A DNA stretch of 64,000 bases from Marsupella aquatica. Its lineage: Eukaryota > Plantae > Marchantiophyta. The position numbers were made by a program, and so were the translations under genes. Where the stretch lies: assembly GCA_973895155.1 (NCBI GenBank), contig OZ316891.1, forward strand, positions 28,463,145 through 28,527,144, in the 5' to 3' direction. The notes under the pieces were generated by a model. That model was not told the origin of the DNA, did no database searches, and worked only from the letters and a program-made list of their open reading frames with translations. This document shows, in pieces, positions 1 through 64,000 of this stretch (positions within the stretch are counted from its first letter, which is position 1; each line of letters begins with the position of its first letter).

Positions 1-470
1 CATCTGCATCGGGCTCCTCCTCTGGATAGTACTCTACATCATCAAATTCCTTATGGTTTTCACCGGACCCAACATCTTGCCCATCATCTGCAGAATCTGC
101 CATTGATGGAATGTCCTTCACTGCTAGTCTCTCACTGCGTCGTCGAGGTCCACTTGCACTGTCACTAATGCTTTGCCTAGCCCTTCTGTGCACTACACTT
201 CTCCTGTCTGGGAGCCTGCAAGCCATCCAAAAGCAACATCCATTGAACAACTCTAGTAAACATAGCTACATTCATTCCAATTAATGAGCAAAGTTTGGAT
301 AGGTTCTGTGGATGATAATTGTTCCCTTACAAAGCGGAAAATCCCTGTCTGAGCTCAGCTCCCAAAGCTGCCAGCCTCTCATCAACATATGCTGCACGTA
401 TCATGGCTTGCTTTTCAGACTCACTCATCTCATCATCATCTTCTTCCATCCTATTCAATGACAAACATTA
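1..470 (-). pseudogene. Probable 5' exons of the TnpA-like second CACTA gene
   Basis: Lies just downstream of the DUF4216 ORF. Its minus-strand translation (MIRAAYVDERLAAL) resembles the equivalent region of copy 2 (MEQRAYVKAKIAEL, 20194-20394). Confidence 0.45.
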
Positions 471-3400
471 TTGCATACGCATGGTGTCAGGCTCAGCCTC
501 TACAAATGGCTCCTCACCCTCCCAAGCATCCACCCGTGTTAGAGGAACATACTCTGTGCTTGTCTGAACAGTACCAACGTCTCCAGTACGTGGTTGTTCA
601 AATGCACTATGTCTATCTAAATGAAACTCTAGCTTTGAGCCTTCTACCCTACGATTTCTGGGCTGCTTATGACACACTACCCTCCAACCTGGGTTCTCTT
701 CCACATCCAAGAAGAAGGCCTGCTCCACCTGACTGGGATACACAAAAGGCTGCTCCCATTCGGGCAACTTGGACTTGAAATTGGCAAGCAGAAAGCCATC
801 CCGGTCTCTTTTCATACTGGCCCTGTTACCACGCCACACTTGTCTTACCCATTCACCCTTCATCAAAATTACAGGAGTGGATGTGGCTCCATAGTCAAGA
901 AGCCAGATATCGATCACTTAGTTCTCCTACATACCCCATCTGCAACACTCCACTACTTTCATCAGGGCTCTCATGCTGAAATACACAAATGAGCCCACAA
1001 TCATATGTTACCCTGGAAGAAGTTGTTTCATCTCTCACTCTATAGTGATTGCCATATGCTGCCATCCGTTTGTAAGACTTTACCAGCAACCGTGGAGGAT
1101 TGGAGAGGAGATAGACATCTGCATCCATATTAGGATGGCTTGCATGATGCTCTCGAACTGTGCATCTCAGCCATTCTGACATGCATGGGAATGTGGTAGA
1201 CGTGCTTGATTGAATAGCCTTCTGTGCCTCATACTCCCTACACATATAAGTGCATGGATTTAGCAATCAGAGTACACATTCTATACATATCTGCAATTTA
1301 GAAACCAAGGGCAGCAAAGAAAATTGAAAACAAGTTACATACAGGGAGACCAAAGTAGGTACTCACTCCAGCCAGGGTTGCATTGCATCAGTGTTTTCCA
1401 GAACGTACTGATGAGCCAAGTCTCTAATTTCGATGGTCAGCTTCACTGTGGTTGCAGCACCTTGTAGGACTTCCCCAGACACCCCTTCTTCTTCATCAGA
1501 ATTCCATACTCGCCTTGTCACATGCTCGTAATCTGCTAGGTACTCTGTGATGTAGCCCAGAGTTTCATCTTTTATATAACCCCGAGCCATACTTGCCTCT
1601 GGCCTATAGTAAGATCTCACATGACCCTTCATCAACTTCATGTACCGCTCCAGGGGGTACAACCAGCATGCTGTCACCGGCCCGTACTGGTCTATTTCTT
1701 CCACAACATGGATGAGCAGATGAGTCATTACATCAAAGAATGCAGGCGGGAAATATATTTCAAGATCACACAACAATAGTGCCACATCTTTCTTCAATTG
1801 GGGAAACTGTGCAGCATCCCACACCTTCACACAAACTCTGCGGAACACATCACTCAGACGCAGTATAACTTTACGCACAGGCTCTTGCATGAGGCCCCTC
1901 AGGCACAATGGCAGGACTTGTTGCATCATGACATGGTAGTCATGGGTTCATACTACCAAATTGGAATTTGTTATCCTTCACATGCCTCTTGAATGCACTA
2001 GCATAATCTGTGGGAGCTCGGAGTGAACTCAGCCTTGATAAAAAGGTCTGCCACTCTGTGTCTGTGCAACAATATGGTGCTTGGTACTTCAAAAACACGT
2101 TTGCCCTGCTCTGGTGTGATGTAAGCCAAAGGTGGGGTCGAATTCCCCTGTCCTGTAGATCCATACGTACAGAGCCCGTGTCCTTTTCTCCACTCAAAAA
2201 TCGGAGTAGACTCTCGCATATGTTCTTCTCTATGTGCATAACATCAATATTATGTTTGTTTGGATCAAACTCCTGCAACTCCGAAACATCAAGCAGTGAG
2301 CAAATCTCAATCTTCATAATACATACATACTACTTCATACAATCTAACAACTAAATTGACTGAATCACATATATGGGTTGTTGGGGAGAGGAGCTTACTC
2401 GCCAATACTCCAGCTGCAAGTCCAAAATGGACTGTCGTTTCACACCATACAACCTTGCAGGATCCCGTACTCCATCCTCTGCTCCTCCATCTGCATCATA
2501 TTGTGCCTTGGCAGCCCCCCAAGAACTTATTTGCTCCTTCTTCACTCGAGGTGGGGGACTGCGGAGCTCCGTGCGCTTGTTAAAATGTGCTATAAGATTG
2601 GGTCTACGTCTGTAAGGGTGATCAGAGGGCAGAAATCGACGGTGACCAAGGTATTTGATACACTTCAAGGACTTTGAATAGTCACTTGTCACATGGGGGC
2701 CACATCTTGTGCAAGCTAAATATCCTTTCCCAACCTGGCCTGCAATCATGCTATGGGCAGGGTAATCTGCAATAGTCAACATTACAATAGCTCTAAGCAA
2801 GAATGGATTGGCTTCACCAATCCTCTGCAGCATATCATATGTGAGCACTCCAGTGTACCATAGCTTTCTCAGTTCCTCTACTAGAGGAGCGAGATACACA
2901 TCTATATTGGCTGCAACAGCACTGTCTGGCCCTGGAATCAACAATGCCAACATTACAAAGAACCGCTTTGTAGTCAACCATGGGGGAAGGTTGTAATTCA
3001 AAAGGGTTACAGGCCAACAAGAGTACGCATTGTTCTTCTCGCCAAATGGGTTCACCCCATCCAATGATAGCCCAAGCCTAACATTCCTTCTCTCCCTAGC
3101 AAACTCAGGATACGCATCATCAATCAACTTCCATTGCTTTGAATCTCCAGCATGGCGTTGTAGCCCATCTCGACTTTTGTTCTTAGCTGTCCATGTCATC
3201 AACTCTGATATGGCACGGCTCCTGAACATTCTCTGCAGTCTGGGAATTATAGGAAAGTGACGGAGCACTTTTGCAGGTTGCTTGGACTTCCCATTATTCC
3301 GGTACCTGTGCTTCCCACATGTAGGGCATGTCAACTTCTTCTCATGTTCGTTTCTGAAAAGAACATGCCCATCAGGACAGACATGGATTGACTCATAGTT

Positions 3401-4216
3401 CAGCCCAAGTTTTGATATCAGTCTCTTTGCCTCATACATGTTTTTTGGCACTAGATTACCTCCTGGCAGCACTGTTTTCTGCAAGAAGGCCAGAACCTCG
3501 GACACAAAGATGTTTGGCACATTGTGGTTCCCACAAATATTCAGAAACATTAGCACAAATGCTAATTTGGAACAATTGCTTCCTGGGAACAGCGGATTGA
3601 AGGCCTCCTGAACTTCGGTTGGGGAGCCAAACATGGTGTCCACTCCAGCTGCAGCCTGTTGCCCAATCTCAAACTCATCTGAAGACTCGTGGTCATCACC
3701 CGGTGCAGTCTCAAACTCTTCTGCATCTTCCATGTCCTCCCGCATTGCATCCATGTCCTGGAAAATATCATGCACCATTTGCTGAACATTGATCCCTTCG
3801 TCTGCAGGCTGTTGAAGGACTTCGGACCCACCCAGTTGAGTCATCACATCTGCCAACCCACCAGTGAAGAACTGGTCTCGCCTTGCACTATTTGCATTCT
3901 CAAAGTCAGCCCTCCATTCCTCATCCGAAGAATCAGCCTCATTCGGATCGTTTGTAACACGCCAACGAGGGTGTCTCCCATGAATTGCCAAGTGCCCATG
4001 AATCTGCCTCAAGACTCTGGTGTGGGAGCCATTGCATTGAGTGCAAGGACATCTCATTCGTGAACTTGGACCTGACCGTGCCACTTTGGCCTGTTCCCGA
4101 TTCCAGAGCTTCTGGTCGTGTTGGGAAACCCTCATTGGATGATGTAGAGGCAACCTGGCAGATGTTGGATGGGTCCAAGGGGGAGGGTGACCTATGGACA
4201 CTCTTCTAGACTCCAT
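468..4216 (-). pseudogene. CACTA TnpD/Tnp2 transposase (Transposase_21, DUF4218, DUF4216), intron-containing and frameshifted
   Basis: Motifs MRCPCTQC, RNVRLGLSLDGVNPF, YNLPPW, DYPA, HNIDVMHIEKNICES, FPPAFFDVMTHLLIH, WLYPLERYM, PFVYPSQVEQAFF. Introns near 2275-2398 and 1240-1365. Frameshifts near 1940 and 915. Confidence 0.92.
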
Positions 4217-4605
4217 CTTAGAGTTCAGAACACAGGCACTCAGATTTAATTGTCATTTCATTATGAAAGTGGAAAATACATTTCTTGTATAGCTGTGTTC
4301 CGATGTTCACACAATCTACCAAAACATATGACATGATACAGTGTAATAAATCATGCATAGACTTTCTACAACCACCAAAAAACAAACAAGAAAGGTTCCT
4401 GAATTGTGTACCTATTCTCAGGTTACACTGTAACAAAATTCCTAACTATCTCAGGGTGTCACCTCCTTCGCTGTCCTCACTTATACTGCCTCAGTCTGCA
4501 ATGGCCAACCAAGCACGTACATCCATGACCATATCAGAGTCCAATCACCTATAGTCATAGACAAACGTGCTTGGCGTGAGAGCAGTATGAGATCTCCTCA
4601 CGTTA

Positions 4606-5208
4606 TTACCAGAGTTCATCTGGATACCCACCCTGTTCTTGATGGTAGTCACACCTGAGGTACACTGGCATGTACATCAGGTCATCAAGGAGTATGCCCT
4701 GGGCATACCAGGGTGGGGTTCGATCTGTGCCTACAAGAAGTGGTTGTAATGCCCTCCACTGAGGGGAGCTAGCTACCAAGTCCCTCCATTGTGTGCTAAT
4801 TAGTCTATATTTGCAAATGTCTTGTGCGTTTGACCACATAAGAATTCTGGGCCACACATCTGACAGCATTATATCATGTGGCAAACCAGGCAACAAGGAA
4901 GTCCCCACAACATTATGCTCTTCTATTTCATCTGCTGAAAAATAAGATTCATCGTCTCTTGCATCCTCAGGCGGTGCCAAAATATGTTTCAACACCAACC
5001 CATGCAGGAGAGTCCAAACAGTGGCCAGCCATGTGGCAACCCACAGGAGGAGCCTACATAGCGCCGGGTGATGTAGGAAAGGCAACATACCCACCAAAGT
5101 TTGCCGCCAAGATTTGAGCCCACCCCCAGTAAGTTTACAGTGACACCCCCAGGCAGTAGGAAACAACAATCCACCAACAGTAAAATAAGTCCAACTGCGA
5201 CCAACCAT
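4606..5208 (-). CDS. F-box-like protein (CACTA cargo)
   Basis: LLPGLPHDIMLSDVWPRI...ICKYRLISTQWRDLV matches the F-box consensus LP.D....I...L.......R.V...W..L. Hydrophobic N-terminal part. Confidence 0.65.
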   Translation of the reverse strand: MVGRSWTYFTVGGLLFPTAWGCHCKLTGGGLKSWRQTLVGMLPFLHHPALCRLLLWVATWLATVWTLLHGLVLKHILAPPEDARDDESYFSADEIEEHNVVGTSLLPGLPHDIMLSDVWPRILMWSNAQDICKYRLISTQWRDLVASSPQWRALQPLLVGTDRTPPWYAQGILLDDLMYMPVYLRCDYHQEQGGYPDELW

Positions 5209-5299
5209 AACAAGCTACGTTAGTTCAAATATCACATTTATTTAAAAGATGTGATTTGTACAAAAAGCTTGTCTCAAAACTGATGCTACTACGTACTCC

Positions 5300-6172
5300 T
5301 CACTCTGATTCAGAATCGCTAATAACCCCTTCCTCACTTGTTGTCACATAGTTTTCACTGTGAGGATCCTGACCCTTCCGTGGCCAGGCCTCAAAAAGAT
5401 CATAGTCCATTGGGTTTTGACGCTTCCCAGCTGCTACTGATTCCACAAGCCAAGCATATGAAACCACAAACACATTATGGGACATGACATAAAAGCGAAT
5501 GTCACCTTTCCCAAACTTGCGGCAGGCTTTGGGATATGACTTAGTAATGACATGAGTGGTGTCCTCTGTTATATTCTCCTCCACTATCCCACCTAGGTCA
5601 AGCACTGTGGACTTGTACACTTTGCACTTAACCTCTCCAATTCCCGCCTCCACAAAAACCATGCTCAGCCCTTTCAAAATGGGGGTTGGTTGCTTCATCT
5701 CCTCAGCCAACATACTCTTCAGCCTTCTTGAGCTTTGTCCTGTGTTGAGTACAGGTCCATATTGGACATCAGCAAGCCATGCCTTTGCTTCCCAGACTTC
5801 TTGTTTAGCCCAAGCTGATGCAGTAGCTTCTTCATCCTCCCACAATTCATATTGCTCAGTATCCTGTACAATCTGATGTGCTATGGAATCTGTGATCCAA
5901 GAGGCCTCAACTACTTTTAGGCCTCGCTCAGTAATTGCAGAATTCATGTAGGACCATGACCACTTCTTTATCACTGATAGCCATGTCCCTGCAACAACAT
6001 GTGTAGTCTCTGGAGTGATGTCCTGAAGTATAGTGCCATGGAGCTCAGAGAATCGTTTCTGTACAGTTGGCCAATGCACTTTGGTCAACCCATGCTGGCC
6101 ATGGACCAAAATGGGTCTGACCCCTGTAAACACTGCTGGGTGGTCAAACTTCCTACGTTTCCCAGGCTCCAT
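5300..6172 (-). CDS. Tandem-BRCT protein (CACTA cargo)
   Basis: Two repeats with G(G/T)...TTHV(V/I)...VV...W(I/L)xxS BRCT signatures. Open ORF of about 290 aa, conserved in copy 2. Confidence 0.85.
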   Translation of the reverse strand: MEPGKRRKFDHPAVFTGVRPILVHGQHGLTKVHWPTVQKRFSELHGTILQDITPETTHVVAGTWLSVIKKWSWSYMNSAITERGLKVVEASWITDSIAHQIVQDTEQYELWEDEEATASAWAKQEVWEAKAWLADVQYGPVLNTGQSSRRLKSMLAEEMKQPTPILKGLSMVFVEAGIGEVKCKVYKSTVLDLGGIVEENITEDTTHVITKSYPKACRKFGKGDIRFYVMSHNVFVVSYAWLVESVAAGKRQNPMDYDLFEAWPRKGQDPHSENYVTTSEEGVISDSESE

Positions 6173-6756
6173 GTACACACACCCTATGTGATGAGAGTGA
6201 ATATTGGAAGAATGGGTTCACCTGCCAATAGAAGGACACCAAAATTCCTGCTTTTTAAGTTGATCCGGTCCACTGTTGCTCAAGTCCAATTTTGATAGGT
6301 ACAGGGGATATGTGAACAATAAGTACTAGACCTGCACCGATGTAGGACATTGTTTGAGTATATACTAGGAAATCCATATCAAAGGTGAAATGAAGTGCAA
6401 CCAACTTGTCATGGCCGCACATACATATTTTTTTGTAAAGGAGGATACATTCAATGACAAACTTATAGGGCAATTTGATTAATTGCATGCCTGATGCTTA
6501 CAACTTTGAAGTCCTGTTTTAATTTAGCAGTCTGATGAGAGTGTTTGTGAAAATGACCACTCAGTCTAAATACTTCCAAGAAGGCTTGTAAGGATAAGTT
6601 TTTATAGGCATGTACCCAGCCAATAACGCCAGGGCACAGGATAAGTGCTCCCTGTATAAACTCACCTACCCAAGTCCTGTTCAAAATTGGAATCTCTGCA
6701 ATCTCCAAAAATAGTACATCCACATTAGGTGCCCTATGCATGTACAATGTTCAGCT

Positions 6757-7437
6757 TCACAGCCAAGATATGTGATCTCTCACAGGAGTGCGCGAGGTAG
6801 GATCAATGGCATGGCGATGACAATAAAATATCCATCGATCAACACCATGTGCAGAGTGATCATAGATTTCTCTATCACAAGCATAACCTTGTGCTTGACA
6901 ATCTTTCAAGCAATGATAGTGCCACATAGTGGGACACCTAGCATAGTGGACTATGTCAGCCCACTACTCATCATCATGCTCACAACATGCCTTGCACCTA
7001 TGAAGTGGGCAAGCTATGGCATGAGCAGGCAAACACTCAAAACAGAAAAACCTCACACAAAAACGGTCTGGACATTTCCTAACATCCGGTGCAGCATCAA
7101 CAGAGCCCTCATAGGACCCCAACTTCCCACACTGTGCACACTTAGCCTGCTTCTCCAAACAATCAGTGCACATCCAGTCTCCCTGGTGTGTTGACGGGAG
7201 GCCCACCCCTGGACAGTTGTTTTTTGCAGCAAGGTCAGACTCCGGGTTGAGGTGGAAATGCCTCATGCAAGGGCCCTCACAGATGACCAAGCTCCCACCA
7301 TCGTCACAAATGGCACAACAATGAGCTGCCTTCTGGAAAATCTGACTTGCAGAGAAGTTAGTAACATGTGGCCCAGGTACACCTGTGTTGCTCACCTCTA
7401 TCACATGCTTTTTCGCTGGAATTTTGGGGCGTGCCAT
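6757..7437 (-). pseudogene. Stand-alone EDM2-type PHD finger module, one premature TAG at 6964-6966
   Basis: CAICDDGGSLVICEGPCMRHFH ... CPLHRCKAC ... RCPTMWHYHCL ... FYCHRHAIDPTSRTPVRDHI, colinear with my recollection of the Arabidopsis EDM2 PHD region (CAICDNGG...CPLHKC...RCPKSYH...YCQEHEID...TPVRDHV). Confidence 0.82.
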
Positions 7438-8183
7438 ACCTACGCATGAGACAGACAGTACAATTAAGTAGACGGTACAGGCAATACATTTTGGCAAACT
7501 GTACAGACAATGTATTTTAGCAGACTTCACAGAAAGTAAAATTTAGCATTTAAGGTACAAAGGCATTAACTACTGCAATGAATTGCAATGCCCACACAAG
7601 GATGCAGAGCAAACATACTTTTGGTTTGTTGAGCCCACACACAAAACTGAACCCCTAGTACAATTGCTCCACCAACACCTCAAATTCGTGGATGTGATTC
7701 ACCAAAAAAGATCTGCAACAACATTTCATGCATTTGAATCACATACAATAGTCATCACATGAAAAATAGGCATTTTTCCAAAAAGATTGGGATCAAGTAG
7801 TGTGATGAGGGTTGTACTTTATACATCCTATATAGGCTATGATAGTGAGACAAATAAGTCATACGTGTAAGGGATGTTTGCAGGTTATCGCATGGCCCAT
7901 TAATTCTGTCATAGAATGTTACAATGTTGGCCAAGTTAAAGTAGACATTAAAGCAGTCTTTGAATGGAGAATTTAAAGAGAGCTTGCCTAATTCTTACAT
8001 TAGAATATTCCACTTAGTGCAGCCAAAATAGGATAAGTTATATACTCTGGACCCTAAACACTTTACCCAAAATTGCTCATACTTCAAAATTTTAAATTAA
8101 TATCCTCGGTGCTTAAGTCAGAGCATTAAGTGTGAGGTCATTCCACTCTGGTCTGTGCATACGGGGTGACAAACTGTGCTCCT

Positions 8184-8633
8184 CTACAGCGTGTGATCCA
8201 AACATGTGTAGACACCAAAAGCACCAGTGGTGGGGTCTGGGAGGCTAGGACAAGTGACATCGCCAGGCACACTGCAAGATGGTGAGTGGTTCCAGATGAT
8301 ACATTGTGCTCTATGCAAAAATCGACATCCAAGAGAACGGTCATCCAACTCTGGCCAAGATGCCCGACAGGCAGGACAGTCATATTGGCAACTGTGTACA
8401 CACCCTTGGGCCCTAATTTGTGGCGGGTCATGTACGAGAGATAGAAATACCAAGGATGTTGGGAAGGGTGGAGAAGTAGGTACAGGCTGGCTGTAGTTAT
8501 TCCTGGCAACAACAGGGTACTCAAAGTACCATGCAGACTGGGCAGGAAGGATCCCAAGTCTGACATACTCAAGGCGCAACCTCTCTGCCTTGCGTGCAAG
8601 CCGCACATGTTCAGCATTGCGGGTGCTCACCAT
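8184..8633 (-). CDS. Cys/His-rich hypothetical protein (CACTA cargo)
   Basis: ATG-initiated ORF with CxxC and CxxxHxxxC patterns. Homolog in copy 2 at 44933-45280. Confidence 0.5.
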   Translation of the reverse strand: MVSTRNAEHVRLARKAERLRLEYVRLGILPAQSAWYFEYPVVARNNYSQPVPTSPPFPTSLVFLSLVHDPPQIRAQGCVHSCQYDCPACRASWPELDDRSLGCRFLHRAQCIIWNHSPSCSVPGDVTCPSLPDPTTGAFGVYTCLDHTL

Positions 8634-11600
8634 AACTGTTGCTTTTGTTCAGATGTCTTGTGTTCACGTCCTCCAACGTCCTTCGATCAGCAAGGTCAGC
8701 AGGAGCTATAATTGCCTCTCCAACAACCAGAAGAGAGACTAATCAGTTCCCACTCACTGTGTCATTCCCTTGGTTCCAACTAGAGGTCATAGTATAAACA
8801 TAGCATGAAACACTCCTAATGAACAATGTTGCAAACTACAATATCCAGAAAGACTGAAAGTCTCACCCTGCAGTGAGCAACAGAGAGGTAGTTCACTGCT
8901 TGCAAGAGTGAACTGAGCAGGAGTGTAGGCAAACTGGCATTCAGTTGGCACAACTATATTGTGCATCAGCACAAAAGCTCTTATAAACATGATATGCATG
9001 AAACTCGTCGATAAAATAGAAGGAAACTAAAGAGTGGATGCAAAACAAAGTAAATTACAGCATAGGTTGGCACAGGAAGTGGCCCGCAGCCACTCAGTCA
9101 AACTTCATAACCAAAGTACAGACTGTGTTCACAATAAGGAGCTTCCTAAAAAAGAGGCCACCAAAAGGGGGTGGCAGAAAGGTCACTTGACAAAATGAAG
9201 ATGGGAATGAAAAAACTGCCTCCAAGCTCAATACATGTGACCAAATATATATTCAAAGAGGATCCCCAACAGAGCAGAAGACAGTATGATCCCAATTACT
9301 ATGTTCTATCCATAACTACATGATCTGAAAAATGTTATGAGCAGACACGAAGAAGCCAGCAAAATAGAGGAAACAGAGCAAAACAGAGCATGGATCGAGA
9401 AAATGAACAACATCTAGTTCTTACGCAAGAAACTCAATGACAGCAAACAAATTCACTAGCCCCAGGAAGTGAAAAGCAAATGAGTACCAAGCCAACCAAC
9501 TAAGACTGACTATGAAATGCAATGAAACCTGAGTGAAACAATTGTTCACACATGCACGGGACATTGGAGGTTGAATACAGCAGTCACCGCCAAGAATGTA
9601 TGCATGAAACAGACATGAAGATATCGAATATGTATATGCATTCCAGACTTTCATGCCAGACAGTGGCGAAAGTTAAAATGAACTAGTTTTAACTTTATGA
9701 CTCTCAGAATGAAAATATTTTATTTCAGAATTATATTCTATTTCAGAATTGGTTCAACTCTGTGGATTGTGAACTGTCCCACTTGGAATTCAACTATTTG
9801 GGCTATCTAAGAATGCAGTTCAAAGGACATATAGTGCAAGACAGTTAGAGATCATGTCTTCATTTCGACGTCCAATTGGACATTTTATGTCACAAACTGC
9901 GCAAGCAATGAAGTCCATGGAATTCTCTCAAAAATGCAGCTTTTGTTGTTGGTAAAAGCAACTACGAGTTTCCTATTGAGTGCCCCCGACGCACAATACT
10001 ACCAGAGGCCCACTTTAGACTGCGATGGCTATCATTACTTATTGGGAACTTGGATGCATATATATTGAAATGCTTCGCAGAGTGTTTCGACCACAAAAAA
10101 CCTAACATCAATCTCAACATTTAGTCCCGTCTCAGAATTGATTTAGAGGAGGCTTAGCATTCAGTACAGTGTCAACAATCAGTCTTGTCTTCACATTCAA
10201 CATCCGATTGCAAGGGGCTTCGATGAAAGCACAAGATAGAGCTATACAAGAAGAGATAGAGGAAGGCACCTGTGTGTTCGGGGAAAATGTGAAGCTCCAA
10301 AGACCACCCTAAACTCTCCAAGATGTAGGGTCGATGTAGGTTGCAGGTAGAAGCTCACAAGCCAAATATTGGGCAAATGTGGGCTCCAACTGTACTGTAG
10401 TGTGTCGTGGCTTTGCTCTTGCCTCCTATAGCTTAGAATGGGCCGGGGTTACCAAACAACTGTTATTCTATTGAAATTGGCTACCGAGAACTCTTGTCTT
10501 TCTGCACTCAAACAACACCAAAATGAAGTCTTAGTACCAGTGAGACCAAGAACACAAAAGGAAGGGGCACATTCAAAGACAAAGTGATTCATACCACATT
10601 CAAAGACAAAGCGGAAAGAATTGGAAAAACCAGAGTGAAAGAATTGTGAATGAATATCTGTTCACACTGTATGCACAGGATCTTACATTTAGGGTGACTC
10701 TATTTGCAAAAGCCATAAAACAGAGAAACAGAGAAACAGAGACCAGAAAACAGAGAAACAAATTAAGCATGCATCGCTAAAACGTAAAAACTTCATAGTG
10801 TATCATTTCTCTAAACAAAGGGCCACATACTCTAGTCTCTACAGAGAAAGCAAATCCACCTACGATGAGAAGATTGGTACAGAACAGGAGAGAAAAGGGA
10901 GACCAGAACAAATATTTAAAATCAGAACAAGAAGACTGGCAATTTAAGGAACCCCAGGGAGCCTATTGCATTTGAATCACATACAGGACCCTAGCATACT
11001 CATAGTGGGGCACTAGATACTGGGCAAACTCAAGGTAATGGTCAGAATGAAACCAGAAAGGTCTTGAAGTTGCCAGGTCCCGCCTCGTTCCTCTCGCACT
11101 GTGCAGAAAACAAGATGCAGAAAACTAACCTATAGCTCCAACCGGCTGTAGTTGACTGAGCTGCAGCAAGTTGTGAAGACAGGTCGTCCCCAGCGGCACC
11201 TTGTCCCTGCCTTTAGCTCGTCCTTCACCCCAAGTCTTTGAGCTGCTCAACAAACACAGCAGCTCAGCACCACAACTAATAGATGGCTAAATAATGGGAT
11301 CATCTGCAAAGGGAAATGAGCCATGAAGCGAAGGGAAGCGATCAGTTCCGGCACCCAACAGCTGAAATGACCTCACTGACAGTTGGCATCTATGCAGATA
11401 GATCGAGGTCTTGTCACTAAGTTAGACACAATTTATGGTGTGAGTGTGAGTGTGAGTGTGAGGTTCTAGAGAAGGCTAAAGGACCTCTGCAATGCAAAAT
11501 GTGGTGCGAATGGAGCCGCGAGGTGAACAATAAGTTGGTGATAAAACCGGGCAGCATACATAACACCAGACCAAAGACGCAAATGACCAAACCGAAAGAC

Positions 11601-12284
11601 GCTTTCACCAACAATGCATATTCAGGACATGAGTGAATGGAAAGAAGCAAGAGAGATACAGGGATTACAAAAAAAGACTAGGCCCTCGTCTGTCCAGACT
11701 TCTGTAGGACTCCACTAACTCCATTGTCCTTCTCAGATCCCCAAGAAGTCCATGAAGCAACGAAGAACCTGGGCAATGTGACTTAAGGACAGTAGCAACA
11801 GTACATACACATAAGAATGAAAGGCTGGTTTGGGGCAGCACAAGCAAGCAATGCGACCCCCTTTCACTCACCGTCCCACGACCAATGATAACGGATGAAA
11901 AACTAAACCTGAAATGTAGGTCGCGCGTTCGACCTGAAAGTGGTCAGCTCCAAGGCTACCTACCTACCCCTTCGTTGCTCCGCAGCTGAGCTCAATGAAG
12001 TATAGAAAGTGGGTGAGGATCCCGTCCTAGTTCAGCTCCTGTGCCTTCATGGCATTTGAAACAAAAAGAGCCAAAACCAATGCAGAACCTCAGGAGGATG
12101 AACGACTCCCCGACAGAGACTAACTGTCCCTTCTCTCCGGCAGCTCACAAATCCACAATTGCAATGGTTCTGCTCAGTCAGCCAAGAACACCCTAAAATC
12201 TATGAAAACAACGGGCGACAGAGGAGTTTGTAAGTGATTCTCACTTGAAATTCCGCCAGCTGAATCTTCCTTTTTAGAAGGTCT

Positions 12285-12805
12285 GCTAACTCCGCAGAAT
12301 GACTCTCGGATGATTAGAGCAACGTAAGTGGCAGAGCTCCTCCCACCTTCGACCTCCCCAACTCCCCAAAGGTCAGTGGCATCTGCGCAGTCACCTCCTT
12401 CGCACACCGCAATTGACCGAGAATCCCTCCTCCTAAAGCGCACAATGTTATGCCCAAGCGCGATCAGGTGGCAGAGTCGACAACAAATTGAGAAAGAGTA
12501 ACTCGGGAGCGAAGTGATTCAGAGCAGGTGGCTCTTGCTAACTCCGCAGAATGACTAGTAGATGATTAGGGCAGCGTAAGGGCAGAGCTCACTCCATCTG
12601 AATGTCTCTACTCATCATCAAGTAAAGCTTGTCCCACCTTCGACCTCCCCAACTCCCCAAAGGTCAGTGGCATCTGCGCAAACAAAGCGGGAGCACACCG
12701 CAATCGGTTCAATTCCCTCCTCCGAAAGCGCAAAATGTGATGCCCGAGCACGATCAGGTGGCAGAATCGACAGCAGCGAAGTCTTCGAGCAGGTGGCTCT
12801 TGCTT
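12285..12805. repeat. Imperfect direct duplication of ~250-290 bp
   Basis: Shared blocks GCTAACTCCGCAGAATGACT (~12286, ~12537), CCCACCTTCGACCTCCCCAACTCCCCAAAGGTCAGTGGCATCTGCGCA (~12342, ~12632), GAGCAGGTGGCTCTTGCT (~12522, ~12787). Confidence 0.8.
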
Positions 12806-14757
12806 TTCCCTCGCAAAAACTAGCAGTCGACACTAAACTGCACACCAGCAGTCACTCCTTGGATCCCTTCCCGTTGATCGGCATTTTTACCCTAACGAAA
12901 GTTCACACATGTTAGACGTCACTTAACACTTAGCACAAAACGGTCAGTAATCCCTAGTAAGTGTGCATGAGATTTTGTTTGTGGCCCTTTTAGTTTGGTG
13001 ATTTGGGTATTGGTTATAAAAACACCCAATGTCACCGGGAGTAAGACAACACCCACCCTTATACAAGAATGCCTAAATTTGATTAAACCTTACAATACCC
13101 ATTTGATCACAATTAATTAAATAATGAGACCACATATTTAGCGAGCAGGCCTAGGTAGCATAGGGTACTTTAGGGCCGGGCCCTCCATTGTGTGGCTGTT
13201 TGGCCTATAGGGTATAGGCCAGGAATACAGATCGACAGGTCGGAGTTTAGCTCCGGCCCAATTGTTCACTTCAAGGTTTAATTAGTTAATTAGGTCGGGC
13301 CCGGGTTACACCGTACGTCCATACCGTGCACCATAATATGTGTTGGCTATATAGTAACCGAACTCATCCTTATCCTTATTACAACCCTAAACATACTAAT
13401 AGGGATAAAAGAAGGTAAGTATGACCCCAAATTATGCCAAATCCAAATGGTAACATGACACATATTAGGTGCACAATATGTAATGGTCAGTTTAGTGACT
13501 AAAATGGCTTGCCTTCCTTCCCGCCCTTCCTAATTGGTCATAGGAATAAGACAGCGACCAAAAAGTGAACAGTTGTATATGTTTTGGAGTCTTATGTTGA
13601 CTTAAGAATGACTCAGAAGTCGTATATAGTCACATAAATATGACTGAAGTGTGGGCTGCGCACAATGGTGATCAAGCCTGTCATAAGTGGTCGGGTCACA
13701 AAACACCCCGGTTTCTACTAGTGTTTGGTGTGCTGTTTTGGGTGGATAAATTGAAACCTAAAAACATGGAAATAATTAATTAAAAAATTCAATTATATTT
13801 GGTGTGCATTGGTTTCCAAGCCTCGAGGGTTTCATTTCCACAAAAATGGAACATCATGTGAGACAAAGTATAGGGTCATTTTATTGGTTCAAAGGAAAGA
13901 TTTAAGAATTTTCTATGAATAACAATAGGGTTTTTTAAATTTAATTTTGAGACTTATAAGAACATTAGAGTACTTATAACCAAATTTTTGGAATATTCCA
14001 ACTTTATAGAGGTTTATAGTTTTTAAAAATTCTTACATTTTAGGGTATCCGGGGCCTAAAACATCGCAGGTGATGGGGAGCCATGCATCCATATAGTGAG
14101 ACCCCCGAGTTCCAACCTAGAAGAAAAGTGGGAACTAATCATGAGCCTTCATCAAAATATGTGTCTAGGCACTGTCTGATCTGTCCATACACCCCAATCT
14201 AAAATATGTCTTCCCAAGCTGCCCACTTACCTGTCCAAGATTAATAAATTGTAATTAAAAATAACTACAATTATTCACATTTAAATTATTTCTCTAAAAA
14301 TTTAAGACTTAAAAGTAAAAATTACATTTCCCTGTCACTCGATTATATTTGCGGACTCTATGATGTGGTGGTGCTATCTTGTGTCTCCAATATGATCTAT
14401 GTGCAATGCATGGGTTATTGAACATGACCACGACAATTGTATAGTTGGGATCACACATACCATGCCTTGATCAACAACTACATTATAAAATTTAAATATT
14501 TTAATCTTGTCTAAGTTACATTTGTCTTGTCTTGACATTTTTTTCTAATCTTTACATATAGGTTATCTCAGTCTCCTTTCACATGTCTACTTTGCCTTGA
14601 CATCTTTTTTTGACATTGATATATATTTATCTAACGTCCCGTCTCATGTACCACAACATTTTTCTCTTGATTTTTCTCACCCTCAACGTATATCTTTTCT
14701 CATCTTATCTTTTTTCTCATCTTGCCATTTTTTCTCACTCACATCTTTATCTCACCA

Positions 14758-17420
14758 CACTAGTACATTTTTGGGGGTTTTCCGATACTCATTTTGAGCC
14801 TAATGTGATCCGTCCGATGCTTTTGGCTTCAGACATTTTCCAAAGCATCCCGCATCAAAAGTTCCGATACAATAACCTTCGGACCTTTATTTCCCAATGC
14901 AAAATCCATCACATACGTTATCCCAGGTGATATATATGTATCGGATATGGTCCCAATATAAATACATCAGACATTTGCTTGTCATGTCTCAATATTTTTT
15001 TTGAACCTTCATGCATCGAAACATTGTTGCGTCTCAGATTGTATTGGACTAGGACCGATAAAATTTGCATCGGACAATTGTGTCCATTGGTTTTTGTAAC
15101 GCTTAATGGAACCGTAAGTATGGGCATCGGAAAATGTTCGTTGCTTTTAGTATCGGATACCTAATCATCAAAGGAGGAGGATTTCCGATGCATATCCGAT
15201 GGTTTTGTCATGGGATAGCCAATGGGACATAAGTTTTCTAGGGGTTCTTAGCTATAGAAAGGGTATTCATTAGAGGATTAATTAGGGACACTTATATTAT
15301 AACCAATAGATTTTGGGCATGCACTCACATACTATAACAATTATGAAATAAGTATAGAATGCTACTGCTTTTTATATTGCCGAGTAAAAAAAGAACTTGA
15401 AGGTACATGGTGGTTGGGGGCCTAACTACATACAAAATATGCTGCCTAGGTAGCTAGCTCGTGGAGGGGATGTCTTCACCTTCCACTACAACTACGTTGG
15501 GCCTCTCTTGGACTATGGACCGTGATCGAGGAATATAAGGCATGACAATGGACCATTCTGGGTCATCTAAATAGGGTAGGTAAAAGCATTGCTCAAGGTG
15601 ATGTGGGAAGGCAAAGGGATCTGAGGACCTCCAATTGGAACTGATGACACTATTTGCGGAAGTCTTCAAACGAGTAAAACCGCATGGATCCTCTTCACAT
15701 GTACGATTGTTGCCTACAAAATTCATCTTGAACCATTTGCACTTAAATACCACCTCCTCCAAAGTGTTATGTGCATGGTACTTCACTGTTAGGATCTCAT
15801 CAATCTTCCCATAATGGGCCACCGTGGAGCGGATGGGATTCATGTCTGACGTGCTACTTTGGGAATCTTGGGTGAACCAACCCATCACCCCACAATCTTG
15901 AGTAGCTGTCTTCTTCTCATCCAGTCGTTCCATGCAAAAATGTCTCCCCTTTGACCACATTGCCGTCCGAGTCATGACTTTAAGTAGTGGACCATGAACC
16001 AAGGTACAAAGCTTATCTGTCACCTGCGGGTAGTGTAATATACTCTTTCCTATACCCACCAAGGCATCCACTTCTAATAACTTGACTTCATGTATGGGTG
16101 AAACTTGGGAAACAACCGTGGCCGTCGGCTGTTTTGTTTCTCCTCCTCATAAAATGTTGTCCACCCCCTACAACCTCTGGTGAGTTGTACAGCATAAATG
16201 TTGTAAGCTGCAAACGCTCTGTCAAGCCAAGGAGGCGCTCTCCTGTTGCCCTAGTGAGTCTATCATCCTCATAGTCCGCCTCTCGTGCTGCCTCATCTAT
16301 CCATCCTCTAGGAGCCTTTGGATCTAGTGTGGCAACTATGTTTGTACAATAAAACATACTCTTTGCTCCAAGATGATGCTCTGCATTGCTGCCTTCCACC
16401 CTAGCCCGATTAGAGACATATGACTTCATCACCCCCATGTAACGCTCTACCCAATACATCCATCGACAATGTACTGGGCCTGCAATTGCAACCTCGTGCA
16501 CTAAATGTATGAGGAATTGAACCTGGCCATCAAAGAATGAGGGGGGAAGTGCCTTCTCCAACTTGCAAACAACCTCTACTCCAAATAGCTCCATCGCGGC
16601 AATGTCATCTTGCGGTACCTCCTTCTGACATATCCATCTCAAAAGCTTGCCCAATGACCAAAGAGCATCACGAAGTTCCTCACTGTCTACCCAATCCAAT
16701 AATCGCAACTGGAATGACATGTTCTAATAACCGATGGAAATCATGTGTTTTCAAAAAAGATGGCCATTTTGGAGAATCTTCCCCCCCCCCCAAATATCAA
16801 TCTATTCATTAAAAGTGAATTATTATTCAATTTATGAACATTTGGGCAATAGAAAGTGTACATTTGGCCTTCAAAAAGTGTACAACTAGGCAAGAAACAA
16901 AGTTGATGGCCATCAGATGTATCACCATGTTCATCCTTTGTAAATGAACTAGGATGAGACCCTTCTAGTCAAGATCATTTTTGTCACCTCAAGTTTACAA
17001 TTGATCATTTAGGTGTAGAGTATTATACCATAGTGTACATTTTGGGTTTACAAAGTGTACATTTAGAGATCAAAAAGTGAACATTTAGAGGCCTAAAAGT
17101 GAACAAAATAAAATACGCTTTTAATGAATAGGGTGATAAATGCCTTACAAAGATTGGCACCATAACCTGTGGGAAATCTCATTGACCCAATACGTCTACG
17201 AAACACAATGCGCTCTGCCCTGGTCAAAACCCAAGGAGGATGAATGCTAGGGGGTTCACTAGGGGGGTCCAAAGATGGCCGAAAACCAAGAAGACCATGC
17301 ATCCCCATCTCCTCACAACTTTCTCTCCAATTGTAGTTCTTCAATTTGCTGCCTCTAAATTACAGCGAGTATTTGCCAGGTTCTCATACTTCTTCTCTGT
17401 AGCACCTGTCTTATTCTCTA
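14758..17420 (-). mobile_element. Truncated CACTA element of a different family (terminus plus 3' part of TnpD)
   Basis: Starts CACTAGTACATTTTTGGGGG at 14758, followed by repeated CCGAT/ATCGG subterminal motifs to ~15200, then DUF4216/DUF4218 fragments. Confidence 0.8.
15454..17420 (-). pseudogene. TnpD C-terminal remnant (DUF4218, DUF4216)
   Basis: LPPSFFDGQVQFLIHLVHEV...WMYWVERYM; YGKIDEIL...FKCKWF...DPFAFPHHLEQCFY; MRFPTGYGANL. Divergent from the TnpD of copies 1 and 2. Confidence 0.85.
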
Positions 17421-17480
17421 TGGACACAACAACCACAATATATGTTACTGAAAATAACACATTCAACAAACAATGTCAAT

Positions 17481-20394
17481 TCAAACTATACATTTAATAA
17501 TCATATCCCACACAGTTGTAAAGGCCTTACCTTCAAGCCTACATGTCGTTGGCATGCCAGAAGAGTGCATCGACTTTGCCACCTCAAGTGGTGATGGTGG
17601 AACTCCTACAGAATTGGAATCAATTTTATCTCTCACCGACACAACAACTTCCATTAATGTCTTGAAGTTCACATGGAACAAGTCAGTCAATGAATTCAAA
17701 CGTTCATTGATCTCTGGAAGACATGTTTCGACAGCCTTCAAACGACCACTTATCTCTGTAAGTGAAGATCCACCTCCCTACATGACATAGGGGTATAGGT
17801 TCAATCACTCCATATGAAATGTTGGGCAATATATGCACAATCAATGTTATATACAGTGTACACCTGAAATTCAACGCAGGTCATTCAATTACCAATCAGA
17901 ACTCATATAACTTACATGCTTGGAGGATTCAGATGCACCCTCTTGAGCCCGAGTGTTCACAATTTCAACCCTCAACTCTTCTTTTGAAGGGCTTTCTGCA
18001 CATGCATGGCAAACACAAGTTATCGATCAATATTCAGGGAACGTACACTAAAAAACAAAGTTTACATGTATGAGTTTACACTAAAAAACAGTACATAGTG
18101 TAGCATAAATTACATAGCTAGGCCATTCATTCTTACCAAACGTTTAGCTGTCGGTGCAGTGCCGGTCCTTCCTGTCAGATTAGGGTTCTGAACACTCAAC
18201 CTGGCCTCGGTCATCTGTGAACTCTTCTTTTTTGAAGCATCTGTTACAAAATAAGCTACTAACCTTGCCCACACTTTATCATCACAACTGGCTGGTGGAG
18301 GCATATCTGGCTTCTCCCCACCTTCCTTCCAAGCCTTATGCATTCTCCACCTCTCTTGCTTGATGATTTTACCTGTTGTACTCTCTAGGCAACCTATGTC
18401 CACGCCATCATCACTGCCCACATAATTCCATTTGGCAGCAACATTTTCACATACAGTCTTCCAATCTTTTGGATGCTATTTTTTAAAATTAATAACACTC
18501 ACATCTAACCAACGCAATACTTCAGCTTTCAAATCAGCATGCCATCGGTTCTTGCGAGGACACTCAGCATCCACCCATTGTCTCTCATTCAACTTTACGT
18601 TCCCTTTCTTTGTCACCTCCCCTCGTGCACTGCTCTCGGTAGTACTGGGCGTTGTATTGGCCACCCCTTCATTCACCCTACCTGGGGTTCTGAAGCCACC
18701 TGGGAAAATACAATGCCATTCATGCTTGAGAACTACATATAGCAGAATGGATGACGGCAACATTCAATGCTTCACTTCAAGAAAAATTCTTCAAACATAC
18801 ATACCTATAGCTCTGCCTGTAGATGCCTGTGCAGGGACTGCACTCTGAAATTGTTGCGACCCTGGACCACCTGTCCAGCCTAGTACAGGGGCCGGATGAT
18901 GTCACTTTCTAGGTATGTGTGTGCAAACATATGTACTGAAAACTAAGTACAAACTGTAGGAAAACAACTGAACATTCACCGACATACCTGTCCCCCTTCC
19001 GTGCTGCATCTGCATAGGGGCATTAGTGAATACTTGAGTCGATGGTTCGACTGTCCAACCTGCACACATACATTTTCTATCATTATACATGTGCAGAATC
19101 CCCCCCACGTGAATGGACTCCAGATATAATGAGTTCTTCCATTGCTGACAAGATCAGACATTACCTGCCCCTCTTCCAGCGTTTGTAGGTACTGTATTTT
19201 GATATCCCTGCCAATTACCTTCACCACCTTCCCAACCTTGTTCATTCCACGACCCACCACCATCCTCCCAACCTGGTTCAACCCATGTCTGTCCTTGTGG
19301 ACATTGGAACTGATCATTACTAGCATTTGCCCAATCAGGTTGGGCAGAATCTGCATGCAATGGCAGGTGGACAGAATTTCATGTTGTCTGAATCCAATAC
19401 ATCCCAAACAATGTCAAAAATTGATATGCAGTCTGAAATTCAGGAGTGCCATGCCTTCACAAAGAACTGGCATATAGATATATACTCACATCCCCATGGT
19501 TGAGGTGGACGTCCATACCCACGAGATTGTGGGTTTGGACCTGCTCTGCCTCTACCACGGGCATAACCTAGAGCTTGCCCCCTGCCATAGTATTGGGCAC
19601 CAGCCTGGGATCTACCACTACTACCACCTCGCCAACCTTGATCAAAGGTCAGCCCCCCTGCTGGTATGGTGCATGCACAGGCTTCGAAGGCAAAATAGAA
19701 CTGGCAGGACGCTGCATCACATCACCAACTACAATGTCAGGAACTAAGCAAGGTACATATGTGTAGTATTGAACATATGAAACCTCTAAACAAGAGTTTT
19801 TAACTCAAAACCTTGTTGGGAAAACTACTTACCTGTTTCTTTTGGGGTTGCTCTGCAATGTATTCATCTTCATAACCCCCAGCCTCATCCATTTCCTCTG
19901 GAAAATACTCATCATCTGCATCTTCTTGTCTAGTGTCTGCACCCACCTATGCAGCATCAATGTCATCTCCACATTCTGCCATTGTAGGTACGACCTTCTT
20001 GCTCAACCTGTCACTCCGATGCACAGGCCTAGAGATAGTGTTGGTCACCCTTCTTGCGTACTCCTTTTGTTTCTTTGAAAATGATGTGGCTCTGCGACAT
20101 TCCAATATGAGAATACAGTCACAATTTCAGTGCCACATTGAACTATTCATGTCACACAAACTCAGCGGAGGGGTGTAGTTGAGAATCGTTCCCTTACAAT
20201 TCAGCCACATCCTTTTCTAGATCCAGTTCTGCGATTTTGGCTTTCACGTATGCTCGTTGTTCCATAGCTTTCCTTTCATACTCACACATCTCTGTGTCAC
20301 TCTGTTCCATCCTACTGGACCACAAAAACATGTCATCTATGGTCACCCCGTATAACACAATGCAACCACAATCACCAGGCATCCATCCATACAT
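17481..20394 (-). pseudogene. TnpA-like (Ptta/En-Spm Transposase_24-type) multi-exon gene
   Basis: Exon fragments include ERWRMHKAW...PPASCDDKVWARLVAYF...KKKSSQMTEAR...TGRTG. Located downstream of TnpD, as expected for CACTA. Confidence 0.65.
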
Positions 20395-20466
20395 CTGTGT
20401 TGCTTCAGAATTACTTTATTACACATCATTCCCCTCACTAATGTCCATGCAAACAATTCACATTAC

Positions 20467-22251
20467 TCATGGCACAGGCACACTGTTGGCATCTGCATCT
20501 CTGAATTCGCCTCCTTCAGCAAATGCATCTACCCTTGTCACAGGAATGAAGTCCCCGCTATCATGAACTACAGGCACTTGGTCTGAACGCCGACGATCAA
20601 AGGCACTATGAGAGTGTAAATGAAACTCAAGGTTTGATCCTTCCATCCGACGTTGCCTGGCCTGTATATGACACACTACACGCCAACCTGGGGAGTCTTC
20701 CACATCCAGGAAGAAAGCTTGCTCCACCTGACTAGGAAACACAAATGGCTCAGACCATTCGGGCAATTTCCCTCTGAAATTGGCCAGCAAGAAACCGTCG
20801 TTGTCTCTCTTCATGGTAGCCCTATTACCAAGCCAATCCTGCCGCACCCATGAACCTTTCATAAGAATCACAGGACTGGACACCGCCCCATAGTCCAGAG
20901 CCCATATGTCAACTAATTCTCCCACATATCCCATCTCCATCCAGGCCCTGTCGTGATTGTGGCTCTGTTGCTCAAATACAGTGATGAGCCCACAGTCATT
21001 CGTCACCCTGTAGGCACTGTCACCATCCTTCACTCGAAAGTGATTCCCATATGCTCTCATCCGTTTGTAAGTCTTCACTTTCAGGCTAGGGGCATTAGAC
21101 AGTAGGTAAACATCTACATCCATGTCTGGGTGGGTCTCATGATGCTCTCTAATTGCCACTCTGATCCACTCCATGAAACCTGGAAAAGTTGTTCTTGCAG
21201 TGGGATGGGCCGCCTTCAATGACTCATACTCCCTGAACGAACAACCACACAGCATTAGCTTGGGTAAACATGAACAGGCTGAAGGAGAAAACCACACGAA
21301 CACAACATTTAAGCTCATGAACTGGATTATAGCACATGTATGCACTCACTATATCCAGGGTTCCATCACCACAGTGTTGTGCAATACAAAGTCATGTGCC
21401 AAGTCTCTCATAGATATGGTCAGGTTCTTTGTGGTTGCAGCCCCTTCCAGTACTTCACCTATCACCCCTTCCTCCTCATCAGAATTCCACACCCTGGTCT
21501 TCACATGCTCATATTGTGCTATGTATTCGGTCAGAAATCCCAGAGTCTCATCCTTGATGTAACCTTTAGCCATGCTTGCTTCAGGTTTGTAATATGTTCT
21601 CACGTGACCTTTGAGTAGCTTCATGTACCGTTCCAAAGGGTACAACCAACGAGCACTCACAGGCCCAAATTGGTGTAGCTCTTCCACAACATGGACAAGT
21701 AGGTGGGTCATGACATCAAAAAATGCGGGAGGAAAATAAATCTCCAGGTCACACAGCACCTGAGCGACATCTTCTGTCAGTTGTGGGAAGTGTGTTTCAT
21801 CCCAAACCTTCACACAAATACGATGAAACACATCACTGAGTCGCATGATCACAGTACGAATAGGCTTCTACAACAGGCCCCTTAGGCATAAAGGCAACAC
21901 CTGTTGCATCAACATATGGTAGTCATGGCTTTTCATACTACCAAGCTTTCTAGTCATGATATGCTTCTTGAAAGCACTGCCATAGTTTGAAGGAACCTTC
22001 AAAGAACTCAACCTCTGCACAAATAGTTCCCACTCTGTGTCTGTCAGAACATAGGGCGCTTGGTACTTCAAGAGCACATCAGCTCTGTGGGCATGTGGCC
22101 TCAACCAAAGATGGGGTTTCATTCCCCTCTGTTCAAGATCCAATCTCACTGAACCAGTGTCTTTCTCTCCACACAAGAATCTGAGTAGACTCTCACAAAT
22201 ATTCTTTTCAATGTGCATAACATCAATGTTATGTTTGCTTGGCTCAAACTC
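20467..22251 (-). pseudogene. TnpD 3' exons of CACTA copy 2 (DUF4218, DUF4216)
   Basis: HNIDVMHIEKNICES, MKSHDYH, FPPAFFDVMTHLLVH, PFVFPSQVEQAFF. In-frame TAG at 21868. Confidence 0.9.
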
Positions 22252-23010
22252 CTGGGGTAATTGTAACGTGCGAGCAAACAGTAGAATTTTTGCTCACACG
22301 GGCAAGATGTCACCTTGTATTGGGGCCCAAAAAAGGTCTGGAATATTCCTCGCTAGCATGGAGACCCTGTTCGATCAATAAATATAGACGGCTACCCATG
22401 GACGATTCTAGTCCCGTGAACGCAATAGATCAAAATGACATATCTTCAGGCCAGCAAAATCGCTAGTCTAATGATGCCAACACATTGAGCCACTCATCCG
22501 AGGTACGGTCTCCACGTACAGGCTTCCACATGTGAAAATTCCCACCCGAGGAAGAGTAATAACAAAAAAGTACTGCGTGATTCCTGCGTGAAAAGAATCA
22601 ACGTGTCATTACTGCCGAGGAAAGGAGGATTAAGGCCGTTTGGACACTAATTAAGTCACTTGCAAGTGAACGGGACACTTACCGTTCGAACTAGACTCGA
22701 ATCCAAGGTGTCGAACCGTCCACTTAAACAAATCCGCTAGCCCCAAAACCACCAGTCTTCCAAATCATTCTCCTGATCACTTCCACCACGTCCGACTTGA
22801 TCTCTTTCATTCGGAACTGCTATCAGTGTTCCAAGTTCTCAACACTCTCCAGATCTAGTTCAGGTAAGCGCGGGTCTATGCTCTGAGCTGTTTTAAGGGA
22901 AGAACTCTCCGACAAGGCATGATATTCATCATATTTCATCGTGAATACTGTTTCCATTTGTTGAATCCTGTTCTATTTAATCATTGTTTGGGTTTTGTAA
23001 GTGCAGAGAA

Positions 23011-23439
23011 ATGTCTGGTGTTCCAAGAAATCCTCCTCAGGGGAAATGGCGACTTGAGATCCGTCGTTACAACCCGGCAACAGATGGCCCGCTTGAAGAT
23101 GACTCTCCTCCGAAGCAGAAACCCGATGCAGAGACTATGAAGGTCTCCGCCGGCAGTAGTGTCCCAACCGAACTCGGTCAATCTGTTGGATCGTCATCAT
23201 CATTGAGGAGAACACCTACTCCTCCAAAGTTAATTCCAGCAGCAAAGTCTCCACCGAAGCCAAAGGTGGATACCACACAGCGCGAGGTTGTATCGAAGAG
23301 GAAGAGGCTCGCAGAAGAGGAGCAGTATTGGATTGAGAGGGAGATCTATGACTACTGGACCGAGGAACGCCTCGCCTCTTTGGATTATGATTCTGAGTCA
23401 GACACTAACTCCGATGCATGGAAGGCGTCCAGCCCCTGA
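23011..23439 (+). CDS. Small MULE-borne protein with NLS-like KRKR and a conserved acidic, aromatic C-terminus
   Basis: ATG ORF of 142 aa. KRKRLAEEEQYWIEREIYDYWTEERLASLDYDSESDTNSDAWKASSP is conserved in the second copy (61599-62035). Confidence 0.7.
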   Translation: MSGVPRNPPQGKWRLEIRRYNPATDGPLEDDSPPKQKPDAETMKVSAGSSVPTELGQSVGSSSSLRRTPTPPKLIPAAKSPPKPKVDTTQREVVSKRKRLAEEEQYWIEREIYDYWTEERLASLDYDSESDTNSDAWKASSP

Positions 23440-24062
23440 GGGTAGAGTCAGGTTGTGGATTTACTGAAATTTTTGTAGTTACAAGCGAACCACATGTCCT
23501 AATGTACTTTCAATATGTATGAGAAGTAAAGTTTGGGCGGTCCTTTCATTTCTATGTGTTTCTCTGGAATGCCATTTTGTACATAGTACTTTTATTTTGA
23601 AGTCACTGTTGGACCCTTCCCAGACTAGCGATATCGCTAGTATAGAACTGTGTTCATCTTCGATAATCAATTCGATCGAGTATTACCACAACAACTTCAG
23701 GGAAAACTTCCCTCCCTAAACCCTAAACATCCTGTCACATCCTGTCCTAAATTCCGTTGATCAGACTAGCGATCTCGCTAGCCAAAAACTGGCGTCATTT
23801 TAATGATCAAACCGTGAACTCTATAGAAACTTGTCAATAGGTTAACACGTATGAAAGTAGGATGTTTCTGTCAGGATGCAGCAGACTTCCTAAGACTAGA
23901 GAGATCGCTAACCTTAAACAGCAAACGCAAACACCATAAAAGTTACCATTATGGACCTCGCTAACATTATGATTCACTCGGTGAAAACAGATTGATATTT
24001 GTGAAACCACAAACTCGAGTAATCCATCCCACCACCCTATAATTAGCATCTCCAATAAACGA

Positions 24063-27000
24063 CTAGTCCCCTATCTGTAACGGAATTAAACTCCTCACTT
24101 CCCCAACAGTCAGAATTGGTTGTTTGACAAGGTCGTCCTTCTCTAGGTTGAGTGAAAACTTGTTTAAATACACCCACAGCAGATGTTTACAAGACATGTA
24201 TGGTTTCCCTCGTGTATGCCTCTTATAAAAGTCTTCACAAGAACACGAAGGGAAACAACAGATTTGCACCCAATATGTGTGCGGAACTTGTGAATCAGTC
24301 TCGTGAGTGGCGATCAAGTATCTCCAACCCCATCCATTTCCGGTAGTTACCTTCTCATTTCCGACAACTCTCATGTATTCTTGTGTAGCGGAAACGATGC
24401 GCTTGAGCAACTCTGGAGTATTGCTGAAACGCTGTCTTGCACCCTTACCATTTTGGGTTTTCAACCGACGGTCCACATTAGTTAGATCAATTCGTTCGGC
24501 GAATGAGTTAACATCAATTCGTAGGTTGACCCAATTGGGGGACGGGAACTCTCCAACTTGATTTGCATCCACATAGGAGAGTCCACTGATCTAGAATCCT
24601 AATCCCAGCAGAAACTCTATCTCGGGATGGAAGAGGCAAGTCCCACGCTGAACCTTGAGCGACTCGGGTGGGGGGGGGGTAGTTGAGCTAGAGTTCTGCA
24701 TCCTCGGCTCTTGTGACACTTATTATTAGGACAGAAGTACAACAACTGGCGATGTGGAGACGATAATCGCAACCCGTGAATGGCGACTCCAACAATTCCC
24801 CCTTGCGCGGACTTACATCCAGTCTCCTTGATGAGATTTCTACATTCATCTCTTCCAAAAACGCTTCGGTCAACCGACCCGTTGCAAACAGGTCCAGCAC
24901 CTCTACCGCTTCGCCTGAGATGCCAGGTCCCATAAGGAACATCAACCTCTCGGATGGAAGGGATCCTTTGGGGGGCATCCCGATGGTCATCCCCGACATC
25001 ACACGGAGGTTGAGTCCCCATCTTCACGGTATCATTGACATTACGACTTGCATCATCACCATCATCATCTGAAATATGGATAACTCCAGTAGAACAACCT
25101 CCGATAGGTGTTGCCGAAGTTGTATTATTTGCTACTTCTGGGTCCGCAGAAGTCTCCGAAACATTGACGAAGCGAAATTCAGGATAGAGATTACGCCTTT
25201 TTAGTCCTGAAGGAGAAGCTGTTGTGCGTGACACCTTGTCATGTCTGTGGGAGTCATTCTCGTGGATTACAGCTGAAGCTTTCCCTTTCCTCTTTGTGGA
25301 TGTTGTTCGGAGATCGCCATGTAATGGAACTGTTCTATAGAATTCATACTTAGCTGAAGACTCAAGCAAAAGATTTGCTGCCTTTTCGTAAGCATCCATG
25401 GATCCCATAGCATCGGCGTTCCTATATGCTAATTCAAAAATGGTCGGCCCCTGGCCTCTGTGAACACCTTCACTGTAGGCAGTAAAAGCAACAATTTGCC
25501 CCGCAGCACGATTCTGGTCCACCTCACATGCTTCAATCAATCCCACTAGTTTCTTCATTTGGCAGGATCTCATGGATGCATGGACTGATTCCGCTCCAGT
25601 ACAATTTGGCATCAAGGCTGACTCCATTGCGGTTTGCGTCTGCGAAAAAGTAGTCCACAGTCAGACCTGATATGCTAGCGAGGTCGCTAGCAAAAACAAT
25701 GACGTCAAAGAGAAATGAAATTGGACACTTACAACGCGGATGAAGTTCCCCCACTGCCTCCACCTCACGACCCACCAAGATAACCATCCTTGGAGAGACT
25801 TCAATTTCCCAGCATAGCAGTTTCCTTCCTTCCACCAACGATGGATTTCGTCAGCAACACGGTAGGCCTGAACATATGTTGGTGCTGTTCTCAGCCTTTC
25901 CCACAGTTTATAGTGCTCTCGATGGCGATCTTCCCGAATACCCTCCAATGTGTGACAAGAAGAGATTGAGCAAAGTGAAAGCCATCACTGTGCTCCTTCT
26001 GTGGGTGACGGACACCTCCAAAAAAAACATTTCGAATGGCGATCCATCCAGCCTCGGCATTATCGGCAATAAATCCTCCAATGAGTGGGTCATGCACATC
26101 ATGATCAGAGGCAACTTCAATCATATATCTCCATGCGGTTTCAAGAGATAAGGAGTCCTCCGCACGGAGCTCACAAGTGAAGATGGTACAAAGGGACCTG
26201 TAATTATGGTCGTACACATGGGCGCTGAAAGTCAGCCACCCAGTGCTTATTCTCCGCATTACATCAGAACTGACCCATGCTCCTTCCAGCTCACCTCCAC
26301 TCTTCATCTGCCTGAGAATATCGACACCAGAACCTGGGCCATTTGTACTCATTTTGAAGACATGAGCCCTATCGGTCTTGCTCCCCTGCCCAGGGAAAAG
26401 GTACCTCTGAACATAAGGAAAATTATTTCGTGCTTGCATCTCACGAAGAGAATCCAACTCACCTTTTTTTGGGTTATCCATTTTCATGCTCCGGAATATG
26501 GCCTGGAATTTCTCAACAGTGGACACAACCTTCATCGATTCCCAAATCTCTCTCTCTTCTTCTTTTGATAGTTCTGAAGAAGACTCTGGATGCAAAAGAG
26601 AAACCAGGTTTCCTATAGACTTGTTAAGAACACGCCCTGGCGTACACACGGGATTCGCTTTATGAACACCAGAAACTATCTCCTCCGCCTGCTGTTTTGC
26701 CAATCGAGATTTCCCCTTCCAAACAACGTGGTCATGGAAACCCATGTGAATAGCCAATCGAGACATATGTTTCGCAACATTTGACTCAAGAGACGGCTTA
26801 GGATAGACATACAAAAGCTTAGCCGGACATTCACGGATGCAGAGAGGCCTCTCCTCACAGAATCCGCACACCAACCCTCCTTCCTCCACAAGCTCACCAA
26901 GATGAAACGGCTCAGTAAATTGTCCCTTTCCTTGGAAAGAAGAGTCATTTTTTGAACCGGTGTGCTTCAACTTTCTACAAACCAGATTTTGGCATTCAAG

Positions 27001-27777
27001 TACACCGGCACATCTGACTTTTGACACAGACTAGTGATTGCGAGGTTTGAGATTAGCTGAAGTTGTGAGAAGTCTCGTCCATGGATAGCCGTCATTATCC
27101 CTATCCATGTCTTGAAGACCATATCCTCGACGAAATTGACCTTCCACCGGAGGAAGCTCAAAAACGCAGTTTCCATTGTAGGAAGTGGGCAAAGTCTGCA
27201 CTTGAATCTCCTTCCAATCGTTTCCCCTGCGGAAATTTGCCAACTCGCTTGACCCAGTAATATTGAGAAAGGCATCATATGCACTAACTCGATAAAGAAC
27301 TGGCTGAGATTGAAACTTGTTTTGACTCACTGCTTCAAAAACGGATTTCTTAGAAGACTTTGTCGACACAGAAGAGACATCCCTACCCACACTCTCAGGG
27401 GAGATGTCAATAATTTCTGGTACTGCAGGTGACGGGCGAGTCGGGGATTCTGGATCGGAAACATTGATATGTGCAATGTCATCCTTACATGAGACTAGCT
27501 CTACATCTGAACCACACTTCAGGTCCCAAGCTCTTTCTGGCAATATTCCTGAACCATTATCCGACACCTCGTGACTTCTGGATCCATCCCGAGAGTAAAG
27601 AACGAACAACTTCCAGATGAAATCATCTTTCAAAAGCCCAAACCTTGATGAGAGAAAAGACTCCTTTACAGAGATAATAGTATTCTCCGGAACATCCAGA
27701 ACAACAACATCACCCGTCGTCTTTCTCTCGATCACAACCTTCGATCCCAATGAAGACATGCTGGAAGTTTTGGACAT
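24063..27777 (-). pseudogene. MULE-type transposase with N-terminal GCM-like zinc domain and C-terminal SWIM finger
   Basis: CAGVLECQNLVC...CGFC...C...HMGFHDH (GCM/WRKY-like); DDE core SSDVMRR...HVYD...GFIADNAEA...FHFAQSL; SWIM CSCEDF...CKHLLWV. In-frame TAG at 27031, frameshifts at ~25950 and ~24670, intron at ~25667-25731. Confidence 0.8.
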
Positions 27778-28452
27778 TACAGTCTACAGCAATCCCCAAT
27801 GTGAGATACTTCACTCTCTTCTTTCTCCAAATACATATGAGGAAACGTGCTTGTGTAGGTGTTGGACTCAACGTATTTATTTAATAAATTCCTCTTATTC
27901 CCGTTATCTGACCGTTATTTTGTCTTATATGACACTATTTGCGGAATGATAAAGCTAGCGATCTCGCTAGCTCAATGAACCAAGTAAAATTGTTCAAATC
28001 CTTACAAAACACCCTTCAGGAGTTCATGTATTTAGTGGTCATTTTTTGGCTAGTGATGTCTCTAGCAAAAATATTTCATCATAAGAGACAATTGTGACCG
28101 TTTATATCCGTTGGAATTGGTCAACGGGTACCTATATGTCAACAGTACGGTACAGTACCGGACACCTGTCTCTTTGTCATTAGATACTTTTCTTTCAGTC
28201 GTGAGTTTGGTGGTTCGTATTTCCAGAAGTACATGTATACCTGACGGTGTCTGAAAAATGATTGCGAGAAGAGTCGTATAGAATATTTGTATCTCTTTTC
28301 ACGACCGGGCGCATCATTCAGGTGAAAGCAACAGACGAGGGTACGATTCTGTCTTTGATTGGAAGATCGATTCTCGGGTTTTTTTATGTTCACAAAGCGT
28401 GTCGCCCTCGACCTTGACCTGTTCATACCCTTATCACTTCACGGACCCCCTG

Positions 28453-31400
28453 ATGGAGCCATTGTCTTCACCCGAGAGCTTGTCATCAATAGGATCGTTC
28501 AAGTCAGTCGAGTCAAGCCGAAGGGAGACCAGGTCTACAGTGAACAAGAAGGCGCTCTAGGCGGGATTGAAAACACCGAGGAGGCCCAAGATGGTGAACC
28601 AAGTAGATGTTGTGAATCCAACGTTTCAACTTGGAGCTTCAGAACCCTATTCTGTTGTCATCAATCGCCATCTTTTCCCTTTTGGAAATGACGAATTTGG
28701 ATTCCCGCTCGCTCCTCCGAGGATTCCCCTTTGCAGAATGCGAAACATGCAGATCGTTCGGTCCTTGCAAACTAACTCGACTGCGATCGAGACACTCAAG
28801 AATGAATTCCGGATGCAGGGATACATCGAAGATGCGCCTCGATTTTACGTCCAAATGACCGGCGAAGATGGCCTTGTCCAGATGTGCGAGGATGTGATTC
28901 GGGAGTCGTGGGATGACATGTGGATTCTTCAGAATGAAGAATTCGAGAGGGAATGTGATTCTCACAAAGCTTTCAAAATTTTGAAAGACAAAATGTTCTG
29001 TGTTTTCGATGGAAATCATCGTCTGTACTCATGGATGCAGCTTGCGGACGAGAATCCCCATGATGTCAAATATCATCCTCGAGTTGTTTGCCGAATTTTC
29101 AAGGATGACAAGAACTCATTCGTGCAGATTGAGTCGGCAATGCATGCGCTGAATAGGTTTGTTTCTTTTCCTTCAAGCTGTGAATTGTATCTAAAATTCT
29201 TTCATTTCCTCTTGTTAGCGATCTCGCTGACCTGTTTCTTTTGTTCAGGTTGACTCAATGTCACGTTGAGAATTCTTGGGTCCTTGAAGCAGAGAGAGTC
29301 CACAAGGTTCTCAGTAATGACCTTTCTGTATACAAAGATATCATCGATGCAGACAACTACAAACTTTTCTAGCAGAAGATGGCAAATATCAAGAAATCGG
29401 CTTGGTATTCGAAGAACATGGCACTCGATGCCTGCACGTACATTCTGTCTGCTGCTAATATTGCAGCGCAGACGGAAGATTTGAAGAAGAAGTTTCAGTT
29501 GAAAGAAGCGCAAGGAGAACCTCTTTCAAAAGCTGCGCAAGACATGGCAGTCAAAGACATGATGAAGGAGCAACTGGCAGATTGGAATGTGAAGGTGCCA
29601 AAGATTGGACCTCTCCTAAATCCTGAGTTTGGTGACTTTTTCCAGAAGTGTGTTGAGATGCACAACTACTGTGAACATGAGAGGAAGGAGGCCCAACGAA
29701 CAGACGATAAAGGAAGGGGTAATGTGTCATGTGGTCTCGATCGTGCGAGGCTATTTACGGGTGTCTCGTCGTTGACTCCCCAGCTCAGATGTGTACTCCT
29801 CGAGGCACAATGCAGACCTGAGCTTCGCAAGAAGTACTTCCACCCTGGTCAATTCTTGGACAGCGAAACAAAACTTTGGCTTCACCGATGGGCTGTATGG
29901 GAGCAGGTTGAGTCAATTTGTTCTTCGCTCATGTCTGAGATTATTTCAGAGTTGATCCCAACTATTCCAGATGCAAGGATCCTTACTTCATCTGAGAAGA
30001 CAAAGCCATCGCTGATCCTTGACATAGAGGAGGACTTTGAAGATTTCCAAACGAGAGTGAAATCTCGTTTTTTCAAACAGATTTGGCCACCAAAGTCGGG
30101 TGAGAAGATTGACATCTCACTTTTTCGGAGGAGGGCGAAGAGATATACGTATCGTTTTTTTGTGGATAGAGAAGTTGCTGACAAAACATATTGGTGGTCC
30201 TATCCTGCTTGCTTCTCGCCTTGGATAGCAGGAGTAAAAGAGGATCCGACCTCTGTTAAATATGGAGAGTACTCGATGTACCCATGTGAGGGAGTGGAGG
30301 CTCCAAGGAAGATGAGTGAGTGGGAAGTCCTTCACTGTCCATGGTATTTAGAATCAGACAAATGGGCAGTGACATTTGACACAGCAGAGAAGGCAGCATT
30401 TCATATGATAAATTGAGGCTTGATACCAGAGTCGTACATTACAGAGTCCAAATTAGCTCCTGCAGAAGCCGAGGCTGGCGGATGTGATGCAATGGAGAAA
30501 GTTGTTCTTGGTGTAGCTGCCATTGTCGACCGGAGTAGATCGAGGAGACCTCGGAAGGTGTCGGTGAAGGACACGTCCAAAGATGGATCAGTCTTGTCTG
30601 GGAAGCAAAGCAGGTCTTTTTCTCCTCTTTTTTTCATACCTCATTCGGAGTAATTTTGTCTCAGTCACCTGTCTGACATTAACATGTTTTTCAGAGAAGA
30701 GAAAGGCTACAGCCTCTGGCAGTTTGAAGAGTGGGGCGGATGATGGAGAAGAACCCAAGTCTCCTGATGTTGAGGTCACAACAAAATCTGATGTGGACCT
30801 GGGTTCAATCAAGCGTTTAAAGAGGAAGCGCAATGTCCAAATTCTCTCCGACTCGGATGAGGAGGAAGCATGCGTCGCGCAAGGAGTAGCACGAATGTGT
30901 GGTCTTAAGAAGGACGGTGAGAGGCATTTCTTGGCAAAGAGCAATCTCACGGAAACTGCAAACTCAATTAGCCAGAGGAAAATAAGACCTCCCTGGATGG
31001 GCGATGCGGATCAGTGGTTGTCTGGAATGAGCAAATCAAGCAAACACCCAAACGCCGTGATGATCAACGGAAAAAATTATGCTGGAATTGGTGCTCACTT
31101 GGGTTTCATATTCCTTCCCACGGGTCATCGAACAAGCATCACAGACCGGGAGGTCCCGAAGTGGAATGTTTGGAGTGAGAAATTACCATATTATTTCTTT
31201 GGAGTCATGCTTCCGATGCTTGCCGATGATGGTTATGTCGCAGTTCTTCACAGCTCTGACTATAACCATATGAGGCAAATGTTTTCTGCAGTCGAACAGA
31301 AGAACAAATTTAAACATGTCCAGCAGTATTCGGTTTTGCTTTCATCTCCTTTGTATCAGGCAGATATGGACATCGAGGTAAGATATCCTCCATATTTTTT

Positions 31401-31977
31401 GTGAAATTTTTGCTAGCGAGCTCGCTAACCAAAAGTGCCCATTTCTTACATATTCTCGTTTTCAATTCAGGTGGTTACTCTCATTATGGATGTCTTCTGC
31501 AAGGTGGAATTCTCGGCAAAAGTCCCGAAACATACAGGATATGTTCCAATGACTTCCTTGGAGGATGCCCGCCATAAATCGATGTTGAGTGTTTGCTACC
31601 CAAAAACTGATCCCAGTCCCAGGGCGGCTTTCGCAGGTTCCAATAGATTGTCAGTTGGGTTCATGCAAGCCGTAATGGAGATCCTTACTTTGCCAAAGGA
31701 CATTGTCATTGACTGGACTGTTGGAGATGGAAGTGCTTTTGCCGCTGGGGAATACGCTGGGAGATTTGTTGTGGGTGTTGAAGATCAAGACATTCTTCAT
31801 CTGCGTGCACAAAGAACTTTGGCAAATGTGTTGGATAGACATGCCCAGAAGTTGAAAGGGGCCGCAGACCCGAAGAACGATGATCCCAATGATGAAGGGT
31901 CGGATGATGAGTTCACCATCCCAGGAGATGATCAGGGAGGACCTTCAGACGAGAAGGATGAATTCGACCTGGAGTAA
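28453..31977 (+). pseudogene. ParB/Sulfiredoxin-like N-terminal domain fused to a beta-class N4C/N6A DNA methyltransferase-like domain; 3 introns, 3 premature stops
   Basis: Exons ~28453-29156, 29249-30612, 30695-31377, 31471-31977 with GT-AG introns. ParB-like VRSL...IETLKNEFRMQGY...VFDGNHRLYSW. MTase-like RLSVGFMQAVMEILTLPKDIVIDWTVGDGSAFAAGEYAGRFVVGVED. Stops at 28558, 29370, 30414. Confidence 0.7.
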
Positions 31978-32148
31978 AGCACTTGGCCTTTGATGTAGAA
32001 CTCCCTATTTGGTGTTTTTCTTTTGTTTGTAGAATTTTCGGATGTTTAGTATTGATCCGACTCTGGTGATTTCTTCAGTGATAGGTGTTCGGATTGGTTT
32101 TCGGAGGAGAGATTCCGTCTTCGAAAAGAAATCGAGGATCATTTTCTT

Positions 32149-32418
32149 GTGACCCCTGAGAAGGGATTTGCGCTTCCATGCTATGCTGAAAAGACTGCAA
32201 AGGAGGTTGATGAAGCGCCCGTCATTTTGACTTGGGAGGGGAAAGGTCTGCGGTCAGTGAGGGGTGTTCGGAAAGCCTTTTACTACCCTCAGTTCATAGA
32301 TGATGAGGCTGGGACTGTAGCACAGTATGTTGACGGTTCGGCTGAGGAGACTGATAGGGAGTCCAGTAGCGATCCTAGTAATTCCTCAGATGATTTGGAA
32401 TCAGAGGATTCTCAATGA
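32149..32418 (+). CDS. Possible additional acidic ORF or alternative exon inside the MULE
   Basis: Open frame downstream of a possible acceptor TTCTTCAG (~32078). No recognisable motif. Confidence 0.25.
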   Translation: MTPEKGFALPCYAEKTAKEVDEAPVILTWEGKGLRSVRGVRKAFYYPQFIDDEAGTVAQYVDGSAEETDRESSSDPSNSSDDLESEDSQ

Positions 32419-32878
32419 CTCATGGTCAATTTCAGATGCAATCTCATTCCAGAAGATATTTGTCATACCAAAGTTTTATTAAAGATGGATTGTGAAAGGT
32501 TTTTTGACCTGGTTTTGTTGACAGTGATGATGCCTTTTCATTAAGTGCAGTGTTGTGAAGATCTCAAGTTTTTCGGTTGTGGATATTTCAGTATCTGCAT
32601 TTTCGTTTTCCTTAACTGTTTCACAATATATATCGACAATCTTACTTGGGAATGCACCTTAACTACCCTCAAATTACGAGCAAACTTGCCTTGCTAGCCT
32701 GATGTCCTCGCTAGCAAAACTCCTGTTTGCTCGCACAATAGAATACCTCAAACTCCTGCATCATTGCAATGCAAAAGCGTCAGGAAATGCCTCAAGTTTA
32801 GTCTCTCTCTTCGAAATGAATGCACATGCTCTGAACCAAAACATGTATCCCAATTAGCATCAACTCCAAGAGGCTTAC

Positions 32879-34710
32879 CCTCCAGTACTTGAGCTCCAAG
32901 TCCAATATGCTCAGTCTTTTTACACCATATCGCTTTATTGGATCACTCACTCCATCTTCCCTGCCCCCTCGTTTGATATAGTCATCCCTCAGTGCTCCCC
33001 ACTGCCTGATCTCCTCTTTGGTCACTCGTGCCGGGGGTCCACGTTGCTCAATCTCATTGCCAAAGTGTGCAATCAGTGCCTGTCTTTCTCTGTAAGGGTG
33101 ATCTGCCTTCAGAAAATGACGATGGCCCATGTATATCACTTTCTGCAGGGCTCTGGAGTACTCACTGGTGACATTGCGCCTACAGATAGTACAAGCACAA
33201 TATCCTTTTGTTGTTTGGCCTGATATCATCCCATGGGCTGGGTAGTTAGCTATAGTCAGAATGACAATGGCTCTAAGGATGAATGGGTTTAACCTCCCAA
33301 GCCTCTGTAGGACATCATATGTGAGAACTCCTTCCTCCCAAAGTTTTCTCAATTCCTCCACTAGGGGAGCCAGAAACACATCTATGTTGGCAGATACAGC
33401 ACTGTCTGGCCCTGGTATCAGTAGGACCATCAGAACAAAAAATCGCTTTGTAGTCATCCAAGGAGGAAGGTTATAATTCAAAATAGTTATAGGCCAGCAC
33501 GAAAATTTGTTGTTCTTGTCTCCAAATGGGTTTACCCCATCCAATGACAGCCCAAGTCTGACATTCCTCGGCTCAGCAGCAAATTCGGGATACATCTCAT
33601 CTATGAGTTTCCATTGCCTTGAATCTGTAGCATGTCGTTGTAGCCCATCATCACTTTTCTTGTCAGTTGCCCAAGTCATCATCTCCGAGATGGCATGGCT
33701 TCTGAACATCCGCTGAAGTCTGGGAATGAGTGGAAAATGATGAAGTACCTTGGCAGGAACCATAGACTTTCCTGAGTTCCGATACCTGTGCTTCCCACAC
33801 TTAGGGCATGTCAACGATTCTTTATACTCCTTTCTGAAAAGAACATGCCCATCAGGACAGGCATGGATCGAATCATAGTTCAATCCAAGATTAGATATGC
33901 ATCTTTTTGCCTCGTACATGTTCTTGGGCAAAATATTACCATCTGGTAGCACAATTGTTCGCAAGAATGCCAACAACTCAGAAACCAAAATGTTGGGGAC
34001 ATTGTGGTTGCCGCAAATGTTCAGGAACATGATGACAAATCCCAGTTTAGAACATTTGCTACCGGGGTACAAAGACTTCCTGCCTTCCTGCCTTCCTGTA
34101 TTTGTAGGGGAGAGCCAAACATCCCATCATGCCCAGGGGTTTCCTGCCCTATCTCAAACTCATCAAGAGGCTCTTCGACAGGGGGCACACTTGCATCTGC
34201 AGCCGTATCCTCTTCGTTGTCCAGCCCATCATGAAATGCATCCAAGTCTTGGAAGATGTCTCTCACCATCTCTTCCACATGAATTCCTTCGTCACGTGGT
34301 GCTGCCTGAGCACCATCCCGTTGGAGAGCTGACAACCCACAGAGACCAGCTACAACATTTTCAAATGCACCAGGCAGAACCTCACTTGCCCGTCTTGCAG
34401 CATTGGCAACATCAAATTCTAACCTCCACTCCTCGTCAGAAGAATCTTCCTCTGCAGGATCATTCCAAACTTGATGTCGTGGATCTCTTCCATGAACCGC
34501 GATATGCCGCCAAACCTCATTCAGACCCCTGGTACGGGATCCTTGGCAGATTGCACAAGGGCATCTCATCCTACTGGCTCCTGAAAGTCTGGTTTGTAAC
34601 CTTTCACGCTGCCAAAGCTTACTATCATGGCGTGATATCCTTGTGGGATGATGCAAAGGCAGTGCCTGTGCCCTGGGCTGGGTCTGGGGAGGGTGGTGAC
34701 CAGGGTGCAT
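32879..34710 (-). pseudogene. TnpD exon 1 of CACTA copy 2 (Transposase_21), frameshifted near 34075
   Basis: MRCPCAIC, RNVRLGLSLDGVNPF, YNLPPW. Ends at the donor TGGAGG|GTAAG. Confidence 0.9.
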
Positions 34711-35143
34711 TGTAACAGGCTGGGAGCTCTGCAGTCATGGACAGCAGTGAACAAGGATGCCTAATGGTGGTATTTGTGTTCCATATATCCCTGACTGTAT
34801 CTGCCAAAAGAGTTAACATAACGTGTACTAAATTCTCACAAACCCTAAACCACCCCAAAAGAAAAAAACAAGTTCGCAAGTAGTGTACCTATTGTCAAGT
34901 GAATGACACAAAATTCCTAAATGTTGGAGGGTGTCACCACCTCCTCCGCTGTCCTCAAATGTACCGCCTCTGCATGTACATTTACAGTGACACCCCCAGG
35001 CAGCAGGAAACAACAATCCGCCAACAGTAAAATAAGCCCAACTGCCACCAACCATAACAAGGTACATTAGTTCAAAGATCACATTTATTTCAATGATCTG
35101 ATTTATACAAAAAAACTTGTGTCCAAACTGATGCTACTACTCC

Positions 35144-36016
35144 TCACTCTGATTCAGAATCGCTAATGACCCATTCCTCACTTGTTGTCTCATAGTCCTC
35201 TCTGTAAGGATCCTGACCCTTCCGTGGCCAGGCCTCAAAAAGATCATAGTCCATTGGGTTTTGACGCTTCCCAGCTGCTACTGATTCCACAAGCCAAGCA
35301 TATGAAACCACAAACACATTATGGGACATGACATAAAAGCGAATGTCTCCCTTCCCAAACTTGCGGCAGGCTTTGGGATATGACTTAGTAATGACATGAG
35401 TGGTGTCCTCTGTTATATTCTCCTCCACTGTCCCACCTAGGTCAAGCACCGTGGACTTGTACACTTTGCACTTAACCTCTCCAATTCCCGCCTCCACAAA
35501 TACCATGCTCAGCCCTTTCAGAATGGGGGTTGGTTGCTTCGTCTCCTCAGCCAACATACTCTTCAGCCTTCTAGAGCTCTGTCCTTTGTTGAGTACAGGT
35601 CCATATTGGACATCAGCAAGCCGTGCCTTTGCTTCCCAGACTTCTTGTTCAGCCCAAGCTGATGCAGTAGCTTCTTCATCCTCCCACAGCTCATATTGCT
35701 CAGTATCCTGTACAATCTGATGTGCTATGGAATCTGTGATCCAAGAGGCCTCAACTACTTTTAGGCCTTGCTTAGTAATTGCAGAATTCATGTAGGACCA
35801 TGACCACTTCTTTATCACTGATAGCCATGTCCCTGCAACAACATGTGTAGTCTCTGGAGTGATGTCCTGAACTACAGTGCCATGGAGCTCAGAGAATCGT
35901 TTCTGTATAGTTGGCCAATGCACTTTGGTCAACCCATGCTGGCCATGGACCAAAATGGCTCTGACCCCTGTAAACACTGTTGGGTGGTCACACTTTCTAC
36001 GTTTCCCAGGCTCCAT
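35144..36016 (-). CDS. Tandem-BRCT protein copy 2 (upstream region displaced by the LINE)
   Basis: Intact ORF, about 20 amino-acid differences from 5300-6172 by eye. Confidence 0.85.
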   Translation of the reverse strand: MEPGKRRKCDHPTVFTGVRAILVHGQHGLTKVHWPTIQKRFSELHGTVVQDITPETTHVVAGTWLSVIKKWSWSYMNSAITKQGLKVVEASWITDSIAHQIVQDTEQYELWEDEEATASAWAEQEVWEAKARLADVQYGPVLNKGQSSRRLKSMLAEETKQPTPILKGLSMVFVEAGIGEVKCKVYKSTVLDLGGTVEENITEDTTHVITKSYPKACRKFGKGDIRFYVMSHNVFVVSYAWLVESVAAGKRQNPMDYDLFEAWPRKGQDPYREDYETTSEEWVISDSESE

Positions 36017-36265
36017 GTACACACACCCTCCTTGGAATGGTTTTTTTTATAAATTTTAATACCGTGAAAGACCCCACGGATAGGGGGAACAACAGCCCTT
36101 AATACAGGAACAGCAACAGCACACTAGCGAGCCACAAAGAGAGCCCAAAAGCACAAAAGAGAGCATCAAAGCCCCAGGGAGAGCCCCCCCTCAAAGAAGG
36201 GAAATAACACCGATCAAGAGAGCACCCATGCCCTTCCCACAGCAGCCCCCCAAAAAGCAGACCCC

Positions 36266-39200
36266 TCAATCAGCACCGCCGCCGCTAGAGGGCACCAAGA
36301 GAATCCTGTCCCCACCCTGTCTCAGCCAGATTTGCCTCGTTCCCCGCAACCATTCCTGAGCCCGGTTCAACCGAGAGCGACGCCGCCCAAAGCGTAAACC
36401 AGCCCCAACCGCATGGATGTGATTGGCAGTCTCAGCAAGCATCAGGCCCAAGTCAAATGAACGTCCCACCTTGTCAGAGAACATATGTTCATTTCTTCCC
36501 AGCCAAATCATCCAGAGAGTCTGATATACACAAAAGATCCTAGCAGTGTGAATAGGCTCCGGTCCTGTCGATGCATCAAGAATAGCCAGCAGACCACCTC
36601 CAATGGGTAAGCGAAGCTCCGTCAAAATCCTATTAAGCAGCACATGAAGGCTCATCTTGGGTCTCAAGAACTGGTAGACCCTACAGTTGGTGATCTGAAA
36701 GTCCTTGAGAGGTTCTGCCCTGTCAGACCAGCGCCATTGTCTGGCCGGAGGATCCCTATCCCACCTGCAGGCAGTTGACTCCCAAATTCTCCCTAGGAAC
36801 GCTCTAGCCAGCCCTCTGTGCTCCCCCGTGAATCCTTGCAGCACCTGCCCCCTAAGCGGAAGGTCTTTCCAGCCCCCTATCTCCACCGACCATCCGTCCT
36901 GAATTGATCTCATTCCCAAGCGTCCACAAATAGCAGTGACTCCTACAATGTCCACATTTGGCAATGAATTGAAATCTACCATACATCTAATTGCATCGTT
37001 AATGCTCCAGCGTCCAGGGGCACCATATCTCCCAAGACAAAAAGCCAGATGGGCACGCAGCTCCTCCCAAGCCTTCCATAGACCACTTGTATACCTGAGA
37101 CCACCGCCTGCCCTAGGAGTACAGAGCAGAAGCCTATCCTTGAACGTGTAATTGTTTCTTCTGATCACCTTGTAATTCAACCATCCCATTAAAGATAAGT
37201 TGGCTGCCAGCATCTTTGACCATTCCCTGTCTGGATACTCTAGGGCCTTAGTGAACCATTGTGATAATAATGCATTGGAGTGGCTTCTGAAGTCCTTGAA
37301 TCCCAGGCCGCCCTCTATTTTTGGAAGTGTCATCTTGTCCCATGCCACCAGCGGAATTTTCTTCCCACCTGCAGGATTATATCCCCACAGAAAATCTCTA
37401 CTGAGGGCAATGAGTTTCTTGGCCAGACCCGCTGGACCCGCTGAAGCCTTGAGGTGCATCACATGGTAGATTGGGATGGCCTGGAGCACGTGTTTGACCA
37501 ATAAGGTTCGACCTGTGAAAGAGAGGAGCTTATTTGTCCAGGATGACAGTCGTGAGCTGATTTTATCTAGGCAGAATCTGTGCAGTTGCTCAGTCTTCAG
37601 CCCGGCCCCCAAGGGAGTGCCCAGATATTTCTGACCTCCCCCATTGCACTCACTTGACAGCCAGAGTACAGCAGCCAATCCGGGATGACCTCAATTGCCA
37701 AGGGAATCACCACAGATTTGCGTAGGTTCAGCTTTGCTCCAGAACCCATTTCATAACATGCAAGTGCAGTTTGTGCCTGGGTGAAAGCTTCCTCCGTGGC
37801 AGGAATGAACATTCCAACATCATCTGCGAATAATCTGTAGCATATTGTGAGTGTGTCCGTGATTGACAGTCCACTAAGTCTCCCAGCCTCCATCTCCGCA
37901 GCTAAGAAGTCCATCAGCGGTTGTGTCGAGATGACAAAAAGTAGGGGCGACAAGGGGCAGCCCTGTCTCACCCCCCTCTTAAGCTCAATCATACCCGTCG
38001 CAAAACCATTGACCATTGCCTTCGAGAAAGATCCAGCCAACAGAGCCCGTACCAGTGTGATAAAGTGGCCACTTATTCCCAGTAAGTGCATTGTGTCCCA
38101 TATGTATTCGTGATTCACCCTGTCAAAGGCCTTTTCGAAATCCAACTTCAAGAAAAGTGCCTTCGTTTTCTTGTGCTGTATCCAGTCACATGCGAGCCAG
38201 GCCAGTGAGATGTTTTCCAGAATGTGGCGCCCCTGTATAAATCCGGTCTGTTGGGGGCTGATTATCTTGTTCATGATTTCTTGTAACCGCAATGCCAGGA
38301 TCTTAGCAATGACTTTGTACGTTGTGTTCAACATTGTAAGGGGACGCCAGTCCTTCAGTGATCTCTTATCAGGCTTCTTCGGAATGAGCTTTATTATCCC
38401 TTCTTTTAACGCACTATCAATCTCTCCTGTCATCCAGAATTCTTGTATCATTTCCATCAAGTCCTGTCCCAGAAACTCCCAGCATGCGCGCAGTACTTCT
38501 GCCGTTAAGCCGTCTGGGCCAGGCGATTTGTCTCGTGGTAGCATCCAAAGCACTTCCTTCACCTCTTTAGTTGTCGGGAGAGCTTCCAATTTCATTCTCT
38601 CTGCCGCTGTAAGCGCAAATTTTGTGTGTTGCAGTAGACGTCTCCTCTCTTGCCGTCGTTCTTGTGTCTCCCTTTGTGAGGGTTCCTGCGGTGCATAAAG
38701 TGCTTGACACATTTTCTCCACTTCAAGCACAATGCTTGCCGCCTCTGTTATCTCCGTCCCATCCTCTTTGAGAATCAGGTTCATGGTTTCTCGGGCGCGT
38801 TTAGCCTTTACTATCGCATAGAAGAACTTTGTTGATTCGTCTCCTTCTCCCAGCCATTTAATCCTTGCAAGTCTCCGTCCCTTATTAGCCACTTCCAACT
38901 CGGTTGCATGCAGTGTGTCTTCTGTTTCCGTGTATTCCTTGATTTCATCCTCTGTGTGTTCCTCCAGAATGGATGCTTTCAGTGCTCTCATTCTCGCTCT
39001 AAGAAACTCCATCTCAACCTCTGCCAGCCTTGGTCTTGCTTGTAACTCCATGTATTTTTGCCTAAAATTGGAGCACGCTTTTGAAAATCGTAGCACAGGG
39101 TTTGCAAATTCCCTCCTTCCTTCCCTCCAGGCTCCTTCTAGAAGCGCCAGGTCCTCCTTGTTGCTTAGAAGCGCTGGATTGGCCATGAATAGTCTCACCT

Positions 39201-39966
39201 TACCTCGCTCCACCTTCTGACCTGCATCTCTGAACCTCCCTTTCAGTATCACCGGGTCATGGTCTGATAACGCTGATCCTCCTTCATGCACCAGCTCTAC
39301 TCTCTCCTCTAACCACCATCCCTTCTCGCTAATGTAGAACCTATCTAATCGGGATTGTACCATTAATCCCCTTCTCATCCTTCTCCATGTGAATTGGGCA
39401 CCAGTAGCGCCCCCGGTGATCTCCCACGCATCTACCAGGTCAAAGCGCGTTTTTAAGAAGCGCCAGAATTCCGCTTCTCTTCCGCCGATCAGAGGTGATC
39501 TCCCGGTTGAGTCCGCTCTTCTTTCTGTCATGTTGAAGTCGCCACAGATGATTCAGTTTACCTACGGAAGCTCATCCTTAAGCTCGTTCCATAGCAAAGC
39601 CCTTAAGTCAACCGAGTTTGGTGCATAGATAGATGCCACTCCATAATTGCCTCCTTCGTTCTCAATGATTATCCACACAGCTCTGCCAAGGTCCAGTTTG
39701 CCTGATGCTACCACCTTCAAAGACGGGTGGACCAGAAGTGCCGTTCCTCCCCTGCCTTCCTCTGGTGCCGATGAGAAGTGTTGATAGTTTGAGAGAATTG
39801 TTCTCAGAGCCATGTCCAAACGGAATTGATCCGTCTTCACTTCTTGTAGAGCTAGGCATCCCAGCAGAAATCGCAGTGCCTGTACCCAGTTTTTGACGAC
39901 ATGTTTGCGGTTTGTCTCACACAGCCCACAGACGTTCCATGTGGCAATCCGCATTATGTTCTCCAT
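36266..39966 (-). pseudogene. LINE ORF2 (AP endonuclease plus reverse transcriptase), two frameshifts
   Basis: IATWNVCG, LQEVK, SIYAPN, SRLDRFY, SDHDPV, KSPGPDG, WRPLTMLNTTYK, LKLDFEKAFDRV, RGVRQGCPLSPLLF, FADD, KYLGTPL. Confidence 0.95.
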
Positions 39967-40026
39967 CCCCTCCCCCCCCCGCTGCTCCCCAAGTCGAGTG
40001 GTGCACTTGGTCAGCACACCGTCACC

Positions 40027-42191
40027 CTAGATACGATTCCGTCCTCCAGGGGATAGCATCCAGCCCTGAGAGCCGCTCCCCGTTTGCTGCTCAGTCAGTC
40101 CCCCTATCAGGGAGTAGTCGTCTCTCATCTTAGTTTGTGCTGCGCCTCTTTGTTCACTTCTCGGACTCCTCGTTTCAGGGCTGAGCAATCTGTTTGTCCT
40201 TGTTGAGCTTTCGCCCGCACCTGCATCAGACATGGATCCTCGTGAGAAGTACAGCGAACGTTGTTTTTTTGCTTCACCCTTCGGCTTATCTTTATCTTCA
40301 GTTGGGGGGGTTCTCAATTCTTGTTTCCTGGTTCGTGCTTTGAGTTTGCTATTCGATATGTAAGCTTCATATTCTGACATCTCTGCATCGGTGTCCCCAT
40401 GGTACGAGAAATTCCCTTCGGCTTCTACCTCTAAGAGCGATCCTGGAAGCCCGAGTGTGTCTGTTCTGGCCTTCGTGCTGAATTCCGGCCCAAAGCTTGG
40501 TGCACTGGCATTTAGAACAGAGCCTCTGCGGTCTGTGTTACCTCCAGGATCCCGGGCCAGTCCACTCCTAGGTGGGAAGTCTCGCGAATTCCCCTTAGTC
40601 CTAGTCGGTTCCCATCTCACCATGGCGTCCAAGGGTCCACGAGTGGGCTCCAGCAATTCCATCCCAATAGCACCCACATTCGGCCGTTGTGGGTTAGCTG
40701 GAGTTCCTTTGTCCGGTTCTCTAACATCTGTCGCAATGATCAGCTCCACATGGGCAATTTCCTCCTCAACTGAGTTTTTCCGGATCGTGTTCGCCTGCCG
40801 CTCTTGGTTCTCCCTGAATTTAACCCGAACCATAGCATTCTCTTGGGCCTTTTGTATCTCTTCTGGGTCAGCCTCCGAGTGTCGTTCATCGTCTTTTCAT
40901 CAGGTATTGCCAGCACACTCGTCGGCCTCTGCCCTTCATCTCCTTCTCGACAGCTGCGGGCTAGATGCCCTTTCTTATGGCATTTGTAGCAGTGGTAAGG
41001 AATATTGCGGAAGGTCACCGGTTGCCAAATTACTATATCCTTCTGAATTTTCACTCGAACACTTGCCGGTATCTCCCTGTCAGTGTCCCATAGTATGCAC
41101 GCACGGTCATGTGGGTAAGAACTGAATTGGTCTCCTTGAATGTAGTATAGTAGGGTGCCAAGCGCGCTTGCAATTTTCCTTCTGCATCCTTCCAGCTCCA
41201 AGGCTCTAAATGGTAGCTCAATCCATACTGGCAGTTTGGTGTAAGACTCATTTTTTATGTCAAAGGTTGGATCCCATGGGAAGGTGTATACAAATCTATT
41301 TTCCATAAACCATGGCGCCCCATTCAGTGCCAGATCCCGATGATCAGGTTCTTCAAAGATTACCATGTAAAAATTTTTCCCCACAAACTTGACTTGTAGC
41401 ACCGGCCAGCGCCCTTGGCTAGTCATTTCGTCTTCTACCCAGTCTCTGAAGGCTGGAAGCAATGGGGTTCTGTCTGTGAAGTAGCATAGCAAGGCACAGT
41501 TATATAATTGCCTCACATTCATAGCTGCTTCCGTCATGTTCCATTCAACTGTGGCAAACAGCTTTTTGTCAAGGTCACCCTTAGAGCGGTGTGCTACAGC
41601 TCTTAGAATTCTGATACATTCCTCCGATGTTTCCTCCTCTTCAGCTCCTTCGCGGCCCCATGTATCAGGATTCCGGGTACCATTTGAGATTCCACAGATT
41701 CCAGGACCCTCTCCCTTGAGCTCTGCACCTCTCAGGCTATGTCGTGTCTCTCCATCCAAGGCTGGGACCTTGTCCCGAGCTGAGCTGCCGCCATTCTCAT
41801 CCTCTTCCATGTCCATCAGATCGTCCTGTATCTCCCGTTGTGAGCCGGCTGAGCCCCCCCTACTCTCTCCCTGTAGGCCAGGATTGCCTCCTCCCTTTCT
41901 CTCCCGCCGTGGTCCGTCCCCATCATTCCGCGCATCTTGCGCCGAGAATTGGTTGCACCTCCCCACTCCCTCCTCTCCGAGTTTTCCTTTATTCTGAGAG
42001 GCCAAACCAACCAGATTGGTCTCGCGCTCTCTCACCCCCTGAAGCGTCCCCATTCTAGTTTGGACAGCCATCGGTGTAGCCACTCGGATGTTCCTTGATT
42101 CAGAAAGACGTCCATTCTGATCGCTTCTTCCACGAGATGTGGTTTCTGAGCGCCCGTAGTAGTCCAATCCCTTTTCACCTTCGCCCGACAT
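40027..42191 (-). pseudogene. LINE ORF1 (DUF4283-like region plus CCHC zinc knuckle), frameshifted near 40830
   Basis: NGAPWFMENRFVYTFPWDP...LPVWIELP; CYKCHKKGHLARSC. Confidence 0.9.
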
Positions 42192-43551
42192 TAAATTAAT
42201 GTATGCAATGACAGTCAGACGGCGTTAATAAGATGTTCGGGGCAGTGCTTACCTTGTAATCGAAGAGGGCTCCAGGCTCCTCTCGAGTCCACTGGGTCCA
42301 ATCTCATTAACCAAGATGTCCTTCCCGAACTATTCCATAATTCTCCCATCAGAATAGAACCACTCAGGCACACTTTGTGCCGCCTTAACTCTTCTCTGCA
42401 TGTTCCGCCATCCTCTTTGGCAATGTCAGCTCCAAACACTTTTAGGAATCTGAGTGCCGCCACTCGCTGTCCAATCCGAGCTTGCAGACACCAAGGTCCG
42501 TTGCCGTAATCCACACCGTTTGTTTCAGTCGCCCACTGTAGCACCCCACCAGATCGATGCGAACCCCTGTTCCAATGTGTCTACCTTTTAATCCCCGCCT
42601 CCAAAAGTGGCAGCGGGAAAGGTGCTCCCGCTAGACTAACGCATCGGCTCATCCGCCACCCCTGGCTCCAACTCTCATGACCGGATCTCCACAATTGTGC
42701 TCCCGCAATCCAAACTAGTATTCCACCCTAAAACAGCAGAACCGGCTCTAAAGCGGATCCCGATCGTAGCGATGGCGAGAGAGAGCAGAAAAAGCTTCGT
42801 GCAGAAGTAGGGGTCACCCTCGTATTGATTCCACCCCTCTCGAGAAGCTTTTTGCCCCTCTCAATCTCCTTCTGGAAGGTCGAAACGCTCATGGATGAGC
42901 ACAAGTCCCTCCGCCCTTCTTCGCAAGTCCACTGTCAGTTCTCTGTCAATCAGTCCCATGTACACACACCCTACGTGATGACAGTGAATTTTGGAAGAAT
43001 GGGTTCACCTGACAATACAAGGACAACAAAATTCCTGCTTTTTGAGTTGATCTAGCCCACTGGTGCTCAGGTCCGATTTTGATAGGTACAAGGGATATGT
43101 GAACAATACGTACTAGGCACCTGCACAGATGTAGGACATTGTTTGAATATATACTACAAAATCCATATCGAAGGTGAAATGAAGTGCAACCAACTTGTCA
43201 TGGCACATACATATTTTGTTGTAAAGGAGGATACATTCAATGACAAACTTATAGGGCAATTTGATTAATTGCATGCCTGATAATTTATACGCTTACAACT
43301 TAGAAGTCCTGTTTTAATTTAGCAGTCTGATGAAAGTGTTTATGAAAATGACCACTCAGCCTAAATACTTCCAAGAAGGCTTGTAAGGATAAGTTTTTAT
43401 AGGCATGTACCCAGCCACTGACGCCAGAGCACAAGATAAGTGCTGCCTATATAAACTCGCCTACCCAACTCCTTTTCAAAATTGGAATCTCTGCAATCTC
43501 AAAAAATAGTACATCCATATCAGGTGCACTGTGCATGTACAATGTTCAGCT

Positions 43552-44205
43552 TCACAGCCAAGATATGTGATCTCTCACAGGAGTGCGCGAGGTAGGATCA
43601 ATGGCATGGCGATGACAATAAAATATCCATCGATCAACACCATATGCAGAGTGATCATAGATTTCTCTATCACAAGCATAACCCTCTGCTTGACGATCTT
43701 TCAGGCAATGATAGTGCCACATGGTGGGACACCTAGCACAGTGGACTATGTCAGTCCAGTACTCATGATCATGCTCACCACATGCCTTGCACCTATGAAG
43801 TGGGCAAGCTGTGGCATGAGCAGGCAAACACTCAAAACAGAAAAATCTCACACAAAAACGGTCTGGACATTTCCTAACATTTGCTGCAGCATCAACAGAG
43901 CCCTCATAGGACCCCAACTTCCCACACTGTGCACACTTAGCCTGCTTCTCCAAACAATCAGTGCACATCCAGTCTCCCTGGTGTGTTGACGGGAGGCCCA
44001 CCCCTGGACAGTTGTTTTCTGTAGCAAGGTCAGACTCCGGGTTGAGGTGGAAATGCCTCATGCAAGGGCCCTCACAAATGGCACAACAATGAGCTACCTT
44101 CTGGAAAATCTGACTTGCAGAGAAGTTAGTAGCATCTGCCCCAAGTACACCTGTGTTTCTCACCTCTGTCACACGCTTTTTGGCTTGAATTTTAGGTCGT
44201 GCCAT
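43552..44205 (-). CDS. EDM2-type PHD module copy 2 (open frame, 27-nt in-frame deletion in the first PHD)
   Basis: Near-identical to 6757-7437 but lacks DDGGSLVIC and has Tyr where copy 1 has a stop. Confidence 0.82.
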   Translation of the reverse strand: MARPKIQAKKRVTEVRNTGVLGADATNFSASQIFQKVAHCCAICEGPCMRHFHLNPESDLATENNCPGVGLPSTHQGDWMCTDCLEKQAKCAQCGKLGSYEGSVDAAANVRKCPDRFCVRFFCFECLPAHATACPLHRCKACGEHDHEYWTDIVHCARCPTMWHYHCLKDRQAEGYACDREIYDHSAYGVDRWIFYCHRHAIDPTSRTPVRDHISWL

Positions 44206-44932
44206 GCCTGCGCATGAGATAGACTCTACAGTTTAGCAGACTGCACAAAAAGTAATATATATTTAGCATTTAAGGTACAAAGGCATTTAGATAGACTCTA
44301 CAATTTAGCAGACTGCACAGAAAGTAAAATATATTTAGCATTTAAGGTACAAAGGCATTTGCTACTGCAATGAATTGGAATGGCCACACAAGGATGCAGA
44401 GCAGACATACTTTTGGTATGTTGAGCCCACACACAAACCTGATCCCCTAATACAATTGCTCCACCAACACCTCAATTTTAATTGTGGCTATGATTCACCA
44501 AAGGAGATCTACAACAACATTTCATGCATTTGAATCACATACAATAGTCGTGACATGTAAAACAGGCATTCTTCAAAGAGGATTGGTATGAAGCCGTGTC
44601 ATAAGGGTTGAAATTTATACATCCTAAATAGGCTATGATAGTGGCTGAGACAAATAAGTGATGCATAAATCATATTTTACAGGTTATCACATGGCCCATT
44701 AATTCATTGAACGTTGCAATGTTCACCAGGTTAAAGCAGTCATGAAAGCAGTCTTTCAATAGAGACTTTTATGCAAGTTTGCTAGCCTCTTAAATTAGGA
44801 TATTTTGCTTAGTGCAGGCATAATAGGATAAGTTATGTACTGTTGACCCTAAACCCTGGACCCAAAATTGCTCATACATCAAAATTTTAAGTAAATATCC
44901 TCTGTGTTGAAGTGAGAGTGTTAAGCTATAGG

Positions 44933-45280
44933 TCAATGGTATCTGGTCTGTGCATGCGGTGTGACAAGTGGTCCTCTAGAGCATGTGATCCAAACATGTG
45001 TAGATACCAAAGTCACAACTGGTGCAACTGTGTGGCAACTGTGTACACACCCTTGGCACCTAATTTGTGGCGGGTCATGTACAAGAGACACAAATACCAA
45101 GGATGTCGGGAAGGGTACTGAAGCAGGTAGAGGCCGGCTGTAGTTGTTCCTGGAAACAACAGGGTACTCAAAGTACCATGTAGACTGGGCTGGAAGGATC
45201 CCAAGTCTGACATACTCAAGGCGCAACATCTCTGCCTTGCGTGCAAGTCGCACATGTTCAGCGTTGCGGGTCCTCACCAT
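44933..45280 (-). pseudogene. Cys-rich cargo ORF copy 2, internally deleted
   Basis: MVRTRNAEHVRLARKAE... homologous to 8184-8633, with ~140 bp of the Cys-rich core missing. Confidence 0.55.
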
Positions 45281-46287
45281 AAGTGTTGCTTTCGTTGTGA
45301 TGTCCTCTGTTCACGTCCTTTGATGAGCAAGGTGAGCAGGAGGTCGACTTGCCTCGCCAACAGCAACCACCTAAACTAATCAGTTCCCACTCATTGTCTT
45401 GGTTCCAACTACAGGTCATAGTATACACATAGCATGAAACGTGCATAGTACATATTTGATTCTGAGTTTATGAGTTTCCTAAGACAAAGAGCTTGGTGAT
45501 AAACCCATATTCTCGACGGACATGTATATCAATCGTATTAAAATCCTGTTTTTTCATCCACAAAGACCGAAAGTCTCACCTTGCAGGTTGCAGTAGAGAG
45601 AAAATTCACTGGTTGTCGTGTTGTGCAAGTGAACCTCCACTGATGCCCCCGGTGGAGCCCCTCAGATGCAAGTGACACTTACCAACTCCCAAGTTGCCTG
45701 GTCTAAGAAAATGCTTATATCTTCAGAACTTTATAGAGCAAGTACATGATCACATACTTCTGGATCTATTCATATTTGGAACTCTTGCCAACTACAACTC
45801 CCATTATGCACAAGCTCACATCAACAGAGAAAGATACAGAATGCATACTTACTATGGCTCTAAGCACCTTCACTACCTTGTTGAACCCAGTCCTGAAGTC
45901 TTTTCAGCGTGTTTGTTGTGCTGTCTCCTTTGGCACCCAACACCTTAGTCCTTGATGTAACAGAATGCGATTTTACAAGTTAGATGCTTTGGAACCTTCT
46001 ATGGTCTTAGCTGAATTGATGTCATCGTAAGTGGTGAAAGACAAGGAAGACGAAAGCTGGTTGAAGAGCTGTGGACAACACACTAGCATGAAGTGCTTCA
46101 ACCAATCCACTGCCAAACGGAACTCTTACACAGTCACATTCTTTCAATAAACAGAAACTCAGTCAAACTTCATAATCAAAGTACAAACTCTGAAGGACCA
46201 AAGGAGGATGTTGTGAGTTTCTCTATTGTTTAATGTGTTACCCTTCTAGTTTCGAAGTTAGCAAATGCTGAATAATGTGTCTACCAG

Positions 46288-46626
46288 ATCTTCGAAAAGA
46301 AGCCCACCACAATTAAGAACTTCGGTATCTGGGTGAGGTATCAGAGTCGTACAAGTTATCCCAACATGTACAAGAAATATCGTGATACCACATTAAACAA
46401 CCACACAGCAGATGTATGATGAGATGGCTTCTTGTCATAGAGTTTGGTTCCCTTGCATCCAGATCATCAAGACTACGACAGTCCCTGTCTCTCTGTGCAA
46501 GCAAGAAAGTACCAAGCAGTTCCATGATTCAAAGATCAAGTTCCCCTTGACGTACCACAAGATTCAACCTCCATCGCGAAAGCTAAAGACGACTTACAAG
46601 GCCACCAAGCCCAACACATTTGTTAG
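46288..46626 (+). pseudogene. RPL18A: Captured last exon of 60S ribosomal protein L18a (eL20), frameshifted
   Basis: [34 protein letters not shown] / [20 protein letters not shown]...[14 protein letters not shown]...[18 protein letters not shown], preceded by the acceptor CTACCAG. Confidence 0.93.
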
Positions 46627-48339
46627 AGTAGTGCGGGTGCAGGTTCCCAATTTTGAAACAATTTGGCTCATTTTATGTCCCAAGGGACTCCAGGAGTTTA
46701 TGTATTGAGTTTCTAGGTCAGGATGCTTAATATAAGGAAATTCAATTTTCACTTCATTCCCAGCTTCTACTAATTGAATATACACGAGATGGAAGCAAGA
46801 AGATAAGCCACAATCTAGCATCTTAGCCAAACACATTCGTCCCGACAAAGCAAAACTACAATCACACAGTGCGAGTTGTGTCTGCACCGGCACCCCCAGT
46901 GAGACTGATCAGCATTTGGACTGCATCATTGTCTAGAGCTAGCAGTGGAAGGAATCAACATAGCTAGCAGTGGAAGGTGTAGTGGAGATAGCATGGGGAC
47001 AGGGAAGGAAATGCAGGTTCCTTAAGCATAAATTTCCAAAAATGGAACAACAGGAAATGAAGAATAGGCACTGAAGCGGTCAACTAGACAAACGTTGTAA
47101 CAAGGCAGCAAGCATTGGATTAAGAAGAAGCAAGGTTTCATCAGTAGAAGCAAGGTTTCATCAACAATGGCATTGTGAGACAAACCACTCCTTACAAATT
47201 TCTACAGACATCCTCCCCACTTGCAGCTTCTTGGCCAGGCTGGATTTCTTGTAAGACAGGTTTCTTGTAAGAAAGATTTCTTGTTTGGTGAGGAAAGATC
47301 AAAAAGCAACTGATCAATGCCTTCTTGTCATCTAGAAGAGCTGGATGCAGCCCTGTCTCACATTTAATGTTAAATTGAATGAAAGACATTATGCGCATGC
47401 ACAAAAGAAAGACATGAATATAATTAAGGTAGGTTTTAAGGAGCGGAGTCAGCAGTCAGACTTAGAAAGTTCAAATTGAAGCGCCATTAGTTTGGCGTGG
47501 TCAAGAGTAAATAAATGTTGGTCAGGGATACTCACCTCTTTTGAATGTATTACTGACTCAGCTAAGCCTAGCTAGACAGAAGTCACTCAGACCCACAAAA
47601 AAGTGAAGATCCACCTCCAAGCCGGAGCTCTATCACTTCAGTAGAGCAGCTTCTGGACAGAACCAACTCTAATTAGCCCCACAGAACACAAATGTTAAGG
47701 CTCCAAGTCAGAGCTCACTTCAGCCGAGGTGGACATCGCAGCTAGACCATTCAGTATAGGCAGTATGGAGCTTGAGACTACACTCATTGTTCAGAATTGA
47801 GGTGATGAAAGTGAGTTGGCATTAGTGGATACAATGAGAGGGGAAAAAATTATGACCAAATTGCACCTCTATAATCAGAGAGGTTCTATTTCCAGGGAAC
47901 TCATTCATTGACCAGAGTAATATGGCCCACATTTAATTAGACTATGATAGACTCTTCCTCTGCAGACTCAAACTCGAGGAACCCCCACGGATGCCAGCAT
48001 ATACACGAGCTAGAAGCAAGAAGACAAGTTGCAATCTAGCATCTTGGCCAAACACATTCTTCCTGGCGATAGTAACTGCAAGCAAGGGGGAGACAGGGAG
48101 AACAAGGAGAATAGGGAGGCAACTCACAATGGAGCTAGGTAGCTCATGATCAAGCAGCTTGCAATTTCAGCAACAGTAGTCTTAGCAGCAGGCGATTGAG
48201 CTCCAGGAAATGACAAACCCGCAGCTGAGTCCTCAACTGACAAAATGTTCGCCACTCAACCCTCCTTCCAACTGCAACCGCCAGATAGTAGGAATAAGAT
48301 AGAGAGGTTGCAGCCTTCTCAGTGATCCAATAGCACCTC

Positions 48340-48510
48340 TCTTACCACCTCCGCTCTTAGCACATCCGCTCGCACCTCCGCTCGCACCTCCGCTCTCAGC
48401 ACCTCCTTTGGCACCTGAGCCGCTCTCAGCACCTCCCCTCGCACCTCCGCTCGCACCACCTCCTTTGGCACCTGAGCCGCTCTCAGCACCTCTGCTCGCA
48501 CCGCCGCCCA
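48340..48510. repeat. GC-rich minisatellite built on a ~12-bp unit GCACCTCCGCTC
   Basis: Repeated GCACCTCCGCTC / GCACCTCCTTTG / GCACCTGAGCCGCTCTCA units. Confidence 0.8.
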
Positions 48511-49849
48511 AACTGAAGCTACGTAGCAATCCTCAGCAGTGTGTGACAGAAGCACTCCACTCCAGCTCCACTCCGCTCGAGCTCCACTCCAGTTGCTCTC
48601 CGCTCGTAGCTCCTCGGCCAGACCGGCGGCCAGAGCAGCTCCCAAATTGCAGCTCTTGCCCGCCCATAGCTCCTCCTAGTCCTAGAGCTCGTCGTCCACT
48701 GCAGCTCACCTCTCCACTCCGCAAGCCGGTCGCCCTCTCAGCTTGAATGCTCTAGAGCTTTGAAGGTAAACCTTCAAGCTCCAAGCGCAAAACTCCCCTA
48801 CGTGAAGGAACTGCCCCGATCGCGAAGCACACTCCCCACTTCGTGAGACCGCGCACAATGTGACGACCTTTAGGCACGACGAATGTCCCCATAATGGACA
48901 AGTGAGTTTTTCTGAAACAAAAACCTCCGAGTTCCCACGCACATTGAACTGAACTTTGCACTCTGCTGGCGTGTTTAAACCCTAAACAAAACCCGCGCAC
49001 CCTAAACTCGTGTCCAAAGGCACACTCACGCACAAAGCATACCTTAACACTTAGTGACACTTAGTGAACCAAACCCAATGAGCCTCGACCACTTTGCGTT
49101 GACATGAGCCGTTGATACACATGTTAGTACCCTAAAGCAAATTGGATACGACACTTTGTGAGCAAAGATTAAATGAACGCAACTGTAACCTCTTAGAACG
49201 CAACTGTAAATTAACCCTTACACATGCCACTTAGGGAGGGTGGACAAAGAATGGGGGCCAGACACTACTTTAGCCCTGAATTGAAAATGATATCACCCCA
49301 ATATTCTTGTCAAAGTTTCCCATGAACTCTAAGGAATCCATTGAGCAGCATAAGACTTACTATTATAGAGGCAAGTACTCCCATGCACGTTTAATTAGGC
49401 TAGGATAACTACAATGCTCTTGACATGAAGACATTTAACTAGTTCTGCAACCCTAAACCCCCATTCCTTCTATGTGCACCTAGTGCTCCCGACTCCGCAA
49501 GTTGCAAGTCAAGGGTTGTAAATGGAACATTCCGTGATGTCTAGAGTGCATGTAATCCTTCTTGCACTCTATTTCAGAATGCCGTAATGGAGAGTAGCTT
49601 ATTCAACTTACATATGACTGCCCTACTAGTGTTACAATTGCTACTTTATCAGAAGTTGTAGGAATGACTTTCACAAATATCCCCCAAAAATCAGTTGATA
49701 AAATGTAACAACAATGACTCCCCTAAACTTGGAGTCATGTATTTTTGAAAGTCTCCCTAAAGTCACAAAGCATAGGGTCTCAAAAGGGGACATTTTCTTC
49801 TAGTGAATGATTGAGAACTCTATCAAAGCCCGTAGCTCGCTCCAACAGC

Positions 49850-50125
49850 TTGTAGCTCCGCACAACACAACACTCCTGCGCGGGCTCCTGCGCAGCCCTC
49901 CCGCAGCGCTCCGCAAAGCACTCCTGCAGCACACTGCACAACACAACACTCCTGCGCAAATCTCCGTGACCCACTGCTGAGAAGAATGATAACCGACCCC
50001 AGCTCAATCGGATAACAGTGAGCTAGCTTGGACGCGCAGCTCCGCACAGCACAACACTCCTGCACAGCCCTCCCGCAGCGCTCCGCAAAGCACTCCTGTA
50101 GCACACTGCACAACACTCCCGCAGC
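49850..50125. repeat. Internally repetitive duplicated block
   Basis: ACAACACTCCTGC and AGCCCTCCCGCAGCGCTCCGCAAAGCACTCCTG each occur at least twice. Confidence 0.7.
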
Positions 50126-51519
50126 TCCACGAGCCCTGATCTGATTGCAAACTCTCTAGGCAAAACAGAAGCACAACTTTGCTAAACCCGGGGCTAAACC
50201 CCTCGACTCCCTCGCCCTAAACGCTTTGTGGCAGACACACAAACGCAACATTCAACGTTGAGTCTCGATAGTTTGTGGGAAAAATAAAACTTGACTCACA
50301 GGCCCGCGGGTGCAAAGGGTGCAAAGAGCCGTTTGGCGCGAACCTAACTGACATGTCAGCCGGCCCCTAGAGTGATCTCAGCCGTCCGGATGAAATGAGA
50401 CTGCCTTGAGTGATCTCAACCATCAATGAGGCTGAATTTGATGTTAACCCAAGGCCCCCAATCCCTCTACTTCAAGTGTCTAAATTACACTCCGGCCAAG
50501 CATTGTCTAACCCCACAAAATAAGTGCTAAGTCATGACAACTCTGCCCTCTCAATGTATAGCAAAAAACCAATAATTTCCAATATGCCACCAACAATATT
50601 AGGTGGTATAATTAGGTACTAGTAAGTATTGTCGCATGCACTAGACTTTCTTTGTGTGAAAAATGACATCATCCATATGGACTTTTTTGTGTCATTAATG
50701 AAATGATCTAATACGAGTCTGACTAATATAATGCCAATTCAAACATTTGTCCTAAACCCACATTTTATTTTATAGAGTACCCAATGAGCTATCACTTTTT
50801 GCCTATTACCAATTTTAATACCCTAGTACTCCTTTAAAGTTTGTAAATCACACAAAGCTTGAGAAGAAATGTAGGTGGTGCCAGGCCACCAAACAATACT
50901 TTTTCTATGACACTCAGTTGAGAGTTACATAAACCATCCGGAAACCCCTCGCTTCTACGTGCCCTAAACCCTGTACTTCATTTAAATTGCTATCATATTC
51001 TCTGGATATATTATTATCCCTTGGCACCATTCACTTAACTTCTCTGGTAATTTAATTATCCACTCCGACCTTCAATCACTATGTTTTTTGTCAATGTTAA
51101 GTGGTATATATGTAGTCTTGCAGGTATAATCCTTGGGAACCACCACATCCAAAGTGGTTTTGGCCAATCCTAAAAAACACCCCACTACTTACTTGATTGC
51201 AAGTTGTTAAAAAGAAACTATAATTATTGTATCACAAAAATGGGGAACCAAACCACCACATTCAAAGTGCTTTTGCCAGCCCTCAAAAACCCACTACCTC
51301 TTTGCCAGTGGTTTCAGCAGTCTATCACTAAAATGTTGGTGACATTGTTACTGCACTGTGGTGAGAATCCGGTATGACATGATCTGTAGTGGTATTTACA
51401 AGATCTCTGTCCCTTACTTGATTGTCAGTTATTTGTAAATTACAACATTTATGTCATTTATCACTCAAGACTAGGTGATGGTACTAGCACTAGAATACAT
51501 GTGAGAGTTTGGAACCACA

Positions 51520-53755
51520 TTGTTATTGAAAGTGTTTACACACAATTTACCCCATTCCACTTACTTCTCCACTAAAATAACGGTGATATTCTAAGTGGAA
51601 TTTCCCTACACCCTCAAACTACCTCTTTTGCAGTGGTTTGGGAATTATGGCCACCCTACGACTACCACTACATTAGAAGTTCTTTGGAGGACTGCGTCAT
51701 GTACCACATAAGTTTGAGTGAAAGTTTTAGTCACAAGAAATGAGGGCTTTGAAGCACATTATTTTGAGTGGTTTGGGGGGTGACAACCTTACAAAGAGAA
51801 TATGTAGGCCATCTAGCTTTAGGCAAGTCTCGGAGGGCCATCATTAAAGGAGGAGGGTTGGGCCCGCCGCCATAACAATTCCTCCGTGTTAGCCCCCCCA
51901 TGGTGAAGCCGTGGGACACCCCCATCATGTGCGCCAACCAGTTATAGCAACGACAATGAGGTTGTGACGCATAAATTGCCAAGGTGGAGAGATTTGAGGC
52001 ACCCAAGTGATGCAACATCGTGAACTCCACACAAATCACTCCAAGACTCTACGGAATTACAAATATGGGGCTTATGTGATGCATCCACACAATTCACTCC
52101 TTTTAGCACTAGTTCATGGCAAGTGGTGGCACCAATGTGTGTTGCATGACTCAAATACGGGTGCAATTTGAAGTCGCCAGAAGGCGAGGGGCCGAAACTA
52201 CCTTATGTCAAGTGGTTTGGGCTGGTACTTACAAATGCACTTCATTGCAAGTGTTCATACCCAATTTACTTCTCAACTCAAATAACGGTGGTATCTTGAG
52301 TCGCATTTCCCCTAAACACTAAAACCACCTCATTTGTAGTGGTTTGGGAACAACAATCACTCTCAGACTACCACTTCATGAGAAGTTGTTTTGAGGGATA
52401 CATGATGTACCACCCCAACCTGAGTGACACTGTTAGTCGCTAGAAATGCGGGCTTTGAAGAACAAAGTTTTTAGTGATTGGGGAGTGACAAACTTACAAT
52501 GGATAATGAGAAGTGGATCCACCTTGCCGCAATTCTCGGAGGGCCAGGATTAAAGGAGGAGGGTTGGACCCACCGCCATAACAATTCCTCCGTGTTAGCC
52601 CCCCCATGGTGAAGCCATGGGACACCCCCATCACGTGTGCCAACTAGTTATAGCAACGACAATGAGGTTGTGACGCATAAATTGCCAAGGTGGAGAGATT
52701 TGAGGCACCCAAGTGATGCAACATCGTGAACTCCACACAAATCACTCCAAGACTCTACGGAATTACAAATATGGGGCTTATGTGATGCATCCACACAATT
52801 CACTCCTTTTAGCACTAGTTCATGGCAAGTGGTCACACTAAAGTGTGCTGCATCACTCAAATACAGGTGCAATTTGTAGTCGCCAAAAGGCGAGGGCCTG
52901 AAAGGACCTTTTTCCGAGTCAATTGGGCGTGTACATATAAATACACTTCATTGCAAGTGTTCACCCCCAACTTCTCAACTCAAATAAAGGTGGTATCTTA
53001 AGTTGCATTTGCCCTAAACCCTAAAACCACATCATTTGTAGTGGTTTGCCCCCCAATCACTCTAGGACTACCACTTCATGAGAAGTGGTTTAGAGGGATG
53101 CGTTATGTACCACCCCATCTTGAGTGATAGTGTTAGTCGCGCTAGAAATGAGGGCTTTGAAGAACATGGTTTTTAGTGATTTGGGGAGTAACAAACTTAC
53201 AATGGATAATGAGAAGTGGATCCACCTTGCGGCAATTCTCGGAGGGCCAAGATTAAAGGAGGAGGGTTGGGCCCGCCTCCACCACAATTCCTCCGTGTTA
53301 GCCCCCCCATGGTGAAGCCATGGGACACCCCCATCACGTGTGCCAACTAGTTATAGCAACGACAATGAAGTTGTGACGCATAAATTGCCAAGGTGGAGAG
53401 ATTTGAGGCACCCAAGTGTTGCAACATCATGAACTCCACACAAATCACTCCAAGACTCTACGGAATTACAAATATGGGGCATATGTGATGCATCCACACA
53501 ATTCACTCCTTTTAGCACTAGTTCATGGCAAGTGGTCGCACCAATGTGTGCCTCATCACTCAAATATGGGTGCAGTTTGTAGTGGCAAGAAGATGAAAGC
53601 CCGAAAGGACCTTATGTTAAGTGGTTTGGGCTCGTATTTACCAATGCACTTGATTGGAAGTTCAAACACATAACTTTCCTAAGTCAAAACATGGTGGTAT
53701 TTCAAGTGACAGGTGCCCAAAACCCTCAAAGCACCTGTTGTGTAGTGGTTTGGGT
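51520..53755. repeat. Tandem array of ~705-bp units (about 3 copies) in the CACTA subterminal region
   Basis: Markers GACTACCACT at ~51660/52366/53067 and AAAGGAGGAGGGTTGG at ~51846/52552/53255. Confidence 0.9.
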
Positions 53756-54814
53756 ACAATTTGTAAATAAAAAAATTATTTGTCGCTATAATTCTGGCGG
53801 CATGCATATTGTGACTGAAAATGTGTGTTGATAATGACACCATGGGGAGAGGTTTTGGACATCACAAAATAATCTGTTTAATTTTTAGTCATTTATCAAA
53901 ACTGTTTTGACACTCTAATGTTGGTGGCATTTGCAGTGGCAAAATGTATTTAAAGAATGACATTACTCATAGTGATTTCTAAGAATGGAAAATGATCTAC
54001 TTTATTTCAAGTCATTTGCAAGGTCCTGCATTGACACTCTACTCTTAGTGGTATTTGGAGTCACTAAAATGTGCGAAGAGAATGACATTCTTTAGAGTGA
54101 TTTTGGACTAAGGAGGATGTGGCACTTGGTTTGAAGTTGCATCAAATAATATTTATTGGACTCTAATATTAGTGATATTTGTAGTTAGACAATTTGAGAT
54201 AATAATGACTTTATGTAAAGAAATTTTGTACATTGAGAATTAATTCACTCAATCTTAAGTTGTTTGTAAGAATTTCCTTGTCACTAAAATATTTTAAATA
54301 ATTTTGCCAAAATTCTTTTGTGACTCCACTATTGGTGATATGTACAGTAACAAAAGGTGTGCTCACAAATGACATTATTTCAAGTAATTAAGATCACTTG
54401 GAAAAGCTTCACTTGATTGGGAGTTGATTGAAAAAGCACCTTTACCATTCAAATATTGGTGGTACTTGTATTTGTAGTGGTTTCGGTCAGTAGTAAAATC
54501 TTAGTTGAAAATAGAGTTGTAAACATCGACGGTGGAGTGAACGGTGGATTGTAGTGATTTGTAAATTTGTGTAATATACAACTCTAATTCAAGTGATCTA
54601 AGTTTTAGTGGCAAAAAAAAGAGTTGTAATCAGTGATTAAGGTAACATAGTTCTAAGTAGAGTAATAAAATGCAGATTATTACAACCCATTAAAAGAATA
54701 GTGGTTGGCACCACGTACGAGTTATTTAGGCAAAGTAGTTGCAGGGCCTGTAGTAGTAAAACACAGGTTTTCTTCTAGTGTTGGCCTTAACTCGAGTTTC
54801 AGCTTAGACAGGCA

Positions 54815-56588
54815 CACTAGTAGAAATCGGGGGGTATTTAGACCCCATTAAACGACTATTCAGTACCGTATAGGACTTGGAAACGACTGGGAAGGACTCC
54901 AGTCCTTTATAGGACTGCGAGTCATATGTTTTGTTACTATAATCAACTGAGTCCTTTATAGAACTGGTTTATAAGTCGTTTAATAGACTGGATTTTCAGT
55001 TTATTTTAGTCTTTGTGTGGGTAGTTTTGGTGAGTCGTTTTCAGTCTTTTATGGGCTGAGATGGTGAGTCGTTGGGAACGACTAAAAAGGTTATGGAGGG
55101 TAGTCTTTAAATATACTTTGTGGGGTATGTATAAGTCTTTCATGTCAACTGGATATGAGTGATGAAGACCCCACTATACTACTTGGAATGAACCCACTCT
55201 TGTGCACAAATAACATATTGTATTCATGTTTTATTGTGTACTTGGAATGAACTCACTCTATAAGTTCACCATTCATCATGTTAACATTAGAATACATAGT
55301 TTCAGAAAGCCATCTTCTATACCATGTACACTAATATGAATTCACAGATTCAAACTTCATAGACTACAAAGAAGGTCACAAAGTATTCCTCTATACCATA
55401 CACACTAATACTGAAATGATACAAAACAGATTCAAGTATCATAGACAATCACCATAGAGCCATAGTTTGACATCAATCACTTGTTTCATACATACAGAAT
55501 TCAGAAATATCAATGTCACACACAACGGCTCCTTCATCCTCTTTACCAAATGGAAAAATTGGTACAGATATTTCTTGGATCTTTCCAAGGCAATGTCAAA
55601 ATGTGACACAATTCACATGATTCTATCTACACTTGCATTCAGTCACTGCAGACTAACACACTCTGATGGCCAGAGCACAAGAGATCCTACTGCATCTGCA
55701 ATTATTTCCTGAGGTGGATCATCGTCTCTATTCGGAAATGGCAAATTACAATCAGATACAATCACTGTAGTCAACAACACTACTACATGGTCATCCGGGA
55801 CCACTTTGCCATGGAATTTTGCATGATCCGGTCGCAAAATGCCTGTACCCACACATACCTGCGAGTCATCCTCCCATGATAGAAGATTATGGACTGGCTC
55901 TGCTGTAGCTATCACCTCCACCTTACCCTGGCTGTTTTTCTTGGCTTTCCTGGGTGGCTTATACATGACATTATTCATACCTTGGTTGCGAGTCATGACT
56001 TTGGCATGAGTGTTTTGTGCTGGTGATCGAGAATTGGCTACACTCTTCTTCAAAGAATCTGCATCCATATTTGACACTTTTGATTGTGTAGCAGGATTTC
56101 CCTGCGACATCATCTCAGTATCTGCCAACATTGTACTTGCTTCAATTGAAGCATCTACAATCTTACTTGCATCCAATGTTGCTCCCAAGTTTTGACGTCG
56201 CTTCACCCTGCTCCCACTTGGTTGAGAGTCTGTCAACTCTGCATCAACTACAATTCAGTGTCATGTCCAACATAAGTCAATCACTCATCACATGTGCTAA
56301 ATGTACATGTCACCAACCACAAAGTTGTCACTATCTCCTTACCATTATGAACAGCCTTCTTTGCCATTGCCATATGCTCCATGTCTGCTTCTGTTGATCA
56401 ATAAACACACCACAATATTCAGGTTGAATCTATTAATCACTGAATTGTTTCTCAACATTCATATAGAGGAATTTAAAGCATCAGCTTACCTGAAACCTCC
56501 TTGGCTATGGTCACTGAGGCACTGGGCACATCTTCTTCATTATTGCTCTTTGAATCACCTGATACATCAATCATGATGTCACTTCAGA
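54815..56588 (-). mobile_element. CACTA element 3, terminal part only, interrupted by an LTR-like unit
   Basis: Begins CACTAGTAGAAATCGGGGGG (same TIR type as copy 1), with GACT/AGTC subterminal motifs to ~55160. Confidence 0.82.
55643..56236 (-). pseudogene. Last exon of a TnpA/TNP1-like CACTA gene
   Basis: VGTGIL...FHGKVVPDDHVVV...LPFP...IADAVGSLVLWP, the typical C-terminal domain of En/Spm TNP1-like proteins. Confidence 0.72.
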
Positions 56589-59500
56589 TGTCACTCGCGC
56601 ACATCCTTCGTAAATATGAGGGTTCGGGCAGGGAGGGAAGCACGGAATGCACCTAATTCACGTAAACTAGCGCTAAGTGTGCCTACTATTAAATACGGAC
56701 ACCTCCTAGGTATAGTTTGTGTTCCGCCGCCTGAACATACCTTAGTCGATAGCAGGATCAACCCCGGCTTAAGGGCTTTTAAGCCTTCATACTGTCCGCC
56801 TTCGATCCGGATTTGATGATATGGGTACTCAACCCGTGCTTGCAACCACTTACCCGCAAGCTGCACCCCGTGCACGCCTTGGGTAGTGCGTTCGGCCCGA
56901 CATTGGCACTATACACGAGATTCACACACACATACATGCGCACAAGCATACAATCTCGATTTACACGAAGGAAATAATGGGAAAGGATTTTACTACATAG
57001 GGGACATATGCGTACACTTGGTTGACCCGACAACTCCGGAATGAACAGGTTCAAGGCCGAGGGTGTACACTACAATGGAGCCCGGCTCCGCACTCACTCG
57101 ACGAGCTTAGTCCTACCCCCTCCCCTTGGTACTCTTTCACTCCCAGAGGTTAGGACTCCCCGCACATACCACGGATGTCCAACTCTAAGACTAAAAAAAC
57201 CCCCCCTCTACCGAGGGGTGCACTAAATACTAAGGGCCAAGGAGCAGAGTGCCCTCGCGCCCGAAGATTTGCTAACTAAGATCCTAACTAAACTGGCTGT
57301 TAGGCGGAAAAACGGCTTGTCTTATTAGAAGATCCTAACCTAGGCAGGCTGTCCAGCATGGCGGTGTTGCTGTAACTAGGGCAGGCGCTGGTTGCGATAG
57401 CCTGCTTTAGCTACTCCTAATTCTATTCATTCTCCCGTTTCTATTCATTCTCCCATTTCGCCGCATCCGTCTCTTCAGCGGCCTCCTGACACGCCTCCTC
57501 CAGTTGCTTGGCGTCACTTGTCAGCTTATCTACCAACAGGGCCTGTTTCGTGGCTTCTCCTTGAAGCCGCGCCACCTTTGCCTTCAGGGTGTCAATCTCG
57601 GTTGTGTCCCGCTGAGACCTGGAGTCAACTTCCTCCAGATCCTTTTGCCAACTGACGGTTTGCCCTTTCAAGCCGTCAATCTTGGTCCGGAGCCGTGCGA
57701 TCTCGATGTCCTTTCCGAGCCCGGCCTGCACTACTAAGGCTGTTTGAGCCCTAGCCTCGGCCACCTGGTCCTCCATAGCTATTACCTGAGGCCGCAACCG
57801 CTGGAGTTCAGCCTCCAGGGTTGCCACTTCATCCTTCAGGTAGGCAGACTCCACCCGATACCGCTCTATTCTCTGCGTTGTCTCTGCCTGCGCGTGTCCT
57901 GCCCTTACAGCCGCAACCAACTCCTGGTTGAAGAAGTAGGCCACTCTCCGGGCCATGTATTCCCCGGTGTCCCGAGAGATCTGTTGAGAGAAATCTCCCA
58001 ATAACCCGTTCAGAAATGTGCCCGGCGCGAAGAGTTCCGGATGGTCTAGACTATGTCCATCTGGATTTGGGCACGGGCAGACTCCAACCCGCGCGGAAGT
58101 AGGAGCGGACACATCCAGCCCTTGAGGTAAGTCGGACAAAGGGGCTGGTTCTACTGGAGGTGGGCGGTTGTCCTGCACAACTGCGGGGGGTGGCGGAATC
58201 TCCTCGCCTATCGTGGCATCTCCTTTGGGTAAGGCCTCATCTGGCCCGACTTTGATGGCGTTGTTGATCGCGTTTAAGGCCGCAATAACGTCTACAGGTA
58301 TGCTTGGTGGGGTGGCCGCGGCGGGTTGCGGGGTTGGGGTAGCAGGGCTTGCAACTGCTAGACTTTGGGACTCGGGCTGCGGTCGCCTCACCTGGGCTGG
58401 GAACACCCATTTCGACGGGGTCAGCTCGGGCTCGTTGATACGCGGGAGTCTACGGCGGTCAAAACGGGCATACCACTCGATGATGATTTCAATGTGGCTG
58501 GCGAAGTACGCCCTTCCGCCAAGATACAAAGTCTTTCTTCTTCGCTCCATCTCCTCATGGAACTTCTTAACGAAGAAGGACGCCCACTTCCTAGGCCGAT
58601 AGTTCTCTACCTGGATGACCTGGGCGGCCGATATTTCGCCCCTGGGTTCCATCATGTGGAGGGCATACCGTTGGAACTCTAGGCGTTCTGCTACCTCCGG
58701 GATGAGGCACGTCCTCATTAAGAACCCATTGTCCACTACCCCCTCGGCCGGGAAGCTAGAGGACTGGTATTTAGCTCCCTTGCCCCCAGGAGCCCACAAT
58801 TCTACTCGGTTTATCCCCTTGGGTAAGCCGAAAATCATCTTCAGACGTGCCTCATTGAGACACATCACTCTCCCGTGTGCTCGGGTTTGTTGACGGGCCT
58901 CGTCAAAGTTTTGAATGAACTCCGTCATATCCTGCCCATAGTACCTGCTTCCGTTCCAAGGGAGGGAGGCGAGGTGCTCAAACCCTTGGGTCTTTAGATA
59001 ACATGCATGCTTGGGGTGGAGGATGTTCTTGTGAACGTTGTCCCCCATGTGATGCATGGTCAGCTTGGCTACCGCCACCGTGGCCAACGGCAACCCGGAT
59101 ATGGCTCCGGGTTCCTTCCTCTTCCTACCCCAAGACTGATTCCCGGGGTGACTAGAAGAGGGGGACATCTCTCCTTCCTCTCGGTCAGGTGGTGGTAGTG
59201 CAACTGCCGTGAGTATAGGTGCCAAGGTCGCTAGAGTTATCGTGTTATCCCTTGAGGCTTGTTGGAGTGGTGCAGGGGGGTTCAACGCTTGTTGAGTTGC
59301 ACCCCGCGGCCGTCGATTCAAGGGAGGGTGAGCCTCCTCGTCTTCGGAGCTAATATTCACCGCATTCACCACGGATCATACTCGGAGAGGTGGTGGGACC
59401 GGTGGCGGGGACCGACTCGGCTGAGGCCGAGGAGGTGTAGGCGCGGGTACGGGTACGGGCACGGGCTCGGCTGAGCCGGCCACGTTTGTTGATGGCTGGG

Positions 59501-60435
59501 TTCCCATGAAGTTCTGCAGATTCTGATAGAGGTCTTCCAAAGCAAGTCTAGACGGTCTTGTCGACCGGGTAGCGCTGAACTTGCTGTTAATGATGGCCTG
59601 GACCCGAGCGGGGATGTGGTCAAAATGGTGCCGCTGTAAATCGATCGTGCCCGGGATAGAGAAGACCGCATCCGAAAGCCGAAGTAATGCTTCCCAGAAG
59701 CCGATGTATTTGCCCCCGTCAAAGAAGTACTCTCAGATTTCTTTGGGTCGGTAAAGCTCCCTCTGGGACGGGTAATCGAAGTTAAGGAGATAGTGGTGGC
59801 GGCCTGCTAGGCGGATGGCCCCCTCGTATTCGCGTTTGATCTTGTAACGGCGCGGGTTGGCATGTTTCAATGAGTCGGCCAAGTGCCTTCCGGTAGACAG
59901 GAATTGTGTCCAAAATCGCATGGCCGAACTGGAAAGGATCGTGTGCGACATTTAGAGGAGATAGTAGGTGACTAAGGATAAGAGAGAGAGAGAGAGAGAG
60001 CTGGGGTCGAAGCTGGCGCGTGGGCTGAAGAACTGGTGCACTGCAAAAGATCGGCCGTCCTTTTATACCTTGAGAGCTCGTCGATCGCCTGATGCCTCCG
60101 CGTTTCTTATAGGCTGAGCCTTTCATGCTCGTAGTGTACCGGCCGCTTTGCCGGTCCGGGTCAGTTTGTGTCAGTGGCCGTCTCTTGGAGTTCATTATAC
60201 GGACCCGAGGGAGGGGGAAAGGGGGCCCATTACATGCTTGCAACCTGGGCGTGCGAATGGCAACCCGCCGCCAGCACGAACATGGATTCCCCTTATTGAC
60301 TCATAATTTTCTACTCATAACGGCTACCTAAATATTGTCGATATGCTAATAATAATGGCCTAAGACACCCCTAACACGCATGCTAAGCGCAATTAGACCG
60401 AATCACTCATTACCCGTCGTATCGGCGGCGTCACA
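56589..60435 (-). mobile_element. LTR-retrotransposon-derived unit (solo-LTR-like, TG...CA) containing an accessory ORF
   Basis: Termini TGTCAC (56589) and GTCACA (60435). GC-richer than flanks. Minus-strand TATAAAA at ~60061-60067 followed by a CT-rich tract. No gag/pol and no matching TSD. Confidence 0.55.
57441..59951 (-). pseudogene. Retroelement accessory ORF (plant-transposon/PMD-like region, Pro-rich linker, coiled coil), two premature TGA
   Basis: ORFs 59733-59951 and 57441-59372 are in the same frame. Motif MTEFIQNF...HGRVMCLNEARLKMIFGLP; heptad-rich C-terminus. Confidence 0.55.
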
Positions 60436-60629
60436 CTAGGAAACAAGAAGGGGAAAAAATTGTATCACTAAGTGTGCACCTCTGTGCATGCAGGTTCGGC
60501 CATAGCTCAAATGTAGGCTCGTGCTAATAACGTATTCTGAACCAAACATCATCAACATACCTTGCACTTGCAATACTTCCTTCCTTCATTCTATTATGTG
60601 AGAGTGCTATAACCACTCCCTATATAGTA

Positions 60630-61190
60630 CATAGTGGGGCAGTTATCTAACCGCCTAATGTCCCTAATCACTAGGGTAAGTCTATGTAACTAGAATTAGG
60701 GTTATCCCATAACAGAAAAAAAATTCTTGAATTTTTTTCTTCAAAATTTGAAGGAAAACTTTTTTTTTCCAAATTGTTTTTTGCCATGAAGCCTCATACT
60801 TTACGGACACCTATCTTGGTGAGCCCAGACGAGATGGGAAAACAATTTCTGAAATTTTTTTTTTCAATTTTTTTTTTCAAATTTTTGGTTTTTTTTCCCC
60901 ATCTTTTTTGGTTTGTACGCCCCATCTCGGCGAGGCCAGTTGAGATGGGGAAAAAATTTCCGAATTTTGTTTTTTCAAATTTTTGGTTTTTTTTTTGGAT
61001 TTTTTTTTGGTCCGTACGCCCATCTCGGCGAGGTCAGCCGAGATTGAGTCAACCTCGGCTGCCCAGCTGAGATGCGCGGAAGTTTGAAGGCCTCATCTCA
61101 ACTCCTCAACTGAGATTCTGAAATTTTTGAGATTATTGATATCAGTGACTGATATCAGTTATCAACCACTGATAACTGATGATGTTGTGT
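60630..61190. repeat. Probable subterminal region of an unclassified DNA transposon
   Basis: About ten GAGAT/ATCTC motifs in both orientations (CCCATCTCGGCGAGG twice), duplicated T-rich blocks, and TGATATCAGT/GATAAC repeats. Confidence 0.45.
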
Positions 61191-61199
61191 ACCCCTTAG

Positions 61200-62949
61200 C
61201 AAGGATCATATGTATATTCAGTGTGGGTCCAAAATGTTGCCTACTTTTACTAGCGAAGTCGCTAACAACGAACGACACATATCAAGATGTAATTAAACCA
61301 AACTTCTGTGTTAGCTAAACATACACGCCGTTATTTCATGACAGACACAACATAAATCACTTTGGTACCGTAGGAAACTTTTGCTAGCGATCTCGCTAGC
61401 AAGATATGGACAAATGAAATTGAAAAAACTTTTGAAGATTATTGAGAATTTGTCCACTTTGATCATAAAAATATCTGTATCTGACAAAATGTCCGTGTGC
61501 TCGTGAACATTTCATGGTTACTTAAGTCACGAACTTAACAGATGTTAACTGTCAAACTACGTTGTTGCACAATGCGGAGTAAATCTCTAGGGTACTATTC
61601 ATGGAGATGCTGCCTTGTATGCGTCTGAATCTGTGTCCGAAGCGGTATCATAATCGGACGAAGCGAGGATGTCGGATGTCCAGTAGTTGTGTATGTCGAT
61701 GTCCCTCCAGTAAGAGTCCTCCTCCTCTCTCTTCCGCTTCTCTGAGACTCCCTTAGAAACGGATGCGTCAGTGCGAGAAGACATTGATGCTTGGGAAACA
61801 ACTCCTGAAGTTGTTTCCTACGGAGGTGCCGGTGGCTGAGTTGATGCACAGACAACAGATGGGACCCGACTGGATGCGGCTCTAGTCTTGGTTGGAGGGG
61901 GGACAACGCTCTTCTTTGCCGGGGGAGAGCTTGGTGGGGAGTCCAATGGGCCATTAGGTTTGGCATTGTAGGGGCAGACCTCCAGAACCTATTTGGCTTT
62001 TGGAGCGAAAGAGTCATCATTCCTTCAGTTGCCATTTTTGTCTATAACAAACATTGCTACGTGTGAGATTACTTTCAAAATTGTCGGAAGTCAAAGTGTG
62101 TTTACAAAACAGAAACAATCACCTTCTAAACATCCAAGCTCATCGAGTGCAATCATGCAAAACTACAAGTAGACAAATAGAACTGGGATAACCCGACGTT
62201 CTGATTAACAAGAAAGTTACTTGGTAGGAAGACGTCGTCCGGTATCAAACTTACATCTCCTTGAATGTGCGACAGACAACGTGCTATGCTGCGTCAAACC
62301 CGAGAACACTAGAACCCCTCCTCGCCCGGGGAGATGAGAACACAAGCTTGATTGAAGTTACTCAGCGAGGGGAAGACAATTGTGAAAGAGTTTGGCCCTG
62401 AGGAGACGATGAAAGTGAAAGAATGATCACATTGTTAGGAATGGCGATGAGTCGAAAGGTCCAAATGACATATAGTGCATTTCAGGAGCCTCAGATCCTC
62501 TGAAATGGTTTTGGGTTCTAGTCCTTTCACGCTTGAATGATGATGAAAAGGAAATTGGATTCTGTAGTGAGATCAGTTGCCATAGTGCTGTCGCTGAAAC
62601 CGTGCTTTCTCATGTGTGCATTTTCGTGTAAGGCAAGACCGCACGAAATATTTTGTGCAAGAATTATGGACATAATTATGGCTAGCAACTTTGCTGGCCT
62701 GATGTACATTGGAATTGTATGACCATTCGTGTTCGGGGAATACGTAATATGTACCATTCCACCGTCAGGATAGGTTTGGAAATCCAATAGGAGTTAAATA
62801 GATAGGTGTAGTAGAAGGTTCCTTTTAGGCTAGAGAGTGTCACTTTATGCTAGCAAGGTTGTTTTTGTGCCAAATTTTGGGTATTCCAAGGAGGAAATGA
62901 TCCCGTGCAAGGAAAATTTTTACTGTTTCCTCGCACGCTACAATGACCC
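61200..62949 (-). mobile_element. Truncated, diverged second member of the palindrome-bearing MULE family in inverted orientation
   Basis: End at 62949 reads GGGTCATTGTAGCGTGCGAGGAAACAGTA on the minus strand, matching the TIR at 22255. Carries the small-ORF homolog and palindromes at 61249 and 61383. The left boundary is approximate. Confidence 0.85.
61599..62035 (-). pseudogene. Homolog of the small MULE ORF at 23011-23439
   Basis: LEVCPYNAKPNGPLD versus LEIRRYNPATDGPLE; KRKREEEDSYWRDIDIHNYWTSDILASSDYDTASDTDSDAYKAASP. Frameshift and stops. Confidence 0.75.
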
Positions 62950-63158
62950 ATTTTTTAGTATCCCAACAAATGTTAAAGAGGTTGATCATTCATTAACTAA
63001 TAATATTTAGATAAAACTGTAATTAATTTAATACTTCAGTGTTCCTTAAATTGGGGAGGGTTTTCGTGCAGGAATACATGAATAATTATGCATTTGTTAA
63101 GGTGTTTTAAGATGCACAAACCTGGAAAATTTGCTTTCAATGGAAAAATAGAACATAC

Positions 63159-64000
63159 CTATTCCATCAAAATACATCAAGGCCCCAAGGTCTGCATTGA
63201 TTTGAGCCTTTGCAAATGGACAAAAAACCTTCCACATGATATTCTTGGTCTAGGCCCTCCTCACATGCCACGTACAAAAGGTGATGGGAACATTTCGGGA
63301 AGACATTGTTGCGAGGCAACACGCAAGGCAGTCTCGATTAACAAATATTCGGATGTCGATAATGAAATAGAATGAAATCAGGTGCAATTCTGGGGATGGG
63401 AGCATAATTTATTACGTTATGGCAATTTGCTCCTCATCTGAGACATCAATCATCCAGCGGTTTGGATGCCATGGAACGTCGTTGCCCATATCTGATCTCT
63501 TCTGGTTTGCAGCTCCTTTGAGGTTTATCAATATGGTAGTGACTTGCATTGTTGTGTACCTCTGGAGGACTGCAAATGCAACATGGATTGCATTCTGAAA
63601 TTTATCAAACACCACAACGGTGTAAAATGGGAATTGCACATTGGAACAATTCAAAGCATACTCAGGCATTGTGATTGTGTTAATCCAGTCAGCATGGGTG
63701 GAATGTTGGAAATCCTACATTGTGTAGTGTGAATAATATTTACCTCACAATGATTTGTGCCAAATGTGGCATCGAAGCCCACAGCACCGTCGTGACCAAG
63801 CTGAGCCAACTTTTTCCTTTGCCAATCGGTACACCATGCCAAGATGAAGGGTTGGTTGTCTGATTTTACTTGGGGCTGGTAAAACAATACATCTGACTTG
63901 TTTTGTAGGTCTTGGACCTAGTTGTGAACACCAATTGCGTCATCTGTTGTGTAAAATGGCTGTCTTCGACGCATTGCCTCTCTAACTGTCCAAATGTCTT
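63159..64000 (-). pseudogene. Intron-containing MULE-domain transposase fragment of a different family, continuing beyond the window
   Basis: QPFILAWCTDWQ...GFDATFGTN; FPFYTVVVFDKFQNAIHVAF...WMIDVSDEEQIAI; a further exon reads FCTWHVRRAW (CxxH motif). Confidence 0.8.

Follow-up and report, generated by a model that had tools for sequence, protein, structure and literature searches.

Histone-tail mimics such as those of influenza NS1, the SNAG domain of Snail, G9a and LIG1 place a short peptide in the register of histone H3 on a protein that is not itself a histone. Several DNA transposons, in turn, carry accessory genes that concern chromatin, including VANC in VANDAL elements, TET/JBP genes in fungal DNA transposons and SET genes in the MuDR and Harbinger elements of oomycetes, and the TET/JBP genes also move between transposon lineages (PMC12730594, PMC6446971). 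Pack-CACTA elements, for their part, are known to capture genes passively (PMC13317346). Among host proteins, EDM2 binds H3K9me2 and acts with ASI1 and AIPP1 (PMC7472560, PMC9910501, PMC7529245), and the ASI1-AIPP1-EDM2 (AAE) complex promotes distal polyadenylation (PMC7472560). The domains of EDM2 include an N-terminal RFD, acidic domains, a PGR and an N6-adenine methyltransferase-like ELP (PMC7529245).

The gene that we describe here resembles VANC, TET/JBP and SET in being an accessory gene on a DNA transposon, and that it is aimed at host silencing is our proposal. Unlike them, it encodes a PHD protein without a catalytic domain and with no domain in common with them that we could see, and it would act as a reader and a histone mimic. 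It resembles the NS1, SNAG, G9a and LIG1 mimics in carrying a short H3-register peptide; unlike these, it is encoded by a plant-type DNA transposon, and the peptide is fused to its own candidate H3-tail reader. A search of the literature for a transposon-borne PHD, BRCT or H3-mimic protein, mostly outside subscription papers, Repbase reports and supplements, found no description, and a term search of an Arabidopsis atlas of transposon products returned no mention of PHD or histone (PMC13547354).

The whole stretch of DNA analyzed (the window, 64 kb) contains two CACTA elements, each with a stand-alone PHD ORF placed between its CACTAG end and its TnpD gene. Their features are as follows.

468..4216, minus strand: TnpD transposase gene of element 1, with Transpos_assoc, Transposase_21, DUF4218 and DUF4216 in successive ORFs
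4606..5208, minus strand: ORF with an F-box-like stretch, present in element 1 only, except for its first 27 codons
5300..6172, minus strand: twin-BRCT ORF of element 1, 290 aa, intact, a member of the shared cassette
6757..7437, minus strand: stand-alone ORF of element 1 for a candidate H3 mimic joined to an EDM2-type PHD cluster, 226 codons, with a premature TAG at codon 158 (6964-6966)
8184..8633, minus strand: Cys/His-rich ORF of 149 aa, located upstream of the PHD ORF and unmatched in Pfam
13400..13723, minus strand: 5' end of element 1, with the CACTAG terminus at 13723 and GACT subterminal repeats
20467..34710, minus strand: TnpD gene of element 2, interrupted by ~10.5 kb of inserted DNA (about 22254-32747)
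35144..36016, minus strand: twin-BRCT ORF of element 2, frame intact, separated from its upstream DNA by the LINE
36030..42955, minus strand: LINE (DUF4283/zf-CCHC ORF1, endonuclease, RT) between the PHD and BRCT ORFs of element 2
43552..44205, minus strand: PHD ORF of element 2, 217 aa, lacking 27 bp of PHD1 near 44077 and, with them, one zinc ligand
49500..49805, minus strand: probable 5' end of element 2, with the CACTAG terminus at 49805 and GACT subterminal repeats

Read from its 5' end, element 1 thus carries the Cys/His-rich ORF, the PHD ORF, the twin-BRCT ORF, the F-box-like ORF and TnpD, which starts ~9.5 kb from that end. Membership in the CACTA superfamily is given by the TnpD domains (Transposase_21 at E 5e-68, DUF4218 and DUF4216) and by the CACTAG termini with subterminal repeats at 13723 and 49805. 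GACT clusters occur at only three places in the 64-kb window, 13723, 49805 and 54815. Within the window, no two ends could be paired by a shared 3-bp target duplication; element 1 extends beyond the window, and a search of the window for the 3' end of element 2 did not find it. The LINE is near-complete, and its 17-bp target duplication lies exactly over the BRCT start codon of element 2; the ~10.5 kb insertion has inverted ends and a 10-11 bp target duplication and is probably Mutator-like. Given that the LINE sits on the BRCT start codon and that this insertion splits TnpD, element 2 is dead. Its copy of the Cys/His-rich ORF (44933-45280) is internally deleted.

The window also holds features outside these two elements. 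A third CACTA remnant (14758-16720) is more distant: its DUF4216 and DUF4218 regions share about 28-30% identity with those of the other two, and it has ATCGGA repeats and a separate CACTAG end. Beyond a tandem repeat of about 700 bp (51561-53759), two CACTAG ends stand back to back at 54780 and 54815, separated by 34 bp, and a long minus-strand ORF at 57441-59375, lacking any confident Pfam match and with a coiled coil at its C-terminus, is possibly a retrotransposon accessory gene. Within the ~10.5 kb insertion (about 22254-32747), several ORFs lie on both strands without clear Pfam matches, together with repeated palindromic sites.

Both PHD genes in the window are broken. The first-pass annotation of this DNA had described one 226-codon ORF in two copies with complementary lesions, and this description held: the stop at codon 158 interrupts the first copy, the second has lost 27 bp in frame, and an intact relative (P0002) has 226 aa and 78% identity to the window gene. 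Since P0002 is intact and of the same length as the window gene, the full-length form occurs in nature. The same annotation called the gene intronless, which is true of the ORF itself, but in both elements a YAG acceptor-like site lies 2 nt ahead of the PHD ATG, and the ORF may be spliced to this site from a 5' leader, although such sites arise by chance too. The BRCT ATG has a YAG 11 nt upstream; the Cys/His-rich ORF at 8184-8633 also has one, 2 nt before its own ATG.

We compared the PHD protein with EDM2 and with other PHD proteins. Residues 40-223 of P0002 aligned with spinach EDM2 (33% identity, pairwise E 3e-30), a match that includes the EDM2-type C-terminal segment, while matches to NSD2 and NSD3 covered only the first three quarters of the protein; the EDM2-type identity claimed for the ORF is thus borne out. 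Like EDM2 and EDM2-like proteins, to which it is about 30-33% identical, the family has the whole cluster of 2.5-3 atypical PHD fingers and keeps the zinc ligands. Unlike EDM2, which spans about 700-1800 aa, family proteins have 220-230 aa, and the 226-aa ORF has no RFD, acidic domains, PGR or ELP; a Pfam search of the window ORF gave PHD-type matches only. The family has also lost a linker of ~20 residues, has replaced the PHD2 His ligand by Cys (12/12 rows), and has gained a Trp before the PHD3 His (12/12) and a new His (11/12). An acidic residue within the 8 positions before the first zinc ligand was found in 0 of 15 family proteins, compared with at least one in all 44 EDM2-like host proteins (mean 2.8). 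With the PHD1 acidic flank absent in 15/15 and the PHD2 His replaced in 12/12, reading of the same marks as EDM2 is not supported. Because PHD1 is without this acidic K4-binding flank, the H3K9me2 specificity of EDM2 is not to be assumed for it, and because all other EDM2 domains are lacking, the roles of EDM2 are not transferable. On this comparison, the family protein derives from the EDM2 cluster yet is not an EDM2.

The nearest solved structures by sequence were the NSD2/NSD3 cluster and AIRE PHD1 (PDB 29hg, 7crp, 7cro, 1xwh, 2kft; E 1.7e-12 to 1e-3), all found with profiles, as a single-sequence search of the PDB gave no match. Unlike NSD2 and NSD3, the family has no SET or PWWP domain. 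AIRE PHD1 holds R2 of H3 through D312 and unmethylated K4 through D297, while backbone pairing joins the H3 residues R2, K4 and T6 to C310, L308 and G306 (PMC2261226). Counterparts of the R2-binding acid D312 and of the strand-pairing G306 and L308 were kept in 11/12 family rows, while the D297 counterpart was His or Gln in 12/12. PHD1 could therefore still hold an H3-like amino end, with a changed K4 pocket, although this last replacement means that binding of the tail may be weak; the AIRE-type backbone bonds would survive a Pro at the third position of the mimic. AlphaFold single-chain models folded the cluster (mean pLDDT 73.6 and 79.5), and in finger-only structure searches the modelled first finger superposed on PHD fingers (best Z 5.6, rmsd 2.3, 53 aligned). 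Residues 1-10 had a mean pLDDT of 30 in one model and 59 in the other, and no strand was assigned to them.

Sequence and profile searches recovered 29 distinct relatives of 93-257 aa. The transposon setting was seen for the two window genes, and the relatives are known from their sequences alone. Fourteen were full-length, 7 had apparent frameshifts and 8 were truncated, some perhaps by contig ends, and a share of 15/29 truncated or apparently frameshifted is as expected of decaying mobile copies. The 21 relatives whose sources were shown came from Logan, JGI or ENA only, without a functional name and without an NCBI or UniRef record (0/21), unlike the host EDM2-like genes of liverworts, lycophytes and ferns, which have such records. 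No fused form appeared among the best 150 of 377 matches, nor among 6 matches of a longer-protein search (a weak test), in line with the earlier description of the domain as stand-alone; the six long proteins found by profile were all EDM2 or EDM2-like. In the ESM Atlas, the PHD family had no cluster; the clusters returned were EDM2/NSD-like, at up to 0.90. A metagenome scan with the family alignment A2 gave no match, and a 19-residue metagenome match to P0007 (L001), lying opposite an unrelated long ORF, was rejected as chance.

In a tree of the finger cluster (41 rows under LG+C20 PMSF: 14 family rows, namely 13 relatives and the window gene, 24 EDM2-like rows and 3 NSD-like outgroups, with partial and near-duplicate rows left out), the family came out as a single clade (100/100), its stem 1.67 changes per site long. 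This clade, within which there are many divergent subfamilies, lay outside every supported land-plant EDM2 clade and joined the EDM2-like proteins at an unsupported node; a quick tree of 66 rows gave the same result, with a warning of long branches meeting. The highest likelihood among the trees tried made the family sister to short liverwort EDM2-like paralogues (p-AU 0.80), and topology tests rejected neither this nor a sister relationship to long liverwort paralogues (0.63) or angiosperm EDM2 (0.15). The short liverwort paralogues (Marchantia MARPO_0005s0286, Riccia R1sor_003797 and Calypogeia CAM6087769.1) were also among the best-scoring long proteins; like the family, they begin with M-A-R, and they end soon after the cluster, but unlike it they have about 450-530 residues before the cluster and keep the His ligand and the acidic flank.

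Across 12 full-length or near-full-length rows, pairwise identity was 31-82% (median 42%), 26 of 39 Cys/His columns were at least 90% conserved, and members shared start and stop positions despite this divergence. The first-pass annotation had allowed that the copies might evolve neutrally, as a passively captured fragment; with a family long kept under selection, a 100/100 clade and conserved zinc ligands, passive decay of a recent capture is unlikely. Judged by these alignments and trees, this is an old, selected, stand-alone family and not a freshly captured or drifting EDM2 fragment. A separate set of short EDM2-like proteins (P0042, P0058, P0073, P0047 and P0041; 270-386 aa) clusters with EDM2 of seed plants, which means that reduction to the PHD cluster took place more than once; the P0047 cluster is named in wheat and Aegilops.

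The first-pass annotation had the ORF made almost entirely of PHD cluster. The whole EDM2 cluster is indeed matched, but a conserved H3-like N-terminus had been overlooked. Both window genes read A-R-P-K-I-x-A-K-K after the Met, in register with residues 1-9 of H3 (H3 sequence from PMC12266144), at the following positions.

7408..7434, minus strand: H3(1-9)-like peptide of element 1, codons 2-10 (A-R-x-K-x-x-A-K-K), from H3-register scoring
44176..44202, minus strand: H3(1-9)-like peptide of element 2, from H3-register scoring

We scored 24 heads, which are the 28 sequences with a head minus 4 near-duplicates. Their best scores against H3(1-10) summed to 384, compared with 204 +/- 17 for shuffles that kept composition (z 10.8, a pooled value that overstates the independent evidence because family members share ancestry), and 13/24 heads were individually significant (p<0.05). 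Control motifs (H3 21-30, two H4 pieces, an NLS and reversed H3) gave z of 0.6-2.5, with 1.3 for the NLS and 0.6 for reversed H3. Permutations of the H3 decamer scored as well in 3 of 20,000 cases, and with the first four residues fixed the p-value was 0.006. Scores of at least 17 were reached by 15/24 family heads, 6/160 other proteins and 2/81 other ORFs of the window. After removal of the 4/24 heads that scored below 10, K4 was present in 20/20, R2 in 18/20, A7 in 14/20 and K9 in 13/20, in windows picked by the H3 score itself. The H3-register match thus goes beyond composition and is kept across relatives, as expected of a histone mimic.

In most members, the first zinc ligand follows the motif at a distance of 29-40 residues. 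Its positions 3, 5, 6 and 10 vary freely, and the H3 spacing (R2, K4, A7, K/R8, K/R9) persists while the rest of the head is unalignable; in the window genes, R8 is Lys and S10 is absent. The motif directly follows the Met in both window genes and in 9/24 best windows, one of which (P0169) is not H3-like; P0004, P0165 and P0169 were the scored heads, out of 24, without a recognizable H3 motif. In about one-third of heads, the motif starts at least 7 residues in, with Ser for Ala1, so that these heads have no free H3-like amino end; one subfamily with such an internal motif often has Ser/Thr at position 10. Several host EDM2-like proteins (P0020, P0023, P0024, P0025, P0030, P0038 and P0044) start with M-A-R-(T/V) and have Ala at 7, without the K4 of the window protein, which has equivalents of both K4 and K9. 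Such starts occur in Marchantia, Riccia, Calypogeia, Selaginella and Mesotaenium, and most of the sampled long EDM2 proteins of seed plants have an acidic stretch at the start instead.

We also compared the two elements along their length (window 5134-8811 versus 34981-36029 and 42956-45440). Identity was ~95% over the BRCT-PHD region, ~85% upstream of it and 71-74% over the transposase. Likewise, dS between elements 1 and 2 was about 0.05 for the PHD and BRCT ORFs and about 0.7-1.0 for the transposase cores (dN/dS 0.2-0.3). The elements had been taken for two copies of one family, but with such transposases they are not sister copies. Instead, because the cassette is so much younger than the transposases, cassette exchange or local conversion is suggested, and these values suggest two old CACTA lineages with a recently exchanged or converted PHD-BRCT cassette. 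As with TET/JBP, the cassette appears to move between transposon lineages.

Comparison of dN/dS over copies, which the first-pass annotation had proposed, gave omega 0.65-0.90 for the PHD ORF (p 0.2-0.5), with little power because both genes are broken; the finger core of the two window genes gave 0.55-0.77, never significant. The PHD core differed at 18/540 positions, versus 39/585 in the non-coding DNA just downstream (two elements, p 0.014), a difference that may stem from a conversion gradient. For the BRCT ORF, dN/dS between the two elements was 0.44-0.58 (p 0.03-0.11). This twin-BRCT ORF, of 290 aa and with its frame intact in both elements, is a second candidate accessory gene. A search of the literature for CACTA elements with BRCT gave no match, and the matches of the BRCT protein in the ESM Atlas were all generic BRCT clusters, below 0.9.

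The question is then what this protein does for the element. Our main reading is that it belongs to an old family of small proteins in which an H3-tail look-alike is joined to a remodelled EDM2-type PHD cluster, and that it is likely a CACTA-borne chromatin decoy that weakens host silencing, to which we give a probability of about 45%. The likeliest of the alternatives, itself unlikely, accepts a selected, transposon-borne PHD reader and takes the N-terminus for a basic NLS whose H3 likeness is inherited chance. The heads are rich in Lys and Arg, four motif positions vary freely, 3/24 heads have no motif, and a single ancestral motif inherited by all would raise the pooled score; nevertheless, the H3 spacing survives amid an unalignable head, the NLS and reversed-H3 controls score near background (z 1.3 and 0.6), and residue order matters even with the first four residues fixed. 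It is rather improbable that the PHD and twin-BRCT proteins are transposition accessories, with the reader tethering the transposase to chosen chromatin and the tail serving as an internal latch on PHD1. The two ORFs do travel together, the BRCT ORF has the dN/dS given above, the motif stands 29-40 residues ahead of the first zinc ligand in most members, and the M-A-R-(T/V) starts with Ala at 7 on host EDM2-like proteins hint at an ancestral self-ligand. However, the cassette sits with transposases 0.7-1.0 apart in dS, which argues against a tight fit to one of them, no fusion to a transposase was seen in the best 150 of 377 matches or the 6 longer-protein matches, and members with an internal motif have no free amino end of the kind that the PHD pocket anchors (PMC2261226).

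Less probable again is that the family consists of ordinary host genes in a plant lineage with poor annotation, and that these CACTA elements recently took up one of its members as a passive passenger. This would agree with a cassette far younger than the transposases, with window-gene dN/dS values not significantly below 1, with the F-box-like scrap that element 1 also carries, and with a transposon setting known from the window genes, but it sits poorly with the lack of NCBI or UniRef records for the 21 source-shown relatives, with 15/29 of the relatives being broken and with the many divergent subfamilies. A host EDM2 fragment in neutral decay is very improbable: both window genes are broken and omega reaches 0.65-0.90, but the stem is long, the fixed changes (PHD2 His to Cys in 12/12, the lost linker, the new Trp and His) are clade-wide, and start and stop positions are common to members at 31-82% identity, so this reading is largely refuted by intact, deeply diverged relatives. 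We give equally little weight to the earlier read-through idea, here taken to mean that the protein would replace EDM2 within the ASI1-AIPP1-EDM2 complex and favor full-length transcripts that reach TnpD. It has an EDM2-type PHD cluster, TnpD of element 1 begins ~9.5 kb from the 5' end, and distal polyadenylation is what the AAE complex promotes (PMC7472560). Read-through is poorly supported, however, because the protein is without every other EDM2 domain (RFD, PGR, acidic and methyltransferase-like ELP regions), and the PHD1 acidic flank is lost; a reader so reduced would be more of a competitor of EDM2 than a substitute for it.

The anti-silencing or decoy role that the first-pass annotation had listed among several possibilities is strengthened by the H3-tail look-alike, at the level of sequence. 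The element position, the EDM2-type origin, the single clade with its diagnostic changes, the long-term conservation and the H3-like N-terminus are observed, and the mechanism beyond them would run as follows. The 5' leader of the element would be spliced to an acceptor just before the PHD ATG, and loss of the first Met would expose A1-R2-x-K4 as in H3. PHD1, with its R2-binding acid and Gly/Leu strand kept, would bind either genuine H3 tails or the tail on a second molecule of the same protein. The presented tail would occupy host proteins that act on the H3K4/K9 region, such as unmethylated-K4 readers, K4 demethylases and K9 writers, and heterochromatin would then form less well on the element. 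Conservation of the mimic is stronger around K4 than around K9, so a K4-centred target seems likelier. By analogy with the known systems, the family protein likely works like a transposon counter-silencing factor.

We hold more tentatively a fuller version of this reading, in which CACTA transposons of a plant lineage would carry and swap a counter-silencing gene, an H3-tail decoy joined to a retuned EDM2-derived reader that docks on chromatin or polymerizes tail to finger and soaks up host H3K4/K9 readers and enzymes, a viral-style mimicry undescribed for plant transposons. Because the protein is small and intact natural versions such as P0002 exist, the decoy claim is directly testable. The A-R-(T/V) start on EDM2-like host proteins outside the seed plants is, in its own right, a possible self-regulating element. 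The counter-silencing proteins described in these two articles (PMC12730594, PMC6446971) act on DNA (VANC, TET/JBP) or are enzymes (SET). If the decoy reading is true, counter-silencing would here take another route, through a histone-tail mimic that carries its own reader, and a transposon would have turned a host heterochromatin reader into its own tool.

Follow-up and report, generated by a model that had tools for sequence, protein, structure and literature searches.

An 18-bp palindrome dispersed through the non-coding DNA of a liverwort MULE-like transposon: a putative loading site for the element's own ParB-like protein

The window analysed here, 64,000 nucleotides of Marsupella aquatica DNA, carries a MULE-like transposon with a transposase gene and a ParB-like gene on opposite strands, next to CACTA and LINE genes (Table 1). 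The transposase, which by eye appears to comprise a GCM-like zinc finger, a DDE core and a SWIM-like end, gave no match in Pfam, NCBIfam and PDB sequence searches. The small Pro/Ser-rich ORF had no match in a Pfam scan, and is 47% identical across 59 aa to its counterpart in the diverged fragment at 61-63 kb. The element is covered in 30/30 bins in 4/4 runs, and contigs of runs X1, X3 and X4 hold the empty site, with 22242 joined to 32747. In the passages available, the hallmark of the MULE superfamily is given as an 8-11 bp TSD with terminal inverted repeats (PMC6446971); here we find a TSD of 11-12 bp, at or slightly over that upper bound, and a short, imperfect TIR of ~35 bp. The TIR box TTTSCTYRCAC occurs five times in the 64 kb, each copy at most 40 bp from an end.

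Table 1. Features of the element and of the related fragment, in window coordinates
Feature	Position	Strand	Details
Left TSD, CTCAAACTCCTG	22243..22254	.	11-12 bp; within CACTA transposase gene; 12 bp identical at 32747-32758
MULE-like DNA transposon	22255..32746	.	10,492 bp; multi-copy family; present copy broken; TIRs, TSD, empty site
Left TIR	22255..22302	+	two TIR boxes (TTTGCTYRCAC); motif separate from palindrome
Half site, TCGCTAGC	22350..22357	.
Palindrome, degenerate	22450..22467	.	GCCAGCAA-AA-TCGCTAGT; counterpart 62681
Small Pro/Ser-rich ORF	23011..23439	+	acidic tail; role not assigned; also kept in 61-63 kb fragment
Palindrome, perfect	23624..23641	.	counterpart 61383
Palindrome	23765..23782	.	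counterpart 61249
Palindrome, degenerate	23895..23912	.	weak extra site at 23948
Transposase gene	24063..27777	-	two exons; premature stop and frameshifts
Palindrome, transposase intron	25674		intron 25640..25732 (-), 93 bp
Palindrome, divergent promoter region	27954..27971	.	region of 675 bp
Palindrome, degenerate, divergent promoter region	28049..28066	.
ParB-like / methyltransferase-like gene	28453..31977	+	exons 28453-29156, 29249-30609, 30695-31377, 31471-31977
Palindrome, intron 1 of ParB-like gene	29214..29231	.	intron 29157-29248
Palindrome, intron 3 of ParB-like gene	31412..31429	.	intron 31378-31470
Open frame, 120 codons	32056..32418	+	unexplained
Two half sites, longer spacer	32693..32715	.	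just inside right end
Right TIR	32713..32746	-	one TIR box; 80% over 35 bp
Right TSD	32747..32758	.	matches left copy and empty site
Diverged left-end fragment of related element	61249..62949	-	TIR, small ORF, palindromes 62681, 61383, 61249

An earlier note on this DNA had listed eight 18-bp palindromes and half sites near both ends. We recovered all eight at the coordinates given there, and in addition found a ninth full site (22450) and one of degenerate form (23948); the half sites are present too (22350; 32693 and 32710), the right-end pair being two GCTAGC copies 11 bp apart versus the usual 6. The layout is 8-2-8, two 8-bp arms round a free 2-bp centre, and sites recur about every 0.1-2.3 kb along the element. 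At up to three mismatches RCTAGCGANNTCGCTARY gives 26 strand matches, or 13 loci, in the 64 kb against 0.95 expected, the largest count in 100 shuffles being 6. Since this pattern was derived from the sites themselves, we added an unbiased count of every exact spaced palindrome with 6-bp arms: TAGCGA-N2-TCGCTA occurs five times in the element and twice in the 61-63 kb fragment; across five other regions the count for any spaced palindrome stays at two or below, and each of 100 base shuffles of the element reaches one at most. When a weight matrix is built from the nine sites, those nine score 14-30 bits (leave-one-out) and the three untrained fragment sites 15-31 bits, against a top score of 9.9 in the remaining 51.7 kb. 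The CACTA and LINE sequence of the 64-kb window is free of full copies, again as the note had it, and nine 8-2-8 sites on one DNA recall the several palindromic sites of ParB/parS. All nine lie in non-coding DNA (p about 7e-6), which makes up 2,821 of 10,492 bp (27%) under the present gene models, and the confinement first suggested thus holds. Intron placement held in part; three of the four element introns bear a site, but none is found in the ParB-like gene's intron 2 (30610-30694), and six of the nine sites lie outside introns.

The palindromes are islands of conservation in the fragment, whose three sites (61249, 61383, 62681) fall outside the coordinates of the earlier note. They match those of the element at 43/54 positions, as against 558/997 (56%) for other non-coding DNA and 55-57% for five shuffled controls. 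In L001, a relative with a 65% identical transposase, the same transposase intron (about 320 bp there) holds three copies of GCTAGCGC-N2-GCGCTAGC, a symmetric change with C-G for A-T in both arms. With their conserved arms and free centre, their upkeep between diverged elements and this change in a relative, the sites behave as the operator of a dimeric protein would, and, as in VANC-type anti-silencing, the element has in its non-coding DNA a motif specific to the family. The notion that related families use different palindromes has the altered site in its favour, but L001 holds a transposase only, so the alteration may follow the transposase just as well as a ParB protein. The variable TIR-box base is G in the 10,492-bp element (3/3) and C in the fragment (2/2), with the palindrome unchanged; in this one comparison the TIR box and the palindrome appear as two independently varying motif systems, which argues against the transposase as reader.

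The product of the ParB-like gene is 1,084 aa long, with three premature stops in the present copy. The exon-1 model (pLDDT 93.7) predicts an N-terminal ParB/sulfiredoxin nucleotide-binding fold, its best Foldseek match being ParB-CDP (6sdk; E 0.043, prob 0.99), followed by Noc, sulfiredoxin and KorB. Three structure libraries put ParB-fold proteins on top (best Z 7.5), and in a wide search the model aligned with KorB at Z 7.5 and rmsd 2.5 (92 aligned). The top 12 of 14 rows in that search are presumably ParB/sulfiredoxin-fold proteins. No Pfam family matched the window protein, and among cluster members in Atlas ParB_N occurs in 11% and DUF3723 in 31%, which we take as a lead. For P0155, a Riccia relative, residues 27-390 align with Myxococcus ParB over 193 of 194 residues (Z 9.3, rmsd 4.9) and likewise with Bacillus ParB and Noc, the best unrelated row having Z 4.6; this alignment is a second look at Foldseek's own matches, and Z 7.5-9.3 is rated middling by the tool. 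A helix-turn-helix DNA-binding region of the ParB type is predicted, with moderate score, after the N-domain of this liverwort relative only. The ParB-like identity proposed earlier for the second gene is therefore supported by a predicted nucleotide-binding fold and, in a relative, by the DNA-binding region after it. The family comprises 225 clusters at 50% identity, liverworts and ferns included.

Among 92 aligned sequences R57 (77/86), G141 (85/90), R144 (77/89) and N188 (64/72) are conserved, and correspond, judging from the order of the motifs and not from a printed structural alignment, to R54, G92, R95 and N127 of Myxococcus ParB. The CTP-pocket/catalytic residues described for that protein are R54, G92, E93, R94, R95, N127 and Q52 (10.1101/2021.05.05.442810), the last with no conserved counterpart in the aligned family. 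The GxxR motif reads GNHR, with Asn (89/90) at ParB's catalytic Glu and His at its Arg, and the CTP-hydrolysing residue appears to be replaced by Asn in the element family. ParB folds are described as able to bind ATP or GTP instead of CTP (PMC12704722), and in the accessible account of a phage ParB-dioxygenase pair, mutation of nucleotide-pocket residues did not markedly impair function (PMC13229309). As for ParA, no ATPase family was found among 25 scanned window ORFs, main element frames included; a segregation role would be unneeded for an integrated transposon, and the protein would work like ParB at most, not as a ParABS member.

The C-terminal domain shows a weak, fold-level likeness to beta-class N4C/N6A DNA methyltransferases, with the catalytic-motif position before the SAM-binding motif. 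PF01555 scores E 5e-5 in the full-length relative P0153, with which window exons 3 and 4 align, and E 0.1, below the curated cut-off, in window exon 4. The catalytic (D/N/S)PP(Y/F/W) motif is absent: the present element has FIFLPTG, with no variant at ≥20% in four runs, and relatives have DLPTG, DMPSG and DMPTG (Riccia) or DVPFG and DFPIG (Adiantum) at the same position. This corrects, for the element family, the earlier naming of a ParB-MTase fusion, and because the motif is missing, methylation seems less likely than base gripping or shielding, or recruitment of a partner.

As a proxy for silencing, CpG at codon boundaries was 92 observed to 138 expected in the element's two genes, 42 to 183 in the CACTA genes (p 4e-9 versus the element) and 43 to 108 in the LINE (p 0.005 versus the element). 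The milder CpG loss in the element than in its neighbours is an anti-silencing proxy and not a specific one; by distance from the sites the CpG ratio is 0.70, 0.68 and 0.54, with no clear rise near them. At the palindromes 18 of 24 arm CpGs are intact.

Combined, these observations lead us to propose that the palindrome is a putative site for loading the ParB-like protein that the transposon itself encodes. This protein would sit on the palindrome as a predicted dimer, close round the DNA upon nucleotide binding, slide outward from the nine sites, coating the element, and so shield it from host silencing. That this protein, our candidate reader, does read the palindrome we consider quite probable; loading and sliding in the manner of ParB, KorB or VirB is overall slightly better than an even bet; and anti-silencing as the outcome is put forward tentatively, with a precedent in VirB, described as a ParB-type sliding clamp that acts as an anti-silencer (PMC10770331). 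Loading, sliding and likely protection make up what is, as a whole, our best explanation and on balance a probable one. Counted against it are the site-less intron 2, the broken state of both genes in the present copy, an unrelated ORF at 57-59 kb whose CpG ratio (0.71) is like that of the element, fold matches of which none in the structure searches reached E 0.001, and only 29% identity between P0155 and the element protein in the middle region. Of the ParB/parS-like self-recognition first envisaged, the operator-like sites and the predicted ParB fold stand, but the methyltransferase motif is missing, Asn appears to replace the catalytic residue, and no ParA was found.

The ParB-like protein might instead bind and remain static, as a regulator of the two divergent genes or by bridging and condensing the element so that its ends pair more readily in transposition, lacking either sliding or an anti-silencing role. 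Two sites in the divergent promoter region, half sites beside both ends and the altered nucleotide motif are consistent with this, as is the reported tolerance of phage ParB partners to nucleotide-pocket mutations (PMC13229309), and with nine sites in 10 kb little sliding might be needed for coverage of the element. We nevertheless find it unlikely, given that the Arg and Asn residues required by Myxococcus ParB to bind nucleotide and close its ring appear conserved in the 92 sequences, and that intron sites distant from promoters and ends are retained between families. Less likely still is that the palindromes are internal sites for the GCM-like/SWIM-like transposase, serving as enhancers or in self-activation, with the ParB-like gene as unrelated cargo. 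Arabidopsis AtMu1 transposase alone is described as binding, hypomethylating and activating cognate copies, yet its binding peaks at TIRs (10.64898/2026.08.24.746577), and the palindromes are found as far as 5 kb from an end. A half site with its T-rich flank, TTTGCTAGC, is one base off the TIR box TTTGCTCGC, the position of a second box at the right end is occupied by a half site, and the changed L001 site stands beside a diverged transposase; against this, both fragment TIR boxes changed and the palindrome did not, albeit in a single comparison. A role as intronic RNA hairpins, or as host transcription factor targets exploited by the element, we regard as very improbable. Although in each of the three site-bearing introns a hairpin is predicted where the site lies (z -2.7 to -3.1), and none in the site-less intron (z -0.3), any palindrome would give such folding. 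In unrelated contexts, 12 sites have kept their sequence and not pairing alone, several sites are broken on one side only (5-7 of 8 pairs), an Rfam search gave no match, and most sites are not intronic; with a host factor, a site change between element families would not be expected. That the sites are unselected by-products of local copying inside the element is largely refuted, for although within-family variation does not by itself establish constraint, the absence of all six common intron-3 variants from the site having a chance of about 0.28 (hand calculation), matching positions are kept where flanks fell to shuffled-level identity, flanks are unrelated among different sites, the 73% coding DNA lacks sites, and most arm CpGs are intact.

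Our preferred reading, loading and sliding of the ParB-like protein, has relatives among known systems. Brown-algal ParB-methylase accessory genes, and red-algal ParB genes beside inverted-repeat arrays, are already published as proposals. The accessory gene of Ectocarpus Sola1-1_Ec32 is described as encoding about 1,100 aa with ParB-like and N4C/N6A methyltransferase domains on the strand opposite the transposase, with the proposal that the product binds the very element encoding it and modifies it, and the text passages and supplement matches name no binding site (PMC12477816). Going by that description, architecture and layout match our ParB-like/DNA-modifying fusion in a DNA transposon; unlike this Sola-superfamily element of a brown alga, ours is MULE-like, comes from a land plant, and has a dispersed palindrome of defined sequence and a catalytic motif that is degenerate. 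PAG3 of red-algal Plavaka likewise joins a transposon ParB-like gene to inverted repeats with proposed self-recognition (10.1101/2025.02.11.637652), but in the available account its ParB carries a fused 2OG oxygenase, the methylase has a gene of its own, and the repeats form tandem arrays beside the gene, whereas our sites are single copies across introns and spacers. In our literature search no example from a land plant came up, nor any sites dispersed through introns or changing from family to family, and the red-algal supplementary figure of the repeats could bear on the novelty of the site pattern. In the accessible text of a ParB-fold survey sulfiredoxin is the eukaryotic example, and neither 'transpos' nor 'plant' occurs (PMC12704722).

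The C-terminal domain resembles the phage ParB-N6/N4-methylase fusions described there (PMC12704722) and, with PF01555 weak here, rotifer N4CMT (PMC8885841) and Marchantia DN4MT1 (10.1101/2021.02.12.428880), which are bacterial-type amino-methyltransferase folds in eukaryotes. The latter two are genes of the host whose catalytic motif is intact (SPPY in N4CMT), and ParB is not mentioned in the text available, whereas our domain is transposon-borne and has FIFLPTG. Several palindromes per replicon and a predicted nucleotide- plus DNA-binding architecture are shared with bacterial ParB/parS, Noc, KorB and VirB; unlike bacterial ParB, the protein has GNHR for GERR, large helical insertions and no ParA found, and is eukaryotic and encoded with introns. 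At its widest, and here we are doubtful, our reading would mean that in seed-free land plants a large group of transposon families runs a bacterial-type nucleotide-gated sliding clamp on eukaryotic chromatin, each family with a ParB variant and a palindrome of its own, the latter set in introns and spacers, and drags along a catalytically altered methyltransferase domain that keeps host 5mC off. If true, a ParB-type clamp would work in a eukaryotic nucleus, and would offer anti-silencing on the kilobase scale as a portable tool made of one protein and one site. The locus supplies a candidate protein, an exact site and a natural site variant as specificity control, and a family reaching liverworts and ferns makes these ideas testable in vitro or in a model liverwort. 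Also close are VANC and VANDAL, a MULE-type element whose accessory protein is described as acting over kilobases through a short motif in intron, intergenic and terminal non-coding DNA (PMC5735166), a motif that, as here, differs between families. VANC motifs are non-palindromic 8-9-mers in tandem repeats, with function shown (PMC5735166), unlike our dispersed 18-bp palindrome and candidate ParB-fold protein, known here from sequence and models. How one transposon protein that recognises a short motif changes chromatin over many kilobases is a question raised by VANC (PMC5735166), and a ParB clamp would be a concrete answer to it.

We found that the 18-bp palindrome is a real feature of this DNA: all eight copies described in the earlier note were recovered where it had placed them, and a pattern search allowing up to three mismatches returned 13 loci in 64 kb, where 0.95 would be expected: ten within 22450-31429 and three at 61249, 61383 and 62681. 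Because that pattern had been built from the sites themselves, we also tallied every exact spaced palindrome having 6-bp arms. TAGCGA-N2-TCGCTA came up five times in the element and two more times between 61 and 63 kb; in five other regions no such palindrome exceeded two occurrences, and 100 of 100 shuffles reached no more than one. Moreover, a weight matrix built from the nine sites of the element scored 14-30 bits on its own sites (leave-one-out), 15-31 bits at the three sites on which it had not been trained and at most 9.9 bits across the other 51.7 kb; the consensus is GCTAGCGA-NN-TCGCTAGC. Confinement to non-coding DNA, likewise claimed earlier, held up, with 9/9 sites falling in the 27% of the element that is non-coding (p about 7e-6). 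Three of the four introns carry a palindrome, the sole exception being intron 2 of the plus-strand gene (30610-30694), which has a GC donor in the present copy. Three candidate explanations or matches were set aside: the introns are not copies of one inserted element, their flanks being unrelated; a search of Rfam did not class the palindromes as an Rfam RNA; and 14 viral-contig loci with an exact palindrome were taken as chance, each having one full site and no likeness to the element proteins.

The element spans 22255-32746, ends in short, imperfect inverted repeats flanked by an 11-12 bp target duplication, CTCAAACTCCTG, and lies within a CACTA transposase gene. Three of four public runs have contigs with the empty site (22242 joined to 32747), and in all four every bin of the element is covered by numerous variant contigs, which makes this a multi-copy family. 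Its transposase had no database match and is given no family name by Pfam; the label MULE comes from the duplication length together with what we take to be GCM-like, DDE and SWIM-like motifs, picked out by eye. A target duplication of 8-11 bp is given for MULEs (PMC6446971). A deleted derivative in three runs joins 23287 to 27518 with the telomere-like motif CCCTAAACCCTAAA in between, and this motif also lies near 23716-23729, between two palindromes.

Features of the element and of its surroundings
Feature	Position	Strand	Description
Small ORF	23011-23439		Within the element; third accessory gene, common to diverged elements; acidic tail conserved (YW..D..DY.S.SDT.SDA.KA.SP)
Small ORF, 61-63 kb stretch	61599-61990		Counterpart of the preceding
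Transposase gene		minus	Two exons
ParB-like gene	28453-31977	plus	Four exons, 1,084 codons, three premature stops
Further open frame	32056-32418		Within the element
CACTA-type inverted ends	13693-13724, 54814-54845		CACTAGTAGAAA; around ~41 kb of nested elements
BRCT-domain and PHD-finger genes	5303-6217, 35147-36046, 43555-44232		In CACTA copies; possibly chromatin-reading accessory genes
Tandem units	51500-54500		~705 bp, containing shorter sub-repeats

At 61-63 kb lies the left end of a diverged relative, which matches the left end of the element at 40/48 TIR positions and shares 47% identity with it over 59 residues of the small ORF. In both, three palindromes flank this ORF in the same order, and these are identical at 43/54 positions against 56% in the remaining non-coding DNA, which is the level of shuffled controls; as aligners anchor on such motifs, site order and position weigh more than percentage identity. 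DNA-level relatives came to one locus from a single metagenome scan (1/44 candidate stretches), and viral contigs and prokaryote genome contigs yielded none. In L001, a related contig of 2 kb with 65% transposase identity to the element, the intron at the matching position holds three copies of GCTAGCGC-NN-GCGCTAGC, with the innermost arm pair altered on both sides.

Exon 1 of the ParB-like gene has 225 relatives at 50% clustering in a full scan, which also succeeded in finding longer relatives where word-indexed searches gave none; among 30 proteins looked up, the organisms named were Riccia sorocarpa and Adiantum, which makes a seed-free land plant the likely host. The exon has no Pfam family and sequence searches of the PDB gave noise alone. 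Its structure model (pLDDT 93.7) matches ParB, Noc, KorB, PadC and sulfiredoxin, each weakly and together consistently, with a best Foldseek E of 0.043 and, in a wide search, a best Z of 7.5 and the fold group in the top 12 of 14 rows; phage ParB proteins were matched in a viral library. Myxococcus ParB aligns over 193/194 of its residues (Z 9.3, rmsd 4.9) with residues 27-390 in the model of P0155, the Riccia relative, and this alignment takes in the nucleotide-binding and DNA-binding regions. For this model Foldseek by itself found no significant match, and residues 390-590 matched at Z 4.6 or lower. The middle region of the window protein is 29% identical to P0155 and had no usable match in Atlas. 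Of 74 relatives reaching window position 29157, 44 end within one residue of it, which suggests that intron 1 is old and common to the whole family. In an Adiantum relative (P0117), the ParB-like protein and a NIF/FCP1 phosphatase domain share one gene model, which may be a fused annotation. Among the Atlas look-alike clusters for 28591-29157, 31% of members are fungal DUF3723 proteins, and a literature search found no paper treating DUF3723 together with ParB.

At its C-terminus the ParB-like protein is similar to N4C/N6A methyltransferases, with a PF01555 hit in a full-length relative at E 5e-5, short of the cut-off. The catalytic motif, D-x-P-x-G in relatives, reads FIFLPTG in the window family, for which four runs showed no common variant, and the product is not a canonical methyltransferase. 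Codon-boundary CpG observed/expected, our proxy for methylation, reaches 0.85 in L001 and 0.63-0.71 in the element genes, with three CACTA sets lying at 0.21-0.29 and the LINE at 0.40. These values fit a less-methylated lineage; an ORF at 57-59 kb also gives 0.71, so the signal is not specific to the element, and the ratio showed no clear gradient with distance from the palindromes.

The earlier note had read these parts as a ParB/parS-like system, a reading strengthened by the weak, consistent fold matches and by site conservation. A ParB-like dimer would bind both palindrome arms, close on a nucleotide, then slide and coat the element, which would be kept free of silencing. We consider it probable that the palindrome is read by the element's ParB-like protein. 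We lean slightly towards loading and sliding; an anti-silencing outcome is a tentative suggestion by analogy, for which VirB, which counters H-NS silencing, is a precedent (PMC10770331). R57, G141, R144 and N188 are conserved in the family and correspond by order to R54, G92, R95 and N127 of Myxococcus ParB; catalytic E93 and R94 of the latter appear in the family as Asn and His. Myxococcus ParB without E93 shows slower release and wider spreading, and R94A blocks ring closure (10.1101/2021.05.05.442810); these effects are opposed, so the changes cut both ways. Fixed binding or end-bridging by the protein is the foremost alternative, and an unlikely one. Five copies of the TIR box, TTTSCTYRCAC, are present in the window, each within 40 bp of an end, and the S position is G in 3/3 copies in the element and C in 2/2 in the 61-63 kb fragment, with the palindrome unchanged. 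This independent change, in one comparison and with a half site that resembles the TIR box, suggests two separate readers. That the transposase reads the palindrome, as for AtMu1, is less likely again, the AtMu1 transposase binding at TIRs (10.64898/2026.08.24.746577). An RNA hairpin or host-factor site is very improbable. Among family copies, the six common intron-3 variants all lie outside the palindrome (probability about 0.28, alone not significant), and one diverged contig resumes alignment at this palindrome after 145 unalignable bases; that the palindromes are neutral we hold to be scarcely credible.

The preferred reading, of a ParB-like protein that recognizes its own element, has close counterparts. 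An Ectocarpus Sola element carries a 1,104-aa ParB and N4C/N6A methyltransferase gene opposite its transposase (PMC12477816), and in red-algal Plavaka elements the ParB-like PAG3 adjoins tandem inverted repeats (10.1101/2025.02.11.637652); for both, self-binding was put forward as an untested proposal. ParB-HTH methylase fusions are reported from chlorophytes and chytrids (PMC4738411), and VANC sites share the layout of the element palindromes (PMC5735166). Unlike ParABS, the element shows no ParA, with no ATPase family among 25 window ORFs scanned, and is thus not a member of that class. Our literature search, with subscription papers mostly outside its coverage, found no land-plant case, dispersed intronic sites or family-specific site change. 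The system would be of an already proposed, unproven kind, and what it adds to the published proposals is a land-plant host, dispersed intronic sites and a site that changes with the family.

Follow-up and report, generated by a model that had tools for sequence, protein, structure and literature searches.

VANDAL elements are among the closest described systems. They are Mutator-like elements (MULEs) with an accessory gene, and its product, VANC, a DUF1985 plus DUF287 protein, is described as binding motifs in their introns, intergenic and terminal DNA; these motifs are short (8–9 bp), non-palindromic, subfamily-specific and often tandem (PMC5735166). How a short-motif binder acts over an element of several kilobases is raised as an open question in the same paper (PMC5735166). 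Some CTP clamps of the ParB family serve as regulators, RK2 KorB among them: Shigella VirB is described as an anti-silencing protein that depends on CTP and is loaded at a palindrome, from which it spreads (PMC10653881), and BisD as sliding over the integrative element ICEclc and activating it (PMC12409273). Phage loci with a ParB and a methyltransferase domain, and their eukaryotic derivatives, present the same two domain types as the gene described below, and the retroelement DIRS1 likewise retains an inactive amino-methyltransferase, in that case derived from PCIF1 (Iyer et al., PMC4738411). No land-plant MULE family is named in the available text of Iyer et al. (PMC4738411), and our literature search found no description of such a MULE accessory gene family.

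The element lies in a window of 64,000 nucleotides from the liverwort Marsupella aquatica (contig OZ316891.1, positions 28,463,145 to 28,527,144 of the forward strand), whose numbering is used throughout (Table 1). A 9-bp target duplication and 27-bp terminal inverted repeats identify it as Mutator-like. Contigs joining both flanks without the MULE were found in three of four runs, and an uninterrupted CACTA paralogue near 2260 carries a single copy of the target sequence. These results bear out the MULE identity given in the earlier note. The transposase shows acidic residues in the regions of 26271 and 26073, an xFHF motif and a C-terminal SWIM-like CxC...CKH, all present in relatives as well, which we take to be of the MULE transposase type. 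A Pfam search of the transposase gave no MULE or SWIM match, so the class rests on these motifs together with the target duplication of 9 bp and the terminal inverted repeats. The gene probably contains an intron at about 25640–25732; other copies lack the stop at 27031 and have an extra base near 25957. This MULE copy is dead. It has not been shielded, which counts against the anti-silencing proposal made below: of the 21 private differences listed for it, 13 belong to the C-to-T type, seven of these 13 at CG sites (background, 144 CG sites among 865 cytosines). CpG content (observed/expected 0.72 in the MULE against 0.31–0.49 in CACTA regions) was rejected as a sign of shielding because it is not specific: an LTR-like stretch reaches 0.81.

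Table 1. Features of the MULE, in window positions.
Feature	Position	Strand	Remarks
Left target-site duplication	22246..22254	+	9 bp, AAACTCCTG
Whole MULE element	22255..32749	.	10,495 bp; inserted within CACTA (Tnp2) transposase gene
Left terminal inverted repeat	22255..22281	+	27 bp
Palindrome	22451..22466	.	2 mismatches, subterminal
Small ORF	22981..23439	+	39% identical relative in second element fragment at 61602-61862
Palindrome	23625..23640	.	perfect, non-coding
Palindrome	23766..23781	.	perfect, non-coding
Palindrome	23896..23911	.	2 mismatches, non-coding
MULE-type transposase gene, broken	24063..27777	-	stop 27031, frameshifts near 25957 and 24673
Palindrome	25675..25690	.	perfect, inside probable transposase intron
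Palindrome	27955..27970	.	perfect, spacer of divergent genes
Palindrome	28050..28065	.	2 mismatches, spacer of divergent genes
Accessory gene, exon 1	28453..29156	+	low-complexity N-terminus, stop 28558, predicted ParB/Srx-type domain about 28708-29156
DGNHR motif, exon 1	29008-29022	+	
Palindrome	29215..29230	.	3 mismatches, intron 1 of accessory gene
Accessory gene, exon 2	29249..30609	+	predicted all-helical middle region; stops 29370 and 30414
Accessory gene, exon 3	30695..31377	+	basic/acidic linker, then first half of predicted methyltransferase fold
FLPT instead of DPPY, exon 3	31111-31122	+	
Palindrome	31413..31428	.	1 mismatch, intron 3 of accessory gene
Accessory gene, exon 4	31471..31977	+	second half of predicted methyltransferase fold, acidic tail
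SAM-binding motif I, DWTVGDGS, exon 4	31711-31734	+	
Small acidic ORF	32056..32418	+	
Right terminal inverted repeat	32723..32749	-	6/27 mismatches against left repeat
Right target-site duplication	32750..32758	+	9 bp, AAACTCCTG

The four-exon accessory gene divergent from the transposase, proposed in the earlier note, was recovered in place. It splices to 1084 codons with three in-frame stops, at 28558 (TAG), 29370 (TAG) and 30414 (TGA), and the motifs VRSL, GY, VFDGNHR, FIFLPTG and DWTVGDGS all stand where they were first seen. Introns 1, 2 and 3 measure 92, 85 and 93 nt; the first and third are GT–AG, and the second has a GC donor here and GTAAGT in other copies (differences at 30611 and 30613). 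Homologous ORF fragments stop at the identical intron 1 and intron 3 positions, and splice signals and homologues together point to this splicing pattern. Codon 30414 is CGA in other copies against TGA here; no listed difference covers the stops at 28558 and 29370, each of which has the end of a contig or stretch fewer than 31 bases away. The spliced protein is colinear with the stop-free Riccia sorocarpa gene model P0155 (KAL3677308.1; 1207 aa), at 28% over 683 columns (E 9e-68) and 26% over 320 columns (E 8e-18). Such stop-free Riccia models make assays feasible now.

We propose, with a probability of about 45%, that the accessory protein encoded by this family binds the element's own palindromes, spreads from them and prevents silencing. 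The accessory protein, not the transposase, would bind the non-coding palindromes as a dimer, and its ParB domain would, on binding a nucleotide, close into a sliding clamp, as ParB, KorB, VirB and BisD do. Loaded at the palindromes, the clamp would spread along the element, and the methyltransferase fold would be retained as a module that binds SAM and DNA or shields bases. The family would in this way counter the silencing of its own copies, the part that VANC plays in VANDAL elements. The accessory protein would thus resemble VANC in role while being unrelated in sequence: Pfam matched it to neither DUF1985 nor DUF287, and whereas anti-silencing is described as demonstrated for VANC, we infer it here. 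If true, a ParB-type clamp would give a concrete, testable answer to how a whole element is acted upon in this family.

The candidate target of this anti-silencing, absent from the earlier note, is a set of palindromes. The 16-bp palindrome CTAGCGA-NN-TCGCTAG, a motif derived from the same sites that it counts, has nine sites in the MULE at up to three mismatches. All nine fall in non-coding DNA, which makes up 2,789 of the 10,495 bp (shuffles give 0.135). Among relatives, a palindrome repeated in at least three copies was found within 1.5 kb upstream of the accessory gene at 16 of 31 loci, against 0/60 control windows and 0/31 shuffles; the other 15 of the 31 showed no array. Of the tandem arrays near the accessory gene, 9/34 had arms of at least 7 bp, versus 0/24 of the other arrays. 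Like the VANC motifs, the palindromes occupy non-coding parts and vary in sequence between subfamilies; unlike those motifs, they measure 14–22 bp and are palindromic. No distant locus contained the palindrome of this MULE. A further site at 32699, with four mismatches, puts the motif near both ends of the MULE (the other being 22451).

The transposase could equally be what binds these palindromes. The accessory protein would then do another job, for instance end-pairing or target choice, an explanation that we consider unlikely as a whole. It would account for motif copies near both ends, and structure searches identified no DNA-recognition helix in the accessory protein. The AtMu1 transposase is described as binding motifs and activating its own family with no accessory factor, and a Mutator transposase as capable, on its own, of motif binding and of demethylating its family (bioRxiv 2026.08.24.746577). 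Yet AtMu1 is reported to peak at the inverted ends, whereas the sites here are mostly internal, in the spacer between the two genes and in the introns of each, and the arrays in relatives concentrate within the accessory gene and upstream of it.

All fold predictions are models of homologues from Riccia and Calypogeia, with P0155 used for the ParB domain and P0006 for the methyltransferase. The methyltransferase fold suspected in the earlier note is supported by structure and profile matches: the P0006 model aligns with CcrM at Z 19.2 (rmsd 3.5, 219 aligned), Foldseek matches the fold at E 1e-12, and a profile matches M1.HpyAVI at E 7.5e-6; the bdelloid N4CMT scores below the bacterial enzymes in both profile and structure comparisons. 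The model is a permuted Rossmann fold with the motif order IV to X-I-II of the beta class, and it shares fold, permuted order and SAM motifs with CcrM, M1.HpyAVI, PvuII, N4CMT and DN4MT1. Because of this match to DNA amino-methyltransferases, we rejected the UniRef label of P0155, 'Trimethylguanosine synthase'. Judging from the alignment, the SAM-binding motif I is kept (D in 32/34, G in 31/34 and G in 32/34 rows), together with the acidic residue after the next strand (E in 29/32).

Motif IV differs. An hhalign comparison places FLPN over DPPY (probability 97), and in place of (D/N/S)-P-P-(Y/F/W) this copy reads FLPT. None of 38 rows has the aromatic Y/F/W; D or S occurs in six, and 32 are without D/N/S. 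The alteration seen in the earlier note is thus family-wide in this lineage and not decay of this copy. N4CMT and DN4MT1, by contrast, are host genes that keep SPPY (TSPPY in Marchantia DN4MT1). The fold is likely inactive, and the family-wide change makes it unlikely here that the element marks its own copies with 4mC or 6mA, as had been suggested.

A working 4mC/6mA writer, or the non-catalytic half of one, delivered to element DNA by the ParB domain, appears quite unlikely to us. Conserved SAM motifs and a complete predicted beta-class fold would suit it, as would the D retained in Riccia (DLPT, DMPS), the DVPF of the fern member P0148 (outside the 38 rows) and the DIPE or NVPS of metagenome members. 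4mC is in use in liverworts, and inactive partner subunits are known, such as METTL14 (PMC4738411). Against these stand the motif IV counts given above, the report that changing SPPY to APPA abolishes N4CMT activity (PMC8885841), and the MULE itself, which contains no partner gene. DVPF, DLPT and FLPT form a natural catalytic-motif series in which to follow how a bacterial-type methyltransferase became non-catalytic in plants.

The clamp that we favor depends on the N-terminal domain, which is predicted to have the ParB N-domain fold of the ParB/Srx superfamily with a GxxR-type motif. In a structural realignment of the P0155 model, the top 14 rows were ParB, Noc, KorB, pNOB8 ParB and PadC (best row, Z 9.2, rmsd 2.3, 99 aligned), and the N-domain model reached Z 8–9 against ParB, Noc and KorB. 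A Foldseek-free structure search of 48,161 chains placed KorB first (Z 7.9) and PadC second (Z 7.2). The ParB-type fold put forward in the earlier note thus gains support from the model; with Foldseek alone, no match to ParB reached an E-value under 0.1, and a ParB profile gave no sequence match in the PDB. The ParB motif is GERR, and the accessory protein has DGNHR instead. This GxxR-like motif is conserved in the family alignment (G 62/65, N 59/65, R 58/65 rows), with an R upstream (50/55) and an N downstream (57/64); partly from the VirB paper (PMC10653881), we take the three to correspond to ParB nucleotide-binding boxes. Weak sequence matches led to DGQHR (2/22, E 0.001) and DndB (3/65), branches of the ParB superfamily that need not be clamps.

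The likeness to VirB, RK2 KorB, BisD and ParB/parS thus lies in the predicted N-domain, the GxxR-like motif and the presence, on a mobile element, of palindromes that are candidate loading sites. The accessory gene differs in being eukaryotic and spliced, and its product in having an insertion of about 50 residues in the domain and a fused methyltransferase fold. To our knowledge, ParB clamps occur only in prokaryotes and their mobile elements. Structural realignment, in which matches end at about model residue 173 and one row extends to residue 290 (rmsd 5.6), identified no helix-turn-helix of the ParB type, which weighs against our reading. The helical middle region, modelled together with the ParB domain, gave no clear fold match in the structure search. 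In language-model features, DUF3723 proteins are the top look-alike of the ParB-plus-helical region (0.96, 187/256). The DUF3723 gene of Starships resembles the accessory gene in being conserved as an extra gene on a transposon of eukaryotes. None of 65 family members matched the DUF3723 Pfam profile, and the resemblance is a lead only.

A partition or tethering factor that holds excised or donor copies and biases inheritance or reinsertion, leaving silencing untouched, is improbable in our estimation. The nearest structures are partition proteins, the palindrome arrays are laid out like parS clusters, and the DUF3723 look-alike is conserved cargo of fungal Starship transposons. Neither ORFs nor Pfam revealed a ParA-like gene within the MULE, however, and such a role leaves unexplained the methyltransferase fold retained downstream of the ParB-type domain in 18 of 20 loci. 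Extended beyond this family, our clamp reading would describe a eukaryotic ParB–parS transposon system of seed-free land plants, in which nucleotide-gated clamps load at subfamily-specific palindromes and move along the element with the methyltransferase fold. That fold would act as a shield in liverworts and, perhaps, as an active 4mC/6mA writer in ferns, and Starship DUF3723 may be a parallel or related case; this extension is possible but somewhat doubtful.

HMMER gave 288 hits for the accessory gene family, whose named members come from two liverworts and two ferns. A word-based search of longer proteins with exon 1 gave no match, and scanning metagenomes with the exon 3 alignment turned up no relative. 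Prokaryotic genomes scanned with the ParB alignment yielded no relative, and viruses two weak matches, one of them a long phage protein with a stretch reading DGNHR. The two domains are about 570 residues apart, and the descent from a phage ParB-methyltransferase fusion that had been suspected gains no support from these results. When 40 rows and 105 columns from the first half of the methyltransferase domain were placed in a tree, long branches met and 15 of 37 branches were open; the tree yields neither the origin nor the order of motif loss. Passive cargo, a host fragment captured as in Pack-MULEs, would agree with the broken state of this copy and the frequent decay of database copies, but it is very improbable, as members with 25–35% protein identity have in common the order of domains, the positions of introns and the divergent layout, and contigs of four runs span the accessory gene together with the transposase. 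We conclude that the accessory gene is a regular part of this MULE family.

The MULE (Mutator-like element) interrupts a CACTA transposase gene, with the Transposase_21 part at its right and the DUF4218 part at its left, and an uninterrupted CACTA paralogue within the window carries a single copy of the target. Its left and right 27-bp ends differ at 6 positions, and contigs that skip the element were found in 3 of 4 sequencing runs. The minus-strand transposase has no Pfam MULE match, and we take it to belong to this class from its motifs, the duplication length and the element ends. In each of the four runs compared (of six, from three organisms), every one of the 30 bins of the MULE region was covered by differing contigs numbering in the hundreds to thousands, which we read as a multi-copy family, contig depth being no copy number. 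In runs X1 and X3 a contig links window positions 23287 and 27518 through a telomere-type repeat of the plant kind, and so represents a copy with an internal deletion.

Coordinates of the MULE and its accessory gene
Feature	Position	Strand	Basis
Whole MULE	22255–32749		9-bp duplication and 27-bp ends
Accessory gene, exon 1	28453–29156	+	spliced from sequence
Accessory gene, exon 2	29249–30609	+	spliced from sequence
Accessory gene, exon 3	30695–31377	+	spliced from sequence
Accessory gene, exon 4	31471–31977	+	spliced from sequence

The accessory gene lies where the earlier note had placed it (28453..31977), and its four exons splice to 1084 codons with three stops. We infer the splicing as modelled because homologous gene fragments terminate at identical intron positions and a stop-free gene model from Riccia sorocarpa is colinear with the spliced protein. 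Intron 2 has a GC donor in the window copy and GT in the contigs of other copies, and the stop at 30414 reads CGA in all covering contigs (two runs). HMMER matched 288 proteins to the family (E ≤0.001). Among 20 looked up from the best 150, 14 were named to species: R. sorocarpa (9), Calypogeia fissa (3) and two species of Adiantum (2). Because the closest relatives with names come from liverworts, the host is likely a liverwort too. The best 80 of 161 metagenome loci formed 52 clusters once near-identical loci were merged. Of the 20 loci with at least 4 kb available, 18 carry, further downstream and in the same orientation, a methyltransferase-like stretch. Among 19 loci with at least 3.5 kb, tblastn placed a related transposase upstream and on the opposite strand in 4, and DNA profiles added L018, L019 and L059; neither search found one upstream in the remaining 12, most of them badly decayed. 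A further match, in L034, is on the downstream side.

The N-terminal region, called ParB-like in the earlier note, was modelled in the Riccia homologue P0155 (residues 154–727; mean pLDDT 72, exceeding 85 across most of the N-terminal 170 residues). Foldseek ranked Noc and ParB top, only at E 0.16 and above, and an independent wide structure search ranked KorB and PadC first. Structural realignment gave Z of 8–9.2 to ParB, Noc and KorB and 6.0 to sulfiredoxin. Because Z below 8 can reflect a common arrangement, the predicted ParB-type domain draws its support from the agreement of ranks and the conserved R, DGNHR and N. Weak sequence matches were to DGQHR, DndB, DUF1015 and one unnamed phage family. 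The helical region that follows had no clear structural match in the P0155 model, so no DNA-reading domain was identified. Language-model features of P0155 residues 155–420 resembled fungal DUF3723 proteins, described as conserved Starship cargo in the available text of bioRxiv 2021.12.13.472469; no family member scanned matched the DUF3723 profile. This likeness suggests that DUF3723, an unexplained Starship cargo, may have a ParB-type fold; "ParB" was absent from DUF3723 and Starship papers among the matches listed.

For the C-terminal segment, the proposed methyltransferase-type fold was recovered by profile, Foldseek and structure comparison. Exon 4 alone matches a phage DNA methyltransferase (E 8e-5) and PF01555 at E 0.11, a family matched by 14 of 30 scanned homologues at E ≤0.05 and by none at the curated cut-off. 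The model of the Calypogeia homologue P0006 (mean pLDDT 70) gave Foldseek E 1e-12 to amino-methyltransferases and Z of 17–19 to CcrM, BceJIV, MboIIA, HpyAVI and PvuII. In a profile alignment with three phage enzymes, FLPN falls on the catalytic DPPY (motif IV). In the 38 aligned rows that cover this motif, position 1 holds F (10), Y (9), A (8), D (4), C (3), S (2) or another residue (2). Position 4 holds T (28), N (5), S (2) or another residue (3) and is never aromatic, in keeping with the possibly dead or altered enzyme of the earlier note; metagenome copies read DIPE, NVPS or YVPS. Motif I and the subsequent glutamate are retained, and activity of N4CMT is abolished by SPPY to APPA (PMC8885841, available text). 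These motifs make it likely that the lineage represented in the window is a pseudo-enzyme in which SAM binding has been kept. The homologue P0148 of the fern Adiantum nelumboides, outside the 38-row set, has DVPF and may be an active amino-methyltransferase.

The palindrome CTAGCGA-NN-TCGCTAG occurs 9 times in the MULE at up to 3 mismatches (4 perfect; 0.135 expected in shuffled sequence), always in non-coding DNA: two accessory-gene introns, the intron of the transposase gene, the left end and the spacer. Allowing 4 mismatches gives 13 sites, 2 of them coding. A related end fragment at 61–63 kb holds 3 further copies; 2 sites at 3 mismatches each occur in the rest of the window. Flanks differ between sites, so the repeated unit is the palindrome itself. 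Relatives have different palindromes at equivalent places: GAGGTGCC-N6-GGCACCTC in L007 (17 copies), ACTTTYR-N4-YRAAAGT in 16 loci, and additional types in L023, L036, L037, L069 and L083. Of 31 loci with sufficient sequence, 16 had an array of at least 3 upstream of the gene; none of 60 control windows and none of 31 shuffles did. As tandem repeats multiply any motif, arrays were compared with arrays: among 34 arrays close to the gene, 9 had arms of at least 7 bp (L027 and L034 being one cluster), versus 0 of 24 elsewhere.

The simplest explanation for these palindromes is that the element encodes a dimeric protein which binds DNA sequence-specifically. A dimer of the accessory protein would load at the candidate palindromes and spread along the element, countering its silencing. 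We favour such a load-and-spread anti-silencer, at a probability of roughly 0.45, because of the palindromic sites and three precedents, each taken from the available text: ParB proteins load at palindromes and then spread, by which VirB undoes silencing (PMC10653881); BisD loads and spreads on an integrative element (PMC12409273); and VANC binds motifs at comparable places in VANDAL MULEs (PMC5735166). Two observations count against anti-silencing, namely the CG-biased C-to-T decay of the window copy and the non-specificity of the elevated CpG content of the MULE, which an LTR-like stretch shares. The transposase may instead be the palindrome binder, and the available text of bioRxiv 2026.08.24.746577 was counted in its favour.

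Like VANDAL/VANC, this system combines a MULE accessory gene with motif arrays in non-coding DNA, but the gene is built from unrelated, bacterial-type folds. A MULE family with a ParB-type/methyltransferase gene was not found in the literature searched (main texts with open access), nor in the available text of the DN4MT1 preprint, Iyer et al., the hornwort chromatin paper and the centromere atlas. A ParB-type clamp, if real, would be new for eukaryotes.

Other elements were also observed in the window. The related MULE end fragment (60700–62949), in opposite orientation, has an inverted end (62923–62949) that differs at 3 positions from the left end of the main MULE, carries the three palindrome copies and encodes a relative of that MULE's small left ORF. 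Twin BRCT domains and NSD-like PHD fingers occur in accessory genes of both CACTA copies (5300–7542, 35144–36046, 43552–44232), candidate transposon-borne chromatin readers. A LINE-like element (36266–42224), whose ORFs by visual reading encode a gag-like protein, an endonuclease and a reverse transcriptase, is inserted in the CACTA copy that hosts the MULE. A tandem repeat of 3 to 4 copies (unit about 704 bp) spans 51563–53752. Inverted 32-bp arms with CACTA/ACTAGTG (13693–13724 and 54814–54845), 41 kb apart, may be the termini of a large CACTA element with the others inside it.
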